Virus record (IMG/VR): IMGVR_UViG_3300044825_000404
Coordinates: 1 to 52,032 of that record
Reading direction: 5' to 3' (one strand)
Length of the DNA stretch: 52,032 nt
Origin: a virus
Taxonomy: Duplodnaviria > Caudoviricetes
Shown: piece by piece, positions 1-52,032 of the stretch
Layout: the number at the start of each line of letters is the position of its first letter
Numbering within the stretch: the stretch's first letter is position 1
Made by a program: the position numbers and the translations under genes
The notes under the pieces: generated by a model
Told to the model about the DNA's origin: nothing
The model's database searches: none
What the model saw: the letters and a program-made list of their open reading frames with translations, nothing else

Positions 1-2449
1 GCAGCGCATCATCCCGTTGGGTCAGACGCGCCGTTTCGATGCGCTCTTTGGTCAGGTTGTCTGACGCATTGAGCGCAACATCCAGTTGCCGACGAGCGGC
101 CTTGTCTTCTGCCTCGACCTGCAGGCGTTGCTGATTGAGTTGCAGGTCACCCTGGTCACGTTGTGCCCGACGTTGCGTCTCGGCCATGGAAGTCTCCATG
201 AGCACTTGAGCCTCAGGCGGCAGTTGCGGCTTGGGAGCCATCTGTTGCATGGTCTGCATCAGTTGCTGAATCAGCGGCACGATACGGGCGAATGCCTTCT
301 CGGAGTCCTTCTTAACGTGCTGCGTGGCCACAGAGAAGACCTTGTCCAGTTCTGCGGTCAGGCGACGATCTTCGTACTCGGCTTCCGTCACCGGTTGGCC
401 ATCCCGCACCTTGGTCACATACCCGTTGGTACGGTTCAAGTACCACAGCACCATGTGCTGCTTGATGTGCTCCAGAGCCCGCGGCAGGTAGAACGAGGCC
501 ATGATCGGGTTGCTGCCGAAGGCCGGGTTCAGGGCAAAGTCCAGGTGGGTCTGAATGTGCGCCAGATGATCCTGCTGAATATAGGCAAAGGCGTGACGCC
601 CCAAGGCCATGGCCACATTCTCGTCAGCAGCGTTGAGTTCCTCAGGCTCAGGCGTGTCCTTGAGGATCTCGTTGATCCCTGGCACCTTCAACTGCTTCAG
701 GAACCGCTCTTCCACCGCCCGACGGTCGTACAGGTCGGGGTTCTCCTTGGCACGAGCCAGGACGGCCTGCATCTGGGCCATCCGCTGCGTCTCGGAGAAG
801 ATGTGCGGGTCAGAGACAGGGACAACATCCGTGTTGCGGTTGAAGTCCGTGCGCTCAATCTCTAGGTCGGCGACCACCTCACCCTTGCGCTGATCGTCTA
901 GATGCCACCGGTTCAGGCGGCCTAGGATCTTCAGCACCCGGCTCTGAGCATCATGCAGGCGGGCATGGATGGCCGAGAAGACCGCAGCACCCTGCTCGAT
1001 CAGGGCCTGGGTCGTTCCCACCGGAGCGTTGTTGTTGATGTCGGCGATCTTCTCTTCCGCCGTCGTCACCACGCCCTTGGCTGCCTTGTCCAGGAACCCC
1101 ATGAGTTCCAACAGGACTGGCGAGGGAGGATTGAACGGCATCGGCATGGCGATCTTCTTGATGTCATCAATGCCGGGGGCTGCTTCGATCTCAATCACCT
1201 GCGTCACATCAGGCTGCACGCTCTGGCCAGAGACCTTCGCGCCCTTCAACTTCAGCATCGTGGCTGAGTTGTTGATGTGAGCGGTATCGAGCAGAGCCCG
1301 CAGAGCGCCCGTCAGGGCTGCGGACAGACCACCGATCAGGTGGGGAAGGCCGATAGCGTAAGCCCCGCGCCAGGGGATGAACTTGAACTCGACCACCCAG
1401 TCGAGTTTGGTCATCGTCTCGTCGCCATCCTCCCAGTTACGGTACAGACCAACGATCTCGTTTTCGAGTTCGTCGATCATCAGGATGTAGGGAGCCATCG
1501 CGCCCTTGGAGCGGCTGTCGCCCTCCAGTTCGAGCCATGTGTAGATGTGATAGACGTTCCGCAGGCCGTCTTCGTTCTCATCCCACTTGCGGCCTTCAAT
1601 CTTGTTGTTGGCCTTCTGAGACTTGGACTCCTCAGGCTCCATCGTGGCGCGAACCAGGGAGATGTCCTTGTACATCCCAGAACGAACCCGGCGCTTGAAC
1701 TCCCACTCGGTGATCTCGTGAATCTCGGTAGCCCGTTGAGCGGTGTAGAAGTTCGTCGCAGCGAACGGCACGATCATCCGGTCGATCGGGACAAACTCAG
1801 CGCAGGGGCGCTTCTTGTCGTCGTCGTACCAGAGTTTGAGGTACTGCGAACCACCCAGAGGCAACTGGGTCAGAAGTTGCTCCTGCTCGTCGCGGAACTC
1901 TTCGATCTGCTCCGTCAACTGCCAGTTCATGTAGTCGCGCTTGCGCTCGGCCTTCTGAACCTTCTCCTCGTCCACCTCACCCATGATCTTGGTGCGGACA
2001 GGGCCGTCAGGCGGGAACAGTTCCTTGATCGCTCGGGAGGCGAAGTCCACGCAAGCCTCAGCCATCACCGGGTGAACGACCTTGGAAGCACCCATGAAGG
2101 TAGCCCCGCCAGGAGCGTCCTTGCCCATGCCGGTGCGCTTGAGACCTTCTTCGTACTGCTTGTCGCGCTCCTCACGAGCACGCTTGTCCATCTCGACAAG
2201 TTTGATGTACCGCAGAGCGATCGTTGACAGTTCGAGTTCGTCCAGTTCCTCAGCGAGGTTGGCGTAGAACTCCTCGTCCTCCTCCGGGCCTTGGGTGTCC
2301 AACTTGACAACCGCAGACCCGTCCGGGAGTTCTTCAATCTCAGCCTCTTCCTCGGGAAGTTCGACCTCCAGGCCCTCTTCGGGCACTTCGTCGGTCATGC
2401 CCTCAATGAAGCGGCCGTACTCGGGTTCGATAGGGAATTCAGTGGCCAT
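1..2449 (-). CDS. Portal protein (3' end runs off the window)
   Basis: Missing from the ORF track because it has no stop in the window. Hand translation from ATG 2449: MATEFPIEPEYGRFIEG...GASKVVHPVMAEACVDFASRAIKELFPPDGPVRTKI...QLPLGGSQYLKLWYD...FIPWRGAYAIGLPHLIGGL...VVPVSDPHIFS. These are P22-type portal-like motifs, and the gene lies downstream of TerL. Confidence 0.85.
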   Translation of the reverse strand, partial: MATEFPIEPEYGRFIEGMTDEVPEEGLEVELPEEEAEIEELPDGSAVVKLDTQGPEEDEEFYANLAEELDELELSTIALRYIKLVEMDKRAREERDKQYEEGLKRTGMGKDAPGGATFMGASKVVHPVMAEACVDFASRAIKELFPPDGPVRTKIMGEVDEEKVQKAERKRDYMNWQLTEQIEEFRDEQEQLLTQLPLGGSQYLKLWYDDDKKRPCAEFVPIDRMIVPFAATNFYTAQRATEIHEITEWEFKRRVRSGMYKDISLVRATMEPEESKSQKANNKIEGRKWDENEDGLRNVYHIYTWLELEGDSRSKGAMAPYILMIDELENEIVGLYRNWEDGDETMTKLDWVVEFKFIPWRGAYAIGLPHLIGGLSAALTGALRALLDTAHINNSATMLKLKGAKVSGQSVQPDVTQVIEIEAAPGIDDIKKIAMPMPFNPPSPVLLELMGFLDKAAKGVVTTAEEKIADINNNAPVGTTQALIEQGAAVFSAIHARLHDAQSRVLKILGRLNRWHLDDQRKGEVVADLEIERTDFNRNTDVVPVSDPHIFSETQRMAQMQAVLARAKENPDLYDRRAVEERFLKQLKVPGINEILKDTPEPEELNAADENVAMALGRHAFAYIQQDHLAHIQTHLDFALNPAFGSNPIMASFYLPRALEHIKQHMVLWYLNRTNGYVTKVRDGQPVTEAEYEDRRLTAELDKVFSVATQHVKKDSEKAFARIVPLIQQLMQTMQQMAPKPQLPPEAQVLMETSMAETQRRAQRDQGDLQLNQQRLQVEAEDKAARRQLDVALNASDNLTKERIETARLTQRDDAL

Positions 2450-2452
2450 GAT

Positions 2453-5400
2453 TTACTTTCTCTTCTGGACAGCCAGTCGCATGGCGTCGAGGTTGTCGGT
2501 GAACTTCACCCGCCCGCCCTTGGCCATCTCGACATTACCTTTGATGGCGCGTTGAGGAATCTCAAACTCCGACACCCCATCTTCAGTCTGCGACCTCACG
2601 CGGTATCCGGGCTCGTAGGGCGTGCGCTTGGCTTTGCCTGTCTCCGGGTCTTTGATCTGCTTCATGCCGCCACCGCTTGTGTCGTACATGATTTGATTGC
2701 CAACTCGGGTGCGGAACAGTATCTCGTAGGGAGCCTTGTTCTTGCGGGCACTGTCCTCAGTGAAGACACGCTGCCCCTTGTCGTACTTGTAGTCAAAGCC
2801 TTCCATCATCTTGCGGGTGGCTTCGGCTTCTGCCTGGATGCGGTCGCGCAGTGAGGTGTGGAAGTCCTGCAGCGTGGTCAAGTCCTTGGCGGCGGTCACC
2901 GGGGCTTTCATCCCTGCATCTTCCGCAGCCTTGGTGATGGCGTTTGCAGCGGCTCGTCTGATAGCGCCACCTGCCTGCTTCTTGACCGCCCCGCCATTCT
3001 TCTTGCCCAGAATGACGCGATCTAGGCGGCGCTTGTACTCGCCCAGTTCATCCAGGTACTGCTGATCCACGATCTGGTGCGGGAACACCTTCTGGATCGT
3101 GCCGGTGAAGTCCTGCGGGCGTTGCGTCCTCATGATGTGTTGAGTGGCATCAGGGAAGGACAGCACGAAGGGCGTCAGAGCCTCCTGGTGGCCAAGATAG
3201 CGGCCGCGGATGCCCTTGCTGTAGGTCTCGTGAGCAGCGTCGTCTGTCAGTTTTGCCCCAGGCACCAACTCGCCAATAGAGTGGCCAGTTAGGTTGACCT
3301 CCATGTTCCGCAGGTCAGGACTGGTGATGGCCCACTCAATATCCAGGCCGTTGGGCATATTCGTGGCCTGAGTGAGTTCGGGCGTCTTCATGCGGCTCAA
3401 GAACCACTTCCGCAACTCTGGGTTCTTCTTCATCTCCGCCAGAGCACCCGCAGGGTCTGCAATACCGGGCCACTCCGGGAATGAGATCTGCACCCGCTCA
3501 CCGGTCTTGGGGTTCTTCTTCTCATACCCCGCGGCAATGACCGTGTCGAACAAGTTCATGTCATTGCGGCTCATCTTGCTGTAATCGATAGCCCGCAGGG
3601 AGGCGTCGGCAAAATGCTGCGCGAAGTTGTTGGCCACGCGGCCCATAGCAAGGTGCTGACCCAACACCCGATTGGGCTCGAACAGGTTGGCCACCTCGGT
3701 GACCTTGTTCTGCACCATCTGAGCAGGGCCTTCGTTGGATGCCCAGAACAGCGGGTTCTTCATGTCCAACTTGCCAAGACCGTAACGAGAGCCGCCCTGC
3801 TGCAGGGCCCCGATAGGCTCACCACCAAGGGTCTTCAGATATGTATCGGCCAGGGTGTAGTCGCCAGGGAAGGCGACATTGATGTCCCCGATCTGGGGCT
3901 GCACTACCTGAGACTCGGGCACTTTCTTGGCGGCTTCGAGTTCGTACTCAATGCGCTTGATCCGCTCGTTCTCCTTGCGGGAGCGTCCGGCAAGGTTCTT
4001 CGTGTCCCCAGGCTTGCCGCTTGTAACGTGCTCACCGAGCATCTGACGGCCAACACGCTCCGCATGGGCGGCAATCTCTTCCTTGGACTTGGCAGGAGCC
4101 CGCGGCAGGATCAGCGGCAGGGATCGCTCGGCCTCTTCCTTGGCAGCCTTTACCGCCTTCGCCCCCTTTGCCCCCTTGACCAGGGCTGCAGGCGCGGCAG
4201 CAAGAGCCCAGGGGCCGGGAGTGTTGGACATGGCGGTGACGTTTGCGTACACCTCGCGCTCGGCTTTCGTGGCGTCTTCCGGCAGATCCATGCCGAAGAT
4301 GGCCCGCATCCCTGCGCCTCGAACGCCACCGCCTACCAGTTTGGAGCCGATAGAACGCTCTTGGCCTACAGCCCCGCCAGTGGCCAACTCCAGGCGCATC
4401 GTGTCAGGGTTGTCGGAGATGCGGACGGAGCCGCCCTTCTTGTAGCCGTACCGACTCTGGTCTTTCAACTTCTTGAACCAAGCATCTTGTATTTCTTGCG
4501 GCATCTCATTTTCTTGAGCCATCCGCTTAAAGTCATCTATTGTGTAGAAGCCCGGCGCAATTTCTTTAGAGAACCCTGGGAGTCTTTGACCCTGAGTTAC
4601 CTTAAATAACCCAGTGTTTTGCATATCCCGCACATCCGACCACTGACCACTCTTCACAAAGTCCTGCACGAACGGCAGGTAATCTTCCTTGGGGGCTCGG
4701 TTTTGTTTGCCTTTGATCTGGGTGATTTCAAAGGGAATTTCTGGCTCAGGAATACCTTCTTTGGATCGCCACCATTGTGCAAAGGTTAGATTCGGGTCAA
4801 CAGTTCCTGCCTTGTTTCCCTCAAGCCACTCTTCCTGAAGCCTGTAGTAATCCGCTTCGCTTGGGCGTTGATCGCCGATAAATCCTTGCCTCGCTTGAGG
4901 ACGAGCAATCTCTATCGTTACATGAGGCGAACCCTTGGAGTCAACCAAAGAGTAAACCTTAGCCCGACCGCTCTTGATACCCTCCCATCCGCCATGGCCG
5001 TAGTAAAGAGACCCCGCTTCACCTGACCCCTCAGTCCAGTCAGGATGGCCCGGAGGCGGCTCGTAGCCCCGCACAGAGTGCCCCATGGAATCGGACTCAG
5101 CAGAGAAGGCTCCGGGCTTGTTCAGTTCAATCCACCGGTAGCCCTGCGGGTACTCCTTGTAGACCGGCAGACCTTCACGAGCAGCGGCAGTAGCCTTGGC
5201 GGCCTTTTCTGCCATCTCTTGGTCGTACTGATGAGCACGGCGTACTGCCTGCTCCATGGACATCTTTTCCAGTTGCTCAGGACGGATGCGGCCGGTGGCA
5301 AGGTCTTCCTTCAGGACATCGATCAGGTGGTCGAAGCCAAGTTCACGAGCATCAAGAGCAGCCCCCGCCTCGTAAACAGGGGCATCTTCTGGCAACTTTT

Positions 5401-6475
5401 GAAGCCAAGGGTTGCGGTTCAAAGTTTGTTCAGCCCCCAAGTAATCACCCGCCTTATTTGGGATGATTGCTCTATCTGTTGCTCTCTCCCAATTTTGGCC
5501 AAGGGCTGTTTCTGCATAACCAACGGCAGGAAACCCGGCTTCCGCCCGCCTTTGCGCCACGCTGAATTCTGTTGACGGAACTCGATCTCGCAACCTCGCA
5601 AGATGGGTAATCCCTTGATCCGCTAGTTTTCGTACCGGATCTTCCGGGGTGCCCATCTCGTTCTTGATGTAGCGGTTGAGTTTCTTGTCAATCCAGTTGT
5701 CGATCGCAGCCCGCTGCTTCTCTTCGTTCAAATGCCGCTCAACCGTTGCTCTACTTTCTGGCGGCAACGAAGGGTCATTCAGCAACTGCTCGTGCCGAGG
5801 TATCCGTTGGGCAGGCGTTTCTCCGGCAGTCGTCTCACTTTTTAGCGGAGCAAGTTCGCTCTCCACATCTCCGGCAAACCAGTTGCCACCCTTCATCTTG
5901 ATGGCCCCGCGCTGGGACTCAAACCGAGATGCAGGCGTCAGGGCTTCTGACAGGATGTCTCCGGCAACACGAGGAGCAGCCATGGCGGCCCTGCCTACAG
6001 CCTTGCCTGCAGCAACAGCAGCCTTCCCGCTTCCCGGCACGCCGATGAAGTTCAAGGGGTCGCCCAGAACATTGACGGCCGTCGCAGCAGCAGGGGAGCC
6101 GGTGGCCTGCAGGGTCTTCTCGCCCAGGTACTCAGCAGGAGCGCCCAACTTCTCCATCACCTGCCCGGTACGCTCCAGGGCCTGCATACCCTGCTCCGTG
6201 CGGGGCATATAAGTTAGAGCACCCTGGACATTCTCGACGGTCTCAGCAGCCTTGTTGACGCTAGGCGTGCGGCCACGGGTCGGGATCATCTGAGCCATCC
6301 CGGCCAGTCCGGCAGGCACAGAGGCGGCAATACCTGAGCCCACGGTCAGGGCGGCCTCAAGTTTCTTCAGGCGGTCAGCATCAAGAAGTCGGGCAATCCG
6401 CGGGGACTGCGGTTGTTGGGTGGGGGCTTCTTGCCCCTGCACCATGTCTGCCAGTTGTCGCCCAAAGTCGGCCAT
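2453..6475 (-). CDS. Large polyvalent, probably virion-associated protein with a PcfJ-like domain
   Basis: 1340 aa. The segment WIELNKPGAFSAESDSMGHSVRGY...KVYSLVDSKGSPHVTIEI...ITQIKGKQNRAP is PcfJ-like. Modules are separated by KxGG motifs. Lies between terL and portal. Confidence 0.65.
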   Translation of the reverse strand: MADFGRQLADMVQGQEAPTQQPQSPRIARLLDADRLKKLEAALTVGSGIAASVPAGLAGMAQMIPTRGRTPSVNKAAETVENVQGALTYMPRTEQGMQALERTGQVMEKLGAPAEYLGEKTLQATGSPAAATAVNVLGDPLNFIGVPGSGKAAVAAGKAVGRAAMAAPRVAGDILSEALTPASRFESQRGAIKMKGGNWFAGDVESELAPLKSETTAGETPAQRIPRHEQLLNDPSLPPESRATVERHLNEEKQRAAIDNWIDKKLNRYIKNEMGTPEDPVRKLADQGITHLARLRDRVPSTEFSVAQRRAEAGFPAVGYAETALGQNWERATDRAIIPNKAGDYLGAEQTLNRNPWLQKLPEDAPVYEAGAALDARELGFDHLIDVLKEDLATGRIRPEQLEKMSMEQAVRRAHQYDQEMAEKAAKATAAAREGLPVYKEYPQGYRWIELNKPGAFSAESDSMGHSVRGYEPPPGHPDWTEGSGEAGSLYYGHGGWEGIKSGRAKVYSLVDSKGSPHVTIEIARPQARQGFIGDQRPSEADYYRLQEEWLEGNKAGTVDPNLTFAQWWRSKEGIPEPEIPFEITQIKGKQNRAPKEDYLPFVQDFVKSGQWSDVRDMQNTGLFKVTQGQRLPGFSKEIAPGFYTIDDFKRMAQENEMPQEIQDAWFKKLKDQSRYGYKKGGSVRISDNPDTMRLELATGGAVGQERSIGSKLVGGGVRGAGMRAIFGMDLPEDATKAEREVYANVTAMSNTPGPWALAAAPAALVKGAKGAKAVKAAKEEAERSLPLILPRAPAKSKEEIAAHAERVGRQMLGEHVTSGKPGDTKNLAGRSRKENERIKRIEYELEAAKKVPESQVVQPQIGDINVAFPGDYTLADTYLKTLGGEPIGALQQGGSRYGLGKLDMKNPLFWASNEGPAQMVQNKVTEVANLFEPNRVLGQHLAMGRVANNFAQHFADASLRAIDYSKMSRNDMNLFDTVIAAGYEKKNPKTGERVQISFPEWPGIADPAGALAEMKKNPELRKWFLSRMKTPELTQATNMPNGLDIEWAITSPDLRNMEVNLTGHSIGELVPGAKLTDDAAHETYSKGIRGRYLGHQEALTPFVLSFPDATQHIMRTQRPQDFTGTIQKVFPHQIVDQQYLDELGEYKRRLDRVILGKKNGGAVKKQAGGAIRRAAANAITKAAEDAGMKAPVTAAKDLTTLQDFHTSLRDRIQAEAEATRKMMEGFDYKYDKGQRVFTEDSARKNKAPYEILFRTRVGNQIMYDTSGGGMKQIKDPETGKAKRTPYEPGYRVRSQTEDGVSEFEIPQRAIKGNVEMAKGGRVKFTDNLDAMRLAVQKRK

Positions 6476-6478
6476 GGC

Positions 6479-6703
6479 TCATCCTCGCTCGGAGTTTCGG
6501 GGATTATGCCCACGAGCCTTTTGGGCGTCTATTCTCGCAACGACCCAATTTGTCAATAGCGCCTTGAGTTTGGAGTAATCGACTACCGCCCCAGGCTTGG
6601 CCACGATCTCGAACCGGTTCTCGCACTGGGTCACCTTCACGGTTACCTCAAATGACGGTATTTCAGGTGAGGGCAGGCGCTCGACGATCAGGTCAGATTG
6701 CAT
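6479..6703 (-). CDS. Hypothetical protein
   Basis: 74-aa ORF overlapping the terL stop and filling the gap to the next gene. Confidence 0.45.
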   Translation of the reverse strand: MQSDLIVERLPSPEIPSFEVTVKVTQCENRFEIVAKPGAVVDYSKLKALLTNWVVARIDAQKARGHNPRNSERG

Positions 6704-8105
6704 ACGGGTTCTCCCTTTTCCTCACGCCCGCGTCGATGTAGTCGTCCTCGTCCAGTTCATCCGGCGGAGGGTCGATGTTCAGGAACCCGGCATCCCGCAG
6801 GTAACGCAGAGCCTGGGACATGGCGTCGCAGAAGTCGTCGTGGTCGGTGTTGGGGAAAGAACACACCTGGGAGACCATGCCCTCCGCCCAGTCGCGGACA
6901 TAGCCCTTGCGGTTCATGGACTCCGGCACCCAGACCCGTCCTGCCCGGATGATGTTGGCCACGATGGACAGGCGCTGCACCTTGTCCGCCCTGCCGGGGT
7001 TGTAGGCCCTGACAGGGATGTGGGCCCGCTGCAGGTCTTGAATCAGGGAGATGCCCGCGGCCTTGTCCTCCACCAGGACGAGATCCACCCGCTTCCTGTC
7101 CTTGCCTTCACCGAAGACGGTCTCGTACTCCTCGATGACCTTTGGTCGGAGATCGGGATACTGCAGGCGGTCCTGCCAACAGTCGATCACCAGGACGCTT
7201 CCAGGGCCGTCCTCCTGGCGGAAGACCCCGAAGGTGATGGAGGCCGTCGGATCGTTCTGGGCCTTCTCGGTGAAGGCGCAGTCGTAGGACTGGATGACGA
7301 AGTCCAACTTGGGGATTGGCTTGTTCGCGGGCCAAAGGCGGAACCAGTCCCTGCTGACGATACCGCCCTCCTCCGGGTCGATGATCTCAGCGTAGATTTC
7401 CTGGCGGCCGAGTTTGGTGCCCTCGTACTGCAGGATCTGCTTCTGGAAGGACGGCGCTAGGTTGTCCAGGTTGGAGTAAGTGCTTGCTGTCGTGACATGG
7501 ACATCATCACCGTCACGGCCAATGAGGTCGACGATCAAGTCCTTGGGCTTGGGAGTCGTGGTGGCCAGGATGCGCGTCTTCTTGCCCAGGCGCACAGAGA
7601 ACATGATCTGATCCCAGGCGTCCTGCAGGTAGTCCCAGGCGGCCAACTCGTCGCACCATGCGCCGTGCCACTGGCCACCGCGGAAGCGTTCAGGCTCCGA
7701 GGCGGGGATGCCCTTGATCAGGGAGCCGTTGGTGAGTTTGATCTCGTGGTACGCCCGGTTGTAGTCCGCCACCAGGACTTGAGGGATCACGGAGATCAGC
7801 CCTGAGTCGCCCTCGAAGCAGGTAGCCCGAACGTCCGCTGAGGTAGGCGCGGCCACGAGCCACCGGGTTCCAGGTTGCTCCCAGGCCCAGTAGCCTATCT
7901 GCTCTGCTGCTGTACGGGTCTTGCCTGCTCCGCGGCCTGCCAGGAGGAGCCAGATGCTCCAGTCGCCCTCAGGGACGATCTGGTGCTTGTGAGCCTTAGT
8001 GAGCCATCCCGCCCTCCAAGCGAAGGCGGCTTGTCTGTCAGCCGGGAGGCGCTTGAACTTCTCCCGGATCTCCTGATCCTTCAGGACGGCGACGAGTTCA
8101 TCCAC
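6693..8105 (-). CDS. terL: Terminase large subunit
   Basis: Walker A GRGAGKT, Walker B WCDE, coupling motif TTTPK, and RNase H-like nuclease residues (QSYD, VEDKAAG, HDDFCDAMSQA). Confidence 0.95.
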   Translation of the reverse strand: MDELVAVLKDQEIREKFKRLPADRQAAFAWRAGWLTKAHKHQIVPEGDWSIWLLLAGRGAGKTRTAAEQIGYWAWEQPGTRWLVAAPTSADVRATCFEGDSGLISVIPQVLVADYNRAYHEIKLTNGSLIKGIPASEPERFRGGQWHGAWCDELAAWDYLQDAWDQIMFSVRLGKKTRILATTTPKPKDLIVDLIGRDGDDVHVTTASTYSNLDNLAPSFQKQILQYEGTKLGRQEIYAEIIDPEEGGIVSRDWFRLWPANKPIPKLDFVIQSYDCAFTEKAQNDPTASITFGVFRQEDGPGSVLVIDCWQDRLQYPDLRPKVIEEYETVFGEGKDRKRVDLVLVEDKAAGISLIQDLQRAHIPVRAYNPGRADKVQRLSIVANIIRAGRVWVPESMNRKGYVRDWAEGMVSQVCSFPNTDHDDFCDAMSQALRYLRDAGFLNIDPPPDELDEDDYIDAGVRKRENPYAI

Positions 8106-8673
8106 GGCGGGACTGCTCGATGCCCTTCAGTACCGTATCGAAGATGGAGATGTCTGCTTCCACCTTCAGGGGGTTCTCAGCATCCCCACCCACCTGGACC
8201 TTGTCCCCGTACTTCTTTGGATTCCACTTGGCCAGGAGTTTCAGCCGGGTCTCGATCTGGAGTTTGCGGTGGCCCAACATATCCTCGACCGTCGTGGCCG
8301 TGCCTTGGTCGGTCATGACCTGCTTCTGGCCGAAGACCGGCGTGTCAGCGATCAGGAGTGCTTCCTCAGCCAAAGCCTCGAATCCCTGCTCCCGTGCGTG
8401 CGCGATGCGTTCGGAAAGATTCTCGTCGCGGGCCATCCACTCATACACCGCAGTCCAGGCGGGCATATGGTCATCCCGGCAGATCTGTCTCAGTGGTTCT
8501 CCGTTACTGAGTCTTTGGCAGATCTCTGCTGCCAGTTCAGGGGTGTACTTGGAGGGGCGGCCGATCTTCTTCTTTGGCGGCTCTTGGGGCGTTTCCGCGG
8601 CCTGGGTGGTATCTACCCCTTGGTCAGGGGCTTTTGAAGGCTTGGCGGCGGTTTTGGTGGCTTTCCGTGGCAT
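8098..8673 (-). CDS. terS: Terminase small subunit (Sf6-like HTH)
   Basis: GRPSKYTPELAAEICQRLSNGEPLRQIC...W and LLAKWNPKKYGDK motifs; overlaps the terL start. Confidence 0.88.
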   Translation of the reverse strand: MPRKATKTAAKPSKAPDQGVDTTQAAETPQEPPKKKIGRPSKYTPELAAEICQRLSNGEPLRQICRDDHMPAWTAVYEWMARDENLSERIAHAREQGFEALAEEALLIADTPVFGQKQVMTDQGTATTVEDMLGHRKLQIETRLKLLAKWNPKKYGDKVQVGGDAENPLKVEADISIFDTVLKGIEQSRRG

Positions 8674-8734
8674 CTCGTACTTTCAGAGACATTGGACTGC
8701 CGGGGAGTTTAACTCGCGGTTTAGGCTTTGGGTA

Positions 8735-8811
8735 GTTGGCGGCGTGAATCCAACACGCTTAACGGATACTTCCCGCGTCCAGTTTTCGCCGTGACTGTCG
8801 TTTGCGCCAAC
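8735..8811 (-). ncRNA. tRNA-like structured element (not a canonical tRNA)
   Basis: 77 nt. Acceptor-like stem GTTGGCG/CGCCAAC and T-arm-like GCGTG-TTGGATT-CACGC; no convincing D or anticodon arm. Confidence 0.35.
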
Positions 8812-8889
8812 ACGACTGGGGACTGCTGTTGGAACCCTAAACCTCCAACGACCGTAGGGTGATGGCCTGCAATCCCCATGCGTGTTGGC
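8806..8889 (-). ncRNA. Structured RNA candidate (long closing stem, two inner hairpins)
   Basis: GCCAACACG/CGTGTTGGC 9 bp plus TGGGGATTGC/GCAGTCCCCA 10 bp with one G-U pair, enclosing GTTGGA/TCCAAC and GGCC/GGTC hairpins. Confidence 0.5.
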
Positions 8890-8942
8890 CCCCTCTCGGG
8901 GAGCCTTGATTCTACTGTTAAGTGATTGATTTCACAAGCGTT

Positions 8943-9074
8943 TTACAGCCACGGGAAGTGGTAAGCCCAGTATGCTGACTCGCTTTCGCAGATCCAGTAC
9001 CACTGGCCTTGCGAGAGAAGACCCTCTGCGTCTGCGATGGCCTCATCTAATGCGATGCAGTCTTCGAGGCTCAT
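8943..9074 (-). CDS. Small hypothetical protein (43 aa)
   Basis: Hand-translated MSLEDCIALDEAIADAEGLLSQGQWYWICESESAYWAYHFPWL; ATGA overlap with the upstream gene. Confidence 0.5.
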   Translation of the reverse strand: MSLEDCIALDEAIADAEGLLSQGQWYWICESESAYWAYHFPWL

Positions 9075-9292
9075 GCGTAGATCTCCTGAAGTTCGGACTC
9101 GATACGCTCCAGGCTGTGGTCGCCAAGATCCACCTCGTTGCCGTCGAGGTCGAGCACATCGTACTCAATCTCCACCCCGCCCAGGTCATAGGCAGACTCC
9201 ATCGCCTTGCAGGGCGTATGGCGGGTCACCGAGTACACGATCACCTCGTAGCACTCTTCGCCTACATAGATCAGATTCGATTCTTTCTTCAT
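9071..9292 (-). CDS. Hypothetical protein
   Basis: 73 aa acidic ORF, preceded by GGAG and a promoter-like sequence. Confidence 0.7.
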   Translation of the reverse strand: MKKESNLIYVGEECYEVIVYSVTRHTPCKAMESAYDLGGVEIEYDVLDLDGNEVDLGDHSLERIESELQEIYA

Positions 9293-9329
9293 CTCTTGCT
9301 CCAGTTACCCTGCGTCGTGCAGTGCTTGC

Positions 9330-9360
9330 ATTTTAATACGAAGTTAGAACCATGGGTCAA
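9330..9360 (-). promoter_or_regulatory. Sigma70-like promoter
   Basis: TTGACC-N19-TAAAAT; the spacer sequence resembles that of the promoter at 12048-12077. Confidence 0.5.
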
Positions 9361-9495
9361 ATAGGTGGTTTCCCTAGAACGGAGACTCTGGCCATCGGAC
9401 CCACTGCTTGACCTTGAGGATGGCCCTCTGCCGCTTCAGGCGCTTGAGGTTGTCAGGCGTCGTGTAGACAAAGGGCCACCAGTTCGGTGTTTGGA

Positions 9496-9609
9496 CTAGC
9501 CCGGTCTCCAAACTAGGAGATCCATCAGCAGCACTGAGATGGCGAACAGGTACACCAGTATCCAACCCAACAGGTACACGCCCGCGGCGATGCGTTCTTC
9601 GGTCTTCAT
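9496..9609 (-). CDS. Small single-pass membrane peptide (37 aa)
   Basis: MKTEERIAAGVYLLGWILVYLFAISVLLMDLLVWRPG with GAGGAG RBS; below the ORF-track cutoff. Confidence 0.55.
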   Translation of the reverse strand: MKTEERIAAGVYLLGWILVYLFAISVLLMDLLVWRPG

Positions 9610-9618
9610 GCGTGCTCC

Positions 9619-9840
9619 TCATTGTGTTTTCCGCCTGTTTGCCCACCTGTCATCCAACTCAGCAATGAAGCCGCACATAGCCTCCTTGCTGATGTTCAGA
9701 TCCGTGCAGGTTCGGTGGTAGAAGACGGATGCGATCAGGAACTTCGTCTGCCATTCGTCGTCCTTGTACTGTTTCATGAGTTCAAGGACTCGACCGACGA
9801 CAGGGAACAGTCTCTCCTCCATGTCGCGGTCGAAGTTCAT
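9619..9840 (-). CDS. Hypothetical protein
   Basis: 73 aa; ATGA-coupled to the upstream gene; GGAGG RBS. Confidence 0.65.
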   Translation of the reverse strand: MNFDRDMEERLFPVVGRVLELMKQYKDDEWQTKFLIASVFYHRTCTDLNISKEAMCGFIAELDDRWANRRKTQ

Positions 9841-10268
9841 GACTGGGCCTCCACTGAACGGCGTAGTCCGTTGCGCTTCATCAAGATCCGCGCCTCGGTC
9901 TGGTCGGGCATCCGCTTGGCCTCTTGCGGGGTGTTGCGGCTGAGTTTCAGCGCCCGAGTCAGTTTCCGGTCCGCGGCCTCCATGTACAGATCGATCTGGG
10001 AGGCGTTCTCGCTCGGCAGCAGAATGCGGTAGCCCGTAGAGGTACCCGTGAGGTACTTGCCCTGTCCTAGCAGCATATTGCGGACATAGTCCGTTGCGGC
10101 CAACTCGATCAGGGACAGACGGTCATAGACGGCCTTGGGCGCTGACTCCGGCATCTCGATCTCAAGCAACTCGTGGACGAGTTTGGTCGGGATGATGGAG
10201 CCGTACTCAAGCATTCCCATCTTCTGCAGGGTGGAGTAGAACTCCTTGTGGGCTTCGCGGTTAGACAT
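9837..10268 (-). CDS. Accessory protein coupled to the RAMP-like gene
   Basis: 143 aa; start overlaps the stop of 10261..10860; GAGGTG RBS. Confidence 0.75.
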   Translation of the reverse strand: MSNREAHKEFYSTLQKMGMLEYGSIIPTKLVHELLEIEMPESAPKAVYDRLSLIELAATDYVRNMLLGQGKYLTGTSTGYRILLPSENASQIDLYMEAADRKLTRALKLSRNTPQEAKRMPDQTEARILMKRNGLRRSVEAQS

Positions 10269-10860
10269 GGCGCACCTCTGCCATAGCGCGACCGAACTTC
10301 GGGCGGAAGTCTCCGTAGCCGCAATACTTGGCGTGGAAGTCCACGATGCGCGTGATGCCGTCAGGGTCGATGATCTTGTCGTCGAACTCGATTTCGGTCT
10401 TAAACGACCACTGGTGAAAAATCGGGAACGCCTTGGCCAGACGCTTCTGCCCTTGAGGCAGATTCAGCATGATCCGGAAGGTTGGGTTCTTGACGATGTC
10501 CGTGACCGCTTTGACCTTGTCCATATCGCGGAAGGTCAACGGAATCTTCTCCTGCGTTACGAACAATGCGCCCCGGATGTCGGCCTTGCTCGTCTTCGCT
10601 ACGCGAAACGCTGTTGCGGCAATGGCCTCTGACAGCCAAGATGAGGGGACGTACACGCCTACTTTCTCATCGAAGTAAGACTTGCTCTCCATCTCCAGAT
10701 CGCGGTACTCAAGAAAGTCGTCGTCAGTGCGCTTGGTTTTCTTGTCGCTGATGGCCGACATCCTCTTGGCGAATCGGTTGAACCGATCCACTGTTTGAGG
10801 GTTGTTCATCAGCAGGGGGCTGACACCAGTGATGGTGATCTCTGCGTTTCTCATCGCCAT
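10261..10860 (-). CDS. Stand-alone Cas7/RAMP-like RNA-binding protein (putative guide-RNA effector)
   Basis: N-terminal strand ITITGVSPLLM, central VYVPSSWL, PIFHQWSF strand and C-terminal G-loop GYGDFRPKFGR match the RAMP/Cas7 motif order. Lies directly downstream of the pentamer array. Confidence 0.75.
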   Translation of the reverse strand: MAMRNAEITITGVSPLLMNNPQTVDRFNRFAKRMSAISDKKTKRTDDDFLEYRDLEMESKSYFDEKVGVYVPSSWLSEAIAATAFRVAKTSKADIRGALFVTQEKIPLTFRDMDKVKAVTDIVKNPTFRIMLNLPQGQKRLAKAFPIFHQWSFKTEIEFDDKIIDPDGITRIVDFHAKYCGYGDFRPKFGRAMAEVRHV

Positions 10861-10882
10861 GATTTTTCTCCGGTTGGTTTAA

Positions 10883-10904
10883 TAAAAGCGCCGAGGTTCC
10901 CGGC
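10883..10904 (-). terminator. Hairpin with U-rich tail between the array and the RAMP-like gene (possible attenuator or processing site)
   Basis: GCCGGG-AAC-CTCGGC followed by GCTTTTAT on the minus strand. Confidence 0.35.
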
Positions 10905-10909
10905 TCAGT

Positions 10910-11455
10910 AGGTCTAAGCGACCTGGGAAGCACACCAAGATGTGTTGCCCGCGTTGCTTAACGATGCTGATCTTTCCGATGCTATGCGCTTCTATTCGCT
11001 TCCTAGCATTGGGTCTAAACGACCCGGAATGCCCCCGTAAGAGGCAGTCCGCGTTGCTTATCGCTTCAGTGCCATGCTCATCTCTTCTATGCTGTTTATT
11101 GCTCTTCGGTTCTCTTCAGTCGGGCCAAACGACCCGGCTAGTCCCCAGAAGAGACTGGCCGCGTTGCTTATCGTGACTTTTCATTACGGTGCACAGCACA
11201 TCAAACCAATGCGAAACGATGCTTTGCCTTTGGGCCTAAGCGACCCGGCTTGCACCCAGTGGACACAAGCCGCGTTGCTTGTCGTTGCTCTGTCTTGCAC
11301 AACTGTGCTATCCGTTGCAGTGCTCTTCATTTGAGTCTTGCGACCCGAAAAGCCCACCGTGATGGGCTGTTCGCGTAGCAGAGCCGTTCTCTTCATTGAT
11401 TTGCTATTCACTGCATATCAGTGCATTGCTCTTCACTGGGAGCCGAAGCCCCCGT
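10910..11455 (-). ncRNA. Array of five hairpin-bounded guide-like RNAs built from G(C/A)A-NN pentamers
   Basis: Conserved blocks GCGTTGCTT at 10951, 11051, 11161 and 11272 and GCGTAGCAG at 11373, each preceded by a CGACC(C/T)-containing double hairpin. Between them 62 of 65 plus-strand pentamers have C at position 2 (consensus (G/T)CNN(T/A)). Confidence 0.88.
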
Positions 11456-11458
11456 TGA

Positions 11459-11692
11459 TTACTTAGCCTCCGTGGCTTTGGCGATGGCGGCGCGTGCGTT
11501 CTTGAGACTGATCTTTTCGCTTTCGGTCTCAAGACGAACCTTCCCCTGCTTGTCAGTCCAAGCGCGAAAGAAAAGGCCGTTAATCAGAGCGCCAACACTT
11601 CGCCCTTGGCTTTCTTTTGCTTTGGCGATAAGTTGGTCAATGTTGAACATGACAACGCGCTCAAGTCTTGAGGATGTGTATGCAGTGGTCAT
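11459..11692 (-). CDS. Hypothetical protein
   Basis: 77 aa with AGGAGG RBS; ends just upstream of the first hairpin of the array. Confidence 0.7.
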   Translation of the reverse strand: MTTAYTSSRLERVVMFNIDQLIAKAKESQGRSVGALINGLFFRAWTDKQGKVRLETESEKISLKNARAAIAKATEAK

Positions 11693-11705
11693 CTCGGCCT
11701 CCTAA

Positions 11706-11999
11706 TCAGCGGGTGGTGGTCTTGACGGAGAACACGGCAGTGATGCTCGTGTTGGCGACGATGACATCCTCGGGGATGTTGCAGACCTTGGCGATAGCCT
11801 TCCAATCCGTGACCTTGCGGTTGGACTCAACCACAGTAGCCTTAAACAGGTTGCCTTCGACAACCTTGGCGCCACCGGCAGTGGCTGCATCCTTGATCGC
11901 ATCCTTGATCTTGTCAGCACGAGCCGTCAGTTCAGCGATCTGCGACAGCAGCAGGCCCAGTTCGTCGATCTGGGTCAGGGGGATGTTGTTGGTGTCCAT
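11706..11999 (-). CDS. Conserved hypothetical phage protein (coiled coil plus beta domain)
   Basis: IDELGLLLSQIAELTARADKIKDAIK...VVEGNLFKATV...DWKAIA; first gene after the promoter. Confidence 0.75.
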   Translation of the reverse strand: MDTNNIPLTQIDELGLLLSQIAELTARADKIKDAIKDAATAGGAKVVEGNLFKATVVESNRKVTDWKAIAKVCNIPEDVIVANTSITAVFSVKTTTR

Positions 12000-12047
12000 G
12001 TTCAGTTACCTTTCTTCGTTGCCGCAACACCGTGTTGCGATGGGTGA

Positions 12048-12077
12048 ACTTTAATACAAAGTCAAAACCCGTGTCTA
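12048..12077 (-). promoter_or_regulatory. Sigma70-like promoter probably driving the array/RAMP operon
   Basis: TAGACA-N18-TAAAGT, followed by a 5' hairpin (GCAACAC/GTGTTGC, 12024-12038) and GGTAACTG. Confidence 0.5.
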
Positions 12078-12087
12078 GCGATAAACC

Positions 12088-12381
12088 CTAACTTTTACTC
12101 GGAATTAAAAGCGCCTTCGTATCTTCGAGGAGATCCTGCTCTGTGAAGCCCCAGTGCTTGGGGAAGCCCTTCGTGCCTAGCCCGTGGACTCCCGTTTTGC
12201 CTCTGTGATGCTCGGGACACAGGGGGATGACATCAAAGTGGCTTGCTTTTCTAGCCATGCCGACACCAGTTCTAGGGTGGTGCAGTTCCGCGGGCGTGCC
12301 GGGATAGCCGATCCTCCTGCAGACGGAGCAGCCGAGTTCCGCCACTTTCCCCATGTGCTTACGCTCTGCGATGGTCGTCAC
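12088..12381 (-). CDS. Ref-like (RecA-dependent) HNH nuclease
   Basis: GCSVC...AELHH...GMARKASHFDVIPLCPEHHRG...GVH motifs. GTG start at 12381 overlaps the upstream stop; the ORF track starts it at 12465. Confidence 0.8.
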   Translation of the reverse strand: MTTIAERKHMGKVAELGCSVCRRIGYPGTPAELHHPRTGVGMARKASHFDVIPLCPEHHRGKTGVHGLGTKGFPKHWGFTEQDLLEDTKALLIPSKS

Positions 12382-12716
12382 AGTGCGGCCTTGTCGATCA
12401 TGCGGTTGGACGCCTCCATGGAACGCCAGACATCGATCCTGGCCTGTGCCGCTACCATGAGCCACCGAAGGCGCTCCTCCTCCTCAATGGCGGCCTTGAT
12501 GGCCATGAGATGCTCTTTGTAGTCGGGGTGGCTATACGCCTCGCGCTCCTGCGCGTTGACCGCCTCGAAGCCCGCCACCAGTGCTTCCTTGCACAGTTCA
12601 GCCTTCATGGACTTGCGGAACTCCTCAAGGTAGGTCCGGTTGGCCTTGGCCTGGGCGTACTTCTTCGAGTTGGCGATCATGAAGTCGATCGCGTCGTTCG
12701 GGTCTATCTTGTCCAT
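12378..12716 (-). CDS. Helical conserved phage protein (possibly UvsY-like)
   Basis: YAQAKANRTYLEEFRKS...AQEREAYSHPDY...RIDVWRSMEASNR; all-helical pattern. Confidence 0.6.
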   Translation of the reverse strand: MDKIDPNDAIDFMIANSKKYAQAKANRTYLEEFRKSMKAELCKEALVAGFEAVNAQEREAYSHPDYKEHLMAIKAAIEEEERLRWLMVAAQARIDVWRSMEASNRMIDKAAL

Positions 12717-12767
12717 CAGTTACCTCTCTATCCCACTGTAGTAAAAAAGCAAGGGCGCAGACTGCGC

Positions 12768-12878
12768 TTAGGGCATGAGCAAGATCAACAGCAGCAGCAG
12801 CGCGATGGCCACTGCGAAGATGATCGCCACGCATAGACCCAAAACTTCCAGTCCGTCGTCTTCCCACCGCATGATCAT
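12768..12878 (-). CDS. Small membrane peptide (36 aa)
   Basis: MIMRWEDDGLEVLGLCVAIIFAVAIALLLLLILLMP; starts right after the stop of the remnant at 12879-12914. Confidence 0.45.
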   Translation of the reverse strand: MIMRWEDDGLEVLGLCVAIIFAVAIALLLLLILLMP

Positions 12879-12914
12879 TCAAGAGATGTCCTCGATCCTG
12901 AGAACATACCTCCC
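12879..12914 (-). pseudogene. Orphaned duplicate 3' end of the nuclease gene 13349..13672
   Basis: Reads GRYVLRIEDIS*, versus GKYVMRIVDIS* at the end of 13349..13672; abuts the HNH stop. Confidence 0.8.
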
Positions 12915-13340
12915 CTAAATGTTGGCTTCTTCTTGGAGTCGTTTTTGTCTCCTATAACTGTTGCCGTGCTTCCAGTTTGGGTTGCGCTCATCGTATTGAT
13001 AGGTGCCATGGAACCTCCTGTCATGGACGTTGTTCTTTGGCGTATCCCACCTTAGATTGACCAGTCGGTTGTCGTCCCGAACATTGTTGTTGTGACAGCA
13101 TTGCATTCCTACTGGCTTCGGACCAACGAACGCCTCTAACACCAAGATGTGAACAAAGACTAGCCTTTTTTTAATCTTGACCCTGATGTATCCGTCTGCG
13201 TTCTTCATTGGCTTCAATGGCCTTTCAGAAAAACGCCTTTCTCCATAGAGTTGATGCCAACCTGTGTGTTGCTTCCTTCTGACGAATCCAAGTTCAGATA
13301 CCTCGTAGTTCGTAGCCCAAGGAACATCGGCCCATTTCAT
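12915..13340 (-). CDS. NUMOD4-HNH homing endonuclease
   Basis: YEVSELGFVR (NUMOD4-like) and VHILVLEAFVG...CCHNNNVRDDNRLVNLRWDTPKNN (HNH); visibly AT-richer than its neighbours. Confidence 0.9.
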   Translation of the reverse strand: MKWADVPWATNYEVSELGFVRRKQHTGWHQLYGERRFSERPLKPMKNADGYIRVKIKKRLVFVHILVLEAFVGPKPVGMQCCHNNNVRDDNRLVNLRWDTPKNNVHDRRFHGTYQYDERNPNWKHGNSYRRQKRLQEEANI

Positions 13341-13348
13341 GATTCCTC

Positions 13349-13672
13349 CTAGGAGATGTCAACGATACGCATGACATATTTTCCCTTAGAGTTCTTCCGA
13401 TGTCCATGCACCTCCACCCGAATACCCGCATCCCTGACCGCGGCGATGGTGTCCGACTCCTGGATCTTCTTGATCCGGGTCGAGACGGCAGAGGCCGTGA
13501 CCTGCACCGCCAAAACCTCCCCCTTGCGGATGGCCAGAAGGTCGCACCACCCCCAGAGGTCTTGCCGGATCCGGGCGTAAGGGTTCCAACGCTCCACGAT
13601 GGACACCAGATACCCCTCTTCCCGTAGGTACGCGAGGCTTCGTTGGGTTGGGGAGAGGCTACTCGCCATCAA
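13349..13672 (-). CDS. PD-(D/E)XK-type nuclease, Holliday-junction resolvase/VRR-NUC-like
   Basis: LREEGYLV...DLWGWCDLLAI...LAVQVT pattern. Confidence 0.65.
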   Translation of the reverse strand: MMASSLSPTQRSLAYLREEGYLVSIVERWNPYARIRQDLWGWCDLLAIRKGEVLAVQVTASAVSTRIKKIQESDTIAAVRDAGIRVEVHGHRKNSKGKYVMRIVDIS

Positions 13673-13946
13673 ACTGCCCCGGAATCCGCCTTAAAACGGC
13701 CATAGCGGCGTTTTTTAGCGCGGTTGATACCTCACCCTCATCCTCCTCGCTTGCGAGCCTCAAAACGAGTTCTGCACAAGCGCGGCGTTCGATCTGGACC
13801 GCCTGCTTGGAGGTTTGGATGGCGATGGCCATGATTTCGGCCTTGGCCTGGGCTAGGCGCTCGTCGAACTCCTTCTCGGTGTAGAGGGTCTGACCGGCCC
13901 CGCGGCCGAGCAGGAAGTTCTTCTGAAAGTCGGTCAGGTCTGTCAT
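13659..13946 (-). CDS. Hypothetical protein
   Basis: 95 aa, coupled to both neighbours; ERRACA motif common in phage accessory proteins. Confidence 0.7.
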   Translation of the reverse strand: MTDLTDFQKNFLLGRGAGQTLYTEKEFDERLAQAKAEIMAIAIQTSKQAVQIERRACAELVLRLASEEDEGEVSTALKNAAMAVLRRIPGQFDGE

Positions 13947-14470
13947 GCCTTGCTCCTCTTGGACTTGTGGCGGGTTTCGATGACGAGGGATGACCAGTCG
14001 AAGGTGTAGGACATCATCTCGTCAAAGTCGAATGAGTGATCGAAGCAGCCGCAGAAAGATGTCTGCTCCGCGTCCCAGGCCATCACGTTGGCGTCGTAGA
14101 TGTAGACGGCAGACGGAACCATAAGGCTGCCGGTGACGAAGGAAACCCCCTTCGGGGTGACCCTCCAGATACCGGACCTCTTGGACTTGCTCTCCACCAA
14201 ACCCCAATACTCCAGGCTTGGGTAGGACTTGCTCCTGAGCATCCACCTGGGGGCCTTGGACTGGACGTTGACCCATCCATCCCCGGCTCCGTGAACCATC
14301 ATCCAACGCAGGGCTAAGGCCAAGGGTTTGGTCAGCCGGTACTTGTTGATCCTCCCGACCCGGTCACAGCAGGGGCAGATGGCCGCCTCCCGCTTGATCG
14401 TCTCCTGCCAGTTGCCACGCAACTTTCTCAGCCACGCGCCTTCGTTGTCGAACATCTCAAGTTGACTCAT
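13943..14470 (-). CDS. Hypothetical protein (CPCC motif, possible winged helix)
   Basis: 175 aa; LEYWGLVE...GIWRVTPKG wing-like motif. Confidence 0.7.
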   Translation of the reverse strand: MSQLEMFDNEGAWLRKLRGNWQETIKREAAICPCCDRVGRINKYRLTKPLALALRWMMVHGAGDGWVNVQSKAPRWMLRSKSYPSLEYWGLVESKSKRSGIWRVTPKGVSFVTGSLMVPSAVYIYDANVMAWDAEQTSFCGCFDHSFDFDEMMSYTFDWSSLVIETRHKSKRSKA

Positions 14471-14757
14471 TTCTCAGTTACCTTTCTTTGCTCGTTCATC
14501 CTTCGTTTCAGATCCGCCAAGGCTTCAGTCCCCCGGCGCTTTTCAATGTCCTGCGAAGTCTTCAGCCACCAGTCTCGTGCCGCAATAGAACCACTTTCTG
14601 CCTTGATCTCGTTGAACCTCTTGAGCCAGTGACGGGCTTCGCAGTCCCGCATCTGGTTCCAGATCTCCGGTGGCGGTAAGAGCGTCTCGAATCTGATCCC
14701 CAGTCCAGGCTCCGATGCCTTCGCGGGCTTGGTTGAGGATCTTGCGGGCTTCTTCAC
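14467..14757 (-). CDS. Hypothetical protein (start uncertain, possibly the later MRDCEAR)
   Basis: CEARHWL...IEKRRGTEALADLKRRM; stop coupled to the next gene. Confidence 0.6.
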   Translation of the reverse strand: MKKPARSSTKPAKASEPGLGIRFETLLPPPEIWNQMRDCEARHWLKRFNEIKAESGSIAARDWWLKTSQDIEKRRGTEALADLKRRMNEQRKVTEK

Positions 14758-14764
14758 GGGTCAT
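14543..14764 (-). CDS. Hypothetical protein overlapping 14467..14757
   Basis: MTREEARKILNQAREG...IRDALTATGDL; ATGA-coupled to the upstream stop with GAGGG RBS. Confidence 0.5.
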   Translation of the reverse strand: MTREEARKILNQAREGIGAWTGDQIRDALTATGDLEPDAGLRSPSLAQEVQRDQGRKWFYCGTRLVAEDFAGH

Positions 14765-15144
14765 TCCCTCACCCCCAAGGCTTCCCGCCAAGACGACTTC
14801 TGAAACGGTGTCAGCCGCTCCCCGCGGGCTTCCCGCTCCTTCAGGGCATGAGCCCATCGCTTGGGGTCGTTGAAGGAGAACATCTGCTCCACCTTGCGAA
14901 GGATGGCCAACTTCTCCTCGTCGGAGACCCGGCGTCGCTCCTCAACGGAAATGGTCGGCACAGGAGCGGCCTTCATGTTCTCGGTGATGGATGGCCAGTC
15001 CTTGGCAGGCTTCCAGGCATGGGCGGAACACAGCCTGCCCTTCCCGGCGTCTACGCTCCAACGGTTGGGGCATCCCCTGGCTGCACACATCAGGTCGCCG
15101 TAGGAGTCCTGGACCTCTTCCTTGTCAAACTTTCCGAATCCCAT
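14761..15144 (-). CDS. Hypothetical Cys/His protein next to the replication initiator
   Basis: CAARGCPNRW...LCSAH...DPKRWAHALKERE; GGAGG RBS before ATG 15144. Confidence 0.7.
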   Translation of the reverse strand: MGFGKFDKEEVQDSYGDLMCAARGCPNRWSVDAGKGRLCSAHAWKPAKDWPSITENMKAAPVPTISVEERRRVSDEEKLAILRKVEQMFSFNDPKRWAHALKEREARGERLTPFQKSSWREALGVRE

Positions 15145-15145
15145 C

Positions 15146-15997
15146 TCAACCTCCGTGGTACTTGCCTTCAACGATCTTGGCGAAATTGCTTGGCCGAATG
15201 ATCCATTCGAGATCGGCCTTGAACGGGTTGTCCCGCTTACCCTCCGACCGTCCGGTCAGGAACTTGGACTTGCCGATGTAGCCGAAGAACGACCGCCACC
15301 AGTCCAGGATCGACGCCTCGGTAGCCTCCTTCCCGTCCTTGATCAACTCCTGCGCCACCTCCCGCCACCTGCTCCGCAGTAAGCCTTGACGGATGTCGTT
15401 CCAGACCTCGACGCGGTTGAGGATGGGGAGAGTCTGGTGGTAGAGGTCGATGACGGCTTGGTGGCTGCATTCCGGCAACTTCACCTTCACCACCTCAGGT
15501 TCGGCGTTAGCCGGACGACCAGTTACGTTAGTAACTGGTGAATTTAATAACGCTTTCGCTTTCGCTTCAGGCGGTTGGATAGCAGTGGATTCCTGCTGTA
15601 CATCCGTGGAGAACGGTTGTCCAACGGTTGTTTTTGCACCTAACTCATTGATTTTGTTCAGTGCATCATCATCACCCTCCATCAATGCCTTTGGCGGCAG
15701 AGGATGCTTGGGGTACTTGATCTGGATGCGCTGCCGGAACTTCGGAATGAAGCCGTAACGCTTCCCGGCCACCTCATAAAGGCGGATCAGGTCGGCGTCC
15801 GCAAGCATCTGGAGCAACTTGTCCCCGGACTCTCGGCGGATGTCGGCGCGTCTGGCCAACTTGAAACTGGTGGCCTCGAAGAGACCAACATCGTCGGCAG
15901 ACAGAAGGATGGTGACGTAGAACCACCGGGCTTCAATCGGCAGCGACAGGATCGCTTCCGACTCAAGCATCTCGTCACGGATGAGGCGATTCGGCAT
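15146..15997 (-). CDS. Phage replication initiator / replisome organiser
   Basis: N-terminal MPNRLIRDEML...ADDVG winged-helix pattern and C-terminal SKFLTG...ADLEWIIRPSNFAKIVEGKY; GGAGG RBS before ATG 15997. Confidence 0.8.
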   Translation of the reverse strand: MPNRLIRDEMLESEAILSLPIEARWFYVTILLSADDVGLFEATSFKLARRADIRRESGDKLLQMLADADLIRLYEVAGKRYGFIPKFRQRIQIKYPKHPLPPKALMEGDDDALNKINELGAKTTVGQPFSTDVQQESTAIQPPEAKAKALLNSPVTNVTGRPANAEPEVVKVKLPECSHQAVIDLYHQTLPILNRVEVWNDIRQGLLRSRWREVAQELIKDGKEATEASILDWWRSFFGYIGKSKFLTGRSEGKRDNPFKADLEWIIRPSNFAKIVEGKYHGG

Positions 15998-16217
15998 CGT
16001 CGCCTCCGTTCTGCCACTGACCAAAGTACACGGCCTGATCTTCAGCCTCCTCAAGCAGCCTGGGCAGGTCTTCCAACAGAAGACGGGCTTGGCGGATTGA
16101 GAAGTAGATGTCGACGACCCGCTCGGTGCGGCGGTCGTGGGACTTGAAAGCGATCAAGCCGCCTTCGGTGACATGAACAAGGATCTCGTCCTCGTGGACG
16201 GGCTTGTAAGTTGGCAT
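15975..16217 (-). CDS. Hypothetical protein upstream of the initiator
   Basis: MPTYKPVHEDEILV...; its AAGGAG RBS sits inside a long stem. Confidence 0.65.
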   Translation of the reverse strand: MPTYKPVHEDEILVHVTEGGLIAFKSHDRRTERVVDIYFSIRQARLLLEDLPRLLEEAEDQAVYFGQWQNGGDDAESPHP

Positions 16218-16220
16218 AGC

Positions 16221-16355
16221 CAATCTCCTTGGGTGGACGACCCCAGTGTGGAAATTACCGGGGGTGTCTGCACCCGTTGCGGGTGATGAAACGGCATCTG
16301 AGGCCGTCCCCCAAGGAGACTGACTCAGACACACCTTTTACGCTTTCCACGGCGT
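16221..16355 (-). promoter_or_regulatory. Structured leader RNA occluding the RBS of the replication operon
   Basis: About 25-bp stem, 16298-16322 with 16221-16246. Two extra complementary pairs: GTGGAAA/TTTCCAC and GTGTCTG/CAGACAC. Confidence 0.6.
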
Positions 16356-16367
16356 GCTGAAATCTTA

Positions 16368-16568
16368 CTACTCGAACAAGTCAGGGCGCAAGTCCCTGCG
16401 CGTCACAAGCCCTTGCGTGGCCTCTTCGATCCTCTTGGCCAGGGCTGCAGAGCACTTGCGCTTCTCGTGGATTAAGAGGGACATCCAAGACTGAGTGACA
16501 CCCAGGTACTCGGCCATCTCCTTGATCGCTCCGATCGGCTCTTCGTCAAAGTATTGCTTGAGTTTCAT
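16368..16568 (-). CDS. Cro/YdaS-like HTH regulator
   Basis: MAEYLGVTQSWMS...AKRIEEATQGLVTRRDLRPDLF. Confidence 0.85.
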   Translation of the reverse strand: MKLKQYFDEEPIGAIKEMAEYLGVTQSWMSLLIHEKRKCSAALAKRIEEATQGLVTRRDLRPDLFE

Positions 16569-16671
16569 GCCGACAGTCTACTTGAACTTTTTATGCAACA
16601 CAATGTTGACTCGGTGTTTGAGTTGTGTTCTACTGTCTTCACGCCAAAGAGGCGGTAACTGAAAGGTTGAG
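16569..16671. promoter_or_regulatory. Divergent promoter region
   Basis: AT-rich gap. Plus strand TTGACT-N19-TACTGT (16606-16636). Minus strand TTGTGT-N17-TAGACT (16603-16575), placed for a leaderless cro mRNA. Confidence 0.5.
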
Positions 16672-16878
16672 ATGAAGCAACTTCCCTACAACACCGGCAA
16701 AGTCCTGATTGGATGCCGGTACGAACCCGTCAAGCGGGTTGAGTTCAGCCGTGATGCTGAACGCCTCCAAACGGCCCTGATCGGCCGTCCCAAGCGAGAA
16801 GTCACTCCGGGCTACTGCCTGAGTCTGGCGGCCATCTGTGCCGCCCTTGTCGTGGCTTTGATGTGGGTGACGAAATGA
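16672..16878 (+). CDS. Hypothetical protein with C-terminal TM helix
   Basis: PYNTGKVLIGCRY...DAERLQTALI plus a hydrophobic tail. Confidence 0.7.
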   Translation: MKQLPYNTGKVLIGCRYEPVKRVEFSRDAERLQTALIGRPKREVTPGYCLSLAAICAALVVALMWVTK

Positions 16879-17078
16879 GAAACATGAGAGTTCTGATGTC
16901 TGGCTCAACCGTTCGGTTGATTGACCAAGAAGCCGATGCCGCTATCGAAGCAGCCCGCCTGTCGTTCGTGATGAACAGGGGTCTGACCTCGGATGAGTGG
17001 CGCAAGATCATGGAAGTGATCACCTATGCGAAGGTGGCTTGCGCCAACGCCCTGCGGGAGGAGGAAGAAAATGACTGA
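16875..17078 (+). CDS. Hypothetical protein
   Basis: ATGA-coupled ORF in the early rightward operon. Confidence 0.55.
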   Translation: MRNMRVLMSGSTVRLIDQEADAAIEAARLSFVMNRGLTSDEWRKIMEVITYAKVACANALREEEEND

Positions 17079-17229
17079 CGAAGAATACCTAGAGTGGTTG
17101 AAAGATCCCAAGGCCCAAGAGGAATACCAAGAGTGGTGCCTGAAGGAAGCCCTGCGTAATGCAGGTTTGAGCGTGGAAGAAGTGTTGAAAGTAACTGAGA
17201 AGTTTTTCTCTAAGGAGCAACAGAAATGA
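17071..17229 (+). CDS. Hypothetical protein
   Basis: MTDEEYLEWLKDPKAQEEYQEW; GGAGGAGG RBS. Confidence 0.65.
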   Translation: MTDEEYLEWLKDPKAQEEYQEWCLKEALRNAGLSVEEVLKVTEKFFSKEQQK

Positions 17230-17888
17230 GTTTTATCGTTGAAGCAACTGGCGGTGGCCGTGAGTTCAAGATCGTCCCCGCGGGCACCCATTTGGGCCGC
17301 CTGTACCGCATCGTTGACTTGGGAACCCAAACCTCCAAGTACGAAGGCGGTGAAGTGAAGATGCAGCGCAAGGTGATGCTTGGGTGGGAAGTCCACGGCG
17401 AAGCAGACGACGGCACCCCTCTCTTGACGGATGAAGGAAAGCCTATGGCGGTCTTCAAGAACTACACCCTGTCGTGGAATGAAGCCGCAACCCTCCGCAA
17501 GGATCTGCAGGCATGGCGCGGTCAGCCTTGGACCGACAAAGAAGCCGCACGGTTCGACCTGAAGAACGTCCTAGGGCAGTGGTGTATGTTGAACATCATC
17601 CACCGGCCTGGGAACAGTGACGGGAAGATGTTTGCCAACGTCGCAGGGATCTCCCCTGTTCCGGGATTTCTGAAGAAGCAAGGTCTGCCTGATGGCCAAA
17701 ACGAACTGCAGATGTTCCGCCTTGGCGACCCAGACTGGGAACTGTTCGAGACCTTCTCTAAGGGCCTCAAGGCCAAGATCGAGTCCTCACCCGAGTACAA
17801 GGCTCTGGCCAACACCGGCGTCTCCGGAAACGGGAAGAAGAGTCTCGCGTCTATGGACAACGATCTGGATGAGGACATCCCCTTCTAA
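17226..17888 (+). CDS. Phage single-stranded DNA-binding protein
   Basis: PAGTHLGRLYRIVDLGTQ OB-type start and acidic C-terminal tail DLDEDIPF. Confidence 0.75.
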   Translation: MSFIVEATGGGREFKIVPAGTHLGRLYRIVDLGTQTSKYEGGEVKMQRKVMLGWEVHGEADDGTPLLTDEGKPMAVFKNYTLSWNEAATLRKDLQAWRGQPWTDKEAARFDLKNVLGQWCMLNIIHRPGNSDGKMFANVAGISPVPGFLKKQGLPDGQNELQMFRLGDPDWELFETFSKGLKAKIESSPEYKALANTGVSGNGKKSLASMDNDLDEDIPF

Positions 17889-17900
17889 CTTGGAGTTAAC

Positions 17901-18668
17901 ATGATCGTCAGAGCATCGGAATCACAGCACTGGTACACCAAGTCTGGGGAACCGGCTTACTCGGTCAAGAACAAGGATGGGCATCAGCGACCAACCACCC
18001 TTCGGGATGCGCGGAAGTTGGGGCTCGTCCCCTCTGTGACCACCATCATCAAATGCGCCGCATCTCCGGGCCTGGAGGCTTGGAAACTGCAACAGATGAT
18101 GCTTGCGGCCTTGACCCTTCCCAGGGCCCCAGAAGAGACGGAAGAGTCCTTTATCAGCCGGATTCAGACGGACTCCAAGGAACAGGCCAAAGCCGCGGCA
18201 GAAAGGGGTTCAGAGGTCCATGCGGCCCTTGAATCCTTCTTCGAGACCCGTCATGTCACCTCGAAGTTCTCGGACGCCGTACTGGGAACCGAAGGGGAGA
18301 TCGTCAAGGTTTTTGGCGACCTGGAATGGTGTACCGAGAAGTCTTTTGGTCACCCCCTCGGATTTGGGGGAAAAGTAGACCTTCATTCCCGCGATGGGAA
18401 TGGGGTTGTGATCGATTTTAAGACCAAAGAGTTCACCAGTGACCAAGCAGAAAAGGTTCAGGGGTTCGATGAGCACCTTATGCAACTGGCTGCCTATCGC
18501 GTTGGTCTGGATCTGCCTGAGGCTCGATGCGCGAACGTCTTCGTCTCGGTTACAGAACCGGGACTGGTCGTTGTCAGGGAGTGGTCACAAGAAGACCTAA
18601 ATCGGGGGCGAACGATGTTCGAGTCGCTCCTGAACTATTGGTATGCAAAGTCAGGACTGGAGAGATAA
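17901..18668 (+). CDS. PD-(D/E)XK exonuclease (RecB/Cas4-like recombination nuclease)
   Basis: PSVTTII, RGSEVHAALE, GFGGKVDL, VIDFKTK and QLAAY motifs. Confidence 0.85.
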   Translation: MIVRASESQHWYTKSGEPAYSVKNKDGHQRPTTLRDARKLGLVPSVTTIIKCAASPGLEAWKLQQMMLAALTLPRAPEETEESFISRIQTDSKEQAKAAAERGSEVHAALESFFETRHVTSKFSDAVLGTEGEIVKVFGDLEWCTEKSFGHPLGFGGKVDLHSRDGNGVVIDFKTKEFTSDQAEKVQGFDEHLMQLAAYRVGLDLPEARCANVFVSVTEPGLVVVREWSQEDLNRGRTMFESLLNYWYAKSGLER

Positions 18669-18839
18669 ATGAGCGACTCATTCTGGGGCACTGCGCTCCT
18701 CATCTGGACGGTGTTGGCATGGTTCACCCATGTCATCGTCTCAATCGCCTCTAGCAAGTGGGTTCTCCTACTTGCGGGCGCGATCTTCTTCCCCGTGGGC
18801 TGTGTCCACGGAACTGGTGTTTGGTTTGGCTTTTTCTAA
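18669..18839 (+). CDS. Small membrane protein (56 aa)
   Basis: MSDSFWGTALLIWTVLAWFTHVIVSIASSKWVLLLAGAIFFPVGCVHGTGVWFGFF; GGAG RBS. Confidence 0.7.
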   Translation: MSDSFWGTALLIWTVLAWFTHVIVSIASSKWVLLLAGAIFFPVGCVHGTGVWFGFF

Positions 18840-18848
18840 GGAGAGAAC

Positions 18849-19223
18849 ATGATTACCCTACAACTCACCCCCGTGCAGTACGACATCGTGAAGGCTGCAG
18901 TCGTGGCCTACAGCGACGGCCTGATGAAGGTCATTGATAGCGCCCAAGAGCCGCTTTTCTTCCAAGAGCCGGAAGAGGCAGAGATCCCTGCGCTCAAAGT
19001 TCCCAAGGGCTTCAGCCTGTCTGAGCAGCAAGTTCGGGCCATGAAGGATGCAGGGGCCTGGGACGACTTGCCCAGGCGGGTCAATGTCATCAAGGGCTAC
19101 ATCAGTGAGCACCGCAAGAATGTCCGAGCCGAGAAGGCTGCCGCCAAGAAAGCCGCCCCTTATGGCCTGAAGAAGGACGGCACTCCCCGCAAGGCTCCTG
19201 GCCGCAAGAAGGTGATTGCATGA
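18849..19223 (+). CDS. Hypothetical protein with basic AT-hook-like tail
   Basis: C-terminal APYGLKKDGTPRKAPGRKK; AAGGAG RBS. Confidence 0.75.
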   Translation: MITLQLTPVQYDIVKAAVVAYSDGLMKVIDSAQEPLFFQEPEEAEIPALKVPKGFSLSEQQVRAMKDAGAWDDLPRRVNVIKGYISEHRKNVRAEKAAAKKAAPYGLKKDGTPRKAPGRKKVIA

Positions 19224-19441
19224 TGCTCACAACTGAAGAGGTCAAAGACGCCTTCCGCACCATCTGGTTGGAGGAGAACTATGCTTTCCTCGAAGAAGAC
19301 CTAGTGAAACTTGCCAATGGCTTTATCGCCGCGGCTGCACCTAAAATCGCCCGAGCAGAGCGGGAAAAGTGCATTGAGTTCGTGCGATCTCTCAACGGGG
19401 TGGTCGCAGACGCCCTGCAGGAGAAGCGCCGTGACGCCTGA
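19220..19441 (+). CDS. Hypothetical protein
   Basis: 73 aa, ATGA-coupled. Confidence 0.65.
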   Translation: MMLTTEEVKDAFRTIWLEENYAFLEEDLVKLANGFIAAAAPKIARAEREKCIEFVRSLNGVVADALQEKRRDA

Positions 19442-19655
19442 TGAGTTCATCGACGCACTGTTCGGGAAGGGGTGGACAAACGATCAACTGCCCATCTTCC
19501 TTGACATCCTCAAGGGGTTTGACAGGGACTCCAAGAGGTATCACGAGGTTCGAGAACTCTTGGCCAACAGGAACGGCTTTGCCGCAACTAGGGAGCAACT
19601 CAGTGAAATTGATGACTTGGTTGACGAGGCAGCAAGATATGCCGGACCTGTTTGA
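19431..19655 (+). CDS. Hypothetical protein
   Basis: GTG start VTPDEFIDALFGKGW after AGGAG. Confidence 0.55.
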   Translation: MTPDEFIDALFGKGWTNDQLPIFLDILKGFDRDSKRYHEVRELLANRNGFAATREQLSEIDDLVDEAARYAGPV

Positions 19656-19806
19656 CTACGCTCCGATCCTCATCAAGATTGAGCAACTCGAACGCAGGAT
19701 CCACGATCTCTGCCTAGAGAAGCAGCACCAGGAGGCCATCCCCCTGGTGGAAGAGATGATGGAACAATGCGTGGTGCTGAAGAAGTGGCTCAAGGCCCAG
19801 AAATGA
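19639..19806 (+). CDS. Hypothetical protein
   Basis: MPDLFDYAPILIKIE...; helical. Confidence 0.55.
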   Translation: MPDLFDYAPILIKIEQLERRIHDLCLEKQHQEAIPLVEEMMEQCVVLKKWLKAQK

Positions 19807-20024
19807 TCCTCATCAAGATCAGCGAGGGGAAGTTGGAAGCGAACTGGGATGAGATCGTCGCCCTGGCTGACGAGTTCGACCAAGGCTCCAATACTGAAGA
19901 TGCCTACATGAGCAAGATCTTCTCGCTGATCTTCGACAAGGGCTACGAACAGGCCCTCGTGGACATGGAAGAGCACAACAGAAGGCTCATCTTACTGGCC
20001 ACTTGCACCGGCGGACACGCATAA
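19803..20024 (+). CDS. Hypothetical protein
   Basis: MILIKISEGKLEANWDE...; last gene before the convergent terminator. Confidence 0.55.
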   Translation: MILIKISEGKLEANWDEIVALADEFDQGSNTEDAYMSKIFSLIFDKGYEQALVDMEEHNRRLILLATCTGGHA

Positions 20025-20045
20025 AAAAGGCCCCCGAAGGGGCCT
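20023..20045 (-). terminator. Rho-independent terminator at the convergence of early and late operons
   Basis: AGGCCCC-TTCG-GGGGCC followed by TTTTTT on the minus strand. Confidence 0.85.
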
Positions 20046-20087
20046 AACTCTCGTGTTTGGCAACTGCGAGAGACTGGAGAGATTCTG

Positions 20088-21095
20088 TTAGGGCATGGGG
20101 TTGCCCATGGGATCCACACTAGTCAAGGCTCGTTGAGCCTCTTCTTCGCTCACTCCACGAGAACGCATCTTGTCCAGTAGGTACAGGGTCAGCGGGGAGC
20201 CCATGCTCAAAGCGGCCCCGCCCAGTCTCGTTGCGGGCGTAGGAATCATCGCAGCACCGCCTCCGATCGCTCCCGCACCGGCGATGGTTGCGCCGATGGG
20301 ATCACCTTGTTGCATCCGCCTCATGGCCTCCATGCCTGACTCTGCAGCACTGACGCCACCAAGAGCGCCCATGGTCTTGGGCATATTCATCATGCCCTGA
20401 CCTACACGTTGCAGTGGAGGCGGCTCAACCGTCGGCGGCTTGGCAAAGCGAAATTCAGGTTGCACCCCACCGATGCGGGCGCCCTTTCGGAGACCCTGCT
20501 CAAGTTGATGAGCCTCGGAAAAGGTCCGACCTCCCCGGTTGCCGTACCCCATGGCACCCGCCCATTTCTCAACTGGGGTTCCGGTACGGGTGGTCGCGGG
20601 GCCGCCTTGCACATTAGCCATCAGGCCCTGCATCATCTGAGAACCACCTGCGCCACCCGCGGCAGCCGCAAGATCAATCAGAGCCCGCGTCGGATCGACG
20701 TTCTGAGCCATCTGCCTAGCCTGGGTGGCCACAGACTGCGCCGGAGTAGGAGCGGCAGGCTTGGGCTCTTGTGTGGTGTCCGCGCCAGGAATTAGGTTGG
20801 GGCCCAGGCGCTGCAGTTCGCTTGCAACCGCCGCTCGATCGGCTTCTGCGCGTTGAAGAGCGGCAGTGTCGTTTTTAGTCCTGGCATCAAGGATGCGCTG
20901 AACTGCACTTTTATACTCTGCCTGCAGGATCTGGATTTGCTCGGGTTTTGGAGAAATATCCGCTTTCTCCCGAGGAGGGGCCTTGTAGTATTGAGCGGCA
21001 GCCAGAGCCTCAATCTGCTCGTCTGTGGCATCCGCAGGAGCGGTAACCGTGATGACTCCACTAGGCGTCCGAACCTTGAACTGTTTATCGGCCAT
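20088..21095 (-). CDS. Putative ejection/internal virion protein
   Basis: Ala/Gly-rich with hydrophobic C-terminal helices; last gene of the virion module. Confidence 0.55.
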   Translation of the reverse strand: MADKQFKVRTPSGVITVTAPADATDEQIEALAAAQYYKAPPREKADISPKPEQIQILQAEYKSAVQRILDARTKNDTAALQRAEADRAAVASELQRLGPNLIPGADTTQEPKPAAPTPAQSVATQARQMAQNVDPTRALIDLAAAAGGAGGSQMMQGLMANVQGGPATTRTGTPVEKWAGAMGYGNRGGRTFSEAHQLEQGLRKGARIGGVQPEFRFAKPPTVEPPPLQRVGQGMMNMPKTMGALGGVSAAESGMEAMRRMQQGDPIGATIAGAGAIGGGAAMIPTPATRLGGAALSMGSPLTLYLLDKMRSRGVSEEEAQRALTSVDPMGNPMP

Positions 21096-21097
21096 AG

Positions 21098-22573
21098 TTA
21101 CCTCACCACCTTAAACGGCTTCTGCCCCGGATACACGATGTTCGTCACCCGGCGTTGGTAGTCGCCAAACAACTTGGCGAACTCCGGAGTGTCTTCAAAA
21201 TCCTCATACTGCATCTTGCTCCTACGCAAGGCAGAAGCCAGTTCGCTCTCAAACTTGGCCTTCTCGCGCATGAAGTTCAACTTCTGGCCGAACGACCGCA
21301 ACGTGTCGGTCATGTTCGGTCCCATGGCGTTGACCATCTGCTGCTCGAAGTTCGACACAGAAGTCCCAGATCCCAGGCCTTTGCGTTGCTCGAACTGCGT
21401 GATGGCCAGGAGTTGACCCAACTCAGCAGCACGGTCAATCACATCCTGCGGGGCTCCAGTCTGAGCGACGATCTTGCGAACCGCAGGAACACCAACAGAG
21501 AATGTCCCAACACGGACAGCCTCTTCGACCAGACTGCCGAGAGCCGAGATCACATCACCGCGCTCCAGGACACCCATGACCTGATCCATGCCGGGAGCCT
21601 TGATGAGAACTTCCATCCGGTCATAGATCGGCAGGAGCCCAAGAGCAGCCTTGCCTGCAGCACGAACCTGAGCGGTCTGCTCCCCTCGTGACTTGGCTCC
21701 GGCCACCGCCTCTTCTTTCGCTGCGGCACTTGCGGCTTCGGACTCAGAAACAGTCCTGCGCCCAGGAGCAGCACCAGGGGCACCAGGGGCAGCCATGCCA
21801 CCAGGACGGCGGAACTTCTCAATCCACTCCCCGCCTTTACCCGCTTCTTCAGCAGTCTTGTACTGGTCGTACTCATACGGCGTCATCTTGAACGTGCCGT
21901 ACGGGGTGGCGAATTCTTCCTGCTTCTGGCCAGGGATACGCAGGTTCAGGTACTGCTGCGTATCGCTGTCAAACACAATGCCGTTCATTGACATCTTGAA
22001 CCGATCCCGCTGAGACCTGATCATGTCAGACAGGATCTTTGCTTTGCCCTCTTGCCCAGGCATGGCGGCCAAACGAGCAATGTCTTGCTCAGTAATTGAA
22101 CGCATACCACCTTGAGGAGCGGCGGCAGGCGTTGCGCCTTCAGCAGGGGAGACGGGAGCGCCTGGGGCGGCACCAGGGGTAGCAGGAGCGGCAGGGGCAG
22201 TACCAGGAGTCTGACCACCAAGAAGCCTTCGGAACTCACGCTCACCCCGAGCGGTTTGAGCCATTCCCAGTTCCTGGGCTGCCAACTCAGACCGAATCTG
22301 GGCAATCTCCATGGCCCGCTTTTCTTCACCCGCCTGAGCAGGACCGACCATGGCCGCCGCATTTCCAAGAGCCTCGCCGAAGGATCCAGTCTTGGTGGGG
22401 GCAAGCATCCCCTGAGCGATGGCCAAGAGAACTGGATCAAAAAGTTGGTTCTCCCGAGACTTCAGGGCATCTTCCAAAGCCTTGCGGCTTGCCATGACCT
22501 TCTGAAGAGCGGCCTGCTCCTCAGGAGTATCAGCAATCATTGAAAGGGCGGAGCGTTGAGCGGTATTTGCCAT
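21098..22573 (-). CDS. Putative ejection (DNA-transfer) protein
   Basis: Helical, Ala-rich; GMLAPTKTGSFGEALG and GTSVSNFE motifs; position in the module. Confidence 0.6.
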   Translation of the reverse strand: MANTAQRSALSMIADTPEEQAALQKVMASRKALEDALKSRENQLFDPVLLAIAQGMLAPTKTGSFGEALGNAAAMVGPAQAGEEKRAMEIAQIRSELAAQELGMAQTARGEREFRRLLGGQTPGTAPAAPATPGAAPGAPVSPAEGATPAAAPQGGMRSITEQDIARLAAMPGQEGKAKILSDMIRSQRDRFKMSMNGIVFDSDTQQYLNLRIPGQKQEEFATPYGTFKMTPYEYDQYKTAEEAGKGGEWIEKFRRPGGMAAPGAPGAAPGRRTVSESEAASAAAKEEAVAGAKSRGEQTAQVRAAGKAALGLLPIYDRMEVLIKAPGMDQVMGVLERGDVISALGSLVEEAVRVGTFSVGVPAVRKIVAQTGAPQDVIDRAAELGQLLAITQFEQRKGLGSGTSVSNFEQQMVNAMGPNMTDTLRSFGQKLNFMREKAKFESELASALRRSKMQYEDFEDTPEFAKLFGDYQRRVTNIVYPGQKPFKVVR

Positions 22574-22588
22574 GCTTATGCCTTTGTA

Positions 22589-23527
22589 TCAGGGCCCACC
22601 ATAATCGTCGCCATACGGTGGCTGCGTCATCCAATTAGAACCGCCTGGGGGCGTCCTGCTACCAATCTGCTTCCCAACCCAGTCAAACATACGGTTGCCC
22701 CAACCCTTGTCGGTGTTGAAGCCAGAACCGATCAGAGCGCCAAGACCGGCGATCTGTTGCAGGGGGGATGGCGGGAAGGCGGACGGAGGCTGCAGGGCCT
22801 TCTCCGACACCGTCGTCGGGTAGGTGTAGCCACGCAGGAGTTGCGCCACATTCTGAGCCCGGACAACCGGCGCTTCAATCTTGGCCTGCTCGTAAGCCTG
22901 CTGAGTCGCACCAAGATCGGCCATGGTCTTGAGACCCGTGGTGGCCGCTTGTTGCTGTTGAGCGCCCAACCCACCCAGAGCCTGGGCGGCTTGAGACTGC
23001 TGCTGACGCTGACGCAAAGCGGCTTCTAGGGCAGAGCCATACCCCGCAGACATGGCCTTGGCCTGCTGACCCAGAAGATCTGCCTGCACATCCGCTAGGG
23101 CCTGCCCAGTAGCCCCGGCGTACCGCTGAGACCCTAGTCCGCCGCTGCCCACAAATGCGGACTTGAACTGCGGCAGAAGGTTCCTCTGCACATTCCGGGC
23201 GCTCTGACGCGCCATCTCATCCACAACCTGCTGTTGATAAGGGTTGTAGAACTGCGAGATGTCCTGAGCCGTCACCGGAGCGGCAGACTGTTGTGCCGCA
23301 CTTACACCAGACTGGATAGCCTGTTGATAGCCGCCTAGAGCCCCAGGCGCTGCGGCATAAGCCTGTTGTTGCAAGGCCCCAGGCCCTGCCACTCGGGCAT
23401 CACCAAGCAGACCCTGGCCCGACTGGGCAAGGCTCGTAAGGTAGTCTGTGAGGTACTGAGGAGCAGTAGTCGCTGTAGTGCGACTGGTCTCGATCAGTGG
23501 GATGGATCCAGGGTCAAAGAGTCCCAT
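22589..23527 (-). CDS. Putative ejection (DNA-transfer) protein
   Basis: Gln/Ala-rich; FYNPYQQQVVD...GGLGSQR pattern typical of podophage pilot proteins. Confidence 0.65.
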   Translation of the reverse strand: MGLFDPGSIPLIETSRTTATTAPQYLTDYLTSLAQSGQGLLGDARVAGPGALQQQAYAAAPGALGGYQQAIQSGVSAAQQSAAPVTAQDISQFYNPYQQQVVDEMARQSARNVQRNLLPQFKSAFVGSGGLGSQRYAGATGQALADVQADLLGQQAKAMSAGYGSALEAALRQRQQQSQAAQALGGLGAQQQQAATTGLKTMADLGATQQAYEQAKIEAPVVRAQNVAQLLRGYTYPTTVSEKALQPPSAFPPSPLQQIAGLGALIGSGFNTDKGWGNRMFDWVGKQIGSRTPPGGSNWMTQPPYGDDYGGP

Positions 23528-23537
23528 ATCTGCTCCT

Positions 23538-26500
23538 TTACCGCTTCGATTTTAGATAGTCAAGCGGAGATTTCAAAGCGGGTGGCGGAAGATCTTTTGG
23601 CCCCTTTGACCGCGCCCGATGCCGGATGTTGTGCATCATCTCGTACAACTTGTCGGTTCCGGCCTTGGTAGAACCGTTCCCGAGGGCGGAAACCACATCC
23701 GCCGGGAAGACAAACTCCCCGTCAGCAAGCCATGCCGGAATGTCGTCGGACTGGCCATCACCCTCCCCGGCAACGTGCTTCCCATCCTTGAAATCCTCGC
23801 GTCCGCCCTTGTGGGTGGGGAGGCCGCCAGACTTGGCCATCAAGGGCATGGGCATCCCGCCTTCCTTGGCCATCAGGGGCATCACATACCCGCCCTTTGC
23901 ATATCCCACAGGCTCTTCAACCTTTGGAGCCTCCGGAATGTTGAGGATCTTGTCGATCGGCTCTTCTTCCCCGTAGGAGTAGTAGGGTTCCGGAGCAGGG
24001 GTCTGTTGAGCCTGGGGCACACCCATGCGCTCGGCCAGGATGGCCGCCAGACGAGGATCAATGTTCTGCATCATTTCTTGTCTACCTACTTGCTCTTGAG
24101 CCTGTCGAAGTTGGGCCAGAGGGTCGATGTACTGTTGAGTGACTCGGGACGGCAACATCTGCGGGGGCAGGCGGCCATACTCCCCAGAGGTTCCTTCTAG
24201 GACGAAAGAAGGCAGTCCAGTCTGAACCGGGAAGTTCAAAGTGGGCTGACGAGTTGTAGCGGGCTGTTGAGGAGTCGGCTCACTCGTCAGTTGGCTTGTC
24301 AGTTGACTTGTGTCTTGTCCTGCTGAGGTAACTGCTTGAGTAGCAATCACCAACGCTTCATCTGGGTTCACACCCAACTTCGTGACCGTATTGACAACCG
24401 CATCAATGGCCGTCGTGGCGGGAGCGCCAGAGTTCACGGCAGAAGTCACGGCATTAGAAATGGCCGTGTTGACCGCCGTGGCCACATCCGTGCCCGTACT
24501 GACCGCCGTATCCACAGCAGTGGAAACCGCTGACTCGACTGCGCTAGAAGTTACCTGCTGAACGTCCGCTCCAGTTTCTACCGCCGTAGAAATTGCAGAC
24601 GAAACTGCGGTGGTGACCGCCGTATTGAGTGCTGTCTGCGTATCCGTCCCAGTGCTAACCGCAGTATCAACAGCAGTAGAGATTGCAGTGCTAACAGCGT
24701 TGCTCGTGGAAATGTTGACATCAGCCCCAGTTTGCGCCGCCGTAGAAACCGCAGAAGACACCGCGCTTGAAACCGCCGTGTTCACCGCGGTATCGGTGCT
24801 GACGCCCTGACTGACAGCGGCTTCCACTGCAGAGGTCACCGCAGAGTTCACCGCGGTAGAGACGGATGTGGCCGTATCGACACCAGTCGTCACAGACGCA
24901 ACCACTGCACCACTGACCGCAGAATCAACCGCCGTAGACACAGCAGTAGACACATTCGTGCCGGTGCTCACGGCAGTAGAAACGGCTGTGCTGACCGCAG
25001 AACTGACCGCGCTACTTACCGCAGTGCTGACATCCGTGTTCGTCGCCGTAGCGGCAGCCACCGCAGAATTAACTGCGCTGCTGACAGACGAGTCGATCGC
25101 CGTGCTGACATCAGTACCGGTATTGACGGCCGCAGCGATGGAGTTGTTGACCGCAGAAGAAACCGCTGAAGTCACCGCAGTGCTGACATTTGTTCCCGTG
25201 TTGGAGGCGGAGACAACAGCAGAGGAGACGGCAGAGTCAACCGCCGATGTCACGGCAGAACCAACCTCTACACCCGAGGCAATAGCCCCAGTCACCGCAC
25301 TCGTCACAGCGCCGGAGACTGACTTATCAATCACCGATCCGGGATCAGCCCCCGTGTTGACGGCAGTAGAAACGGCGTTGGAGACTGAGTTGCTGACCGC
25401 AGTAGAGACATCCGCGCCAGAGTTCACCGCCGCATTAACGGCACTGGTCGTGGCACTCTCTACAGCCGCAACAACATCCGTCCCGGTTTGAACTGCGTTG
25501 TTGACCGCAGCAGAAACTGCCGTTGAGACAACCTGACCTACATCTGTCCCTGTGGACAAGGCTGTGGAGATGTCCGTCTCAAGGTTCGCCAGATTTGGGA
25601 ACTGAGCCTCAAAGAACATCTGCTCAAGGTTCTTCTGCTCCTGAGTTTTTTCAGCGGTGGCGGTCTGTTGAATCGGCTGCTCCTGCGCCATAACGCTAGG
25701 CGCGGGCTCAATAGATACCGGGCTTGGGGCTAACACAGGTTCAGCCACAGGCTCCGGCACAGGGGCTGGCACAGGGGCTGGCGCAGGAGAAGGAGCAGTA
25801 GAAGCAGCGGGAGCAGGAGAAGGAGCGGGGGCGGCCTCAACTGGAGGGGCGAATGTTTGCTCAGGCGCCGGTGCGCGGAACTCAGACTCCGCCTGGACAA
25901 TTTGATTGACGATGCCAACCGCTTCAGGGATCGACAGCCCTGCATCAATAGCGGCATCTGTCGCGGCGTTGGCCACAGTCAAAATATCAGCACCCGCACT
26001 AGAAGCCGCAGCGACGGCAGATGTCACGGCATCCACAATCGAACTGGTCGTGTCTGCGCCAGACAACACAGCCGACCCAACCGCCGCGCTCACAGCCGAG
26101 TTCACCGCCGTAGAAACATCAGAACCTGCGCTGATGGCACTGCTTACGGCGCTGTTGACAGAACTCGTGATTGCATCAGCGACACTTGCTCCGGTATCAA
26201 CAACACTGGATACAGCACTGTTGACCGCGCTAGTCACTGCGCTTTGAACATCCACACCAGAACTGACTGCGGATGCAACCGCAGAACTTACCGCAGAGTT
26301 GATGGCCGACCCGGCGTTAGATCCTGAATCAATCGCACTGGTCACGGCACTTGAAACTGCGCCACCAATGGCTGCAGATGGTTCAGCGCCAGAAACTATG
26401 GCCGAATTTACTGCGCTATTGACAATACTTCCGACAACCGAGGTCGCAGACTCTCCGGACTGCACAGCGGTCGAAACCGCATCAGAAACAGAGGAGGAGA

Positions 26501-29500
26501 TGGTGTTGCCAACATCCGCTCCTGAAGAGATGCCAGAACTGATTGAAGAGGCAACATTTGAAGCAACGCTTTCAACAGTAGAACCGGTTGCAGCCTGCTC
26601 TGTAAAGCCCAGTTCTCGATAGGTTGTCGGTACGCCCTTCTCATCAAAGAACGCCACCATGTCGGGCGTTGCGCCAGGAGGCAGAGAAGTCGGCCGCTCG
26701 CTTACTTGCGCCCGATCGCCAACGATCTCAGAGATCCGCTCCTCCTTGGCGATCTGACGATCAAGGTCCGTTTCGGTGGCGACCTTCTCGGCGGCAGGAG
26801 TAAATCCAATCTGCCCCGCAGAGCCGGTGATGAGTTCAGGACCGACCGCCTGAACATCCACAGTTGAGGGCTGATAAGTGATGGCCGTTGGGCCACCCTC
26901 AAAAGTCATCTGCGTGGGAGTGCTACGACCCAGGAAGATCAGGTCAGCAAAGTCTCCGCTCTCATTTGTCTTGGTCTGCTGAATAGCATCAGAGAGTCGC
27001 GCATCAGTGGTAGCCGCATCCACCATGGCCGTAAGCGCACCACTTGCGATGGTCGCTTCTGCAAGCGTTCGCGGCAGGCCCTCATCCCAGTTCTTGTTCA
27101 GCGCCAGATTGCTGATGATCTTCGCGCTGCCTTCTTCAGCGTTCTCACTGGCAACCTCGCCCAGGTAGCGGGTGAGGATGCCCTTACCCTTGGTCTCCAG
27201 GAAGTCTTTGGATGCCTGACCGAGCAGGGCAACAGCGTTGCCTGTAGAGCCACCGGCAATCTTGGCTTCAACCGACAGAGCGCCAGGAATGAGTCGTTGA
27301 GCCGCAGCAGAGGCAAGGCCGGAAAGACTGGCAACAGAGCGCCCAATCTTCAGCACCTCCTCGTTGCTTAGGCCCATCCGCATGGCCTCGTCCATCGTGC
27401 TTGCCGCAGTCTGGGCGCCATGGACGCCCGCGTTGGTCAGGATGGCCGCAGCCTCCCGAGCAAGCATTCCACCCCCAATCATCCTTGCGCTTGCCATGGC
27501 ACCACCACCGGCCAGGACTGTCGGAGAGGTCTCAGCAAGGAAGCCCGCCGCCTGCATCGGGTTGACACCGTACTGGTACAGAGTCGTGAAGAACCCACCA
27601 CCCGCAGCACGGATGGCAAGGTTCATGTCATCACGGTTCTGCTTGTAGACATCCGACAGAGACCTGTCGAGTTCATTGGCGTATGAAGCAAACCCTGCGC
27701 TGATGTCGCCCTGCTCACCTCGAACCAGATCAGCAATAGTGAACGGGGCGGCAGCCACAGAAGCCGCGCCCTTGACTGCTTGCTTCAGGACATCAGACCC
27801 AATCTGGGCAACCTCTGCAGGTTGCGTCCTACCACCCATGGCCTGCCACTCTTCAAAGGTTGGAGGCGCAATTTTGTTGCCCGCGGAGTCGGTCGGGACA
27901 AACTTGTCGATGTAGTCCAGATAGCGATCCATGTCGTTGAATCGCTTGCCCGTGGCCACAAAGGTCTGATCAGGCTTCGGAGGCGCTACCTTCTCAACCT
28001 CCTGAACTGTTGGCACACCACCCTCACCGGTGACCATCTGTTGAGCGGCCGCCGTGTAGTCGATTGCGGGCTCAGATGGCTGAACAGGTGGCTTGGTCGC
28101 CGTCTTGTCGGGCGTGAATCCCGTCGTAAGAGAGTCAACCGGAGCGCCCTCCATGCCCGTAGCGGCAGCAGAAAAGTCTGTCTGCGCCGTCTCAATCGGA
28201 GCAGTTTCTCCACGAAGAGGAACATTCTTCAGATAGGCAGTTGCCTCTCTGGTGTCAGGAACAACCGCGCCACGCCCAGAACCTGCTGCTGCAGCAGGCT
28301 CAGAGATCGTGATCTTGGGAATGCCCATCTGCAAGATGGGAATGCCGGTTGCTCTCGCGGTTGCAACGTCAATGGCATCAGGGATCCGATACTCCTTGCC
28401 CTGATACATGAAGGTGCCGGTCAATCCATCATTGAACGCCTTCATGCCCGCCTGATCAATACTTCCGGCGCTGCTGTAATCAGGTAGAGAAGCGACGCGT
28501 TGCTGCTCCATGTAAGCCTTATTGGCCTGCGATAGTTCGTCTTCCCCAGTGCGAGAGACGACATAGATGTTTCCAGAACGAGCCGGGAACTCAAAAGTTC
28601 CATAGCCGCGAGATGAGGCAAGAGCACTTGCTTCATCAAGCGTTTTGACATCCATGCTCGGATCAATCTGAAGAGCCTGATCTCGGCGGATGGACTCTGT
28701 TACATCCTTCTCAGTAGGAAGAGCGCCTTGAGGGAAGGCTTGACCTGCCTTTTGGCCCTCTGCGATCAGTTCTCTAGTTGGAGCCTGAGACGCATAGTCA
28801 ACGGCATTAAACAGATCAATCGCCGCGCCGATGAGTTGCGACGGATCCGCACCAGATCGAACCAAATTCAGCATCACCGCAGACTTGGCGGCGATCGAAG
28901 CATTCGGAGAGTCAGCCAACTGGCCAACAGCGTTGATGATGCTGTTGACGTTTGGCTTACTAGAGAACACTTCAGCAGCAAGATTGGCTGCGCCCTGGAT
29001 CTGATTCGGCGTGAAGCCAAGGTTCTTCAGGCCAGTCTGAGCGCCCGCACTAAGACCACCGACAAGAGCACCAACCCCCAGGCCACTCGTGTCTCCAGTT
29101 GCGATGGCTGATGGAATAGCCCCAATGAGTCCTTTCGTCGCTCCGCCCAGAATTTCGCCCGTAAGTCCAGGTCCAACCGCGGTCTGCACAGCGCCACTGG
29201 CTTGGGAAGCCAACTGGCCCGCTCCACCGCCTAGACCGCCAACAACAATCGACTTCAGGAGATCAGAGCCTGATGCGCCAGACGCAACACCACCAAGACC
29301 GCCAAGAACAGCGCCCCCGGCGATGGATCCTCCCATGCCAGTACCAAAGCCAAGAGCCTCGCCAATACCTGGGGCTCCCATGGTCGCACCAATAAAAGCC
29401 GCCGCGAGTCCAACCGGCTTCCGCCAATCTTCAGACTCGTCATACTTGTCAATGCCAAGAATTGTTCCGTTGGCATCCAAATTGATGATGTAGCCGCTAT

Positions 29501-32500
29501 CACCGCCAGTCTTGAGGTTCAGAGACTGACCAGTGATGTTGCCATTTGTGTCCGTGCTGACGGTCTGCTCAAATGCGGTGCCCGCAGGAGCAAAAGATGA
29601 GTCCGTATTGGTCTTGCCGGTTGTTCCGGCAATCTGATAGCCCTGAACACCTCCGAACGGGTCGCCTAATGCGATGATTGAATACTTGCCGAATTGCTGA
29701 GGAACCGCTTGTGGGCCCGCCTCTCCCGCATCCATGAATGCGTTCTGGCCGGTAATGCTTGACTTTGCGAAGTTGATGGCGTCTTGCAAAGAGAGAGTCG
29801 GAGCGCCCTGGCGATCCTCTCGCGCACCATAGTTGACGTAGTGCCTCTTCGCTTCGGCCTCTGTATCAATGCCCGCCTGTCCCAAATCGGGGTTCAGACG
29901 GACATATTCCTTCCAGTCAAATCCAGGTGGGACGGCTGAGAAGTTTTCCTCGCGGAACCCTGATTCTCCTGTGTACGGGTCGGAGAAGAATGGGCGCAAA
30001 TCTTGGCCCCAGTCATCAACCCCTTGAGCAGGAGCAGGAGCAGGAGCGGGAGCAGGTGCGGGGGCAGGTGCGGGGGCAGAGGTCTGTAGGCCATACTGCC
30101 TCATCAAGCCGCGAACGGTTGTCTCTGGAACTCTGAAGGTTTCAGCAGTAAGAGCAACCGCCTGATCAACCGGCATCCCTTCTGAGACCCAAGACTGCAA
30201 GAGGTCAAAAGCCTCCGACTCTGAGCCCTGAAGAGAAAACTGAGGCGTAGACCCTTGGGCGGCATCCAGAGCGCCTGTCGTCGTAACTTGGCCAGAGGTG
30301 TCTGCGGCTTGATCTACATCTGTAGAGGTCAACCCTGCGGCAGTAAGCGCCCCCGTGGTTTGGGCATCCTCAAGAGACTGATCAACTTCTGTAGCCTGAC
30401 CAGTTAGGTCGCCAGTGTCGATGAAGGCGCCGCCAGTAACAACATTGCCGCCTCCAGGAAGAGCGCCAGTAGTGACTCCGCCGGTCTCCCCGATGGTGGA
30501 GCCGGTCCCTCCAACGGTGCGCTTCTCTGGTTGGTTGTAGTCGTTACCAAGAACAGCCCACTCAGATGAAGGATCAAAGAGGCTCTTCGCCGCATCCGAA
30601 CCTTCCGGCTCCCAATCTTCAAGACCAAAGTTTACAAACTCACTTACGCCCGGAAGCGACATGAGTCTTTGGTTGTAAGCATTAGCGGCTTCTTCTTCGC
30701 CCTTCCTAGCAAACCCTTGTGTGACTATTTTTAGTTCTTTGCCAAGCGCGTTTACCTGAGCCGCAAAGTTCTTAGTCCAATCATAAAGTTGGTCTGCCGG
30801 AACACCCCATCCCAGATACGGATCAAGCGCAACAAAGTCAGCATTTGAATTTCTGATCTCATCAAGCAACTGCTGATCTGTTGCTTTGCCTTGGAATACA
30901 GGGTAAGGCGAAATAACAACACCCGCCCTTTGGCCCTTGGATTGCGTATCTTTAACCTTCTTGACTAGGTCTGAGCCTACAGGGCTATGAGGGTTCCAAA
31001 ACAACTCGTCAGAGATAACAACTTCATTCCCGCGCTGAAAAATTGCATCAGGAGACTTAATTGATTTGCTCGTTGGATCTTTTGTGGCATTTGATCCCGT
31101 AACCCAACTATTTGCATCTCCAAAGTTTGATAGCAAAGGCCCAGAGCCCGTCTTGTTAAAGAAGTCAGTAACTGTAAAGTTAGTCCCAAGAGCGCGGTTC
31201 CACAAGTTGACCGCATCCTGCGGCCTCATTCCTTGTTGAACAACCCAATCAAGCCCACGCTGCGTTGCCACCGCATCGTTTGCGCCGCCTTGATAGATGT
31301 ATTGCTTGAACCATTCCGGCGAACCGGCCACCGGAGTAGAAGCCGCTTGAGAAAGCGCAGAGCCAGTAATACCTGTCTGACCTGCGGCGCTCTCGGTGCT
31401 AGAAACATCTCTGCGCTGATTGTCTGCAACAGTGAGACCAGAATCCTTCTTGGCTAGAGTCGTTTGACTCAAGGTCTGGCCGATCTTGTCAGCCATCAGG
31501 CGACCAAATTCAGCGTTTTGATGCACCCCGTCAAGCAGGGAGCCTGCAGGGATCCCAACGCTACGAACATCAACAAATGGCAGGTTGTACTTCTGCGCCA
31601 GTTGCTGAATGCCTGCGTTGATCTGATCGGCAACCGTCGCGCTCTCACGGGTCAAATACCCGGCGATGTTGCCGCCGATGGAGTCCGCACCACCAAAGAA
31701 CGGAGACACCCCAACAAGAACAGGCGTTGATCCGTTGCGTTGAGCAATCTGGATCATCTGCTCAATGTTGCTCAGGGACTTGTTGGCATCCCCAAGTTTG
31801 ATGGCGTCTGCCGCTCCATAACGAAGCACAACCTGATCAGGTCGATTGGTTGAGATGTAGTTCTCAAAACTGCCGTAGTCTGTGTTCCCGGTCAGGGCAT
31901 CTTGAGAAGTCTGCCCGCCAGTAGCGACGTTGTTGACAACACCGCCCGTGTAGTCGGACAGAACACCTTCAAGAGAGTTGCCGCGAGAAGTATCCGCGCT
32001 ACCGTCCATGCGGTAGCCCAATACAGAACTGATGGAGTCGCCAAAGACGGTTGTCTTGAATGGCGAAGTTTCTCCAGATGCCCGGTAGTAGTCGTTGACA
32101 TTGAATTGCGTCCCCAGAGCCCGATTGAACTCGGTGACCGCCTGCATGGGGGTCCAACCCTTCTGCTTGGCATATTCAATAGCCCGTTGAGTAGCGGTGG
32201 CGTCATTTGCGCCACCCGCATACATATACTGCTTGAACCACTCAGGGGTGCCTTCCGTGGGCCCACTAGGTGCAGCCATCTGCGTTACGCTGCCCAAAGC
32301 ACCAATGTTTTCATTTGGAAGACCGATTGCATCTTCCATGAAGGACGGCACAGAACTGACATTGATGGGAGGCTGAATGTTTGCAGTCACCCCTCTCGCA
32401 GCAGGCAAACCTCCGACGCTTGTCAGCGCAGATGTGCTCAATCCCGAAAGATCTTGTCCGATGTCAATCGAATCATCCTCCGGTATGTCCAGAGGAGACT

Positions 32501-32546
32501 GATAGCCGTCCATGCGGTCTTCGTATTGATTGATGGGCAGTGCCAT
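23538..32546 (-). CDS. Giant (3002 aa) internal virion protein with an SGNH hydrolase, a putative glycan-related domain and V/S/A/T repeats
   Basis: FGDSIS/GGQTS/YGAAD/DGVH SGNH blocks; FDWKEYVRLNPDL module; C-terminal GDGQSDDIPAWLADGEFVFPADVVSALGNGS domain. Confidence 0.75.
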   Translation of the reverse strand: MALPINQYEDRMDGYQSPLDIPEDDSIDIGQDLSGLSTSALTSVGGLPAARGVTANIQPPINVSSVPSFMEDAIGLPNENIGALGSVTQMAAPSGPTEGTPEWFKQYMYAGGANDATATQRAIEYAKQKGWTPMQAVTEFNRALGTQFNVNDYYRASGETSPFKTTVFGDSISSVLGYRMDGSADTSRGNSLEGVLSDYTGGVVNNVATGGQTSQDALTGNTDYGSFENYISTNRPDQVVLRYGAADAIKLGDANKSLSNIEQMIQIAQRNGSTPVLVGVSPFFGGADSIGGNIAGYLTRESATVADQINAGIQQLAQKYNLPFVDVRSVGIPAGSLLDGVHQNAEFGRLMADKIGQTLSQTTLAKKDSGLTVADNQRRDVSSTESAAGQTGITGSALSQAASTPVAGSPEWFKQYIYQGGANDAVATQRGLDWVVQQGMRPQDAVNLWNRALGTNFTVTDFFNKTGSGPLLSNFGDANSWVTGSNATKDPTSKSIKSPDAIFQRGNEVVISDELFWNPHSPVGSDLVKKVKDTQSKGQRAGVVISPYPVFQGKATDQQLLDEIRNSNADFVALDPYLGWGVPADQLYDWTKNFAAQVNALGKELKIVTQGFARKGEEEAANAYNQRLMSLPGVSEFVNFGLEDWEPEGSDAAKSLFDPSSEWAVLGNDYNQPEKRTVGGTGSTIGETGGVTTGALPGGGNVVTGGAFIDTGDLTGQATEVDQSLEDAQTTGALTAAGLTSTDVDQAADTSGQVTTTGALDAAQGSTPQFSLQGSESEAFDLLQSWVSEGMPVDQAVALTAETFRVPETTVRGLMRQYGLQTSAPAPAPAPAPAPAPAPAQGVDDWGQDLRPFFSDPYTGESGFREENFSAVPPGFDWKEYVRLNPDLGQAGIDTEAEAKRHYVNYGAREDRQGAPTLSLQDAINFAKSSITGQNAFMDAGEAGPQAVPQQFGKYSIIALGDPFGGVQGYQIAGTTGKTNTDSSFAPAGTAFEQTVSTDTNGNITGQSLNLKTGGDSGYIINLDANGTILGIDKYDESEDWRKPVGLAAAFIGATMGAPGIGEALGFGTGMGGSIAGGAVLGGLGGVASGASGSDLLKSIVVGGLGGGAGQLASQASGAVQTAVGPGLTGEILGGATKGLIGAIPSAIATGDTSGLGVGALVGGLSAGAQTGLKNLGFTPNQIQGAANLAAEVFSSKPNVNSIINAVGQLADSPNASIAAKSAVMLNLVRSGADPSQLIGAAIDLFNAVDYASQAPTRELIAEGQKAGQAFPQGALPTEKDVTESIRRDQALQIDPSMDVKTLDEASALASSRGYGTFEFPARSGNIYVVSRTGEDELSQANKAYMEQQRVASLPDYSSAGSIDQAGMKAFNDGLTGTFMYQGKEYRIPDAIDVATARATGIPILQMGIPKITISEPAAAAGSGRGAVVPDTREATAYLKNVPLRGETAPIETAQTDFSAAATGMEGAPVDSLTTGFTPDKTATKPPVQPSEPAIDYTAAAQQMVTGEGGVPTVQEVEKVAPPKPDQTFVATGKRFNDMDRYLDYIDKFVPTDSAGNKIAPPTFEEWQAMGGRTQPAEVAQIGSDVLKQAVKGAASVAAAPFTIADLVRGEQGDISAGFASYANELDRSLSDVYKQNRDDMNLAIRAAGGGFFTTLYQYGVNPMQAAGFLAETSPTVLAGGGAMASARMIGGGMLAREAAAILTNAGVHGAQTAASTMDEAMRMGLSNEEVLKIGRSVASLSGLASAAAQRLIPGALSVEAKIAGGSTGNAVALLGQASKDFLETKGKGILTRYLGEVASENAEEGSAKIISNLALNKNWDEGLPRTLAEATIASGALTAMVDAATTDARLSDAIQQTKTNESGDFADLIFLGRSTPTQMTFEGGPTAITYQPSTVDVQAVGPELITGSAGQIGFTPAAEKVATETDLDRQIAKEERISEIVGDRAQVSERPTSLPPGATPDMVAFFDEKGVPTTYRELGFTEQAATGSTVESVASNVASSISSGISSGADVGNTISSSVSDAVSTAVQSGESATSVVGSIVNSAVNSAIVSGAEPSAAIGGAVSSAVTSAIDSGSNAGSAINSAVSSAVASAVSSGVDVQSAVTSAVNSAVSSVVDTGASVADAITSSVNSAVSSAISAGSDVSTAVNSAVSAAVGSAVLSGADTTSSIVDAVTSAVAAASSAGADILTVANAATDAAIDAGLSIPEAVGIVNQIVQAESEFRAPAPEQTFAPPVEAAPAPSPAPAASTAPSPAPAPVPAPVPEPVAEPVLAPSPVSIEPAPSVMAQEQPIQQTATAEKTQEQKNLEQMFFEAQFPNLANLETDISTALSTGTDVGQVVSTAVSAAVNNAVQTGTDVVAAVESATTSAVNAAVNSGADVSTAVSNSVSNAVSTAVNTGADPGSVIDKSVSGAVTSAVTGAIASGVEVGSAVTSAVDSAVSSAVVSASNTGTNVSTAVTSAVSSAVNNSIAAAVNTGTDVSTAIDSSVSSAVNSAVAAATATNTDVSTAVSSAVSSAVSTAVSTAVSTGTNVSTAVSTAVDSAVSGAVVASVTTGVDTATSVSTAVNSAVTSAVEAAVSQGVSTDTAVNTAVSSAVSSAVSTAAQTGADVNISTSNAVSTAISTAVDTAVSTGTDTQTALNTAVTTAVSSAISTAVETGADVQQVTSSAVESAVSTAVDTAVSTGTDVATAVNTAISNAVTSAVNSGAPATTAIDAVVNTVTKLGVNPDEALVIATQAVTSAGQDTSQLTSQLTSEPTPQQPATTRQPTLNFPVQTGLPSFVLEGTSGEYGRLPPQMLPSRVTQQYIDPLAQLRQAQEQVGRQEMMQNIDPRLAAILAERMGVPQAQQTPAPEPYYSYGEEEPIDKILNIPEAPKVEEPVGYAKGGYVMPLMAKEGGMPMPLMAKSGGLPTHKGGREDFKDGKHVAGEGDGQSDDIPAWLADGEFVFPADVVSALGNGSTKAGTDKLYEMMHNIRHRARSKGPKDLPPPALKSPLDYLKSKR
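24330..26590 (-). repeat. Two blocks of degenerate ~19-23-aa coding repeats (G-T/A-D-V-S-T-A-V-x-S-A-V-S-x-A-V) split by a Pro/Ala linker
   Basis: Visible in the translation of 23538..32546. Confidence 0.8.
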
Positions 32547-32547
32547 A

Positions 32548-32793
32548 TCAAGTTCCCGGATTGATAGCGCCGACTAGGGCCTGAGCCCACTCTTGCCAGT
32601 CGTCAAAGTTGTAGGGGCTTGGAACACCTTGGTTGGTGAAGACATCAATGGCCATCAGGCCCGCCCCCCAAGACTTCCAGTCCACCGTCGGGCCTGGAAT
32701 CTGAAGTTGCTGCTCTGCGTACAACTCGCACATCAGAGACGCCCATGACTCAAAGTCGTGATACCTCGGGTCATAGATCAGCCCGATGCTCAT
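32548..32793 (-). CDS. Small conserved virion-module protein
   Basis: YDPRYHDFESWASLMCE...FDDWQEWAQAL; coupled to both neighbours. Confidence 0.75.
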   Translation of the reverse strand: MSIGLIYDPRYHDFESWASLMCELYAEQQLQIPGPTVDWKSWGAGLMAIDVFTNQGVPSPYNFDDWQEWAQALVGAINPGT

Positions 32794-35700
32794 GTGCTGT
32801 ACCCGCGAACATCACCGATGTCGGCATCCACGATTACCTTACCCGCCTGATAGTTGCCATCCACGACGTTTGACACGAACTTCAAGCGCAACAAGCGCCG
32901 CTGTTCCTTCATGTCAATTTTGCCTGTCGTTGGACTAAAGGTATATGGGTTTGAGACCTGATCTTGCTCTTTCGGGTAGGGACGACCCACGACATACAAG
33001 TCCATGTCGCCCTGCTGCACGAAGTCAGGCTCCACCCGCTCCAGGCGCAGCCACCGGTTCTCGCCCACCGGAGAGGGCTGAGAGGGGCCGCCTGCGATCA
33101 GACCCAGGTCAGAAGTCGTGAACGAACTCTCGATGGCCAGGACGTTGGTGCCCTGAACGACATTCGTGCCGTACTCGTGCTGCCACAGGGAGACCTCGTT
33201 CGTATTGTTCTCCTCCCACCCTGCGTTGATGGGAAAGCGGAACACCTGCGAGAAGTACCCGGCAGAACGACGACCACCAAGAGCCTCGCCTAGGTCGTAC
33301 CAAGTGTTCTCTCGGATGTTGTAGATGATCGCGTCGTTGCACTCGGTAGAGTCGCCGCGGGGGTAGAACCACCAGATCTCGCCGAACCGGGGAACCTTCG
33401 TAGCCCAAACCTTCTGCGACTGCGAGTAGTTCAGGTTGTCGAAGAAGTGGTTCTGGTTCATGTCGTTGGGGATCTCTTTGACCACACCGTTGTACAACAT
33501 GAACCGGTCCACGCCGATCCAGAAATAGATACCGTCGTACTCAATAACGCACTGGCTTGACAGGATCGAGGTCTGACTGGAGATGATGTCGTAGCGCCAA
33601 TACTGTGGAGGCGTACCCGTCCCGCCGATGTAAGACACCCGGATCAGGCTGTCCAGGCTCCAGAACAGGCCAGAAGGCGCGTTGGAGCCGCCTCGAACGG
33701 GAAGACCCTTGACGATCTTGCCGGTGGCCACGTTCGTTTCGTTGGCGTCTGGCGAGTTCCAGTCGGTCGGATCTCCCGCAGAACAGTTCTTGATCAGGCC
33801 GTCATTGCCGTACACAAACACATACGGATGCAGGGCCACAACCCCGCCAGAGACGCTGATCACGCTACCCGTAGGATTCGCACCTCCGGTGTCTTTCAGG
33901 GGATAGACATCCGATCCGGTGATGTCGCCGTACAGAACAGGCGTGTTGATCGTGCTGTCGATCTGAGCGAGGTTCTGGCCAGGATGAGCCAACAGCAGGT
34001 TTTCACCCCCGGTGACGCTGTATAGACCATCGAACTGCCACAGGTTGTTCGGACTGGCCGTGAACTGCTCATCCACAGTGGCCACATCAATTGAGAACCC
34101 GTTGCTGTTGTAAGTTGCAGATACCGGGACGGAGAACCCAGAACTTTGGTTGACCGACAGAACCGTGAACTGGAACCCTGAACTGGCGATTGTGAAGGTC
34201 ACCGGGATTGAGAATCCTCCGGCGCTTCCGAGAGATGCCACGGGTACGGAGAAACCGGAACTTGAGTACACCGTGTTGACCACGACCGAGAAGCCGCTAC
34301 TGGTCACCACCGTGGCCACAGGGAACGAGAAGCCGGTGCTGTTGTAAACCGCCGTGACAGGCACGACGAACCCTGCACCAGTGCCGCCGATGTCCGTAGC
34401 GTTGGCTGACAGGATGTTGGTGGCGATGTAGCCGCGGCCGCGACTGGTGATGGTTACCGCAGTAACAGCCCCGCCGGATACGGTGATGGAGGCTTGAGCA
34501 CCAGTCCCAGAGCCGCCGATCAGCGGGACATTCGTGTAGGTCACCGTAGCATTGATCGTGGCCACAGGCACCGAGAAACCGCTTCCCGTACCGCCGATGC
34601 TTGACGCTAGAGCGGACAGACTGTCACCGGGTTGATAGCCGCTACCGCGATCAACGATGGTCACGGTCGTGACAACGCCGCCCGCAACCGTGATGTCTGC
34701 AGTCGCATCAATCCCAGAACCAGTCAGAGAGGTCAGCGAAACGCCAGTGTAAGTGCCGTTCGTGTATCCAGAGCCGCCAACGACCGTCCCCAGGGTGGCA
34801 ATCTCATTACCTGTGTATCCAGAGCCGCCGGTGATCGCTCCAAGCGTCTGCACACCGTTACCAATCGCGGATGCCGCGGCGCTCATGGTGTTGGCAACCG
34901 TGTATCCGTTGCCCTTGGTCGTGATCGTGACCGAGGTCACCGTGTTGCCAGAAACAACAATGGTGGCCTTTGCACCAGTACCGGACCCGCCTGTCAGAGA
35001 GACATTGGTGAATGTGCCGTTGGTGTAGTTAGAACCACCCGTGATCGCGCCGATCGTGTCGATGCCGTTGACAAACCCACCAAGATCAGAAGCGGCCGCG
35101 CTCAAGGTGTCCGAAGCGGTGTAGTTGATGCCTCGATCAGTCAGGGTGACCGATGTCACCGTCCCAAGCGCCACCACAATAGTGGCCTTGGCGCGGGATC
35201 CAGTGCCCCCAGTCAGGGACACGTTCGTGTACGTCCCGTCCGTGTAGTTGGTTCCACCAGTCGGAGCGTTGAGTGTGTTGATGCCGTTGCCGATCAGCGC
35301 AGCAGAACAACTCAGGCTGTCGGCCACGGTGTAGTTCTGACCAGGGTTGGTCACAGTAACTGCCGTCACTGCGTTTCCAGAGACCACGACAGTCGCTGTA
35401 GCACCAGTACCAGTACCACCCGTCAGGGGAACCGCGGTGTAGGTGCCGTTCGTATAGTTCGATCCGCCGGTGATGGCACCAAGAGTTGCGACCCCGTTTG
35501 TGAATCCGCCTAGGCTTGCAGAGAGACTGTCTCCGATGGCGTAATTCACCCCAGGCGCAACGAGTTGGACGGCAGAGACAGAGTTGTTGGAGACGATGAT
35601 GTTCGCCGTCGCGCCAGTGCCAGACCCACCGGTCAGGGGTGTGTCTCGATAGATTCCAATCGCGCTGATCGTGGTGGACGCGACCGACTGGCTCCTATTG

Positions 35701-37370
35701 ATGTTGTAGGTGCCCGCGCCACCAGTGCCGGTTCCAAGAGCAGTGATGACCGTGTCATCCGCAACGCCTGCGCCGAAGATGGTCTGCCCTACAGCGAACG
35801 TGCCGGTGATCGTCCCGCCTACGGTCAGAACAGTTCCAGAGATGGAGGATGCGCTTCCGGAGGCTGTCGAAGAGTTGGTGTAGAACCCACCACCCGTGAT
35901 ACCGCCAAGGGACGCGATCACGCCAGACACCCCGCCGATGTCTTCTGCGGGAGCCGACAAGACATTACCAACAGCATATCCACTGCCGTTGTTCGTCAGC
36001 GTAACCCTTCCAACACCTTCTGTGGTCAGCGTTGCAACATCACACTGGAATCCGGTACTGGTTGCGACGGAGTTGATAACGATGAACAAGCCCGAACCAG
36101 ACCCTCCAACATCAGAAACATTGGCCTGCAGAACTTGCCCGAAGGCATACCCAACCCCGCCATAGACAAGCGTTGCGGAGATGACAGTGCCGCCAGACAC
36201 GACGAGCGTTGCTCGAACACCAGTTCCGCTGCCGCCCGTCAATGGAACATTGGGGTAGGTTCCATCAACATAACCAGAGCCCCCGGTGCTCACAAAAAGA
36301 GAAGTTACTCCCTTGCCAATACTGTTGACCGAGCAACTCAGCACATCGTTGACGGTGTAGTTGTTCCCGCCAAAAGTCACCGCGACAGACACCACATTCC
36401 CGCCAGAAACGGTGATGGTGGCCAGTGCTCCGGTTCCAGTTCCTCCGGTCAGAGCGACATTGGGGAACGACCCGTTGGTGTACCCGCTTCCGCTGACGAT
36501 GTTGTCAACCGTGGCGATGCCGTTCTGCAGGACTTCCACTGTCCCCACAGCATTGATGCCGCTACCGCCCGTGAAGGACACATTGGTGTAGGTTCCAGGC
36601 GTGTACAGAGAGCCAGGAACCAAAAGGCCGTAGGTGTTGATGATGCCGGTCAGGCCGCCGATGTTGGCAGGCGTTGCGCTCAGGACATCCCCAACGGTGT
36701 ACCCCACGCCACGATTGGCCGCCACAATGCCCGTCACGGCCCCGCCAGAGACCGTGATGTTCGCCGTTGCCCCACTTCCTGTGCCGCCGGTCATCGGAAC
36801 GCTGAGGTAGGTCCCGTTCGTATACAGAGAACCGCCCGTGATTGAGCCGTAGGTCTGCACTCCATTCCCAATCGCAGAAGGCGCACAGGACAAGGTATCC
36901 CCAGGCAGGTAGCCGTTGCCGCCATCTGTAAGGGTCACGGAAGAGACCGCGTTCGCGGTGACCACAATCGTGGCCTTAGCGCCGAACCCAGATCCACCGG
37001 TCAGATCGACATTGGTAAAGGTTCCGTTGGTGTACTCAGATCCACCGACAAGCGTGTTCAGCGTGAGGATCGGGCCTGAGATGCTGAAGTTTGTGATGCC
37101 TGCGCCGATGCCTTCGTTCGTGATCGGAAGCACCTGCAAGCCATCAGACCATCCATTGAAGACGCTTGTGAAGCCATCCGCCGGATTGACGTAGATGCCC
37201 CGAGAAGGCCCGCTCAACGCATCCGTGATCTGACGGTATCCGCCGATCTTGCGGGGACGACCCCGCTGAAAGCGAACCCACTGGCCATCGGTGTAGAACT
37301 CCTTGTCAAAGAGAGTTCCATCCCGCTGAATGCCGGACTTGGTGTCGAGCGCGAATACCTTCTTGGTCAT
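32790..37370 (-). CDS. Tail nozzle / P22 gp10-like stabilisation protein with a ~1000-aa Gly/Thr module insertion
   Basis: N-terminal WVRFQRGRPRKIGGY and C-terminal propeller-like FGEIWWFYP, YNIRENTWY and RVEPDF segments, with GGSxYTNGTYTNVxLTGGxGxGA repeats between them. Confidence 0.75.
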   Translation of the reverse strand: MTKKVFALDTKSGIQRDGTLFDKEFYTDGQWVRFQRGRPRKIGGYRQITDALSGPSRGIYVNPADGFTSVFNGWSDGLQVLPITNEGIGAGITNFSISGPILTLNTLVGGSEYTNGTFTNVDLTGGSGFGAKATIVVTANAVSSVTLTDGGNGYLPGDTLSCAPSAIGNGVQTYGSITGGSLYTNGTYLSVPMTGGTGSGATANITVSGGAVTGIVAANRGVGYTVGDVLSATPANIGGLTGIINTYGLLVPGSLYTPGTYTNVSFTGGSGINAVGTVEVLQNGIATVDNIVSGSGYTNGSFPNVALTGGTGTGALATITVSGGNVVSVAVTFGGNNYTVNDVLSCSVNSIGKGVTSLFVSTGGSGYVDGTYPNVPLTGGSGTGVRATLVVSGGTVISATLVYGGVGYAFGQVLQANVSDVGGSGSGLFIVINSVATSTGFQCDVATLTTEGVGRVTLTNNGSGYAVGNVLSAPAEDIGGVSGVIASLGGITGGGFYTNSSTASGSASSISGTVLTVGGTITGTFAVGQTIFGAGVADDTVITALGTGTGGAGTYNINRSQSVASTTISAIGIYRDTPLTGGSGTGATANIIVSNNSVSAVQLVAPGVNYAIGDSLSASLGGFTNGVATLGAITGGSNYTNGTYTAVPLTGGTGTGATATVVVSGNAVTAVTVTNPGQNYTVADSLSCSAALIGNGINTLNAPTGGTNYTDGTYTNVSLTGGTGSRAKATIVVALGTVTSVTLTDRGINYTASDTLSAAASDLGGFVNGIDTIGAITGGSNYTNGTFTNVSLTGGSGTGAKATIVVSGNTVTSVTITTKGNGYTVANTMSAAASAIGNGVQTLGAITGGSGYTGNEIATLGTVVGGSGYTNGTYTGVSLTSLTGSGIDATADITVAGGVVTTVTIVDRGSGYQPGDSLSALASSIGGTGSGFSVPVATINATVTYTNVPLIGGSGTGAQASITVSGGAVTAVTITSRGRGYIATNILSANATDIGGTGAGFVVPVTAVYNSTGFSFPVATVVTSSGFSVVVNTVYSSSGFSVPVASLGSAGGFSIPVTFTIASSGFQFTVLSVNQSSGFSVPVSATYNSNGFSIDVATVDEQFTASPNNLWQFDGLYSVTGGENLLLAHPGQNLAQIDSTINTPVLYGDITGSDVYPLKDTGGANPTGSVISVSGGVVALHPYVFVYGNDGLIKNCSAGDPTDWNSPDANETNVATGKIVKGLPVRGGSNAPSGLFWSLDSLIRVSYIGGTGTPPQYWRYDIISSQTSILSSQCVIEYDGIYFWIGVDRFMLYNGVVKEIPNDMNQNHFFDNLNYSQSQKVWATKVPRFGEIWWFYPRGDSTECNDAIIYNIRENTWYDLGEALGGRRSAGYFSQVFRFPINAGWEENNTNEVSLWQHEYGTNVVQGTNVLAIESSFTTSDLGLIAGGPSQPSPVGENRWLRLERVEPDFVQQGDMDLYVVGRPYPKEQDQVSNPYTFSPTTGKIDMKEQRRLLRLKFVSNVVDGNYQAGKVIVDADIGDVRGYST

Positions 37371-38614
37371 CAGAATGTTCCGCCGGAGATGCCGCCAGAG
37401 AAGGTGCCGGTTCCCGTGACAGAGGTGCCTGTCGCTGTCACATCAAGAATCAGGCTTCCCAACACAGACACACCAAAACGCCCCGCCCCAGGCCGATAGA
37501 TGCCGGTGGTGGTTTCGGTGGCAAAGTTCAGTCCAGGATTGCCCGCGGTGCCATTTGGAATGCTGACGGCCGAAGCGCCTGCCTGGGTAGTGTTGGCATT
37601 GAAAAAATTGATGCCGTCACAGATGAGTGTGGCCTGACCGCCGGGAGGAACGACGGCGTTGGCTCCTCCGACCGCTCCGGTGGTCAAGGTCAAGGTAAAC
37701 CCGTTGGGGGTGGTCTGGTTGGAAACCACATACAGGTTCGAGACCGGCGGATAGGTCACCGTGACATTGGATACCAAGTTGCCGGTGTAATACTGGATCG
37801 TGTTGGATGCCTCGGAAGCACTCAGCGTGTACGCGCCACCAGTCACCGGCTTGGTCAGCACAGTGAAGGAAAACTGAGTTGACTGCCCGTAACCAACCGT
37901 GACAAAGGCCGTTCCGGTGCAGATGATGAAGGCAGACTCACCAGGTGCAAAGGACTTGGTTACATCACCGTCCAGGCTCTCAGAACTCGTGGTTCCAATA
38001 GTTACCGTGCCGGTGCCGTTGTTCTTGAACAGAACGAACCAGTTGTTTCCGAGAGTGGATGCGTTGGGAAGGGTTGCGGTAGTAGCACCACCAGACCAGA
38101 TGTAGGTCTGAGCCCTGTCCGCCGAAGCAAAGGTGTAGGTCGCCACCATGGACACAGACGGGTGGCTTTGGTTCAGCGTAGCGCCACTTGCGACAAGTCC
38201 AAGCCCTGCCAGGGTCGCGGCATCAGCAGCAGAGGTTCCAACACCGAATGCGATGTTGCCCCAGGTGCCCTGCTCGTTGGCGTTCGAGGTGATGTAGATG
38301 TACTTGGTCTCGCCTGCGGCCACCGTGATGATGGTGTTTGTTCCGGCGTAGTCCTTGACCGTGAAGGTGTTCGCGCCGACGTTGCGGATCAGGGCATCGT
38401 TCCCAACAGAAGTCTGATTCGCGGGCGGCATCCAAAGAGACAAGCCTCCCGAGGAGGCCGTCACATTCATGATTCGCGCTGCGTAGTCGTCGGTGGCGTT
38501 TCCGTTGATCGGCCACTCAAGTTGAGTGTTGGCCGAAAGGGTCACCGCTCGGAAAGAAACATCCGTCGGTTGGATGACGGTGCCGGTGAAGGGTGAGTTG
38601 TAACTCATGGTCAA
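37370..38614 (-). CDS. Tail/virion structural protein
   Basis: 414 aa, beta-rich, in the structural module between adaptor and nozzle. Confidence 0.65.
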   Translation of the reverse strand: MTMSYNSPFTGTVIQPTDVSFRAVTLSANTQLEWPINGNATDDYAARIMNVTASSGGLSLWMPPANQTSVGNDALIRNVGANTFTVKDYAGTNTIITVAAGETKYIYITSNANEQGTWGNIAFGVGTSAADAATLAGLGLVASGATLNQSHPSVSMVATYTFASADRAQTYIWSGGATTATLPNASTLGNNWFVLFKNNGTGTVTIGTTSSESLDGDVTKSFAPGESAFIICTGTAFVTVGYGQSTQFSFTVLTKPVTGGAYTLSASEASNTIQYYTGNLVSNVTVTYPPVSNLYVVSNQTTPNGFTLTLTTGAVGGANAVVPPGGQATLICDGINFFNANTTQAGASAVSIPNGTAGNPGLNFATETTTGIYRPGAGRFGVSVLGSLILDVTATGTSVTGTGTFSGGISGGTF

Positions 38615-38617
38615 TCC

Positions 38618-39247
38618 TTAACTGTCAACAGCCACCGCCTGACGATCAGCCACGCGCAACTTGTCCTCGTTGATGAGGGTGGCCATGATGGCGTCGTACT
38701 GCTGTTGCCACATCGGCATCCGCTCGTCGTTCTTCAAGAACGGCATGGCCTGCAGCAAAGACCCGTACAGAAGAGCCTGGGGAGCGTAGATGGTGAACCA
38801 GTTGGTCTGATTCGTCGCATCCAAAGGCTGAATCCGCTCGTAGTACAACACCTCAAAGTTGTAGGCGGCGTCAGGAGTAGGAGCCACCAACCAATGGGTG
38901 TAGTCGTAGTCGCAGTAGAACTTTGGGATGCTTTCTTGGGCGGGGTCGGGCCAATACTCGCGCAGGTATTCATACCTACGCAACAGAACCGGATACCGCT
39001 TACCCGCCACCGTAATGTTCATCGAGACGGTTTTGTGCCACCGGGCGGGCTTGTCGATGATGTTGGCCCCCTGCACCATGGCGCTTTGTTGCACCGTCAG
39101 GTTGCCTAGAAACTTGATCTGTGCCGCGATCACCTGCTCGGCGAGCATGATGAAAGTCGGGATTTTGTCAACGGTGGCCTGATCCGTCCGCTCCAGATAA
39201 GACTGGATGTCGGCGACCAAGGAGGAGTAAGTCATCGTGACGGCCAT
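38618..39247 (-). CDS. Head-tail adaptor-like protein
   Basis: MTYSSLVADIQSYLER...IPTFIMLAE...APTPD...LLYGSLLQAMPFLKNDER. Confidence 0.75.
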   Translation of the reverse strand: MAVTMTYSSLVADIQSYLERTDQATVDKIPTFIMLAEQVIAAQIKFLGNLTVQQSAMVQGANIIDKPARWHKTVSMNITVAGKRYPVLLRRYEYLREYWPDPAQESIPKFYCDYDYTHWLVAPTPDAAYNFEVLYYERIQPLDATNQTNWFTIYAPQALLYGSLLQAMPFLKNDERMPMWQQQYDAIMATLINEDKLRVADRQAVAVDS

Positions 39248-39639
39248 TACCACACCTTCTTCTTGATCGACTCGGGTTGCGGAACAAACTGCTTGCCTTG
39301 CCTAGTTCCCTCGCGCTTGGCTCGGGTGGTAGCCGCATATTCCGCTGAGGAGAGTTTCTCCCGAGCGGCCTTGGGCAGATACCTTTCGCCAGTCGCCTCA
39401 GGGCCTTGAGTGGAGGGCTTCCCGGACTTAGTTCCCCAGTCCTCTTTAGTCCACTTTGAGAGCGAATTATCGGCACTTTTTGGCCCCTTGTAACCCCCTC
39501 CAGAGCCTTTGTATCTCTGAGTGGCTAATTGAGCCTTGCGGGCGCTCCACTGACCCGGTTTACCGCCCTTATCGGAAGCCTTGACCGACGCGACGATCCG
39601 CTTCCACTTTTCAGGGTTGGTTTTGACAGCAGAACTCAT
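39247..39639 (-). CDS. Basic conserved phage protein
   Basis: GGKPGQWSARKAQL...LSKWTKEDWGTKSGKPS...GERYLP motifs. Confidence 0.7.
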   Translation of the reverse strand: MSSAVKTNPEKWKRIVASVKASDKGGKPGQWSARKAQLATQRYKGSGGGYKGPKSADNSLSKWTKEDWGTKSGKPSTQGPEATGERYLPKAAREKLSSAEYAATTRAKREGTRQGKQFVPQPESIKKKVW

Positions 39640-39641
39640 AT

Positions 39642-40124
39642 TCACCCCATCAAGGCCCGTTCGGCCTCACGACGACGAACCAAGCCAGGAAGAACCCGAC
39701 CGCCGCCCCGGACCCAGAGCATCAACTGCTCCTTTGCGCCCTCCCAGTCCTGGGCGTTGATCTTCCGACGAAGCGTTGAGGTCTGCAGGCGGCCGACTCC
39801 CAGGTTGTACGCAAAATCCACGATCGCGTTGAACTTAGCCCAGTCATTTTCCCGAAGGGCCAAAGTCAAGAGAATCGGGCACTGCCGCACCACCCCTGGG
39901 GCATAGGTGTTGAGCAGGTCCACCTTGAGCCACTGTTCTGCAGTCTCACGAGTGATGGGCGGGTCGTTCATCGTAACCTTGCGCCCATCCGGCCGGAAAA
40001 CAGTCCCGTAGCCCTGCGTAGGGAACCCGGCAGGGCAGACATACGGATAGATCAGACCATCCGACCCAACTCGGTGTAAACCCTCAAACCGACGGCAGAG
40101 TTCCTCTGCGATGTCAAGTTTCAT
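39642..40124 (-). CDS. Endolysin, phage lysozyme (GH24)
   Basis: FEG...YVCPAGFPTQGYG, FAYNLGVG and GGRVLPGLVRRREAE. Confidence 0.93.
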   Translation of the reverse strand: MKLDIAEELCRRFEGLHRVGSDGLIYPYVCPAGFPTQGYGTVFRPDGRKVTMNDPPITRETAEQWLKVDLLNTYAPGVVRQCPILLTLALRENDWAKFNAIVDFAYNLGVGRLQTSTLRRKINAQDWEGAKEQLMLWVRGGGRVLPGLVRRREAERALMG

Positions 40125-40615
40125 AGCCCACGCTGCTTGAGGGTACGGTCAAGGAACCAGTAGTTGATCGTCCCCGAGACTAGAGCCATGAAGTCGGCCG
40201 TCATCATGGTCTCGAACACCTCACGGGGCGCAGCGCCCTGGAGCCATGCGTTCCAGGCAAACCACAGGTGTACGAAGGACCACAGCAGGATCACCCAGTA
40301 GGTGACCACCGGCCGCACCGAGGCGGACAGAGATGCCGCCCATCCTCCGGCCGCCTTGGCCATCTCGGCCTGCTGATTGATGGCAGCGTTGAAGGCTTCC
40401 ATGACTCCGGTGTCGATGGCCTTGTCACGCTCGGCCCCGATTTCGGCCAACTTCTGCTGACCGCGGATCTGTTCCAACTCGCACTGGCGGTTGAACATCA
40501 GCAGTTCATGGCTGCGCTCGTTCTTCTTGTCAAAGAACTTCAGGACTTCCGGGGCAAGCCGGAAGATGCCCCCGAGCAGGGAGCCGAAGATGCCGCCGCT
40601 AAGTAGTTCAAGCAT
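40121..40615 (-). CDS. Holin-like membrane protein
   Basis: SVRPVVTY plus TM helices and a YWFLDR tail; directly upstream of the lysozyme. Confidence 0.65.
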   Translation of the reverse strand: MLELLSGGIFGSLLGGIFRLAPEVLKFFDKKNERSHELLMFNRQCELEQIRGQQKLAEIGAERDKAIDTGVMEAFNAAINQQAEMAKAAGGWAASLSASVRPVVTYWVILLWSFVHLWFAWNAWLQGAAPREVFETMMTADFMALVSGTINYWFLDRTLKQRGL

Positions 40616-40979
40616 TGCTGCCTCCGGTGGAGATTACATCGTCACCTTTGGTGACCGTGACACGATCTCCTTGCACTGTCACGCGCATAGGCTGTTCGGG
40701 CTTGTCGAGCCGGTCGAGTTTCTCAATGAGGGTTTGGATGACCTTGAACTCAGGCTTCTCCTGCTTTTCGGCCGTACCGGCGATTCCGTTCATCATGTTG
40801 ATGAGGGCTACCAAAGCGCCACCGATCATCGTCATCACCGCAGTGATGGCCGCTTCCGACAGGAAGTACGAAGAGCCCACCCCGATCAGCACGATCAGGG
40901 TGATGTAGAAGAGGCCAAACCTGCCGATGGATTTACCGGCAACTTCCTTGGCAGTTTCAATAGGCTTGACCTCTTCCAT
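40608..40979 (-). CDS. Two-TM membrane protein (lysis region)
   Basis: Two hydrophobic helices. Confidence 0.65.
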   Translation of the reverse strand: MEEVKPIETAKEVAGKSIGRFGLFYITLIVLIGVGSSYFLSEAAITAVMTMIGGALVALINMMNGIAGTAEKQEKPEFKVIQTLIEKLDRLDKPEQPMRVTVQGDRVTVTKGDDVISTGGSNA

Positions 40980-40980
40980 G

Positions 40981-41184
40981 TCAGATCCCCAGTAGGTTCT
41001 TCAGGAACACCGCGGCCACTCCAGGCCCAAGAAGTACAGCGACGATCGTGATGTAGAGCAGATACTCGATGTTCCGCATCCGCCTGCTACCGTCTTCGAG
41101 GCGCTTTTCAATGACCTCGTAGCGTTGGGCGCACACAGCCTCATGCACAGCAAACCGGGTTTCAATCGGCTCGTCCACGATCAT
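40981..41184 (-). CDS. Small coiled-coil plus TM protein (holin/hemolysin-like)
   Basis: HEAVCAQRY...IEKRL...TM tail. Confidence 0.65.
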   Translation of the reverse strand: MIVDEPIETRFAVHEAVCAQRYEVIEKRLEDGSRRMRNIEYLLYITIVAVLLGPGVAAVFLKNLLGI

Positions 41185-42392
41185 CCTTTCAGTTTCTCAA
41201 GTTCAGCGGAAAGTTCTTGCACCGCCTTTACTAGGGCGTAGATGACGGCATCAGAAGAGACGGACAGCAACCCGTTGTCATTTGTCCGAACACACTCCGG
41301 CATGACCTGCTGCAGTTCTTGGGCGATAAAGCCCGTCACAAGCCGGTCCGGATCAAGACCGATGGCCAGGGGGACGCCGTTCTCGTCTTTTGGCATCTCA
41401 CCCTCAGGCTTGTAGTTGAAGTTGCGGACGCGCAGTTGCTTGATCTCGGCAAGACCCTTGGGCGAGTCCACGATGTTGCGCTTGATGCGCTCGTCTGAGG
41501 TTGTCTCCCAGGTGGTGACGTTCTTGGCGTTGTAGGCCCCGTTGGTGCCGCCGATGAAGGCCGTCTGCGTACCCTTGCCAGTCAGACCACTGCCGATGAC
41601 CAGTTCAAAAGTGACGTTGTTGGCACTTGCCGCCGCAGAAGTGCCGATGTAGGTGTTGTCAGACCCGGTAGTGAGGTTCGTCGTCGTGGAAGCCGCACCG
41701 TTGCCGATGATGACATTGTTGGAGCCGGTGTTGACAAAGTCACCCGCTTCGTATCCCAAGCAGGTGTTGTTGGTTCCGACATTGATCCGGGCGCCCGCGA
41801 AATAACCAATACCGGTATTACCGGTGCCAGTAGTTATTTTGTTTAGCGCCAAGTAACCAAGGGCTGTTGCGCCGCTTCCGGTATAAGAAGTGCAAGTATC
41901 ATCACCTACAGCAACATTACCAATCCCTGTGCTGTTTGAGACAAGAGAACTTGAGCCAATCGCAATATTGGAGATTCCTGAATTCAAACTTCCTAGAGCG
42001 GTTGATCCTATTGCAATATTGAAACTCGCCGAAATTGCGTTTGCAAGAGCGTTAGATCCAACAGCAACGTTATCACTTCCGGTCGTTAGATCTGCCCCCG
42101 CAAACTCTCCAACAAACACATTTCTAACGCCAGAAGTGACTACAGAACCCGCGGCGTTTCCAAGAAAAGTAGAAGAACCGGGGGTCTCAAATGTGGTCGT
42201 GGTCTTGCCAATCAACGCGGCAGCAGCCTTGGTGGCAATCGTCTGAACAGACCCAGTGCTGTCCTTGTAGAACAACTTCCCATCAAAGGCGTTGATGGCC
42301 AGTTCGCCGTTGGCAAGGTTACCCGCCGTCGGCGCTGCCGAAGGGGTGGCCGAGTAGTAGATCTTGATGGGGGTGTAGCCTGTCTGAGCCAT
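41181..42392 (-). CDS. Tail fibre/spike with C-terminal intramolecular chaperone (peptidase S74-like)
   Basis: GELAINAFDGKLFYKD N-terminus, NxAxG beta-roll repeats, TSDERIKRNI...GFIAQE...LVKAVQEL. Confidence 0.85.
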   Translation of the reverse strand: MAQTGYTPIKIYYSATPSAAPTAGNLANGELAINAFDGKLFYKDSTGSVQTIATKAAAALIGKTTTTFETPGSSTFLGNAAGSVVTSGVRNVFVGEFAGADLTTGSDNVAVGSNALANAISASFNIAIGSTALGSLNSGISNIAIGSSSLVSNSTGIGNVAVGDDTCTSYTGSGATALGYLALNKITTGTGNTGIGYFAGARINVGTNNTCLGYEAGDFVNTGSNNVIIGNGAASTTTNLTTGSDNTYIGTSAAASANNVTFELVIGSGLTGKGTQTAFIGGTNGAYNAKNVTTWETTSDERIKRNIVDSPKGLAEIKQLRVRNFNYKPEGEMPKDENGVPLAIGLDPDRLVTGFIAQELQQVMPECVRTNDNGLLSVSSDAVIYALVKAVQELSAELEKLKG

Positions 42393-42395
42393 GGT

Positions 42396-42581
42396 TCACT
42401 CCTGCTTCTGTTCTTCCTCTTTGGGAGGATCTTGAGGTGCCAACTGGGCTTCTGCCTGCGTCTTGACCTTCATGGCCACAGGGAATGCTCCAGACTTGGT
42501 GGGAAGTTCACTCAGCCCCGCGAGGATGAGTTGGATGTCTTCAATGGTGAGGTTTTTTAGAGTCAGCATATTTTTACTCAA
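42396..42581 (-). CDS. Small tail-fibre assembly-type protein
   Basis: ILAGLSELP...KVKTQAEAQ; lies between fibre genes. Confidence 0.6.
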   Translation of the reverse strand: MSKNMLTLKNLTIEDIQLILAGLSELPTKSGAFPVAMKVKTQAEAQLAPQDPPKEEEQKQE

Positions 42582-45500
42582 AAAGCAACAAGAAGTTTGC
42601 CGTTACTGGCGGCGGCACATAAATCGGGAACACAGATATGTCTTTTATGTAGACATAGTTCGTTGAACCACCAGAGGAGAAAGCCCAACCAGAGTTGTTG
42701 CCGCCATCAGTGCTGTTCGCGCCTGCATACCAAAATCCGATTGCCCTTGTTAGGGTTGCTCTAAGCCCTGGAACTGAGGTGTATATCCTCACCACATTAC
42801 TAACATTACCAGTATAGGTAAAGTTGTTTATTGTTTGGGTTGTACCGCTAGTAAATACAAGTTGCTGAAATGCGCCGTTTGCTAGGGTGGCAAATGTATT
42901 ACTCCCGCCCACACTCAAAGTGTTTGCGGTTGTGCCATTGTTATTTGTAACCGTCCCAAATGTAAGGCCGCCGCCTAAAAATGATTTATTGCTTGCATTT
43001 GTTAAAGAAATAGATGAAGAAGCGCCAGAAAATGTAAGTCCTGATGAGTTGTCAAAGTTAATTGGCCCTGTGCCCGCACAACTAATGGTGCTAGTGCCAA
43101 AATTTATAGTTCTAGTGTTTGAGTTAGAACTAGTAATTGATGAGCAAGTTACATTGTAGTTTTGAGTGCTATAAGAGCCCCTGGTTATCGTAATGCTTGC
43201 AGCAGATGACAAAAACGCATCACCATGCCTAAAGTCGCAGGAAGGATTATCAATATTTATTGAGTTTCCTCCTTTGGCGGCAGTGGTAAATGTTTGAGTT
43301 GAAGATCCTCTAAAAAAATATGTTCCAGTGTAAAGATTAGTCACGCCAGATCCATAAGTTACATTGCCATGTATGTAACTAACTTGGCTTCCTGACCATG
43401 TGACAACAGTTGTTCGGGCTGAAAAATCTATGGTTCCAATGTTCCAACCGGTGTTTACTGTTATTTGAGTGGCCGCCCCTGCGTCATCAAACACCGCCGT
43501 GTCTTGAGCCAAGGGGAAGTTGTTTGCGGCAGGAGACCCTCCACTGGTAAGGGCCCACCCAGTAGAAGACCAGTTCTGGGTTCCGGTCAAGTTCCAATAG
43601 ACCGTCTTTGGCGCATCAAAACCGATGCCGCTGTTGTTGCCGCAGTCACCTATACGAGTGCCACCAGTCCATGTACCAGTTCCTGCTGCAACGATGTCTT
43701 TGAAATCAATGTCGCTCAAACCGACCACAGTACCTGCCGTGATGGTTCTTTGCACCCCAGGAGGCTCACTTACATAGGTTCTTCTCTGTGTTACAGAACC
43801 ACCCGCACCAAGGTCAAAAGTCCCTGTGACTGTGACATTACCGTACAGCACAGCAAACAAAACACCCGTCGTCGAGGTTTGTGAGGGAACTGTCAACGTG
43901 CCATAGGTTGTGTTCCCATAGAAATTTGGGTTAACCGATGACGATGACATCAATGCACTGCCAAAACTCGCAGTTATTCCACTGAACCCAAGAGTAACGA
44001 ACGATGAAGTAGAAACAATACTTGCGGTGTTGGCGGTGACCGTTAATCCTGAAGAGTTTCCTGACGAACCAACGCCAGTTGTTGCATTGAGAGTGCTAGA
44101 ACCGAATGTGTATGTCCTTGTCGGCGTATACGATACACTGACAGTGGTTATGCTGTTGCAGGTTACGGTGTTGTTGGCAGTGTCAAATGTGCCTTGTTCT
44201 AGGTTGATAGTTCCAAACCCGCAATTCAACGATCCCCCAAGAGTTATTGTTCCTCCTGGAGAGTTAATAGTAACGCCACCTATGTTTCTTCCGCCAGTAT
44301 TCAAAGTCGCCGCACTTCTTGCGAAGAACGACATGGTGCCGCTACCACTAGTAAAAGTGCTAGTTCCGTTGAGAATAAAGTCCCCATACATAATTGTGGG
44401 GTTGTTGATATTAAGAGTTACACCGTTTGTTCTGCTGCTTGTATTGATGGACTTGACATTAAATGCGGCAAGTGTAAGTGTAGTACCACTATTTAAGCCT
44501 GCGTTGTCAATAATTACATCATCTTGAGCAAGAGGAAAATCATTGACAGATGCCGTCCCGCCACTTGTGGTCGTCCAAATGGTCGCCGTCCAACTTGAAC
44601 TAATCGTCCCTGCGGCAATATATTTGTTGACCCCGGCTGAAAATGTGATGCCAGAGTTGCCAAGGGCGTTGCCTAGTCTTGTCCCGCTCCATGGGGCAGA
44701 TGCGCCAGTAACTGCGATGTCCATGAAGTCAACATCAGACAAAGCAGAAACAGCGGCAACATTGAAGGTTCTCGTAGCGCCCGGTTGGTTAGACCTAAGA
44801 AAGTACCTTCTGGTTGGGGACAAGCCAGTAATGGTGAATGTCCCGTTTATGGTTTGATTTCCATAAACATTTATTGTGACTAATCCAGTTCCTGCGCTTA
44901 ATGCGCCTAGGGTGAAATTGTTGTATACGTTGTTCCCGTATATGTTACTAATGATAATCCCGCTGCCGCAAGTGACATTATTAAATGTAACAGTGTTAGA
45001 GCCTTGTGTCCCAAAACTCCCTGCAGATGTAAGAAACTGAATTGTTGATGTTCCGGCATTGAATGAAACAAAATCATTCAACAAGAAATTGCCAAAATTG
45101 CTGACAAAAAATGTAGAAGATCCAAGATTGACTGCTGATGCAACACTTGGTTGGGCAAAAAAACCGCCACAGTTTACTAGGTAACCGTTAGTGTTAAAAG
45201 TTCCTGCAGATAGAGTTAATTGTCCGCATACTAAACTAGAGCCAAGATTAAAAGTTCCTCCAACACAGTTAATGAAAACCTGTCCGGTTGTCAGTTGAGT
45301 TCCGTTTGTGGTGCAAGTTTGGCTTGCTGTAGACTGAAAGTAAACACTTCCAGTGTAAGTCCTTGAAACGCCAGTAGCGGCAAATGTCAAGTCTCCATAA
45401 ATGAACCAAGCGGCACTTCCGGCAATAGTTACTACCCCAGATGTAGGGCCGCTTATATTGCAAGATTTGCAAACAGCGCCAGTTGAAATAGTTACCGTAT

Positions 45501-45660
45501 ATCCAAGTCCACTGCTTGATGCCGAGTCAAAGATGACATCATCTTCCGCGCTAGGGGCGCGAGTTGATAGGATGGTTCTGCCAGGGTTTGTGTACCACCG
45601 GCCAGTAACCGTGAAGCCATCCCAAGCATTGCTTCCGCCGCCCCAGTAGAGAGTAGCCAT
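42574..45660 (-). CDS. Beta-helix receptor-binding/tail fibre protein, AT-rich
   Basis: YWGGGSNAWD start; three similar segments, including PSAEDDVIFD and two FPLAQD copies; marked drop in GC. Confidence 0.7.
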   Translation of the reverse strand: MATLYWGGGSNAWDGFTVTGRWYTNPGRTILSTRAPSAEDDVIFDSASSSGLGYTVTISTGAVCKSCNISGPTSGVVTIAGSAAWFIYGDLTFAATGVSRTYTGSVYFQSTASQTCTTNGTQLTTGQVFINCVGGTFNLGSSLVCGQLTLSAGTFNTNGYLVNCGGFFAQPSVASAVNLGSSTFFVSNFGNFLLNDFVSFNAGTSTIQFLTSAGSFGTQGSNTVTFNNVTCGSGIIISNIYGNNVYNNFTLGALSAGTGLVTINVYGNQTINGTFTITGLSPTRRYFLRSNQPGATRTFNVAAVSALSDVDFMDIAVTGASAPWSGTRLGNALGNSGITFSAGVNKYIAAGTISSSWTATIWTTTSGGTASVNDFPLAQDDVIIDNAGLNSGTTLTLAAFNVKSINTSSRTNGVTLNINNPTIMYGDFILNGTSTFTSGSGTMSFFARSAATLNTGGRNIGGVTINSPGGTITLGGSLNCGFGTINLEQGTFDTANNTVTCNSITTVSVSYTPTRTYTFGSSTLNATTGVGSSGNSSGLTVTANTASIVSTSSFVTLGFSGITASFGSALMSSSSVNPNFYGNTTYGTLTVPSQTSTTGVLFAVLYGNVTVTGTFDLGAGGSVTQRRTYVSEPPGVQRTITAGTVVGLSDIDFKDIVAAGTGTWTGGTRIGDCGNNSGIGFDAPKTVYWNLTGTQNWSSTGWALTSGGSPAANNFPLAQDTAVFDDAGAATQITVNTGWNIGTIDFSARTTVVTWSGSQVSYIHGNVTYGSGVTNLYTGTYFFRGSSTQTFTTAAKGGNSINIDNPSCDFRHGDAFLSSAASITITRGSYSTQNYNVTCSSITSSNSNTRTINFGTSTISCAGTGPINFDNSSGLTFSGASSSISLTNASNKSFLGGGLTFGTVTNNNGTTANTLSVGGSNTFATLANGAFQQLVFTSGTTQTINNFTYTGNVSNVVRIYTSVPGLRATLTRAIGFWYAGANSTDGGNNSGWAFSSGGSTNYVYIKDISVFPIYVPPPVTANFLLLFE

Positions 45661-45661
45661 A

Positions 45662-45874
45662 TCAAACCCTCTGGTACTTCACGCCATCAATTTCAATGAA
45701 CTCTGGCTCAGGCTCAGGCTGCGGAGGGTTGTCCATGTACGCAACCCAGTTGTCCACGCGCTGCTGCATCATGGCTTCGATGTCGGCTTGAGAAAGCGTG
45801 TGGTCATCGGGAAGCGTGATGGCATCCCGGTACATACCATGGCGGGTTTCGCGCTCAAAGTCGATCTTGATCAT
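45662..45874 (-). CDS. Small tail-associated protein
   Basis: IDFERETRHGMYRDAITLPDDH...IEAMMQQRVDNW. Confidence 0.7.
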   Translation of the reverse strand: MIKIDFERETRHGMYRDAITLPDDHTLSQADIEAMMQQRVDNWVAYMDNPPQPEPEPEFIEIDGVKYQRV

Positions 45875-45877
45875 GGA

Positions 45878-48800
45878 TTAAGCCTGTGTAACTACTGCGA
45901 CGACATCCCAACGGGTGTTGGCGGCGTTGTAGATGCAACCCACATAGGTCATCTTGGATGCCGTCGTGGACGTTGGCAGAGTCACACCAATCACCGTGTA
46001 GGTGGCATTCCAAGAGATCGTCTGTGAAGATCCATTGTCCAAGATTCTGATGATCAACTTGGTTCCATCCACAGGCGTTCCGGTTGGTGCTGCAACCGTC
46101 AACCCTACAGCCTGTGCAGTCAAGTTGTACTGATCCGCAACACTTACATCAGGCGTTAAGGTGGCTGTGGATGTCGTTGATGAGACTCGTGGGTCAATGC
46201 GCTTGTTGGTCAGAGTTGCCGTGCCGGTTCCAGTCACGAAGCCTGCGGCAGCGTTGGCGGCGTTGCCCAAAGCGGTCAGGACGCCTGTTCCTGTCGTCGT
46301 GGTGGACGGAGCGCCACCTGCACCACCACCGATAACCAGGGCACTTGCGGTCAGCGCGGCTGACGAGGCAAGAGTGCCGGTGGCGGAGTAATACAGCACC
46401 CCGCCAGAGGTTCCAGATGTGAGTCCCGTGCCGCCGTTGGCTACCGGCAAAGTGCCTGAGACATGGGTCGTCAGGCCAATCTTGCCGTACGAAGGCGCAA
46501 CCCCCACGCCGCCAGAGATCAGCGCATTGCCTGTTGCAACATCGGCCAACCTAGAAAGGGCAGTCGTAGTGGAGGCAAAAAGAAGGTCGCCCACCGCATA
46601 GGAAGACTGCCCTGTACCGCCGTTGGTCGCAGCAAGAGTGCCTGTAACTGCCGTGCCAAGAGGAATACTTGTCAGCCCTGCACCAGACCCAGAGAACTGG
46701 GTGGTGGCCGTTACTGTCGTGCCGCGCACTGTAGAGGCCGTCGAAGCGCCTACCGATGTGCCTTCAATCGTCCCGCCCGTAATCGCCACACTGTTGGCGT
46801 TCTGGGTAGACATGGTGCCCAGGCCGGTGATGTCCGTGTTGGGGATCGTAGAAGAGGCCGTGAAGGCGCTCGTGCCGTTGCCCTTGACATAGCCAGTCAG
46901 GGTGGCGGCTCCAGTGCCTCCGTTGGCCACATTCAGCGTACCGGCAAGGGTAATGGTGCCGCTTGTGGTGATCGGGCCGCCAGAAGTAGTTAGGCCGGTA
47001 GTCCCGCCAGAGACATCTACAGAAGTAACGGTGCCGCCCGCGGATGCGGTTGCCGAGATGGTGATCCCGCCTGCGCTGTTGGTGATGAAGACGTTGGTTC
47101 CGGCCGTCAGTGTGGCTAGGGTGTAGCCAGTACCGTTACCGATGGGCAGTTGACCATTGGTAGGCGTGGAAGTCAGCCCTGTACCGCCGTAGGCAACCGA
47201 AATTGGGTTGGCGTTCCAAGTCCCTGCCGTCAGGGTTCCAACACCCGTGATACCCGTGTAGGAACCGCTCAAACGGCCAGTTCCTAGGGTTCCTGAGGTG
47301 ATGTTGGAGGCGTTGGTGGTGTCGGTCGTTGCTGAGGCTGCAAGACCTGATACAGCGCCCGCAGAGATGGCGATAGGGGTATCGGTGACCGAAGTCACCC
47401 GACCATAGGTGTCCACGGCGAACACCGGAACCTGGGAAGCAGAGCCGTAGGTAGCCGCAGTCACACCGGAGGTGGCCAAGGCGATCGTGATCGGCGCAGA
47501 GCCGTCGTAACTTGTGCCCGTCAGTCCGGCGCCGATTGTCAGCGCGTTGGGGTTGGCCGCCGTAATGGTTCCGGATCCACCCAAGGAGATTGCCGTGCCG
47601 TTGACCGTGACCGAACTGTTTTGCAGTTGAGCGTTGGTGATCGACCCAGAGGTGATCTGGTTGGCGTTGATCGCAATCGGGGTGTTGCTTGCACTGGTGA
47701 CCTGACCTTGAGCGTTGATCGCCAGGGTCGGAACCGAAGAAGCAGTGCCGTAAGTAGAAGCACTTACACCCGTGTTGGTGATGCTGAACTGGGTGCCGGA
47801 CAGGGTCAGGCCGGTGCCTGCGCTGTAGATCTGGGCCGACGATATTTGGGCGAATGTGATGTTCGTCGTGCCGAAGGTGATCACGCCGGATGTGTTGCAG
47901 GTGTAGGTCTCACCCGCTCCCGTCGCGCCTTCCTGAACGAAAACAGTAGAGCCTTCGCTCAAGCCATTCGCGCTGTTGATGACGTAGGTGTTCGCGTCAG
48001 ACGCTCGGGTCAAGACCCAATTTGTCGAGCCAGAACCTACGTTTGAGACTACATAGATGCCGTTTTGCGTCTGGTTGGTCTGCTGATAAACCAACACACG
48101 GTCATTAACAGCAACTGTCACGCCATCAATCGACAGCGCAACTTGAGTCCCGGCGTTGGTCAGCGTAGCACCCACACCGGCAACGCCGTTGTTGTATGTG
48201 GCATTCAGGTTGATCGGAGACTCAACGCGAACAGGTTGGTGGAAGTGAATACCACTCGCCACAAGGCCGTCAACGTAAGACTTGTTGGTAATGTCCGTCG
48301 CGTTGACTGGCGTGGTGCTGATCGTGCCGGTGGTGGTGGCAATCGAGGAGAACGTGCCTGCCGCGGGGGTTGACGCGCCTATCGTTGTGCCGTTGATCGT
48401 TCCGCCGGTGATGGCCACAGAACTAGCGTTCTGCGTGGACATCGTCCCAAGCCCAGACACCTGCGTGTTCGCTATGGCGATCGGGGACTCAGACAAGGCC
48501 GTGAGTTGCCCCTGAGCATTGACCGTGGCCGACAGAGTCTTGGTTGCATCTCCGTAGGATCCCGCCGACACGCCTGTGTTCGAGATGGCCACAGTAACCG
48601 GCGTTGAGCCGTTGTAACTCGTACCGCTAAGGCCCGTGCCGATGGTCAGAGGATTGGCCGCAGTAGCCGTAATGGTTCCGCTACCACCTAGGGAGATCGT
48701 GGTTCCGTTGACCGTCAGCGAACTGTTGGCCAACTGGGCATTGCTGACTGTTCCGCTCAGGTCGGATGTCGGGACAGTAGAAGACGCCGTGAATGCGGAA

Positions 48801-49666
48801 GTGCCGCTGCCCTTCACATACCCGGTGAGGCTATTTGCTCCCGTGCCGCCACTTGCAACATTGAGCGTACCGGCCAGAACAACAGCGCCGCCAGTCGGGG
48901 ATGCCGGAGTAAAACCAGTAGAACCCGCAGAGAAAGTGGTTACGCCACCGGCAAGGCTGAACTGCTCCCAAGTGCTGCCAGTCCACGCCTCGTATGCGTT
49001 CAGGTCAGTGTTGAAGCGGAACTTGCCAAAAGCGCCTGTTGGCCTTTGCCCCGTGGTTCCAACGGGCACCTTGACCGCGCCGGTGCCGGGGAGCGTCGGG
49101 TTGTCGGCGATGCCGATAACAGGGTCACCCAACTGGCCATTGCCGTCCGCAACGTCAATCTCGTTGACCGTGCCAGTAATTGACAAGGCCGCAATCGTGC
49201 CGCCTGGACGCAGCGCCAAGACTCCGGTGCTCGGAAATGCCGCAAGGGAGCCAACAGCACCAGTCAGGGAGAAGATCGGGTTCGCGCCCGTGCCATCTGC
49301 GTTGGCGATGTTCAGACCAGGGCCAGAAGTCGTCAGAGTCCTTGAGGCAACCGTGCTTGCGGAATCCTTGACGATGAAGCCGCCCGACGCCGAATTCAGG
49401 CTGTCAGCCGCCCCAGTCATGTTCACCCGCAGGAATGACTGAGCGCCACCGTCCGTCAGTTGCAGGCCAGTGCCTACCGAAAGGTATCGGCTGTTATTGA
49501 GCGTGGTCTCTTGCGACTGGGTGACAAAGGTCTGATTCTGAGTCGGACTGTTGGCAATCGCCGCAGTCGTCGTCTTGTAAGTCCCGCCGTTTTGAACGAT
49601 CGGAACAAGTTCAGTGCCCGTTATTGGCCCCGCATTCGGGAGTTGGGTGATGGTTTGATTAGCCAT
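45878..49666 (-). CDS. Long tail fibre protein
   Basis: Repeated GTLNVANGGTG, GLGTMSTQNA and VNAQGQ fibre motifs; C-terminal WDVVAV domain. Confidence 0.85.
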   Translation of the reverse strand: MANQTITQLPNAGPITGTELVPIVQNGGTYKTTTAAIANSPTQNQTFVTQSQETTLNNSRYLSVGTGLQLTDGGAQSFLRVNMTGAADSLNSASGGFIVKDSASTVASRTLTTSGPGLNIANADGTGANPIFSLTGAVGSLAAFPSTGVLALRPGGTIAALSITGTVNEIDVADGNGQLGDPVIGIADNPTLPGTGAVKVPVGTTGQRPTGAFGKFRFNTDLNAYEAWTGSTWEQFSLAGGVTTFSAGSTGFTPASPTGGAVVLAGTLNVASGGTGANSLTGYVKGSGTSAFTASSTVPTSDLSGTVSNAQLANSSLTVNGTTISLGGSGTITATAANPLTIGTGLSGTSYNGSTPVTVAISNTGVSAGSYGDATKTLSATVNAQGQLTALSESPIAIANTQVSGLGTMSTQNASSVAITGGTINGTTIGASTPAAGTFSSIATTTGTISTTPVNATDITNKSYVDGLVASGIHFHQPVRVESPINLNATYNNGVAGVGATLTNAGTQVALSIDGVTVAVNDRVLVYQQTNQTQNGIYVVSNVGSGSTNWVLTRASDANTYVINSANGLSEGSTVFVQEGATGAGETYTCNTSGVITFGTTNITFAQISSAQIYSAGTGLTLSGTQFSITNTGVSASTYGTASSVPTLAINAQGQVTSASNTPIAINANQITSGSITNAQLQNSSVTVNGTAISLGGSGTITAANPNALTIGAGLTGTSYDGSAPITIALATSGVTAATYGSASQVPVFAVDTYGRVTSVTDTPIAISAGAVSGLAASATTDTTNASNITSGTLGTGRLSGSYTGITGVGTLTAGTWNANPISVAYGGTGLTSTPTNGQLPIGNGTGYTLATLTAGTNVFITNSAGGITISATASAGGTVTSVDVSGGTTGLTTSGGPITTSGTITLAGTLNVANGGTGAATLTGYVKGNGTSAFTASSTIPNTDITGLGTMSTQNANSVAITGGTIEGTSVGASTASTVRGTTVTATTQFSGSGAGLTSIPLGTAVTGTLAATNGGTGQSSYAVGDLLFASTTTALSRLADVATGNALISGGVGVAPSYGKIGLTTHVSGTLPVANGGTGLTSGTSGGVLYYSATGTLASSAALTASALVIGGGAGGAPSTTTTGTGVLTALGNAANAAAGFVTGTGTATLTNKRIDPRVSSTTSTATLTPDVSVADQYNLTAQAVGLTVAAPTGTPVDGTKLIIRILDNGSSQTISWNATYTVIGVTLPTSTTASKMTYVGCIYNAANTRWDVVAVVTQA

Positions 49667-50006
49667 TAGGTGTCACCGAAATTCCGTCAAGGTTGCCGTT
49701 GTTCTCGGGCGTGTCCGTGTTGCCCTCGGTCGAGATGATGTAGTCGCCATCATTGTCCGTTACGAGGTTGTTGGGGTCTAGTGCTACAGACACATCCGGC
49801 CGCGGGAAACGCAGGTTGATACGCTCGGTCTTCCGGGCGGGAAGCCGGTAGGGGTCTTTCTCGTCCGCACAGCCCTGCTGACACACCTTCAGACCAGGGA
49901 AGTTGTGGTCCGACATCTGCTCGTCCATGGGACGCTTCATCTTGCAGCGGTCGCAGATGAAGATCGCCAGTGAGGCATTGCCGAAGGTGTCGAGAAAGAC
50001 CGGCAT
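49659..50006 (-). CDS. Small Cys-containing virion-module protein
   Basis: ICDRCK...GLKVCQQGCADEKDPY...RFPRPD. Confidence 0.75.
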   Translation of the reverse strand: MPVFLDTFGNASLAIFICDRCKMKRPMDEQMSDHNFPGLKVCQQGCADEKDPYRLPARKTERINLRFPRPDVSVALDPNNLVTDNDGDYIISTEGNTDTPENNGNLDGISVTPNG

Positions 50007-50008
50007 AT

Positions 50009-51079
50009 TTACTTCGTGTACACGCTGATGTTCGGCGCGAAGTAGATAGGAGACTTGTCGCGCTCTTCCGCCTCAGCCAGGGCCAGATACTTCTCGGCCT
50101 GCTGCTCAAGGTAAGTAACCCGGTTGATGTCCACTGCGGGCAGTTCCAGAGACATCTGGTGAGCAAGCATACTGACCACAGCCATGTACCACCTCTGAGG
50201 GATCTGCAACTCGTCCGTCAGATCGCCCACATCCATGATCTGCTTGGAGTACCAGACCGTCATCTGCACAAAGGGGTCCGAGGGTACTGGCCACAGGTAG
50301 ATCTGCGGGTCAGGAACCGTGCGGTTGAACCAGAACTGGTATGGCTGATTGGCCGTAAAGTTTTTGTTCGGCAGGTTCGTGTAGTCGTCCCGGTTCAGGC
50401 GCGACATCGTGACCTCTTGGCTCATGTTGCCAACCCAGAACTCACGCAGAGCCAGGGTTGTGCCGCTGTAAGCCCGGACACGGTAATACTGGACGCTCTG
50501 GCCAGGATTGATGTCCGTCCAGATCCACTCGTTGTCTCGCACCGCTACAGCGCCCAGATCCTCCAAAGTAGACCAGGAAAGGCCGTCAGTGCTGTATTCC
50601 AGGGTCAGATTCCATGTGGCCGACCCGCCGCCTGCGATGTAGGGGAGCAATCCGATCGATCCGGCGTAGATTGGGTTGTCCGTGCCGAAGTTGATCGAGA
50701 TGTTGCCGTTGGCGGAGGTCTGTTGGCAGTAGGTAGAGGTGTTGGAGTCGCCCACCAGGGCCACATTTCCGCCCGCAGAGGTCGTATACGACCCATTTGG
50801 GCGCTGCATCGTGCGATACAGGGCGTTGAGGACATCATTTGCACCCGTTGGGAGGGTGTAGATGTAGTTTTCAGGGGTCAGACCGAAGACTTTCTTCTCA
50901 ATGGCCCAGTATTGGATGCCAATGTTGATCAGATTCGTCAAAACGAAGCCAAGAGACTCCCGAGCACTCAAAATTTGCTCAGAAGTCAGTTCTTCGGCCA
51001 GTTTTCCGCACCTTCTGGCCCCGTGATCAATCAAAGTTTGGACGTTATAGACCTGTCCATAGGCGTCAGAATAGGCCAT
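50009..51079 (-). CDS. Head-tail connector-like protein with an inserted beta-sandwich domain
   Basis: SRLNRDDYTNLPNK...PYQFWFNR...IYLWPVP...IPQRWY...AEAEERD. Confidence 0.7.
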   Translation of the reverse strand: MAYSDAYGQVYNVQTLIDHGARRCGKLAEELTSEQILSARESLGFVLTNLINIGIQYWAIEKKVFGLTPENYIYTLPTGANDVLNALYRTMQRPNGSYTTSAGGNVALVGDSNTSTYCQQTSANGNISINFGTDNPIYAGSIGLLPYIAGGGSATWNLTLEYSTDGLSWSTLEDLGAVAVRDNEWIWTDINPGQSVQYYRVRAYSGTTLALREFWVGNMSQEVTMSRLNRDDYTNLPNKNFTANQPYQFWFNRTVPDPQIYLWPVPSDPFVQMTVWYSKQIMDVGDLTDELQIPQRWYMAVVSMLAHQMSLELPAVDINRVTYLEQQAEKYLALAEAEERDKSPIYFAPNISVYTK

Positions 51080-51089
51080 TGGGTCTCCT

Positions 51090-51470
51090 TCAGAAGCCTG
51101 AGCACTTCCAACGCTTCATAGAAGCCCTGGCGCGGCTTCCAGGCTCACTTTTTTCGGCAATCGGGCGCATCCGGGCGCAGAAAGAGTCCTTTCGAGCCCC
51201 TCCTTGAGGCTGCGGAGCCTTCAAATTCGACCCGGTTTCGCGGTTGTACTTCTCCCTACCCTTTTGGGTAAGGCCCGCACCCTTGGAAACAGGCAGTTTT
51301 TCGCCCCGGCCGACGGCCAAAGAGACATTCCCGCCGTCTTTTTTGCCCTGAGCGCGACGCTGAACATCGTAGGCGATGGCCACGGCCTGCTTTTGAGGCT
51401 TGCCCGCAGCAATTTCCGTCTTGATGTTCTGCTTGAATGCCCTCTCAGACTTGCCTTTGATGAGCGGCAT
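51090..51470 (-). CDS. Basic two-module protein
   Basis: MPLIKGKS...QKQAVAIAY, then KKDGG, then GAGLTQKGREKYNRETGSNLKAP...SFCARM...RWKC. Confidence 0.75.
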   Translation of the reverse strand: MPLIKGKSERAFKQNIKTEIAAGKPQKQAVAIAYDVQRRAQGKKDGGNVSLAVGRGEKLPVSKGAGLTQKGREKYNRETGSNLKAPQPQGGARKDSFCARMRPIAEKSEPGSRARASMKRWKCSGF

Positions 51471-51472
51471 GA

Positions 51473-52032
51473 TCAGGCCACCTGAATCATAGAAGCGATG
51501 ATGGCCGGAATCGCAGGGTAAACAGGCGAAACACTGGCCGGGAGGTGCTCAATCGACACAGACGTAGCGGTTGGAACCCACACAACTTGGACGTAGTCCG
51601 CCGCGTTGAGATCTAACAAAAATGTCAGCGCCGCCACGTTGTAGCCAAAGATGCTTGCGCTCTTGCGGGCCACAACCGTGTACTGCGTAGCGGAGTTCGC
51701 CAGATCTAAGCCGTTAATGCGAAGCCAGACCGTTGCGTCTTCCTGCGCGTTGCTCGTGTTCTTGAACTGGATGCTGAACTGCAGGTTGTACTTGCCCGCT
51801 GCCGGAACCGTGATCTTGCTGTTGTCCACAAGCGTCACGCCGTCGGCCACATCCACTGTGTTGAATGTAATGACCGTTCCCGCGCTCACATTGCCAGTCT
51901 GGTCAGTGCTGTCGCTGAAACCACCATACGCTGCGCCAAAAGCCCGCATGGTGGCCAGAGTTGCCTTGACGTTGGCCCCGCTCTGAACCAAGGGAACCAG
52001 TTCTGCGCCTGTCAGCGTCGCGGCTGACGGCA
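51473..52032 (-). CDS. Virion decoration/fibre-like protein (5' end outside the window)
   Basis: The frame stays open to the window edge (PSAATLTGAELVPLVQSG), similar to the N-terminus of 45878..49666; C1q/TNF-like beta C-terminus (GKYNLQFSIQ). Confidence 0.7.
   Translation of the reverse strand, partial: PSAATLTGAELVPLVQSGANVKATLATMRAFGAAYGGFSDSTDQTGNVSAGTVITFNTVDVADGVTLVDNSKITVPAAGKYNLQFSIQFKNTSNAQEDATVWLRINGLDLANSATQYTVVARKSASIFGYNVAALTFLLDLNAADYVQVVWVPTATSVSIEHLPASVSPVYPAIPAIIASMIQVA

Follow-up and report, generated by a model that had tools for sequence, protein, structure and literature searches.

The window analysed here, meaning the whole stretch of 52,032 nucleotides, is a 52-kb virus record (92% complete by CheckV) that carries a guide array upstream of a gene for a RAMP-fold protein. 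The array lies between positions 10905 and 11437 and consists of five minus-strand units of ~110 bases each, every unit being a pentamer tract followed by a conserved tail; the same five guides are found in two near-identical phage contigs. The features of the locus are the following.

9837..10268, minus strand: putative accessory (vap-like) gene, 143 aa, overlapping the end of vipr; assigned from weak homologs and synteny
10261..10860, minus strand: vipr, encoding a 199-aa RAMP-fold guide-binding protein; downstream of the array
10890..10904, minus strand: terminator-like hairpin between array and vipr, from a consensus scan only
10905..11010, minus strand: vrRNA 1 (guide 10961-11010); related guides recur in relatives
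11011..11120, minus strand: vrRNA 2 (guide 11061-11120, tail 11011-11060); coding-strand sense of a PriCT-2 primase motif
11121..11170, minus strand: structured 3' tail of vrRNA 3, including two constant pentamers (11161-11170); fold z=-2.37
11171..11230, minus strand: guide tract of vrRNA 3, twelve scaffold/NN pentamers; predicted to pair with the coding strand of the VapE/VirE motif VFIGTTN[KN][DE]EFL
11231..11331, minus strand: vrRNA 4 (guide 11282-11331); no target found
11331..11437, minus strand: vrRNA 5 (guide about 11378-11437); fits the VYKIDRL motif of large serine recombinases

A period-5 pattern of C (at least 11 of 12 bases spaced five apart being C) occurs at 14 positions of the window, all 14 of them inside the array (10947-11379), and so did not arise by chance. 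Over the 56 guide pentamers of the five units, read on the RNA strand, three positions form a scaffold (G in 53/56, C or A in 48/56 and A in 45/56, with G at the second place in only 3/56), and the other two adjacent positions use all four bases. Given these fixed and variable positions, the pentamer register on which the original prediction was built is right. That prediction concerned guide 3, whose two constant pentamers (11161-11170) are followed by twelve variable ones (11171-11230) with the dinucleotides GT TT AT GG AC AC AA AA GA GA TT CT; these are present in the sequence as it had given them, and its exclusion of the constant pentamers was sound, since both pair with the 3' tail in the predicted fold. 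One caveat is that the scaffold G is missing from the 5'-most unit of guide 3 (CT).

With 10-12 pentamer units per tract, each joining a fixed triplet to a variable NN, the five RNAs fall within the 9-16 pentamer repeats of VIPR vrRNAs. Their conserved 3' tails are structured: across 17 tails from the window and its relatives, compensatory change is seen at 11 of 16 consensus pairs, and in the predicted fold a nested stem takes in the last two pentamers. The scaffold is G-(C/A)-A and not the canonical GGY, which we treat as a VIPR variant and not as grounds for exclusion because the papers admit related consensuses (NNNGG, YNNNG and NNNNG in the main text of 10.64898/2026.04.26.720920). Likewise, the non-canonical VIPR arrays of another report (10.64898/2026.10.21.760802) place a non-GGY fixed triplet beside a Vipr-like protein; the passages on these arrays name GAC, CAC, WGT and TGH, not GCA, with no targets given.

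The vipr ORF has a single match among solved structures, the Vipr of Escherichia phage SUSP1 (PDB 36pp_D, E=1.1e-19), and its predicted model (pLDDT 87.7) has chains of CRISPR Cas7/Csm3/Cmr complexes as its top fold matches; it is a RAMP-fold Vipr protein encoded outside a CRISPR locus, with 257 homologs among 321 candidates. The accessory ORF matched nothing in Pfam or PHROG and, in a protein atlas, only unnamed viral clusters; by tblastn, in a comparison concerned with vap1, it returned only three records, none of them SUSP1-like. Its position is nevertheless syntenic: in Listonella phage phiHSIC and Vibrio phage 1.266.O, weak homologs of it directly follow the gene for the Vipr homolog. On the two sides of the VIPR region, intergenic stretches at 12019-12075 and 9313-9351 share a 39-base repeat (72% identity), and one copy overlaps the sole promoter-like site found, possibly an early promoter.

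The locus is a VIPR system of a phage. As described in the main texts of 10.64898/2026.04.26.720920 and 10.64898/2026.04.26.720927, the type II VIPR systems of SUSP1 and a P. fulva prophage share with it a homologous Vipr, the arrangement of vipr plus one accessory gene, pentamer-repeat RNAs of ~100 nt with a structured 3' tail, a one-base skip, wobble-phase targets on either strand and the lack of a self target. It differs from them in its G-(C/A)-A scaffold and changed pocket residues, in a tail predicted to nest the last two pentamers within its stem, and in having all five RNAs upstream of vipr; moreover, the targets in those main texts are a satellite, lysis-lysogeny regulators and other VIPRs, whereas those predicted for the window are replication genes. 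The loci of phiHSIC and 1.266.O, both cultured marine phages, resemble it in their Vipr (49% identical), neighbouring accessory homolog and GCA-type repeats; their proteins are annotated as hypothetical and their arrays lie mostly between vipr and the accessory gene. The GCA-scaffold arrays beside the Vipr homolog of Vibrio 1.266.O and Listonella phiHSIC (L077:2340-2482, 3142-3306; L078:3136-3394) are unannotated, the stretch in phiHSIC being entered as ORF21 on the other strand. In more distant relatives (L031, L032 and L035) the GCA tracts are very pure and reach 18 units at most; some are placed after vipr or run on the other strand.

Aligned with SUSP1 Vipr, the window protein keeps D177 and R179 (as D184 and R186) and replaces the pocket residues H17, E71 and R138 with N19, W75 and F145; N19 and W75 are invariant in 120/120 homologs, and R stands at position 145 in 0/120. 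According to the main text of 10.64898/2026.04.26.720927, R138 binds the second scaffold G and is needed for silencing by SUSP1, and E71 belongs to the pocket by which purines are kept out of the third scaffold place. The replacements parallel two scaffold changes, namely absence of the second G and a purine in third position, as a correlation across one clade. Because R138 is absent from all 120 homologs, silencing by this clade is only predicted, and we count this against our preferred explanation. One could also read the loss of the three SUSP1 residues as the mark of a relic, a guide once selected in a system that is now inactive, for instance through a drifted scaffold pocket; however, the replacements are fixed across the clade and accompany a changed scaffold, the ORFs are intact, the tails covary, and guide content turns over between close relatives. 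We hold such a relic to be quite improbable.

Genes matched by guide 3

In the published accounts (main texts of 10.64898/2026.04.26.720920 and 10.64898/2026.04.26.720927), Vipr forms a polymer along the RNA that conceals each triplet and lets the NN pair with double-stranded DNA, every third target base being skipped, and VIPR represses transcription from either strand. We searched IMG/VR viral contigs for the 24 variable bases of guide 3, read by this one-base-skip rule as a gapped exact pattern, and found ten exact matches representing eight distinct 36-base sites. All ten are in codon phase, the skipped base being codon position 3, and all ten ORFs fit PF05272 (E of 1.7e-57 or better), several of them also with Prim-Pol or PriCT-2. 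The sites encode VFIGTTN[KN][DE]EFL, then ADETGNRRW or a close variant, and 11 of the 12 skipped positions vary among the eight. The original prediction, made before this search, was that guide 3 decodes to the VirE/VapE helicase motif and that a gapped pattern would find such genes in frame, and both expectations were borne out. As an IMG/VR background we used the exact patterns of other guides, which gave six loci for a 16-base pattern, one and seven for two 18-base patterns, and none for a 20-base or a 24-base pattern.

Since the exact-match loci had been selected by the pattern, we added a test on genes selected by protein homology: seven cultured-phage VirE genes, hand-picked for host spread among the 40 tblastn matches listed. 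In 7/7 the best skip-1 site is the motif itself (18-21 of 24, above all 300 shuffles each), and skips of 0, 2 and 3 reach only 12-15 of 24. The 80% threshold used in the VIPR papers is attained by only two of the seven (ACF1 and EMB1, 21/24), and four other environmental genes score 14-17 of 24; at 80% or more, guide 3 has targets that follow the one-base skip in wobble phase. At the protein level, where the figure is an upper limit on the DNA match, 96/120 near homologs and 107/150 cluster representatives allow at least 20/24, and only 13/120 and 4/150 allow 24/24, both sets being biased upward, since the query used to collect them is one of the exact matches.

That the repeat merely resembles a protein motif by chance is a reading we put close to nil. 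It is true that the decodes were numerous, covering 44 guides in both orientations, and that some of the flagged matches seem spurious, but 24 specified bases led to 10/10 matches in the named family and phase, the 20- and 24-base patterns of other guides led to none, and the seven cultured-phage genes agree; we count chance as already refuted. Nevertheless, the motif is so conserved that the exact matches need not be the natural target, and one of them (L003, 42% GC) is a distant element. Mismatch-tolerant scans of small record sets with guide 3 matched 0/5 and 0/1. Among 401 genomes of the order to which a Fluviibacter contig with this Vipr belongs, one genome matched with up to three mismatches, as did one for the reversed control, and this sole cellular match lies in phase in a VapE gene.

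The original prediction had also called the minus-strand RNA antisense to the coding strand, which holds for complementarity and fails for antisense action on mRNA. A vrRNA that pairs with helicase mRNA and blocks or degrades it would indeed suit a guide complementary to the coding strand, and RNA-targeting complexes also use Cas7-like folds. Guide 2, however, has coding-strand sense and could not pair with an mRNA, and VIPR as published (in the main texts cited above) binds double-stranded DNA and silences from either strand, so the vrRNA is not an antisense RNA; RNA targeting is, in our judgement, highly improbable. DNA targeting in wobble phase against the conserved core of an enzyme has been reported in the main text of 10.64898/2026.10.15.759431, where SUSP1 vrRNA4, directed at the recombinase of the F5 satellite, likewise reads codon positions 1-2 of a conserved stretch in an essential enzyme, such that silent escape fails. 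Guide 3 covers 12 helicase-motif codons and vrRNA4 six recombinase codons; unlike the stretch read by vrRNA4, the guide 3 motif is common to phages of several host phyla, and its matches lie in autonomous phages. Because the base skipped by guide 3 is the wobble base, a silent mutation would hardly be an escape.

An orthologous guide 3 unit is present in a relative whose Vipr fragment is 86% identical (L036), and by hand count 2/22 read bases have changed there against 8/33 scaffold bases. The change falls on a variable motif position and yields VFIGTTNADEF, which at least 4/259 natural proteins allow in full; the guide of the relative reads a natural variant of the motif, and the read bases are conserved. 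Four loci have another guide with the same tail as guide 3, and it fits the sequence immediately before the motif (17/22 at the DNA level, p=0.115; 18/22 in ACF1; 19/22 at the protein level), a fit that is suggestive only.

Sister guides and the elements they fit

In all, 44 distinct guides were called, from the window and from loci L011-L038. The assignment is strong for a guide of six related loci, whose 18-base core gave seven matches, 7/7 in phase in Prim-Pol primase genes and extending to 23-24 of 26. It is moderate for guide 2, which scores 20/24 on the PriCT-2 motif, on the opposite strand, in three relatives of the Prim-Pol target phages (L049, L051 and L052), with no match in an exact 20-base scan of IMG/VR and 0/5 records matched in each of two scans with three mismatches; it is also moderate for the L025 guide on a PF10991 ssDNA-binding gene (17/20 DNA, 19/20 protein level). 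The large serine recombinase is a weak assignment for guide 5, which has one 18-base exact match, 20/24 overall, in a Resolvase/Recombinase gene (L076:1955-1990) and none in an exact 24-base scan of IMG/VR. Three further guides at 14/16 or 15/18 are weak, as is the fit of a sister guide to the DUF2800 of a DUF2800/SSB/VirE module. The tail end of guide 5 differs from the tails of the other four guides, and given this distinct tail and the serine recombinase fit the array seems aimed at more than one kind of element.

For guides 1 and 4, as for most of the 44, no credible target was found in the sets scanned. The guide 1 family is kept across relatives (L013:591-655, L018:4755-4804, L022:334-378), with units gained or lost. 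A 16-base scan with guide 1 gave six loci with three different sites, one of which extends to 19/20 in phase; we rejected this candidate, a 154-aa ORF without a Pfam match, because 16 of these bases had served to select it and the contig has no convincing support from any other guide of the window. The ssDNA-binding gene was not supported as a target of guides 1 and 4 in a protein-level comparison, and the single flagged matches of the L028, L030 and L019 guides are multiple-testing noise. With so many tests, p-values near 0.01-0.05 mean little alone, and those for guides scored on loci fetched with the same guide are circular and were not counted as evidence. None of the genomes retrieved is a good match for two or more window guides; the phages that fit guide 2 reach only 14-17/24 for guide 3. 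The sister guides appear to converge on the same kind of replication module as guide 3.

Where enough sequence is at hand (that is, leaving aside L003, L007, L008, L009 and L010, which are too short or partly fetched), the genomes matched by guide 3 are, by gene content, full phages, several of them temperate and Rauchvirus-like, and not satellites, which are without capsid or packaging genes of their own. Four (G001-G004) carry portal, capsid and terminase genes and a fifth (L005) portal and terminase; G002-G004 have DUF2800, an ssDNA-binding gene and a tyrosine integrase, the last of which the window is without. In terminase and DUF2800 these phages resemble Caulobacter phage Jess A (filed as Rauchvirus), whose own site scores 19/24 for guide 3. 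The original prediction that the target is the replication gene of a competing element is supported, the matches with enough sequence being autonomous phages rather than satellites or plasmids.

A satellite might still be the natural target of the same system, namely an integrated or satellite element with a VirE primase-helicase that parasitises this phage, the full phages being bystanders that share the motif. In the main text of 10.64898/2026.04.26.720920, a satellite is the common element for 18/20 SUSP1 targets. The serine recombinase motif fitted by guide 5 is akin to the SUSP1 target, and IMG/VR may under-represent satellites. Yet the sister guides fit an ssDNA-binding gene and, weakly, DUF2800, a module found in genomes of 35-63 kb, and a Resolvase domain is present in 0/5 complete target phages, from which it follows that guide 5 aims at a different element anyway. 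We therefore think it rather unlikely, though worth serious consideration, that guide 3 evolved against a satellite, and prefer phages as its targets. In one target family some primases (L040, L043 and L046) come with a DUF5906 helicase where close relatives have VapE, a possible module swap that would remove the guide 3 site.

The window itself has no VapE gene, as predicted, and it has no self target, its best site for guide 3 being 16/24; in line with the expectation that the phage uses an initiator of its own, an O-like replication initiator is encoded at 15146-16054 (phrog_5810, E=4.8e-30). The likely rivals would be temperate or co-infecting phages with a replication system different from that of the window phage. 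Against our preferred explanation, the target genomes resemble the window only through weak protein matches, and at the DNA level they have no match to it. Among cellular records this Vipr (53% identity) occurs only on one 2.8-kb contig, from a Fluviibacter MAG, which carries vipr and a four-guide array (L021:256-646) and may be a host lead or a misbinned phage piece. In MW202545, the annotated relative closest in terminase, no array was present in the one stretch examined. Elsewhere, the window has a NUMOD4-HNH endonuclease gene (12915-13340, minus strand) and, in the structural region, two very long ORFs of 3002 and 1526 aa (23538-32546 and 32790-37370, both minus strand).

Proposed mechanism and meaning

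From the array, the Vipr homology, the in-phase match and the conservation of the read bases, we propose, with a probability of roughly 0.85, that the guide 3 vrRNA and Vipr repress the VapE/VirE primase-helicase gene of a rival phage. Five vrRNAs of about 110 nt would be transcribed from the minus strand upstream of vipr. If the filament, triplex, skip rule and repression of the published SUSP1 work carry over, one Vipr subunit per pentamer would hold the three scaffold bases G-(C/A)-A and present the two variable bases, and these would base-pair with one strand of the DNA, passing over each third base. The register of guide 3 would be such that the base passed over is the wobble base of the conserved VapE/VirE helicase-domain motif; we infer that the locus is expressed, that the rival shares the host, and that the filament, in a phage that is co-infecting or resident, represses transcription of the primase-helicase gene by binding within it. 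Replication of the rival's DNA would thereby be blocked, and synonymous changes would give it no escape.

VIPR itself, wobble-phase targeting and non-GGY scaffolds are known in print. Neither targets among replication genes nor the pairing of a G-(C/A)-A scaffold with altered pocket residues was found in the main texts of the literature searched: VirE, VapE and primase are absent from those of 10.64898/2026.04.26.720920 and 10.64898/2026.10.15.759431, and we found no 2026 paper on VIPR with primase or helicase targets in phage. Since phiHSIC is a RefSeq genome, supplementary target tables and scaffold logos could already cover the clade.

Published descriptions of VIPR are only months old, and it is mainly from E. 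coli and Pseudomonas clades that natural targets are given in the main texts. An exact target predicted for a non-GGY clade indicates that the skip rule and register carry over, and guide 3 would extend VIPR targets to the DNA-replication genes of full phages. Because the contact residues have changed together with the triplet, the locus is a natural test of how Vipr reads its scaffold, and with its second scaffold type it could provide a programmable repressor that operates independently next to SUSP1 VIPR; the G-(C/A)-A subtype and near-matching target genes both occur in cultured phages, which makes it experimentally accessible. More tentatively, and with somewhat less than even confidence, we suggest that VIPR systems of the G-(C/A)-A clade form a subtype whose scaffold pocket has been rebuilt and whose dedicated task is to disable the replication module of autonomous rivals (primase, helicase and ssDNA-binding protein), with guide 3 acting family-wide. 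If so, guide 3, by reading in DNA what is conserved as a protein motif, would reach a large fraction of the VirE-type phages, and superinfection would be excluded by replication type rather than by strain.

Follow-up and report, generated by a model that had tools for sequence, protein, structure and literature searches.

The phage locus, its Vipr protein and the guide array

The DNA analysed here, referred to as the window, is the whole record of a freshwater phage with a length of 52,032 bases, which is about 92% complete and contains terminase and tail-fibre genes, the nearest cultured terminases being only 41% identical to that of the phage. No gene with a PF00239 or PF00589 domain was found in this 92% complete record. 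Elsewhere in the window, an ORF of 3002 aa with low-complexity repeats (23538-32546) and an ORF of 1028 aa with low GC (46-49%) among the tail genes (42574-45660) were observed.

The gene vipr (10261-10860, minus strand) encodes a RAMP-fold protein of 199 aa and belongs to phrog_4652. A profile of 48 relatives matches the Vipr of SUSP1 (PDB 36pp, residues 4-197; E 2.1e-24), and the structure model (pLDDT 87.7) resembles CRISPR RAMPs (Foldseek E 1e-5 to 5e-3). The first G of the repeat is read by an aspartate, D177 in SUSP1 and D184 here, which is invariant in 121 of 121 proteins, and the position of the second-G arginine of SUSP1, R138, aligns to F145, with F in 102 and R in none of the same 121 proteins. 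An invariant tryptophan, W75, aligns near the pocket which excludes purines at the third base, a gap lying beside that alignment. Next to vipr a gene of 143 aa (9837-10268, minus strand) is a candidate vap accessory gene, weak relatives of which adjoin vipr in two cultured phages, phiHSIC and Vibrio phage 1.266.O; no family was found for it, and a single-sequence model reached a pLDDT of 42 with no usable fold.

Upstream of vipr all five guide-plus-tail units of a vrRNA array are located on the minus strand (10910-11437), namely unit 1 (10910-11010), unit 2 (11011-11121), unit 3 (11122-11231), unit 4 (11232-11332) and unit 5, which is the first of the array and is divided into a guide region (11373-11437) and a structured 3' tail (11333-11372). 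Each guide comprises 12-13 pentamers, and their fixed triplet shows, by position, G in 85%, A or C in 87% and A in 74%. A terminator-like hairpin (10890-10904, minus strand), recognised by consensus match only, closes the array.

The tail of unit 5 is composed of a covarying hairpin and a subsequent small hairpin, and the region around it (11330-11384) has a folding z of -3.7. Among 24 tails, which are related to one another and were scored against a structure named by the analyst beforehand, the main hairpin is 99% paired, with compensatory changes on both sides in eight of nine pairs, and a pseudoknot-like helix formed by the end of the guide and the second loop is paired in 95%, two of its four pairs showing double changes; the loop of the small hairpin may pair back with the end of the guide. 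Directly 5' of guide 5 a hairpin with a UUCG loop (11438-11453, minus strand; z -3.0, two of 200 shuffles being as good) possibly serves as a processing site or 5'-end boundary. A search of Rfam returned no match, and a promoter-like site at 12077-12048 was discarded as being at chance level (one found, 0.6 expected).

Register and predicted targets of guide 5

The 13 pentamers and dinucleotides which the initial annotation had listed for the minus strand of 11373-11437 were recovered letter for letter. In the triplet/NN register the scaffold triplets read GAA, GCA, GCA, GAT, GCA, GAA, GCA, TCA, GAA, GAA, GCT and GCT, none of the 12 being GGY, and the pattern G[AC][AT] fits 11 of these 12 in-phase triplets compared with a maximum of seven in 102,666 windows of 65 bases elsewhere on both strands, so the periodicity of five nucleotides is beyond chance. 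The region from 11301 to 11500 lies outside any long ORF and contains stops in five of six frames. The guide is not an assembly artefact, because contigs of four public studies cover it, and its best match within the phage itself is 16/24. No RNA dataset was listed among the sequencing runs, which has no bearing on whether the guide is expressed.

The gapped site specified by dinucleotides 1/2-12 lies in serine-recombinase genes, which bears out, through the in-register matches given below, the earlier decoding of the guide into a serine-recombinase motif, with the exception of its last residue: the 13th dinucleotide (AC, read as threonine) is not variable but part of a block, [AT]ACGC, situated ahead of the tail in five of five units of the window, is invariant scaffold and provides no evidence on the target. 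The T of the 12th dinucleotide covaries with the tail loop (changed on both sides in two of 24 rows) and may be structural as well.

Exact searches gave no match to dinucleotides 1-11 in viral contigs and none to dinucleotides 2-11 in GTDB, and a single match to dinucleotides 2-12 in metagenomes, which agrees with 25/26 over all 13 and lies in a gene with Resolvase plus Recombinase domains adjoining DUF2924 and tRNA-Ser. A perfect site was found neither in viral contigs nor in GTDB, the metagenomes or the genomes searched. The full pattern, which had been proposed as a regular expression whose exact hits would suggest the host by their taxonomy, accordingly had no exact match, and the near matches in GTDB span Alpha-, Beta- and Gammaproteobacteria and others.

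Relaxed searches led to one gene family. Viral contigs contain 43 matches to dinucleotides 5-12, and a profile from which the guide footprint was excluded assigns 22 of them, in frame, to serine-recombinase ORFs; these 22 include every viral match of at least 22/26; in GTDB, with one base relaxed, all 15 of 15 matches are recombinases (23-25 of 26). The patterns of both scans were picked as the most motif-like parts of the guide. At dinucleotides 1-4, which were not queried in the viral scan, 5.2 of 8 bases match in the 22 recombinase sites compared with 2.6 in the other 21. A single shuffle of the same dinucleotides gave five matches, none of them in a recombinase; the 21 non-recombinase matches exceed this number, and their antisense or other-frame readings were set aside, being scattered over unrelated ORFs with several duplicates. 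With the one metagenomic match and 12 of 12 fetched genome sites in recombinase frames, serine-recombinase genes were enriched among the best gapped matches in each collection, which is the result on which the initial annotation had made its reading depend, and this reading is largely supported.

The pattern of 12 dinucleotides with one base skipped and up to three mismatches was found at 33 sites in 26 of 401 genomes, all of one order and one of them being the seed, compared with about 0.55 sites expected by chance (assuming about 1.36 Gb) and none in a reversed control. Sites with only two mismatches amount to 13 in the 400 unselected genomes, where 0.025 were expected. The 12 fetched sites aside, the other 21 are known from their matched bases alone. 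A zero-skip form was absent from 151 genomes, 13 of which have a one-skip match; two- and three-skip forms were scored on the collected loci only. The base skipped by the guide is the variable third codon position in the target sites.

Pfam Resolvase (PF00239) and Recombinase (PF07508) were both above cut-off in seven of seven target ORFs scanned, and DUF2924 is present in 39 of 50 recombinase-positive loci, some of which are redundant, with one Tepidicella locus counted three times. The sites occur in prophage-like regions with terminase, ParB-methylase, DUF5681 or Bro-N genes and in small islands. Among 40 distinct recombinase sites the tail-proximal dinucleotides 6-11 are invariant, partly by query design, and the C of dinucleotide 4 is matched by three. 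From these sequences it is likely that guide 5 targets mostly DUF2924-linked large serine recombinases. Two of the islands, in Aromatoleum (L114:1328-7469) and Ramlibacter (L119:13225-19369), contain the recombinase and two similar uncharacterised genes (about 280 and 610 aa, no Pfam) and adjoin restriction-modification-like genes; they are possibly undescribed satellite-like elements.

Sister guides, related loci and possible convergence

Guide 3 is antisense to genes of VapE-domain primase-helicases: 39 of 39 viral matches fall in one VapE-type ATPase motif, several of them perfect (22/22), and VapE was confirmed by Pfam in three of three targets tested. Guide 5 has the sequence of the coding strand, and the combination of one sense and one antisense guide fits recognition of DNA, as had been argued beforehand from their opposite orientation. 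Guide 2, which is in sense orientation, is moderately supported as directed at PriCT-2 primase domains, with best sites of 22/24. Its exact pattern had no match, and its core pattern had 106 matches, 80 of which were examined and 21 fit a PriCT-2-like regular expression; as a PriCT-2-specific pattern the core was rejected, many matches ending an unrelated ORF family. One of the two best sites (L206:529-557, 22/24) is in the PriCT-2 primase of another phage, the contig of which shares the dataset number in its public name with L001, a carrier of the same array as the window. No targets of guides 1 and 4 were found in the collected loci or in the 28 genomes with a recombinase site, and guide 3 was likewise without a match in those 28 genomes; the array consequently does not converge on one element there.

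The search for related viral loci yielded ten: in L001 and L002 the five guides are all the same as in the window, in seven others the guides differ and the tails or repeats are related, and L006 is truncated. In the parsed guides of this G(A/C)A clade, GCA and GAA together account for 153 of 272 triplets and GGY for four. GCA/NN arrays are also situated beside Viprs of 49% identity in the cultured phages phiHSIC (L132:2085-2430), where the annotation has hypothetical ORF21, on the opposite strand, in place of the array, and Vibrio phage 1.266.O (L239).

Several observations concern the mobility of the guides. In four related loci (L003, L004, L005 and L007) the first slot holds a different guide ahead of the tail of guide 5, and in one sequencing run (X5) a joint was seen at window position 11380, near the junction of guide and tail, which together suggests an exchange of guides at this junction. 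In L001 and L002 the genes upstream of the identical guide set differ from those at window positions 11454-11999, position 11454 is a break point of contigs in three runs, and the window has an extra ORF of 77 aa (11459-11692), so that the guide cassette seems to move as a module. Another locus, L008, has a guide with a 5' part similar to the alternative first-slot guide, and two guides in its region 2437-2611 decode to H-G-G-x-S-x-G-P-like peptides, which presumably recall the HGGxSTG motif of phage-like elements.

A search for DNA that has the form of a guide and encodes the core of six dinucleotides in guide 5 gave nine loci: two copies of the window array, one probable chance match in a coding region (L245), which was dropped, and six GGY tracts near phrog_4652-type genes. 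Tracts decoding to the same serine-recombinase motif lie at L240:2234-2260, in L246, L243 and L247 and at L242:7018-7044; L241 is doubtful, with a fit of only 18/22 to recombinase sites. Four of the six GGY tracts belong to one lineage, whose Viprs are 96-100% alike, share 24% identity with the Vipr of the window, keep the arginine and match SUSP1 Vipr with E 1.8e-44. The unqueried flanks in this lineage read I-V before the core and L after it (best site 19/20), those in L242 read V-V before and L-T-R after it (best site 22/24). The strand and D-R codons of the serine recombinase may be a convergent hot spot for guides of distant VIPR systems, a lead that comes from direct examples.

Proposed function and relation to known systems

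In all probability, vrRNA 5 and Vipr silence the large serine-recombinase gene of a resident element and block its excision. According to this proposal, the phage would produce a vrRNA of about 105 nt from unit 5, which Vipr subunits would coat at one per pentamer, holding the G(A/C)A triplets and presenting the dinucleotides. These would pair with the template strand of the recombinase gene, two bases being read and the wobble base of each codon skipped, over a footprint predicted to cover the codons of the catalytic-domain strand and the D-R-L motif. Bound Vipr would block transcription, and the prophage or integrative element would be unable to excise and compete while the phage, in which no integrase was detected, replicates. 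Expression, formation of the ribonucleoprotein, DNA binding, silencing and the block of excision are modelled on the SUSP1 papers.

It is improbable, though less so than the other alternatives, that guide 5, once acquired to target a recombinase of this kind, is now lagging or broad and partly mismatched, with little effect on present elements, or that it acts on small resolvases and not on an excision enzyme. The best sites carry at least one mismatch, one fetched site (L123) is in a resolvase-like ORF of 214 residues without DUF2924, and the first slot with the same tail is occupied by a different guide in four related loci. However, two further viral contigs have guide 5 unaltered, and where contigs of the four public studies are listed as differing from it, the differences affect a scaffold G. 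Large recombinases or remnants of them hold every one of the best sites (23/24), and the invariance of dinucleotides 6-11, to which query design contributed, likewise counts against this reading. Serine recombinases of this kind serve integration as well as excision, and the complex might act to another end, blocking the integration of incoming temperate phages or decoying a rival Vipr, or it might act on RNA. Pairing of SUSP1 VIPR with RNA is possible in vitro (bioRxiv 10.64898/2026.04.26.720927, in part), and decoy vrRNAs are described in the available portion of another preprint (bioRxiv 10.64898/2026.10.15.759431). Guide 5, however, has the sequence of the mRNA itself, which excludes pairing between the two, guide 3 is antisense, and the cognate vipr gene next to the array means that this is not a solo vrRNA; these readings are considered very unlikely.

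The possibility that a degenerate repeat happens to decode to this motif by chance is refuted by the controls and was given hardly any weight. A single 23/24 site is not significant at the size of GTDB (about 0.3 expected), but the excess of two-mismatch sites in the unselected genomes, the lack of recombinase sites in reversed, zero-skip and shuffled controls, the perfect matches of sister guide 3 in one other mobile-element family and the same recombinase motif encoded by distant VIPR systems all stand against chance.

Going beyond the silencing of the recombinase by guide 5, we tentatively consider, at somewhat less than even chances, that guides against the hot spot were acquired separately by the G(A/C)A clade, by the GGY clade whose Vipr is 24% identical, by SUSP1 and probably by a third lineage, and in addition that the G(A/C)A clade, through loss of the arginine reading the second G, is an orthogonal Vipr-RNA pair not open to hijacking by the GGY decoy RNAs of satellites. 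If true, this would provide a programmable channel beside the first and a means of studying how guides are acquired. Orthogonality is directly testable, since cultured phages of the clade exist (phiHSIC, Vibrio phage 1.266.O).

VIPR, its one-skip code and transcriptional silencing were defined by Yoon et al. (bioRxiv 10.64898/2026.04.26.720920; structures in the partly available 10.64898/2026.04.26.720927), with arrays of 9-16 pentamers, each having a variable NN and a fixed triplet that is GGY "or a related consensus"; alternative YNNNG and NNNNG repeats are mentioned in the text of the same work (bioRxiv 10.64898/2026.04.26.720920). The window system shares with VIPR a phage-encoded RAMP protein with a thumb and a G-loop bearing the conserved aspartate, pentamer guides with structured tails, a skip of one base that falls on the wobble position, targets on either strand with none in the phage itself, and a minimal phage locus in which vipr is flanked by a non-coding array. 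Its scaffold is G(A/C)A, whereas characterised VIPRs have GGY, and can be fitted to YNNNG/NNNNG in a shifted register. The canonical clades of SUSP1 and P. fulva combine the GGY triplet with R138, neither of which is found in guide 5 and its Vipr, and the Vipr of the window is about 29% identical to Felixounavirus-type Viprs, with all units on the upstream side of vipr. By its sequence the system is a VIPR in the broad sense, outside the canonical GGY clades. Arrays with a period of 5 nt and non-GGY triplets beside Vipr folds have been reported in 21 clusters, with GAC, CAC, WGT and TGH as examples (bioRxiv 10.64898/2026.10.21.760802, available passages); they are like the window in this respect, G(A/C)A is not named in those passages, figures aside, and unlike for guide 5 no targets are given there.

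Class 1 CRISPR RAMPs (Cas7/Csm3/Cmr) are similar to Vipr in fold, as noted above, but the window locus has no repeat-spacer array, and recognition is gapped, not contiguous. TIGR-Tas differs in an 18-nt periodicity and a Tas effector, compared with a period of 5 and a Vipr effector.

The closest parallel is vrRNA4 of SUSP1, which, in the available part of the report, covers residues 79-84 of the serine recombinase of the F5 satellite, loss of vipr allowing excision (Lopez et al., bioRxiv 10.64898/2026.10.15.759431). On the basis of that part, both guides are wobble-aligned on the catalytic domain, in SUSP1 that of a serine recombinase of about 500 aa, and residues 79-84, the strand immediately preceding the D-R motif, correspond by a count made by eye to dinucleotides 2-7 of guide 5. 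Guide 5 differs, within the same limits, in Vipr clade and scaffold, in a longer footprint which includes the D-R-L codons, and in its recombinase family, mostly DUF2924-linked and located at prophage ends and in small islands of Proteobacteria; the helper-satellite relation is a feature of SUSP1 and the F5 satellite as described there, whereas the targets of guide 5 are known from sequence alone. The literature searched contained no paper in which a DUF2924-linked recombinase is named as a target of VIPR, and figures or supplements may list the scaffold or the target. VIPR, and the silencing of a satellite serine recombinase by it, are already published, and the core idea is not new; to this the window system adds target evidence which extends the one-skip code to a scaffold other than GGY, a link between the scaffold change and a specific Vipr residue at the position of SUSP1 R138, and a widespread class of integrative elements, those with DUF2924-linked large serine recombinases, as likely VIPR targets, about 6% of the sampled genomes of one order containing sites.

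Follow-up and report, generated by a model that had tools for sequence, protein, structure and literature searches.

The tract that we call guide 2, part of a vrRNA array in a freshwater phage, is probably the targeting tract of a VIPR vrRNA aimed at the motif that opens the PriCT-2 domain in the primase-helicase genes of competitors. VIPR is an RNA-guided gene silencer first described in 2026 preprints (bioRxiv 10.64898/2026.04.26.720920 and the accessible part of 10.64898/2026.04.26.720927). In the published systems, a vrRNA is built from 9 to 16 pentamers, each a GGY triplet with two variable bases (NN), and ends in an invariant 3′ tail; each pentamer is occupied by a single Vipr protomer, and its variable bases pair with double-stranded DNA in such a way that every third target base is skipped (10.64898/2026.04.26.720920). 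The skipped base is usually the wobble base of a codon, and binding of the Vipr-vrRNA complex silences transcription (10.64898/2026.04.26.720920). The window analyzed here is the whole 52,032-nucleotide stretch of the phage record; its features, together with the four PriCT-2 genes that guide 2 matches above the published threshold, are collected in Table 1.

The five units of the array lie head to tail and measure about 100 to 111 nt each, with 10 to 12 pentamers first and the conserved tail at the end. Read from 11119 to 11060 on the minus strand, the pentamers of guide 2 begin with the pairs CT GA CC GA AT CA TA GA GA TG CT GC, exactly the list given in a preliminary description of this DNA; the range given there, 11051-11120, covers guide 2 and extends about nine bases into the conserved 3′ tail and one base into the neighboring unit. 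These variable pairs specify the target. Across the five guides of the window, position 3 is a G in 53 of 56 pentamers. Among 235 pentamers from 21 distinct guides of the family, positions 1 and 2 are near-uniform, while 87% have G at position 3, 87% have A or C at position 4, and 63% have A at position 5; the commonest scaffold triplets are GCA (71), GAA (37), and GAT (27). The 5-base period is not due to chance: when both strands of the window were scanned, nine in-phase G's at 5-base spacing occurred at only three places, all within the array.

Table 1. Features of the VIPR locus (window coordinates) and PriCT-2 genes matched by guide 2 at 80% or more of the read positions
Feature	Position	Strand	Remarks
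Candidate vap (vipr-accessory) gene, 143 aa	9837-10268	minus	Directly downstream of vipr
vipr, guide-binding RAMP-like protein, 199 aa	10261-10860	minus	phmmer match to PDB 36pp_D; phrog_4652
vrRNA array, five units	about 10880-11460	minus	Related arrays in 8 viral contigs
Terminator-like hairpin, then T-run	10890-10904	minus	After the last unit, before the vipr start; consensus match only
Guide tract of the unit nearest vipr	10960-11009	minus	10 pentamers
3′ tail of the guide-2 vrRNA, conserved and structured	11008-11059	minus	Alignment A1, 17 tails
Guide 2, repeat tract of one vrRNA	11060-11119	minus	12 pentamers, each with 2 variable bases and a G-A/C-A scaffold
Guide 3 tract	11170-11229	minus	12 pairs
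Guide tract between guides 3 and 5	11281-11330	minus	10 pentamers
Guide 5 tract, predicted first unit transcribed	11377-11436	minus	12 pentamers, degenerate tail
Guide-2 site in L037, 22/24			PriCT_2 + AAA_25; phage contig with terminase, SU10-type portal, and capsid
Guide-2 site in L093, 21/24			PriCT_2 + AAA_25 ORF
Guide-2 site in L021, 21/24			Prim-Pol + PriCT_2 + AAA_25; integrative element, genome G001
Guide-2 site in L027, 20/24			PriCT_2 + D5_N ORF

Alignment of the 17 tails gave a structure with 17 predicted base pairs, seven of them with compensatory changes. G-U pairs arise in this structure only when the minus strand is taken as the RNA. No Rfam family reached its gathering score anywhere in the window (two weak matches near the array, with E values of 3 and 6.5, are at chance level), a blastn search with the array found no match among 50,697 phage records, and a scan of 10700-11800 for sigma-70-like promoters found none. 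Guide 2 is unchanged in DNA contigs from four other sequencing runs; among 24 runs listed, none with RNA held this sequence. One of the four, X4, also has an 800-nt contig for the region 10960-11282 in which the conserved tails are kept and the letters between them differ, an array variant with exchanged guides that occurs together with the form in the window. Just upstream of the array, a 97-aa ORF (11706-11999, minus strand) has a below-cutoff match to DUF2800 (E 8.6e-4, profile positions 247 to 314 of 368) and is possibly the remnant of a phage exonuclease gene.

The array sits just upstream of vipr, with all five vrRNAs upstream of the gene and on its strand. The vipr product matched the PDB entry described as "SUSP1 Vipr protein" over residues 6-196 (phmmer, E 1.1e-19); it is 49% identical to ORF22 of phage phiHSIC and 29% identical to gp096 of wV8, and the G-loop is conserved with respect to SUSP1 Vipr. 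According to the accessible part of one preprint, R138 and W178 of SUSP1 Vipr hold the second G of the scaffold (10.64898/2026.04.26.720927). In a pairwise alignment at 29% identity, these two residues are replaced by F145 and F185 in the window's Vipr, D184 corresponds to a retained D177, and N19 stands in place of H17; the window's Vipr thus appears to have changed the residues that hold the second scaffold G. The gene directly downstream of vipr has a counterpart in that position in all eight related loci that hold vipr, and the array, vipr, and this gene are found together in 8 viral loci. Its product resembles phiHSIC ORF20 (29% identity, E 9e-10), showed no BLAST likeness to wV8 gp095, and had no match in Pfam, PADLOC, or NCBIfam; a fold model built without an alignment was poor (mean pLDDT, 42.5).

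Judged by homology and anatomy, the locus belongs with the VIPR systems already described, its scaffold being other than GGY. It has a Vipr homologue beside the RNA, 10 to 12 tandem pentamers, a structured 3′ tail, and matches in natural sequences that fit a 1-nt skip with the skipped base at the wobble position. The window's array has G-A/C-A in place of the canonical GGY trinucleotide; this is compatible with membership, because the VIPR papers allow "a related consensus" and noncanonical units. Non-GGY VIPR arrays have in fact already been reported: the accessible part of 10.64898/2026.10.21.760802 describes VIPR-like arrays with a period of five, about 10 units, a fixed non-GGY trinucleotide, and an adjoining Vipr-like fold, and names GAC, CAC, WGT, and TGH patterns; the window's G-A/C-A may be among its 21 clusters.

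Among the closest known systems is the type II VIPR of Escherichia phage SUSP1 and of a Pseudomonas fulva prophage. These systems share with the window a Vipr of about 200 aa followed by a small gene, in the window a candidate accessory gene, vrRNAs of about 100 nt with 10 to 12 pentamers and an invariant structured 3′ tail, in-frame targets on either strand that are read with a one-base skip, and guides directed at other mobile elements. They differ in their GGY scaffold (the locus of the Felixounavirus wV8 is also GGY) and from the window's arrangement, in which the five vrRNAs are all upstream of vipr; the predicted targets of the window also differ, being primase-helicase and recombinase motifs of phages. 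Listonella phage phiHSIC (NC_006953) holds the closest cultured relative of the window's Vipr and has two tracts of similar pentamers (two bases plus G-A/C-A). Unlike those of the window, these tracts are downstream of vipr, at 3136-3190 and 3340-3394 on the plus strand, beneath the opposite-strand hypothetical ORF21, which may be a miscalled CDS over a noncoding RNA. A more distant comparison is the class 1 CRISPR backbone, a Cas7-type RAMP filament on crRNA, which has in common with VIPR the RAMP fold, a protein filament that follows the guide, and periodic flipping of bases by a thumb (10.64898/2026.04.26.720920 and the accessible part of 10.64898/2026.04.26.720927). In class 1 CRISPR, five of six guide bases are read, compared to two of five in VIPR, and the window's system is phage borne, without CRISPR repeats or acquisition genes.

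That leaves the question of how the array reads its targets, and here guide 3 is informative. Viral contigs were searched with the first nine pairs of guide 3 as a pattern, and the sites were then scored over all 12 pairs. This gave 39 loci (L044 to L082), of which 10 matched at 24/24, 14 at 23/24, 11 at 22/24, 3 at 21/24, and 1 at 18/24. All but two of the 39 sites are in frame in one conserved helicase motif, on the strand opposite to the guide sense, and the VapE-like_dom profile matched in each of the five target ORFs scanned. Because guide 3 matches real genes perfectly and in frame, the 1-nt skip rule applies to the window's array. In genome G001, no guide-3 site was found with up to three mismatches. 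L074, one of the target contigs, represents a phage replication module; it encodes a DUF2800 nuclease, an Enc34-type single-stranded DNA binding protein, and a repressor. In a separate observation, the first guide of related arrays (246-305 on the plus strand of L006, with copies in L009, L013, and L014) matched at 20/24 in five of the guide 3 target genes (L048, L055, L059, L069, and L076), within a few dozen bases of where guide 3 matches; given these five shared target genes, the clade seems to aim repeatedly at the VapE-like helicase gene.

For guide 2, the preliminary description had decoded the variable pairs to the peptide motif LDPDxxYDEWL, given as the opening of the PriCT-2 domain. 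The arithmetic of this decoding is right, with the reservation that the pairs TA and TG may each also belong to a stop codon. Its suggested check, a search with all 12 pairs exactly, returned nothing in viral, genome, and metagenome contigs, so that no natural target of guide 2 was found among them. Similarly, with up to three mismatches allowed, guide 2 had no match within the window or in 400 further Pseudomonadota genomes. Two contiguous stretches of guide 2, pairs 4-12 and pairs 1-9, each with 18 fixed bases, provide an empirical background for a pattern of this size: in the viral contigs, each gave two chance-like loci, none in a primase, these being the end of a glycosyltransferase-like ORF, noncoding frames, and frames with stops. 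Pairs 2-11 gave a single chance locus in the metagenome contigs, at 21/24, across the stop codon that ends an unrelated gene.

Other partial patterns behaved very differently from this background. Pairs 1-4 together with 7-11 (again 18 bases) found 20 loci in the viral contigs, 19 of which are in frame in ORFs of 278 to 916 aa that carry this motif; PriCT_2 was present in six of the six ORFs scanned from this set. Across all genome contigs, a 20-base pattern found a single locus, that in L021, in frame in the Prim-Pol gene of the integrative element, which lies next to an antirestriction gene and one for a tyrosine integrase. A 16-base pattern that left free pairs 4, 7, 8, and 9, which encode conserved motif residues (D, Y, and acidic), found nine loci; eight were chance-like, and one (L093) was at the homologous PriCT_2 site and also matches the two "variable" motif residues of guide 2. 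The Pfam scan took in 8 of the 21 motif-bearing loci, and in all eight (L021, L025, L027, L030, L036, L037, L043, and L093), PriCT_2 (PF08707) scored 59 to 75 bits against a cutoff of 22, with matches starting at profile position 2 to 4, a few residues before the motif. The motif does, then, open PriCT-2, and all guide-2 matches in PriCT-2 genes are in frame. The preliminary description would have counted matches outside PriCT-2 genes against its proposal; the exact pattern leaves none to judge, and the partial patterns, at 19 of 20 viral loci, the single genome locus, and one of nine loci for the 16-base pattern, lead to PriCT-2 genes at a rate far above background. These searches support the reading of the motif as right and as more than chance.

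The published threshold for a target is a match at no fewer than 80% of the read positions, and the genes in L037, L093, L021, and L027 all pass it. The L037 and L093 genes are homologues (48% identical) with mismatches at different positions, and all 24 read positions are therefore matched between the two. Nevertheless, L037 does not stand apart statistically from its family: given the 18 matches forced by the pattern, four of the six remaining positions are expected to match in about half of such 19-gene sets by a binomial estimate, and for this reason we regard L037 as a candidate and not as a demonstrated target. The contig name of L037 has the same numeric prefix as that of L008, whose array is identical to that of the window. 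Among cultured phages, the nearest terminase belongs to Caulobacter phages (41% identity); at their primase site, guide 2 reached only 15/24. We suggest that the guide-2 target is likely a PriCT-2 gene of a competing phage or integrative element, and most probably one of the Prim-Pol/PriCT-2/RepA-like (AAA_25) type, as in L037 and L093.

Do guides 2 and 3 converge on the same competitors, as proposed in the preliminary description? Both point to primase-helicase replication genes, and to that extent the proposal holds; no sampled gene, however, reached 80% for both guides. The best guide-2 score across the 39 guide-3 loci was 17/24, and within the target ORFs the best in-frame score was 16/24, which L064 and L074 both reached at the homologous PriCT-2 site. 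Of the five scanned guide-3 target ORFs, only that of L074 has PriCT_2 alongside VapE-like_dom. Conversely, guide 3 reached at most 15/24 in the guide-2 loci (14/24 in L037 and 13/24 in L021), with the exception of L043. The L043 ORF, of Prim-Pol/PriCT_2/VapE type, is the only one with both sites, each at 19/24 and below the threshold. The three best guide-2 matches (L037, L093, and L021) carry an AAA_25 helicase, not VapE. The phage's own window has no PriCT_2 or VapE-like match and no self-match of 80% or more. Guide 2 matches the phage's own 95-aa ORF (13659-13946) at 18/24 in frame, at 13852-13886 on the minus strand; this below-threshold match probably arose by chance.

Several other explanations of guide 2 can be considered. 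It might be a broad, family-level guide, tuned to the conserved PriCT-2 residues, that tolerates two to four mismatches and silences many primase genes. This would account for the four PriCT-2 genes from different elements that pass the threshold and for the lack of a perfect target in viral, genome, or metagenome contigs. Guide 2, however, also specifies the motif's two variable residues and the one that follows, which family targeting would not require; guide 3 in the same array has perfect matches, so that exact targets are the norm; and disturbed pairing of the variable bases abolished silencing in published tests (10.64898/2026.04.26.720920), so that even two or three mismatches may not be tolerated. 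We consider the family-level explanation rather unlikely, though it deserves to be kept in mind.

Alternatively, the likeness to PriCT-2 could be a coincidence, the real target being a different kind of sequence, as yet unsampled, or a noncoding or decoy site. Here, too, the missing exact match would be explained; vrRNAs directed at decoys are described in the accessible part of 10.64898/2026.10.15.759431, and the 21/24 match at the end of an unrelated gene indicates that high scores do arise by chance in very large collections. Against this, two independent partial patterns, one of them without pairs 4, 7, 8, and 9, reached the same site of the same domain, and equally specific control patterns found two loci each, none in PriCT-2. 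Such a coincidence strikes us as very improbable.

Finally, triplet repeats of the TRAP type serve as binding sites for a multimeric RNA-binding protein, and an array of triplets with two-base spacers, repeated 10 to 12 times, would fit such a nontargeting role with uninformative spacers by its anatomy; this is scarcely credible and was rejected, since the neighboring protein is a Vipr homologue and the guide-3 spacers match real genes perfectly, with the 1-nt skip, in 10 loci, and since homologous guides of related arrays keep their spacers while the scaffold drifts (17 of 21 differences in scaffold positions 4 and 5, 3 in the read pairs).

Returning to the preferred reading, that guide 2 is a VIPR targeting tract aimed at PriCT-2, the mechanism can be pictured from the homologous systems of SUSP1 and P. 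fulva. Transcription of the minus strand would yield RNAs of about 110 nt, and one Vipr protomer would bind each pentamer, forming a filament in which the scaffold triplet, here G-A/C-A and not GGY, is sequestered. The two variable bases left exposed would pair with one strand of double-stranded DNA, every third target base being skipped. The skipped base would be the wobble position of the codon, and the guide would therefore in effect read a peptide; for guide 2, this peptide would be the opening motif of the PriCT-2 domain in primase-helicase replication genes. A filament bound within the coding sequence would be expected to block transcription.

Guide 5 extends the range of possible targets. 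It has a single match for its 18-base pattern, which scores 20/24 in frame at 1955-1989 of L085, in a large serine recombinase (Resolvase, Recombinase, and Zn_ribbon_recom) within its N-terminal catalytic domain. In a related array, that of L013, guides 2 and 3 (nine pairs each) matched at 16/18 in two contigs with PriCT-2 primases, at 11561-11586 of L033 and 4235-4260 of L030; one of these two sites lies within the primase ORF itself, in frame in its N-terminal part. One can envision an array of "signature-motif" guides, directed at the PriCT-2 opening (guide 2), a VapE-type helicase (guide 3), and a serine-recombinase motif (guide 5), each the most conserved motif of a core mobile-element gene family, and used by a Vipr in which the residues holding the second base have been exchanged, so that only one scaffold G is strongly fixed. 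We offer this wider picture tentatively; it is possible, and we lean against it.

Elsewhere in the window, GC content falls to 0.46-0.49 between 42000 and 46000, compared to 0.55-0.62 in the remainder, over an ORF of 1028 aa (42574-45660, minus strand). ORFs of 3002 and 1526 aa occupy 23538-37370, and no tRNA genes were found in the window.

Natural targets of VIPR have been worked out for few systems so far. Those named in the main texts of the VIPR papers, as far as these are accessible, are a satellite recombinase, lysis-lysogeny regulators, and other VIPR loci; the word "primase" is absent from the accessible text of the preprints, supplementary target tables aside, and such targets may be listed there. 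The freshwater phage studied here adds a case in which guides would read signature motifs of replication genes, the PriCT-2 primase and the VapE-like helicase, and apparently that of a serine recombinase as well. Targets of this kind fit the published argument that a guide that skips the wobble base holds on to positions that a rival cannot change. A naturally occurring Vipr that has a non-GGY scaffold and what appear to be matching residue changes should also be useful for finding what sets scaffold specificity. If the guides of this array are indeed directed at signature motifs, one small array would disable entire families of rival phages and integrative elements, not single competitors.

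Follow-up and report, generated by a model that had tools for sequence, protein, structure and literature searches.

Results

A predicted nozzle protein carries a large insert at one loop

The window that was analysed, a stretch of 52,032 nucleotides from an uncultured virus, contains at positions 32790-37370 an open reading frame encoding a nozzle protein of 1526 amino acids (P0001) that carries an insert; this gene and all of the features described below lie on the minus strand, and nucleotide coordinates are those of the window. Relatives lacking the insert, of about 510 amino acids, align to residues 1-~100 and ~1105-1526 of P0001, and the insert, of about 1000 amino acids, lies at a single loop (residues ~97-1100). 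The N-terminal part (residues 1-96; 37083..37370) was delimited by alignment with insert-free homologues and the C-terminal part (residues 1101-1526; 32793..34070) by the family alignment and profile matches. Searches with the latter gave 2229 relatives at E≤1e-3, the best 150 being mostly proteins of about 500-530 amino acids; 150 of 225 distinct nozzle-family proteins are free of the modules described below. Homologues of the same length as P0001 retain an insert that is 88-97% identical.

Assignment to the nozzle family was made through a family profile, not with P0001 alone. A profile of 69 short members, those matching the C-terminal part of P0001 at E≤1e-75, matched the PDB chains 8zkk_O and 8zkm_E ('nozzle gp16') at about 5e-16, and 9nwi_Y at 5.5e-24. 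A Pfam scan of P0001 at E≤0.1 detected no family, PF11134 (Phage_stabilise) included, a scan of the 69 short members gave no relevant family, and a precomputed PF11134 tag on the module-containing protein P0232 was not reproduced in our own scan at E≤0.01. A homologue in a related record is labelled 'phage stabilization protein', which we take to refer to P22 gp10, and adjoins a 'tail protein' gene. The genes around P0001 encode virion and tail proteins, a giant open reading frame lies downstream, and tail fibres are encoded by separate genes; among these neighbours no family of tail tubes or sheaths was matched, though many of them matched no family at all. The N- and C-terminal parts of P0001 resemble podophage nozzles of the T7 gp12 / P22 gp10 type, in that they belong to a family of about 510 amino acids matching the solved nozzles (8zkk/8zkm and 9nwi_Y), but P0001 differs in the roughly 1000 residues added to one of its loops and in lacking a PF11134 match. 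Taken jointly with the nested topology set out below, it seems likely that P0001 forms the nozzle of the tail in an uncultured phage with a short tail, and bears an appendage of about 1000 residues in a loop near residue 100.

The insert is an array of one module, partly split

The insert was found to contain 11 copies of a module of about 75 amino acids, one unrelated domain of 74 amino acids and 11 closing strands. The copy number, which was that of the original prediction, was confirmed with an HMM built from the eight intact copies, since the three split copies were recovered independently as partial matches (i-E 3e-10 to 7e-22). PHROG profiles also matched the array independently (phrog_5342 in 10 stretches, E 1.6e-75), whereas Pfam gave nothing for the module, the unrelated domain or the whole protein.

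From the N-terminal end, the array begins with the linker strand that leads into the first module at its base (L0, residues 97-108; 37047..37082), followed by the core of M1 (109-170; 36861..37046), a linker between the first two cores (L1, 36837-36860) and the core of M2 (179-240; 36651..36836), both cores being located by the HMM. The third module is split, its two HMM matches being at residues 253-288 (HMM positions 2-37) and 447-480 (HMM positions 28-61); the first half, M3a, was placed at 251-288 (36507..36620) and the second, M3b, at 450-482 (35925..36023). Between them lie the core of M4 (293-354; 36309..36494), found with the module HMM, the core of M5 with its own strand, s5 (363-435; 36066..36284), found with the module and strand HMMs, and s4 (GFQCDVAT; 436-449; 36024..36065), found with the strand HMM. 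M6 is likewise split into a head located by the HMM (M6a, 493-499; 35874..35894) and a remainder (M6b, 574-622; 35505..35651; partial HMM match 572-619) by the unrelated small domain X6 (500-573; 35652..35873), which matches phrog_21413 (E 4.6e-13) and is present twice in relatives of 1702 amino acids. The cores of M7 (635-696; 35283..35468), M8 (705-766; 35073..35258) and M9 (778-839; 34854..35039) were delimited by the HMM, the AF2 model and structure-alignment ranges. In M10, the head (M10a, 848-855; 34806..34829), placed from VIA ranges 217..390, is separated from the remainder with its own strand (M10b and s10, 942-1009; 34344..34547; HMM, AF2 and VIA ranges; partial HMM match 944-996) by a complete closed module (L10, M11 and s11, 856-941; 34548..34805; HMM). 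The claims that M3 and M10 are interrupted by complete modules and M6 by a different domain were borne out by the split HMM matches and by phrog_21413.

The array ends with seven orphan strands, o1-o7 (1010-1100; 34071..34343), located by the strand HMM, AF2 and the split-chain prediction described below. These occur once per 13 residues, starting at residues 1013, 1026, 1039, 1052, 1065, 1078 and 1091 (nt 34077-34334), and are exactly those listed originally: GFSFPVAT, GFSVVVNT, GFSVPVAS, GFSIPVTF, GFQFTVLS, GFSVPVSA and GFSIDVAT. The strand HMM gave 11 matches in P0001 and none besides. The DNA under the strand array contains no 39-nt tandem repeat, and so the array is neither a duplication of recent date nor an artefact of assembly. 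Four modules had been counted as closing locally; this holds for M5, M10 and M11, which close right after their own cores, but M4 has to be counted as another open module because M5 lies nested between the core of M4 and the strand that closes it (GFQCDVAT, residue 440). This correction leaves the trunk in balance, at seven modules for seven strands.

Predicted folds are consistent with reverse-order closure

In the architecture that we propose, the appendage would consist of one beta module of about 75 residues repeatedly inserted into itself. A complete module would be entered through a short linker strand, followed by the core and then by a closing strand (GFxVPVxx) packed against the entry linker; its ends would be adjacent, and therefore a whole module could be placed into a loop of another. 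In each of the trunk modules (M1, M2, M3, M6, M7, M8 and M9) the next module would sit in the loop that directly precedes the closing strand, such that the chain would go outward module by module to a tip, with M10 containing M11, and the return leg would supply one closing strand per module in reverse order, from o1 to M9 through to o7 to M1, before re-entering the nozzle. M4-M5 (in the M3 hairpin, with M5 at the tip of the branch), M11 (in M10) and the unrelated X6 (in M6) would form side branches, and the longest path would be nine modules deep. We regard this nested self-insertion with reverse-order closure in a nozzle loop, a reading built on prediction and comparison, as probable.

An AF2 prediction of the self-contained unit 621-1050, based on a 64-row alignment, had a pLDDT of 92.9 and a pTM of 0.71, with s10, o1, o2 and o3 as strands in pLDDT blocks of 93-96; a single-sequence prediction of the whole insert (93-1110) was unusable (pLDDT 34.5). 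The pairing of o1-o3 was deduced from where weak structural matches to the 621-1050 model (VIA, all Z≤4.2) begin and end; in some of these, contiguous PDB domains of about 90 amino acids cover the core of a module together with a single orphan strand. Among the 50 matches listed, M9 and o1 were spanned by six, M8 and o2 by five, and M7 and o3 by two or three; reverse-order joins of core to strand therefore occurred in 13-14 of the 50, and none joined M9 to o3 or M7 to o1. Three further matches spanned M10, skipping M11, and one (21..413) was discordant, beginning in M7 and ending in o2.

For the outer shell, the inner unit was removed and residues 93-634 and 1049-1110 were predicted as two chains. 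The ipSAE values were 0.69, 0.69 and 0.70, compared to 0.00 for the best control. The mark set for the method is attained in 116 of 157 solved complexes and in 2 of 215 mismatched pairs. The partner had a pLDDT of 85-86, and there were 383-387 confident pairs with at least 98% contact agreement between runs. The pairing of o5-o7 was read from the contact list, in which the lowest-error contacts joined o5 to residues 244-250 and 467-471 (L2/M3b, the latter with 1068-1070), o6 to residues 172/173 (L1, with 1085) and o7 to residue 160 (M1, with 1094). Contacts also included residues 97-114, at the entry linker, and 579-621 of M6b, the module that o4 would close; there were none in 293-449 or 500-573, that is, in the side branches M4, M5 and X6. 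Both kinds of prediction used the same alignment and so are not independent of it. Within that limit they gave the order of completion that had been predicted, o1-M9, o2-M8 and o3-M7 by the VIA ranges on the AF2 model and o5-M3, o6-M2 and o7-M1 by the split-chain prediction, and in these models an outer module would be discontinuous in sequence with the inner module complete within its loop.

The seven 13-residue units might instead form a separate beta-meander or linker domain, leaving the trunk modules without a last strand. The connectors of 4-5 residues between the strands could form hairpins, and AF2 scores, taken without coordinates, leave the partner of each strand unspecified. However, in the VIA ranges o1, o2 and o3 go with three different module cores, and the 383-387 confident split-chain pairs are spread over M6b, M3, M2, M1 and the linkers. 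Moreover, strand number follows the number of open modules across architectures (7, 3, 1 and 0), and in closed modules the equivalent strand comes directly after the core. A separate domain is therefore very improbable, and closure of the trunk modules by the orphan strands is favoured.

Modules and closing strands are balanced in homologues

Among 72 aligned relatives, L10, M11 and s11 were jointly absent in 28, and partial loss was seen in none; behaviour of this segment as a unit supports nested insertion. Beyond this indel, five other architectures were balanced. Of the proteins parsed, P0002 had 11 modules and 11 strands; P0005 had six of each, with three orphans, and four of its relatives were colinear with it; P0217 had seven open modules and seven orphans; the protein L004 had two of each; P0231 had five closed modules in tandem; and P0232 was balanced with three nested modules (C holding D, and D holding E). 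In single-module proteins a strict GF/GL strand lay within 24 amino acids of the core in 56 of 65 cases, with a variant in six more. About 70 distinct relatives, the most divergent at 46% identity, share the full architecture of 10-11 modules. As the original prediction required of homologues, module and strand numbers covary and were balanced in each complete architecture parsed (11/11, 10/10, 6/6, 5/5 and 2/2), this balance being determined from alignment occupancy and by-eye parsing. Together with the fold predictions, it supports the recursive domain-in-domain insertion originally proposed.

Automatic strand counts were rejected, as a 12-residue HMM undercounted and a broad regular expression both over- and under-counted; the noisy counts of the latter scored 99 of 127 multi-module proteins as unbalanced. 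P0221, P0216 and P0179, which appeared unbalanced, were left out as truncated gene calls because they start in mid-module and have no conserved N-terminus.

Mutual information was calculated for 68 sequences. Of the 5040 permutations, the reverse order ranked 11-19; the forward order came in at about 3100-3700. The best block for a strand was the expected module for only three of the seven strands (o1, o5 and o7), and the best-scoring permutation swapped M7 and M8; mosaics arising from nested recombination could produce some of this signal.

Balanced counts and covariation would be expected equally if the orphan strands completed the modules of a neighbouring nozzle subunit, in a donor-strand-like exchange lacing six appendages into a collar. 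Nozzles are hexameric (PMC11784390), and monomer and split-chain predictions do not distinguish the same chain from another. However, the connectors of 4-5 residues, and the way that o7 continues without a break into conserved nozzle sequence, suit closure by the same chain; the single-chain AF2 model closes M7-M9 (pTM 0.71), and the same module arrays are found in proteins with other assembly states. Such an exchange thus appears improbable, and closure of each module by a strand of its own chain is preferred.

Relatives of the module

Sequence relatives of the module (PHROGs 5342, 6005, 438 and others) are cyanophage gp7-like baseplate, fibre and virion proteins, and 267 of the 281 phage records matched were Synechococcus, Prochlorococcus or cyanophage. 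The module also occurs in FlgE hook proteins. Sequence searches of the PDB gave only chance matches (best E 0.91 with phmmer and 0.19 with the module profile), a Foldseek search of the model against the PDB gave nothing at E≤1e-3, and for the module the ESM Atlas gave unnamed clusters only. The best structural match of the module, searched within the 621-1050 model, was to residues 99-188 of T4 gp18, a weak match (VIA Z 4.2; none reached 5). An EF-Tu domain II-like barrel, a gp18 domain and a baseplate-protein domain were considered as candidate folds, and the structural matches that would decide among them stay at or below this score.

Discussion

The sheath proteins of contractile tails (T4 gp18, diffocin CD1363) are described as 'Russian doll' arrangements of two to four domains in which the outer ones are discontinuous (PMC6088184), and so the principle of domain nesting is already known. 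In P0001, by comparison, each outer module would be split so that only its last strand remains behind. The domain folds of sheath proteins are not known to be related to one another, whereas P0001 would nest one homologous module to a depth of nine, and with side branches as well. Nesting of a single homologous module over nine levels appears to be undescribed: in the open literature, searches for nested or recursive phage tail insertions and for large FlgE inserts returned no description of the module or the architecture.

In flagellin and FlgE the chain also goes out and returns, with both ends in a conserved assembly core, and the same module arrays lie inside the D2 region of two FlgE proteins (P0263 and P0219); the modules in the FlgE examples parsed are mostly closed and in tandem, whereas those of P0001 are nested. 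In the donor-strand complementation of chaperone-usher pili, the last strand missing from a beta domain is contributed from elsewhere. The fold here is different, and in the models of P0001 the strand would be supplied by the same chain, hundreds of residues downstream.

Two chain segments would cross every inter-module joint and, if the nozzle is hexameric like the solved nozzles, six stalks would surround the tail tip. As outer modules would be complete only after all inner ones, folding should run from tip to base. A tentative suggestion, to which we give somewhat less than even weight, is that the stalks serve as six accessory whiskers on the tail tip, making first contact with the host surface or providing spacing. 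Receptor specificity is probably located elsewhere, since there are separate tail-fibre genes and conservation of the stalk is close to that of the nozzle N-terminus (column entropy 0.66-0.97 in the modules, 0.74 at the N-terminus). A hypervariable tip was looked for as a sign of receptor binding, and conservation was nearly uniform along the modules. That uniformity, the dedicated fibre genes and the lack of an insert in most family members would also suit a stalk of the same topology that makes no host contact and is either a brace or collar along the tail or capsid or a tolerated expansion with little function. We consider this less probable than not; retention of the architecture in so many and such divergent relatives argues for selection, and the other carriers of the module are surface-exposed proteins.

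More broadly, the module may be a universal insertable brick, with which phages and bacteria, by placing copies in the loops of older copies, would grow branched, double-stranded, single-chain stalks from a single loop of ring-forming proteins (the nozzle and the flagellar hook) that need to keep their termini within the assembly. Such a stalk would be self-similar over nine levels and fold from tip to base, each of seven modules waiting for a strand made up to about 900 residues later, and would be distinct from trimeric fibres and beads-on-a-string arrays. We find the case for and against this wider reading, taken as a whole, evenly poised.

Programs that expect each domain to be contiguous will count these arrays wrongly and take the stack of strands for low-complexity sequence. 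The module is widespread in virion proteins of aquatic phages and in some flagellar hooks, with no Pfam family or solved structure. If the topology is real, it would be a natural extreme of folding, in which completion of seven domains would be delayed until synthesis had moved on by hundreds of residues, and the domains would then close in strict reverse order. It would also give the nozzle a long single-chain appendage with both of its ends in one loop, an arrangement suited to proteins whose termini are locked into a ring or tube.

A nested module array in one loop of the nozzle protein

The window spans an entire IMG/VR virus record (52,032 bases), which is classified as linear and estimated to be 92% complete; portal, terminase, endolysin and tail-fibre genes are all present. 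The nozzle ORF (32790-37370, minus strand) encodes a protein of 1526 aa (P0001), for which a Pfam search gave no match. Residues 1 to ∼100 and ∼1105-1526 align with insert-free homologues, such as a 510-aa protein of Caulobacter phage GB2A, and in a phage from a spring metagenome the homologue, 672 aa long, carries one module at the site of the insert. Searching 1.84 billion representative proteins with the C-terminal part gave 2229 relatives at E ≤ 1e-3, the best 150 of which were mostly about 500-530 aa long, and the module was absent from 150 of the 225 distinct family proteins and ORFs scanned. A profile built from 69 short members matched 8zkk_O and 8zkm_E, deposited as 'nozzle gp16', at about 5e-16, and 9nwi_Y at 5.5e-24. 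Through the family profile, therefore, the original prediction that this is a nozzle protein carrying an insert at a single loop stands.

A module HMM and independent PHROG profiles located the expected eleven copies of the ∼75-aa module (M1-M11) in the insert. The cores of eight are intact and begin at residues 109, 179, 293, 363, 635, 705, 778 and 865. The split copies were those that had been proposed: M3 (253-288 and 447-480) has M4 and M5 between its halves, M10 (head 848-855, rest 944-996) has M11, and M6 (head 493-499, rest 572-619) has an unrelated 74-aa domain, X6 (phrog_21413). Closing strands also number eleven, and seven of them, the orphan strands o1-o7, are spaced 13 residues apart at residues 1013-1098 (nt 34077-34334), their sequences exactly as listed beforehand; no DNA tandem repeat was found beneath them. 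The claim that four modules close locally stood except for M4, whose strand comes only after the nested M5, leaving M4 without local closure.

Module and strand numbers are balanced in the homologues parsed

A search with the insert returned 342 hits, among them about 70 distinct nozzle proteins (1446-1994 aa) covering it at 46-88% identity. Because automatic strand counters were too noisy, balance was assessed from alignment and parsing by eye. In an alignment of 72 sequences the array showed a single indel of module size, the unit comprising the linker L10, M11 and its closing strand s11, which was missing whole from 28 of the 72 proteins and never partly, and no complete protein lacked an orphan strand or a module of the trunk (M1, M2, M3 and M6-M9); in P0216 and P0179 the N-terminal parts are missing, as these gene calls begin within the protein. 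The homologue P0002 has 11 modules and 11 strands at this site, arranged as in the window. P0005, which has four colinear relatives, carries six of each, with three open trunk modules (closed only after inner modules) and three stacked orphans, and P0217 has seven open trunk modules, seven orphans and foreign domains within M8 and M9. The locus L004 has two of each, the inner module being inserted into another loop of the outer module; P0231 has five closed modules in tandem, five strands and no orphan; and P0232, also balanced, has three modules nested one inside another and one orphan strand. In single-module proteins a strict GF/GL strand lay within 24 residues of the core in 56 of 65, with a variant strand in six more. 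These balanced architectures, and the loss of the M11 unit as a whole, agree with the expectation that module and orphan-strand numbers covary.

Nozzle inserts of two modules were found in the IMG/VR loci L004 (∼3263-4531) and L006, where the inner module occupies a fourth acceptor loop, between the third strand of the outer module and the GxGY motif. The C-terminal part of the nozzle family also contains two further hot spots of insertion (listed for L030, L037, L023, L073 and P0002). The one at window ∼33210 (residue ∼1386) is empty in the window protein and holds an extra 80-86-aa module in 66 of 72 long relatives; in other relatives the second, at ∼33900 (residue ∼1155), is occupied by X6-like domains or by long arrays of another repeat, of ∼48 aa. 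P0232, P0230 and proteins of ∼910 aa found with the insert bear a precomputed Pfam PF11134 tag, despite which our own hmmscan of P0232 gave no family at E ≤ 0.01.

Predicted structures follow the reverse pairing order

Single-sequence AF2 of the whole insert gave an unusable model. Nesting, if real, would make residues 621-1050 (linker L6 through o3) a self-contained unit; modelled by AF2 with a 64-row alignment of checked register, they gave a mean pLDDT of 92.9 and a pTM of 0.71, with s10, o1, o2 and o3 as strands (pLDDT blocks 93-96). Strand pairing was inferred from the ranges that a structure aligner matched between this model (numbered as protein residue minus 620) and 48,161 PDB chains, the targets being contiguous domains of ∼90 residues with 60-83 residues aligned each; all matches were weak (Z ≤ 4.2). 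The M9 core was joined with o1 in six rows (model 145-164..400-403), M8 with o2 in five (75-91..412-417) and M7 with o3 in two or three (1-5..423-430), while M10 skipping M11 was covered by three (217..390) and closed M11 by 23 (233-238..317-321). One row (21..413) does not fit nested pairing, and none joined M9 to o3 or M7 to o1. For this inner part the ranges give the order foreseen for an AlphaFold model, o1-M9, o2-M8, o3-M7.

The outer part was modelled as two chains (residues 93-634 and 1049-1110), with 635-1048 omitted. The ipSAE was 0.69, 0.69 and 0.70, and the best of three controls gave 0.00; partner pLDDT was 85-86, with at least 98% agreement of contacts between runs. Of 157 solved complexes, 116 pass the tool's ipSAE mark, as do 2 of 215 mismatched pairs; these counts apply only approximately here, since our own alignment was used. 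The lowest-error contacts placed o5 (1068-1073) against 244-250, in the linker entering M3, and 467-471, in the second half of M3; o6 (1085) against 172/173, in the linker entering M2; and o7 (1094) against 160 in M1. The second part of M6 (579-621) was also in the interface, which included no part of M4-M5 or X6. These modelled contacts fit the predicted order o4-M6, o5-M3, o6-M2, o7-M1. The model also shows the closing strand packing on its module's own entry linker, so that the two ends of a closed module would be adjacent.

Covariation was scored as APC-corrected mutual information over 68 sequences (effective number 48). Among 5040 permutations the reverse order took ranks 11-19, compared with about 3100-3700 for the forward order; the top-scoring permutation differed from the reverse order only in a swap of M7 and M8. 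The best-scoring block was the expected module only for o1, o5 and o7, and nested recombination could contribute to the signal. The predicted nested topology is well supported in silico.

A predicted branched stalk and its possible role

Prediction and comparison together support a trunk of M1-M2-M3-M6-M7-M8-M9-M10 that runs out and back, with M4-M5, X6 and M11 as side branches and a longest path of nine module levels. Growth would proceed by insertion of whole closed modules, as for the M11 unit, into at least four putative acceptor loops per module: after GGxxYTxG in M6 and M10, at the beta hairpin in M3, ahead of GxGY in L004 and, along the trunk, ahead of the closing strand. Joints between modules would be double-stranded and folding would run from tip to base. 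An out-and-back layout is also that of flagellin and FlgE. Six stalks per virion would be expected if the nozzle is hexameric like the one described in PMC11784390.

'Russian doll' nesting is described in PMC6088184 for tail sheath proteins of two to four domains, whereas the window protein would reach nine module levels. Neither the module nor recursive self-nesting was described in the accessible portions of the literature on nested or recursive insertion in phage tail proteins and on large FlgE inserts. No Pfam family matched the module, sequence searches of the PDB gave no relative, and structure searches with the multi-module 621-1050 model yielded no clear match.

FlgE-type hook proteins carry arrays of the same module, with as many as about 22 copies (P0219 and P0220, of 2528 and 2522 aa; P0263, the 914-aa FlgE of Polynucleobacter tropicus; P0227, P0238 and P0243), flanked by the FlgE rod, D1, D2 and C-terminal Pfam families; the copies parsed were mostly closed and in tandem. 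The module is also present in the RHS-repeat proteins P0226 and P0237, and in P0234-P0262 (about 2500 aa), which bear a precomputed PF13385 tag.

Just downstream of the nozzle gene, beyond an 81-aa ORF, lies a 3002-aa ORF (23538-32546, minus strand) with a GDSL-like lipase/acylhydrolase domain at residues 167-346 (PF13472, 1.3e-12) and no other informative family match; it may encode a giant virion or ejection protein. GC content dips to 0.47-0.48 at 42001-46000, against 0.53-0.62 elsewhere, in a region that includes a 1028-aa ORF (42574-45660) without family match, perhaps a fibre or receptor-binding gene of recent acquisition. A 403-aa tail-fibre-like protein (41181-42392, minus strand) ends in a Peptidase_S74 (endosialidase chaperone) domain (5.5e-14).

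Elsewhere the module is found in phage fibre, baseplate and virion proteins and in flagellar hook proteins, conservation is nearly uniform along the stalk, and the fibre genes of the window are separate from the nozzle gene. For these reasons our guess is that the stalk serves as an accessory contact or spacing whisker rather than as a specificity determinant.
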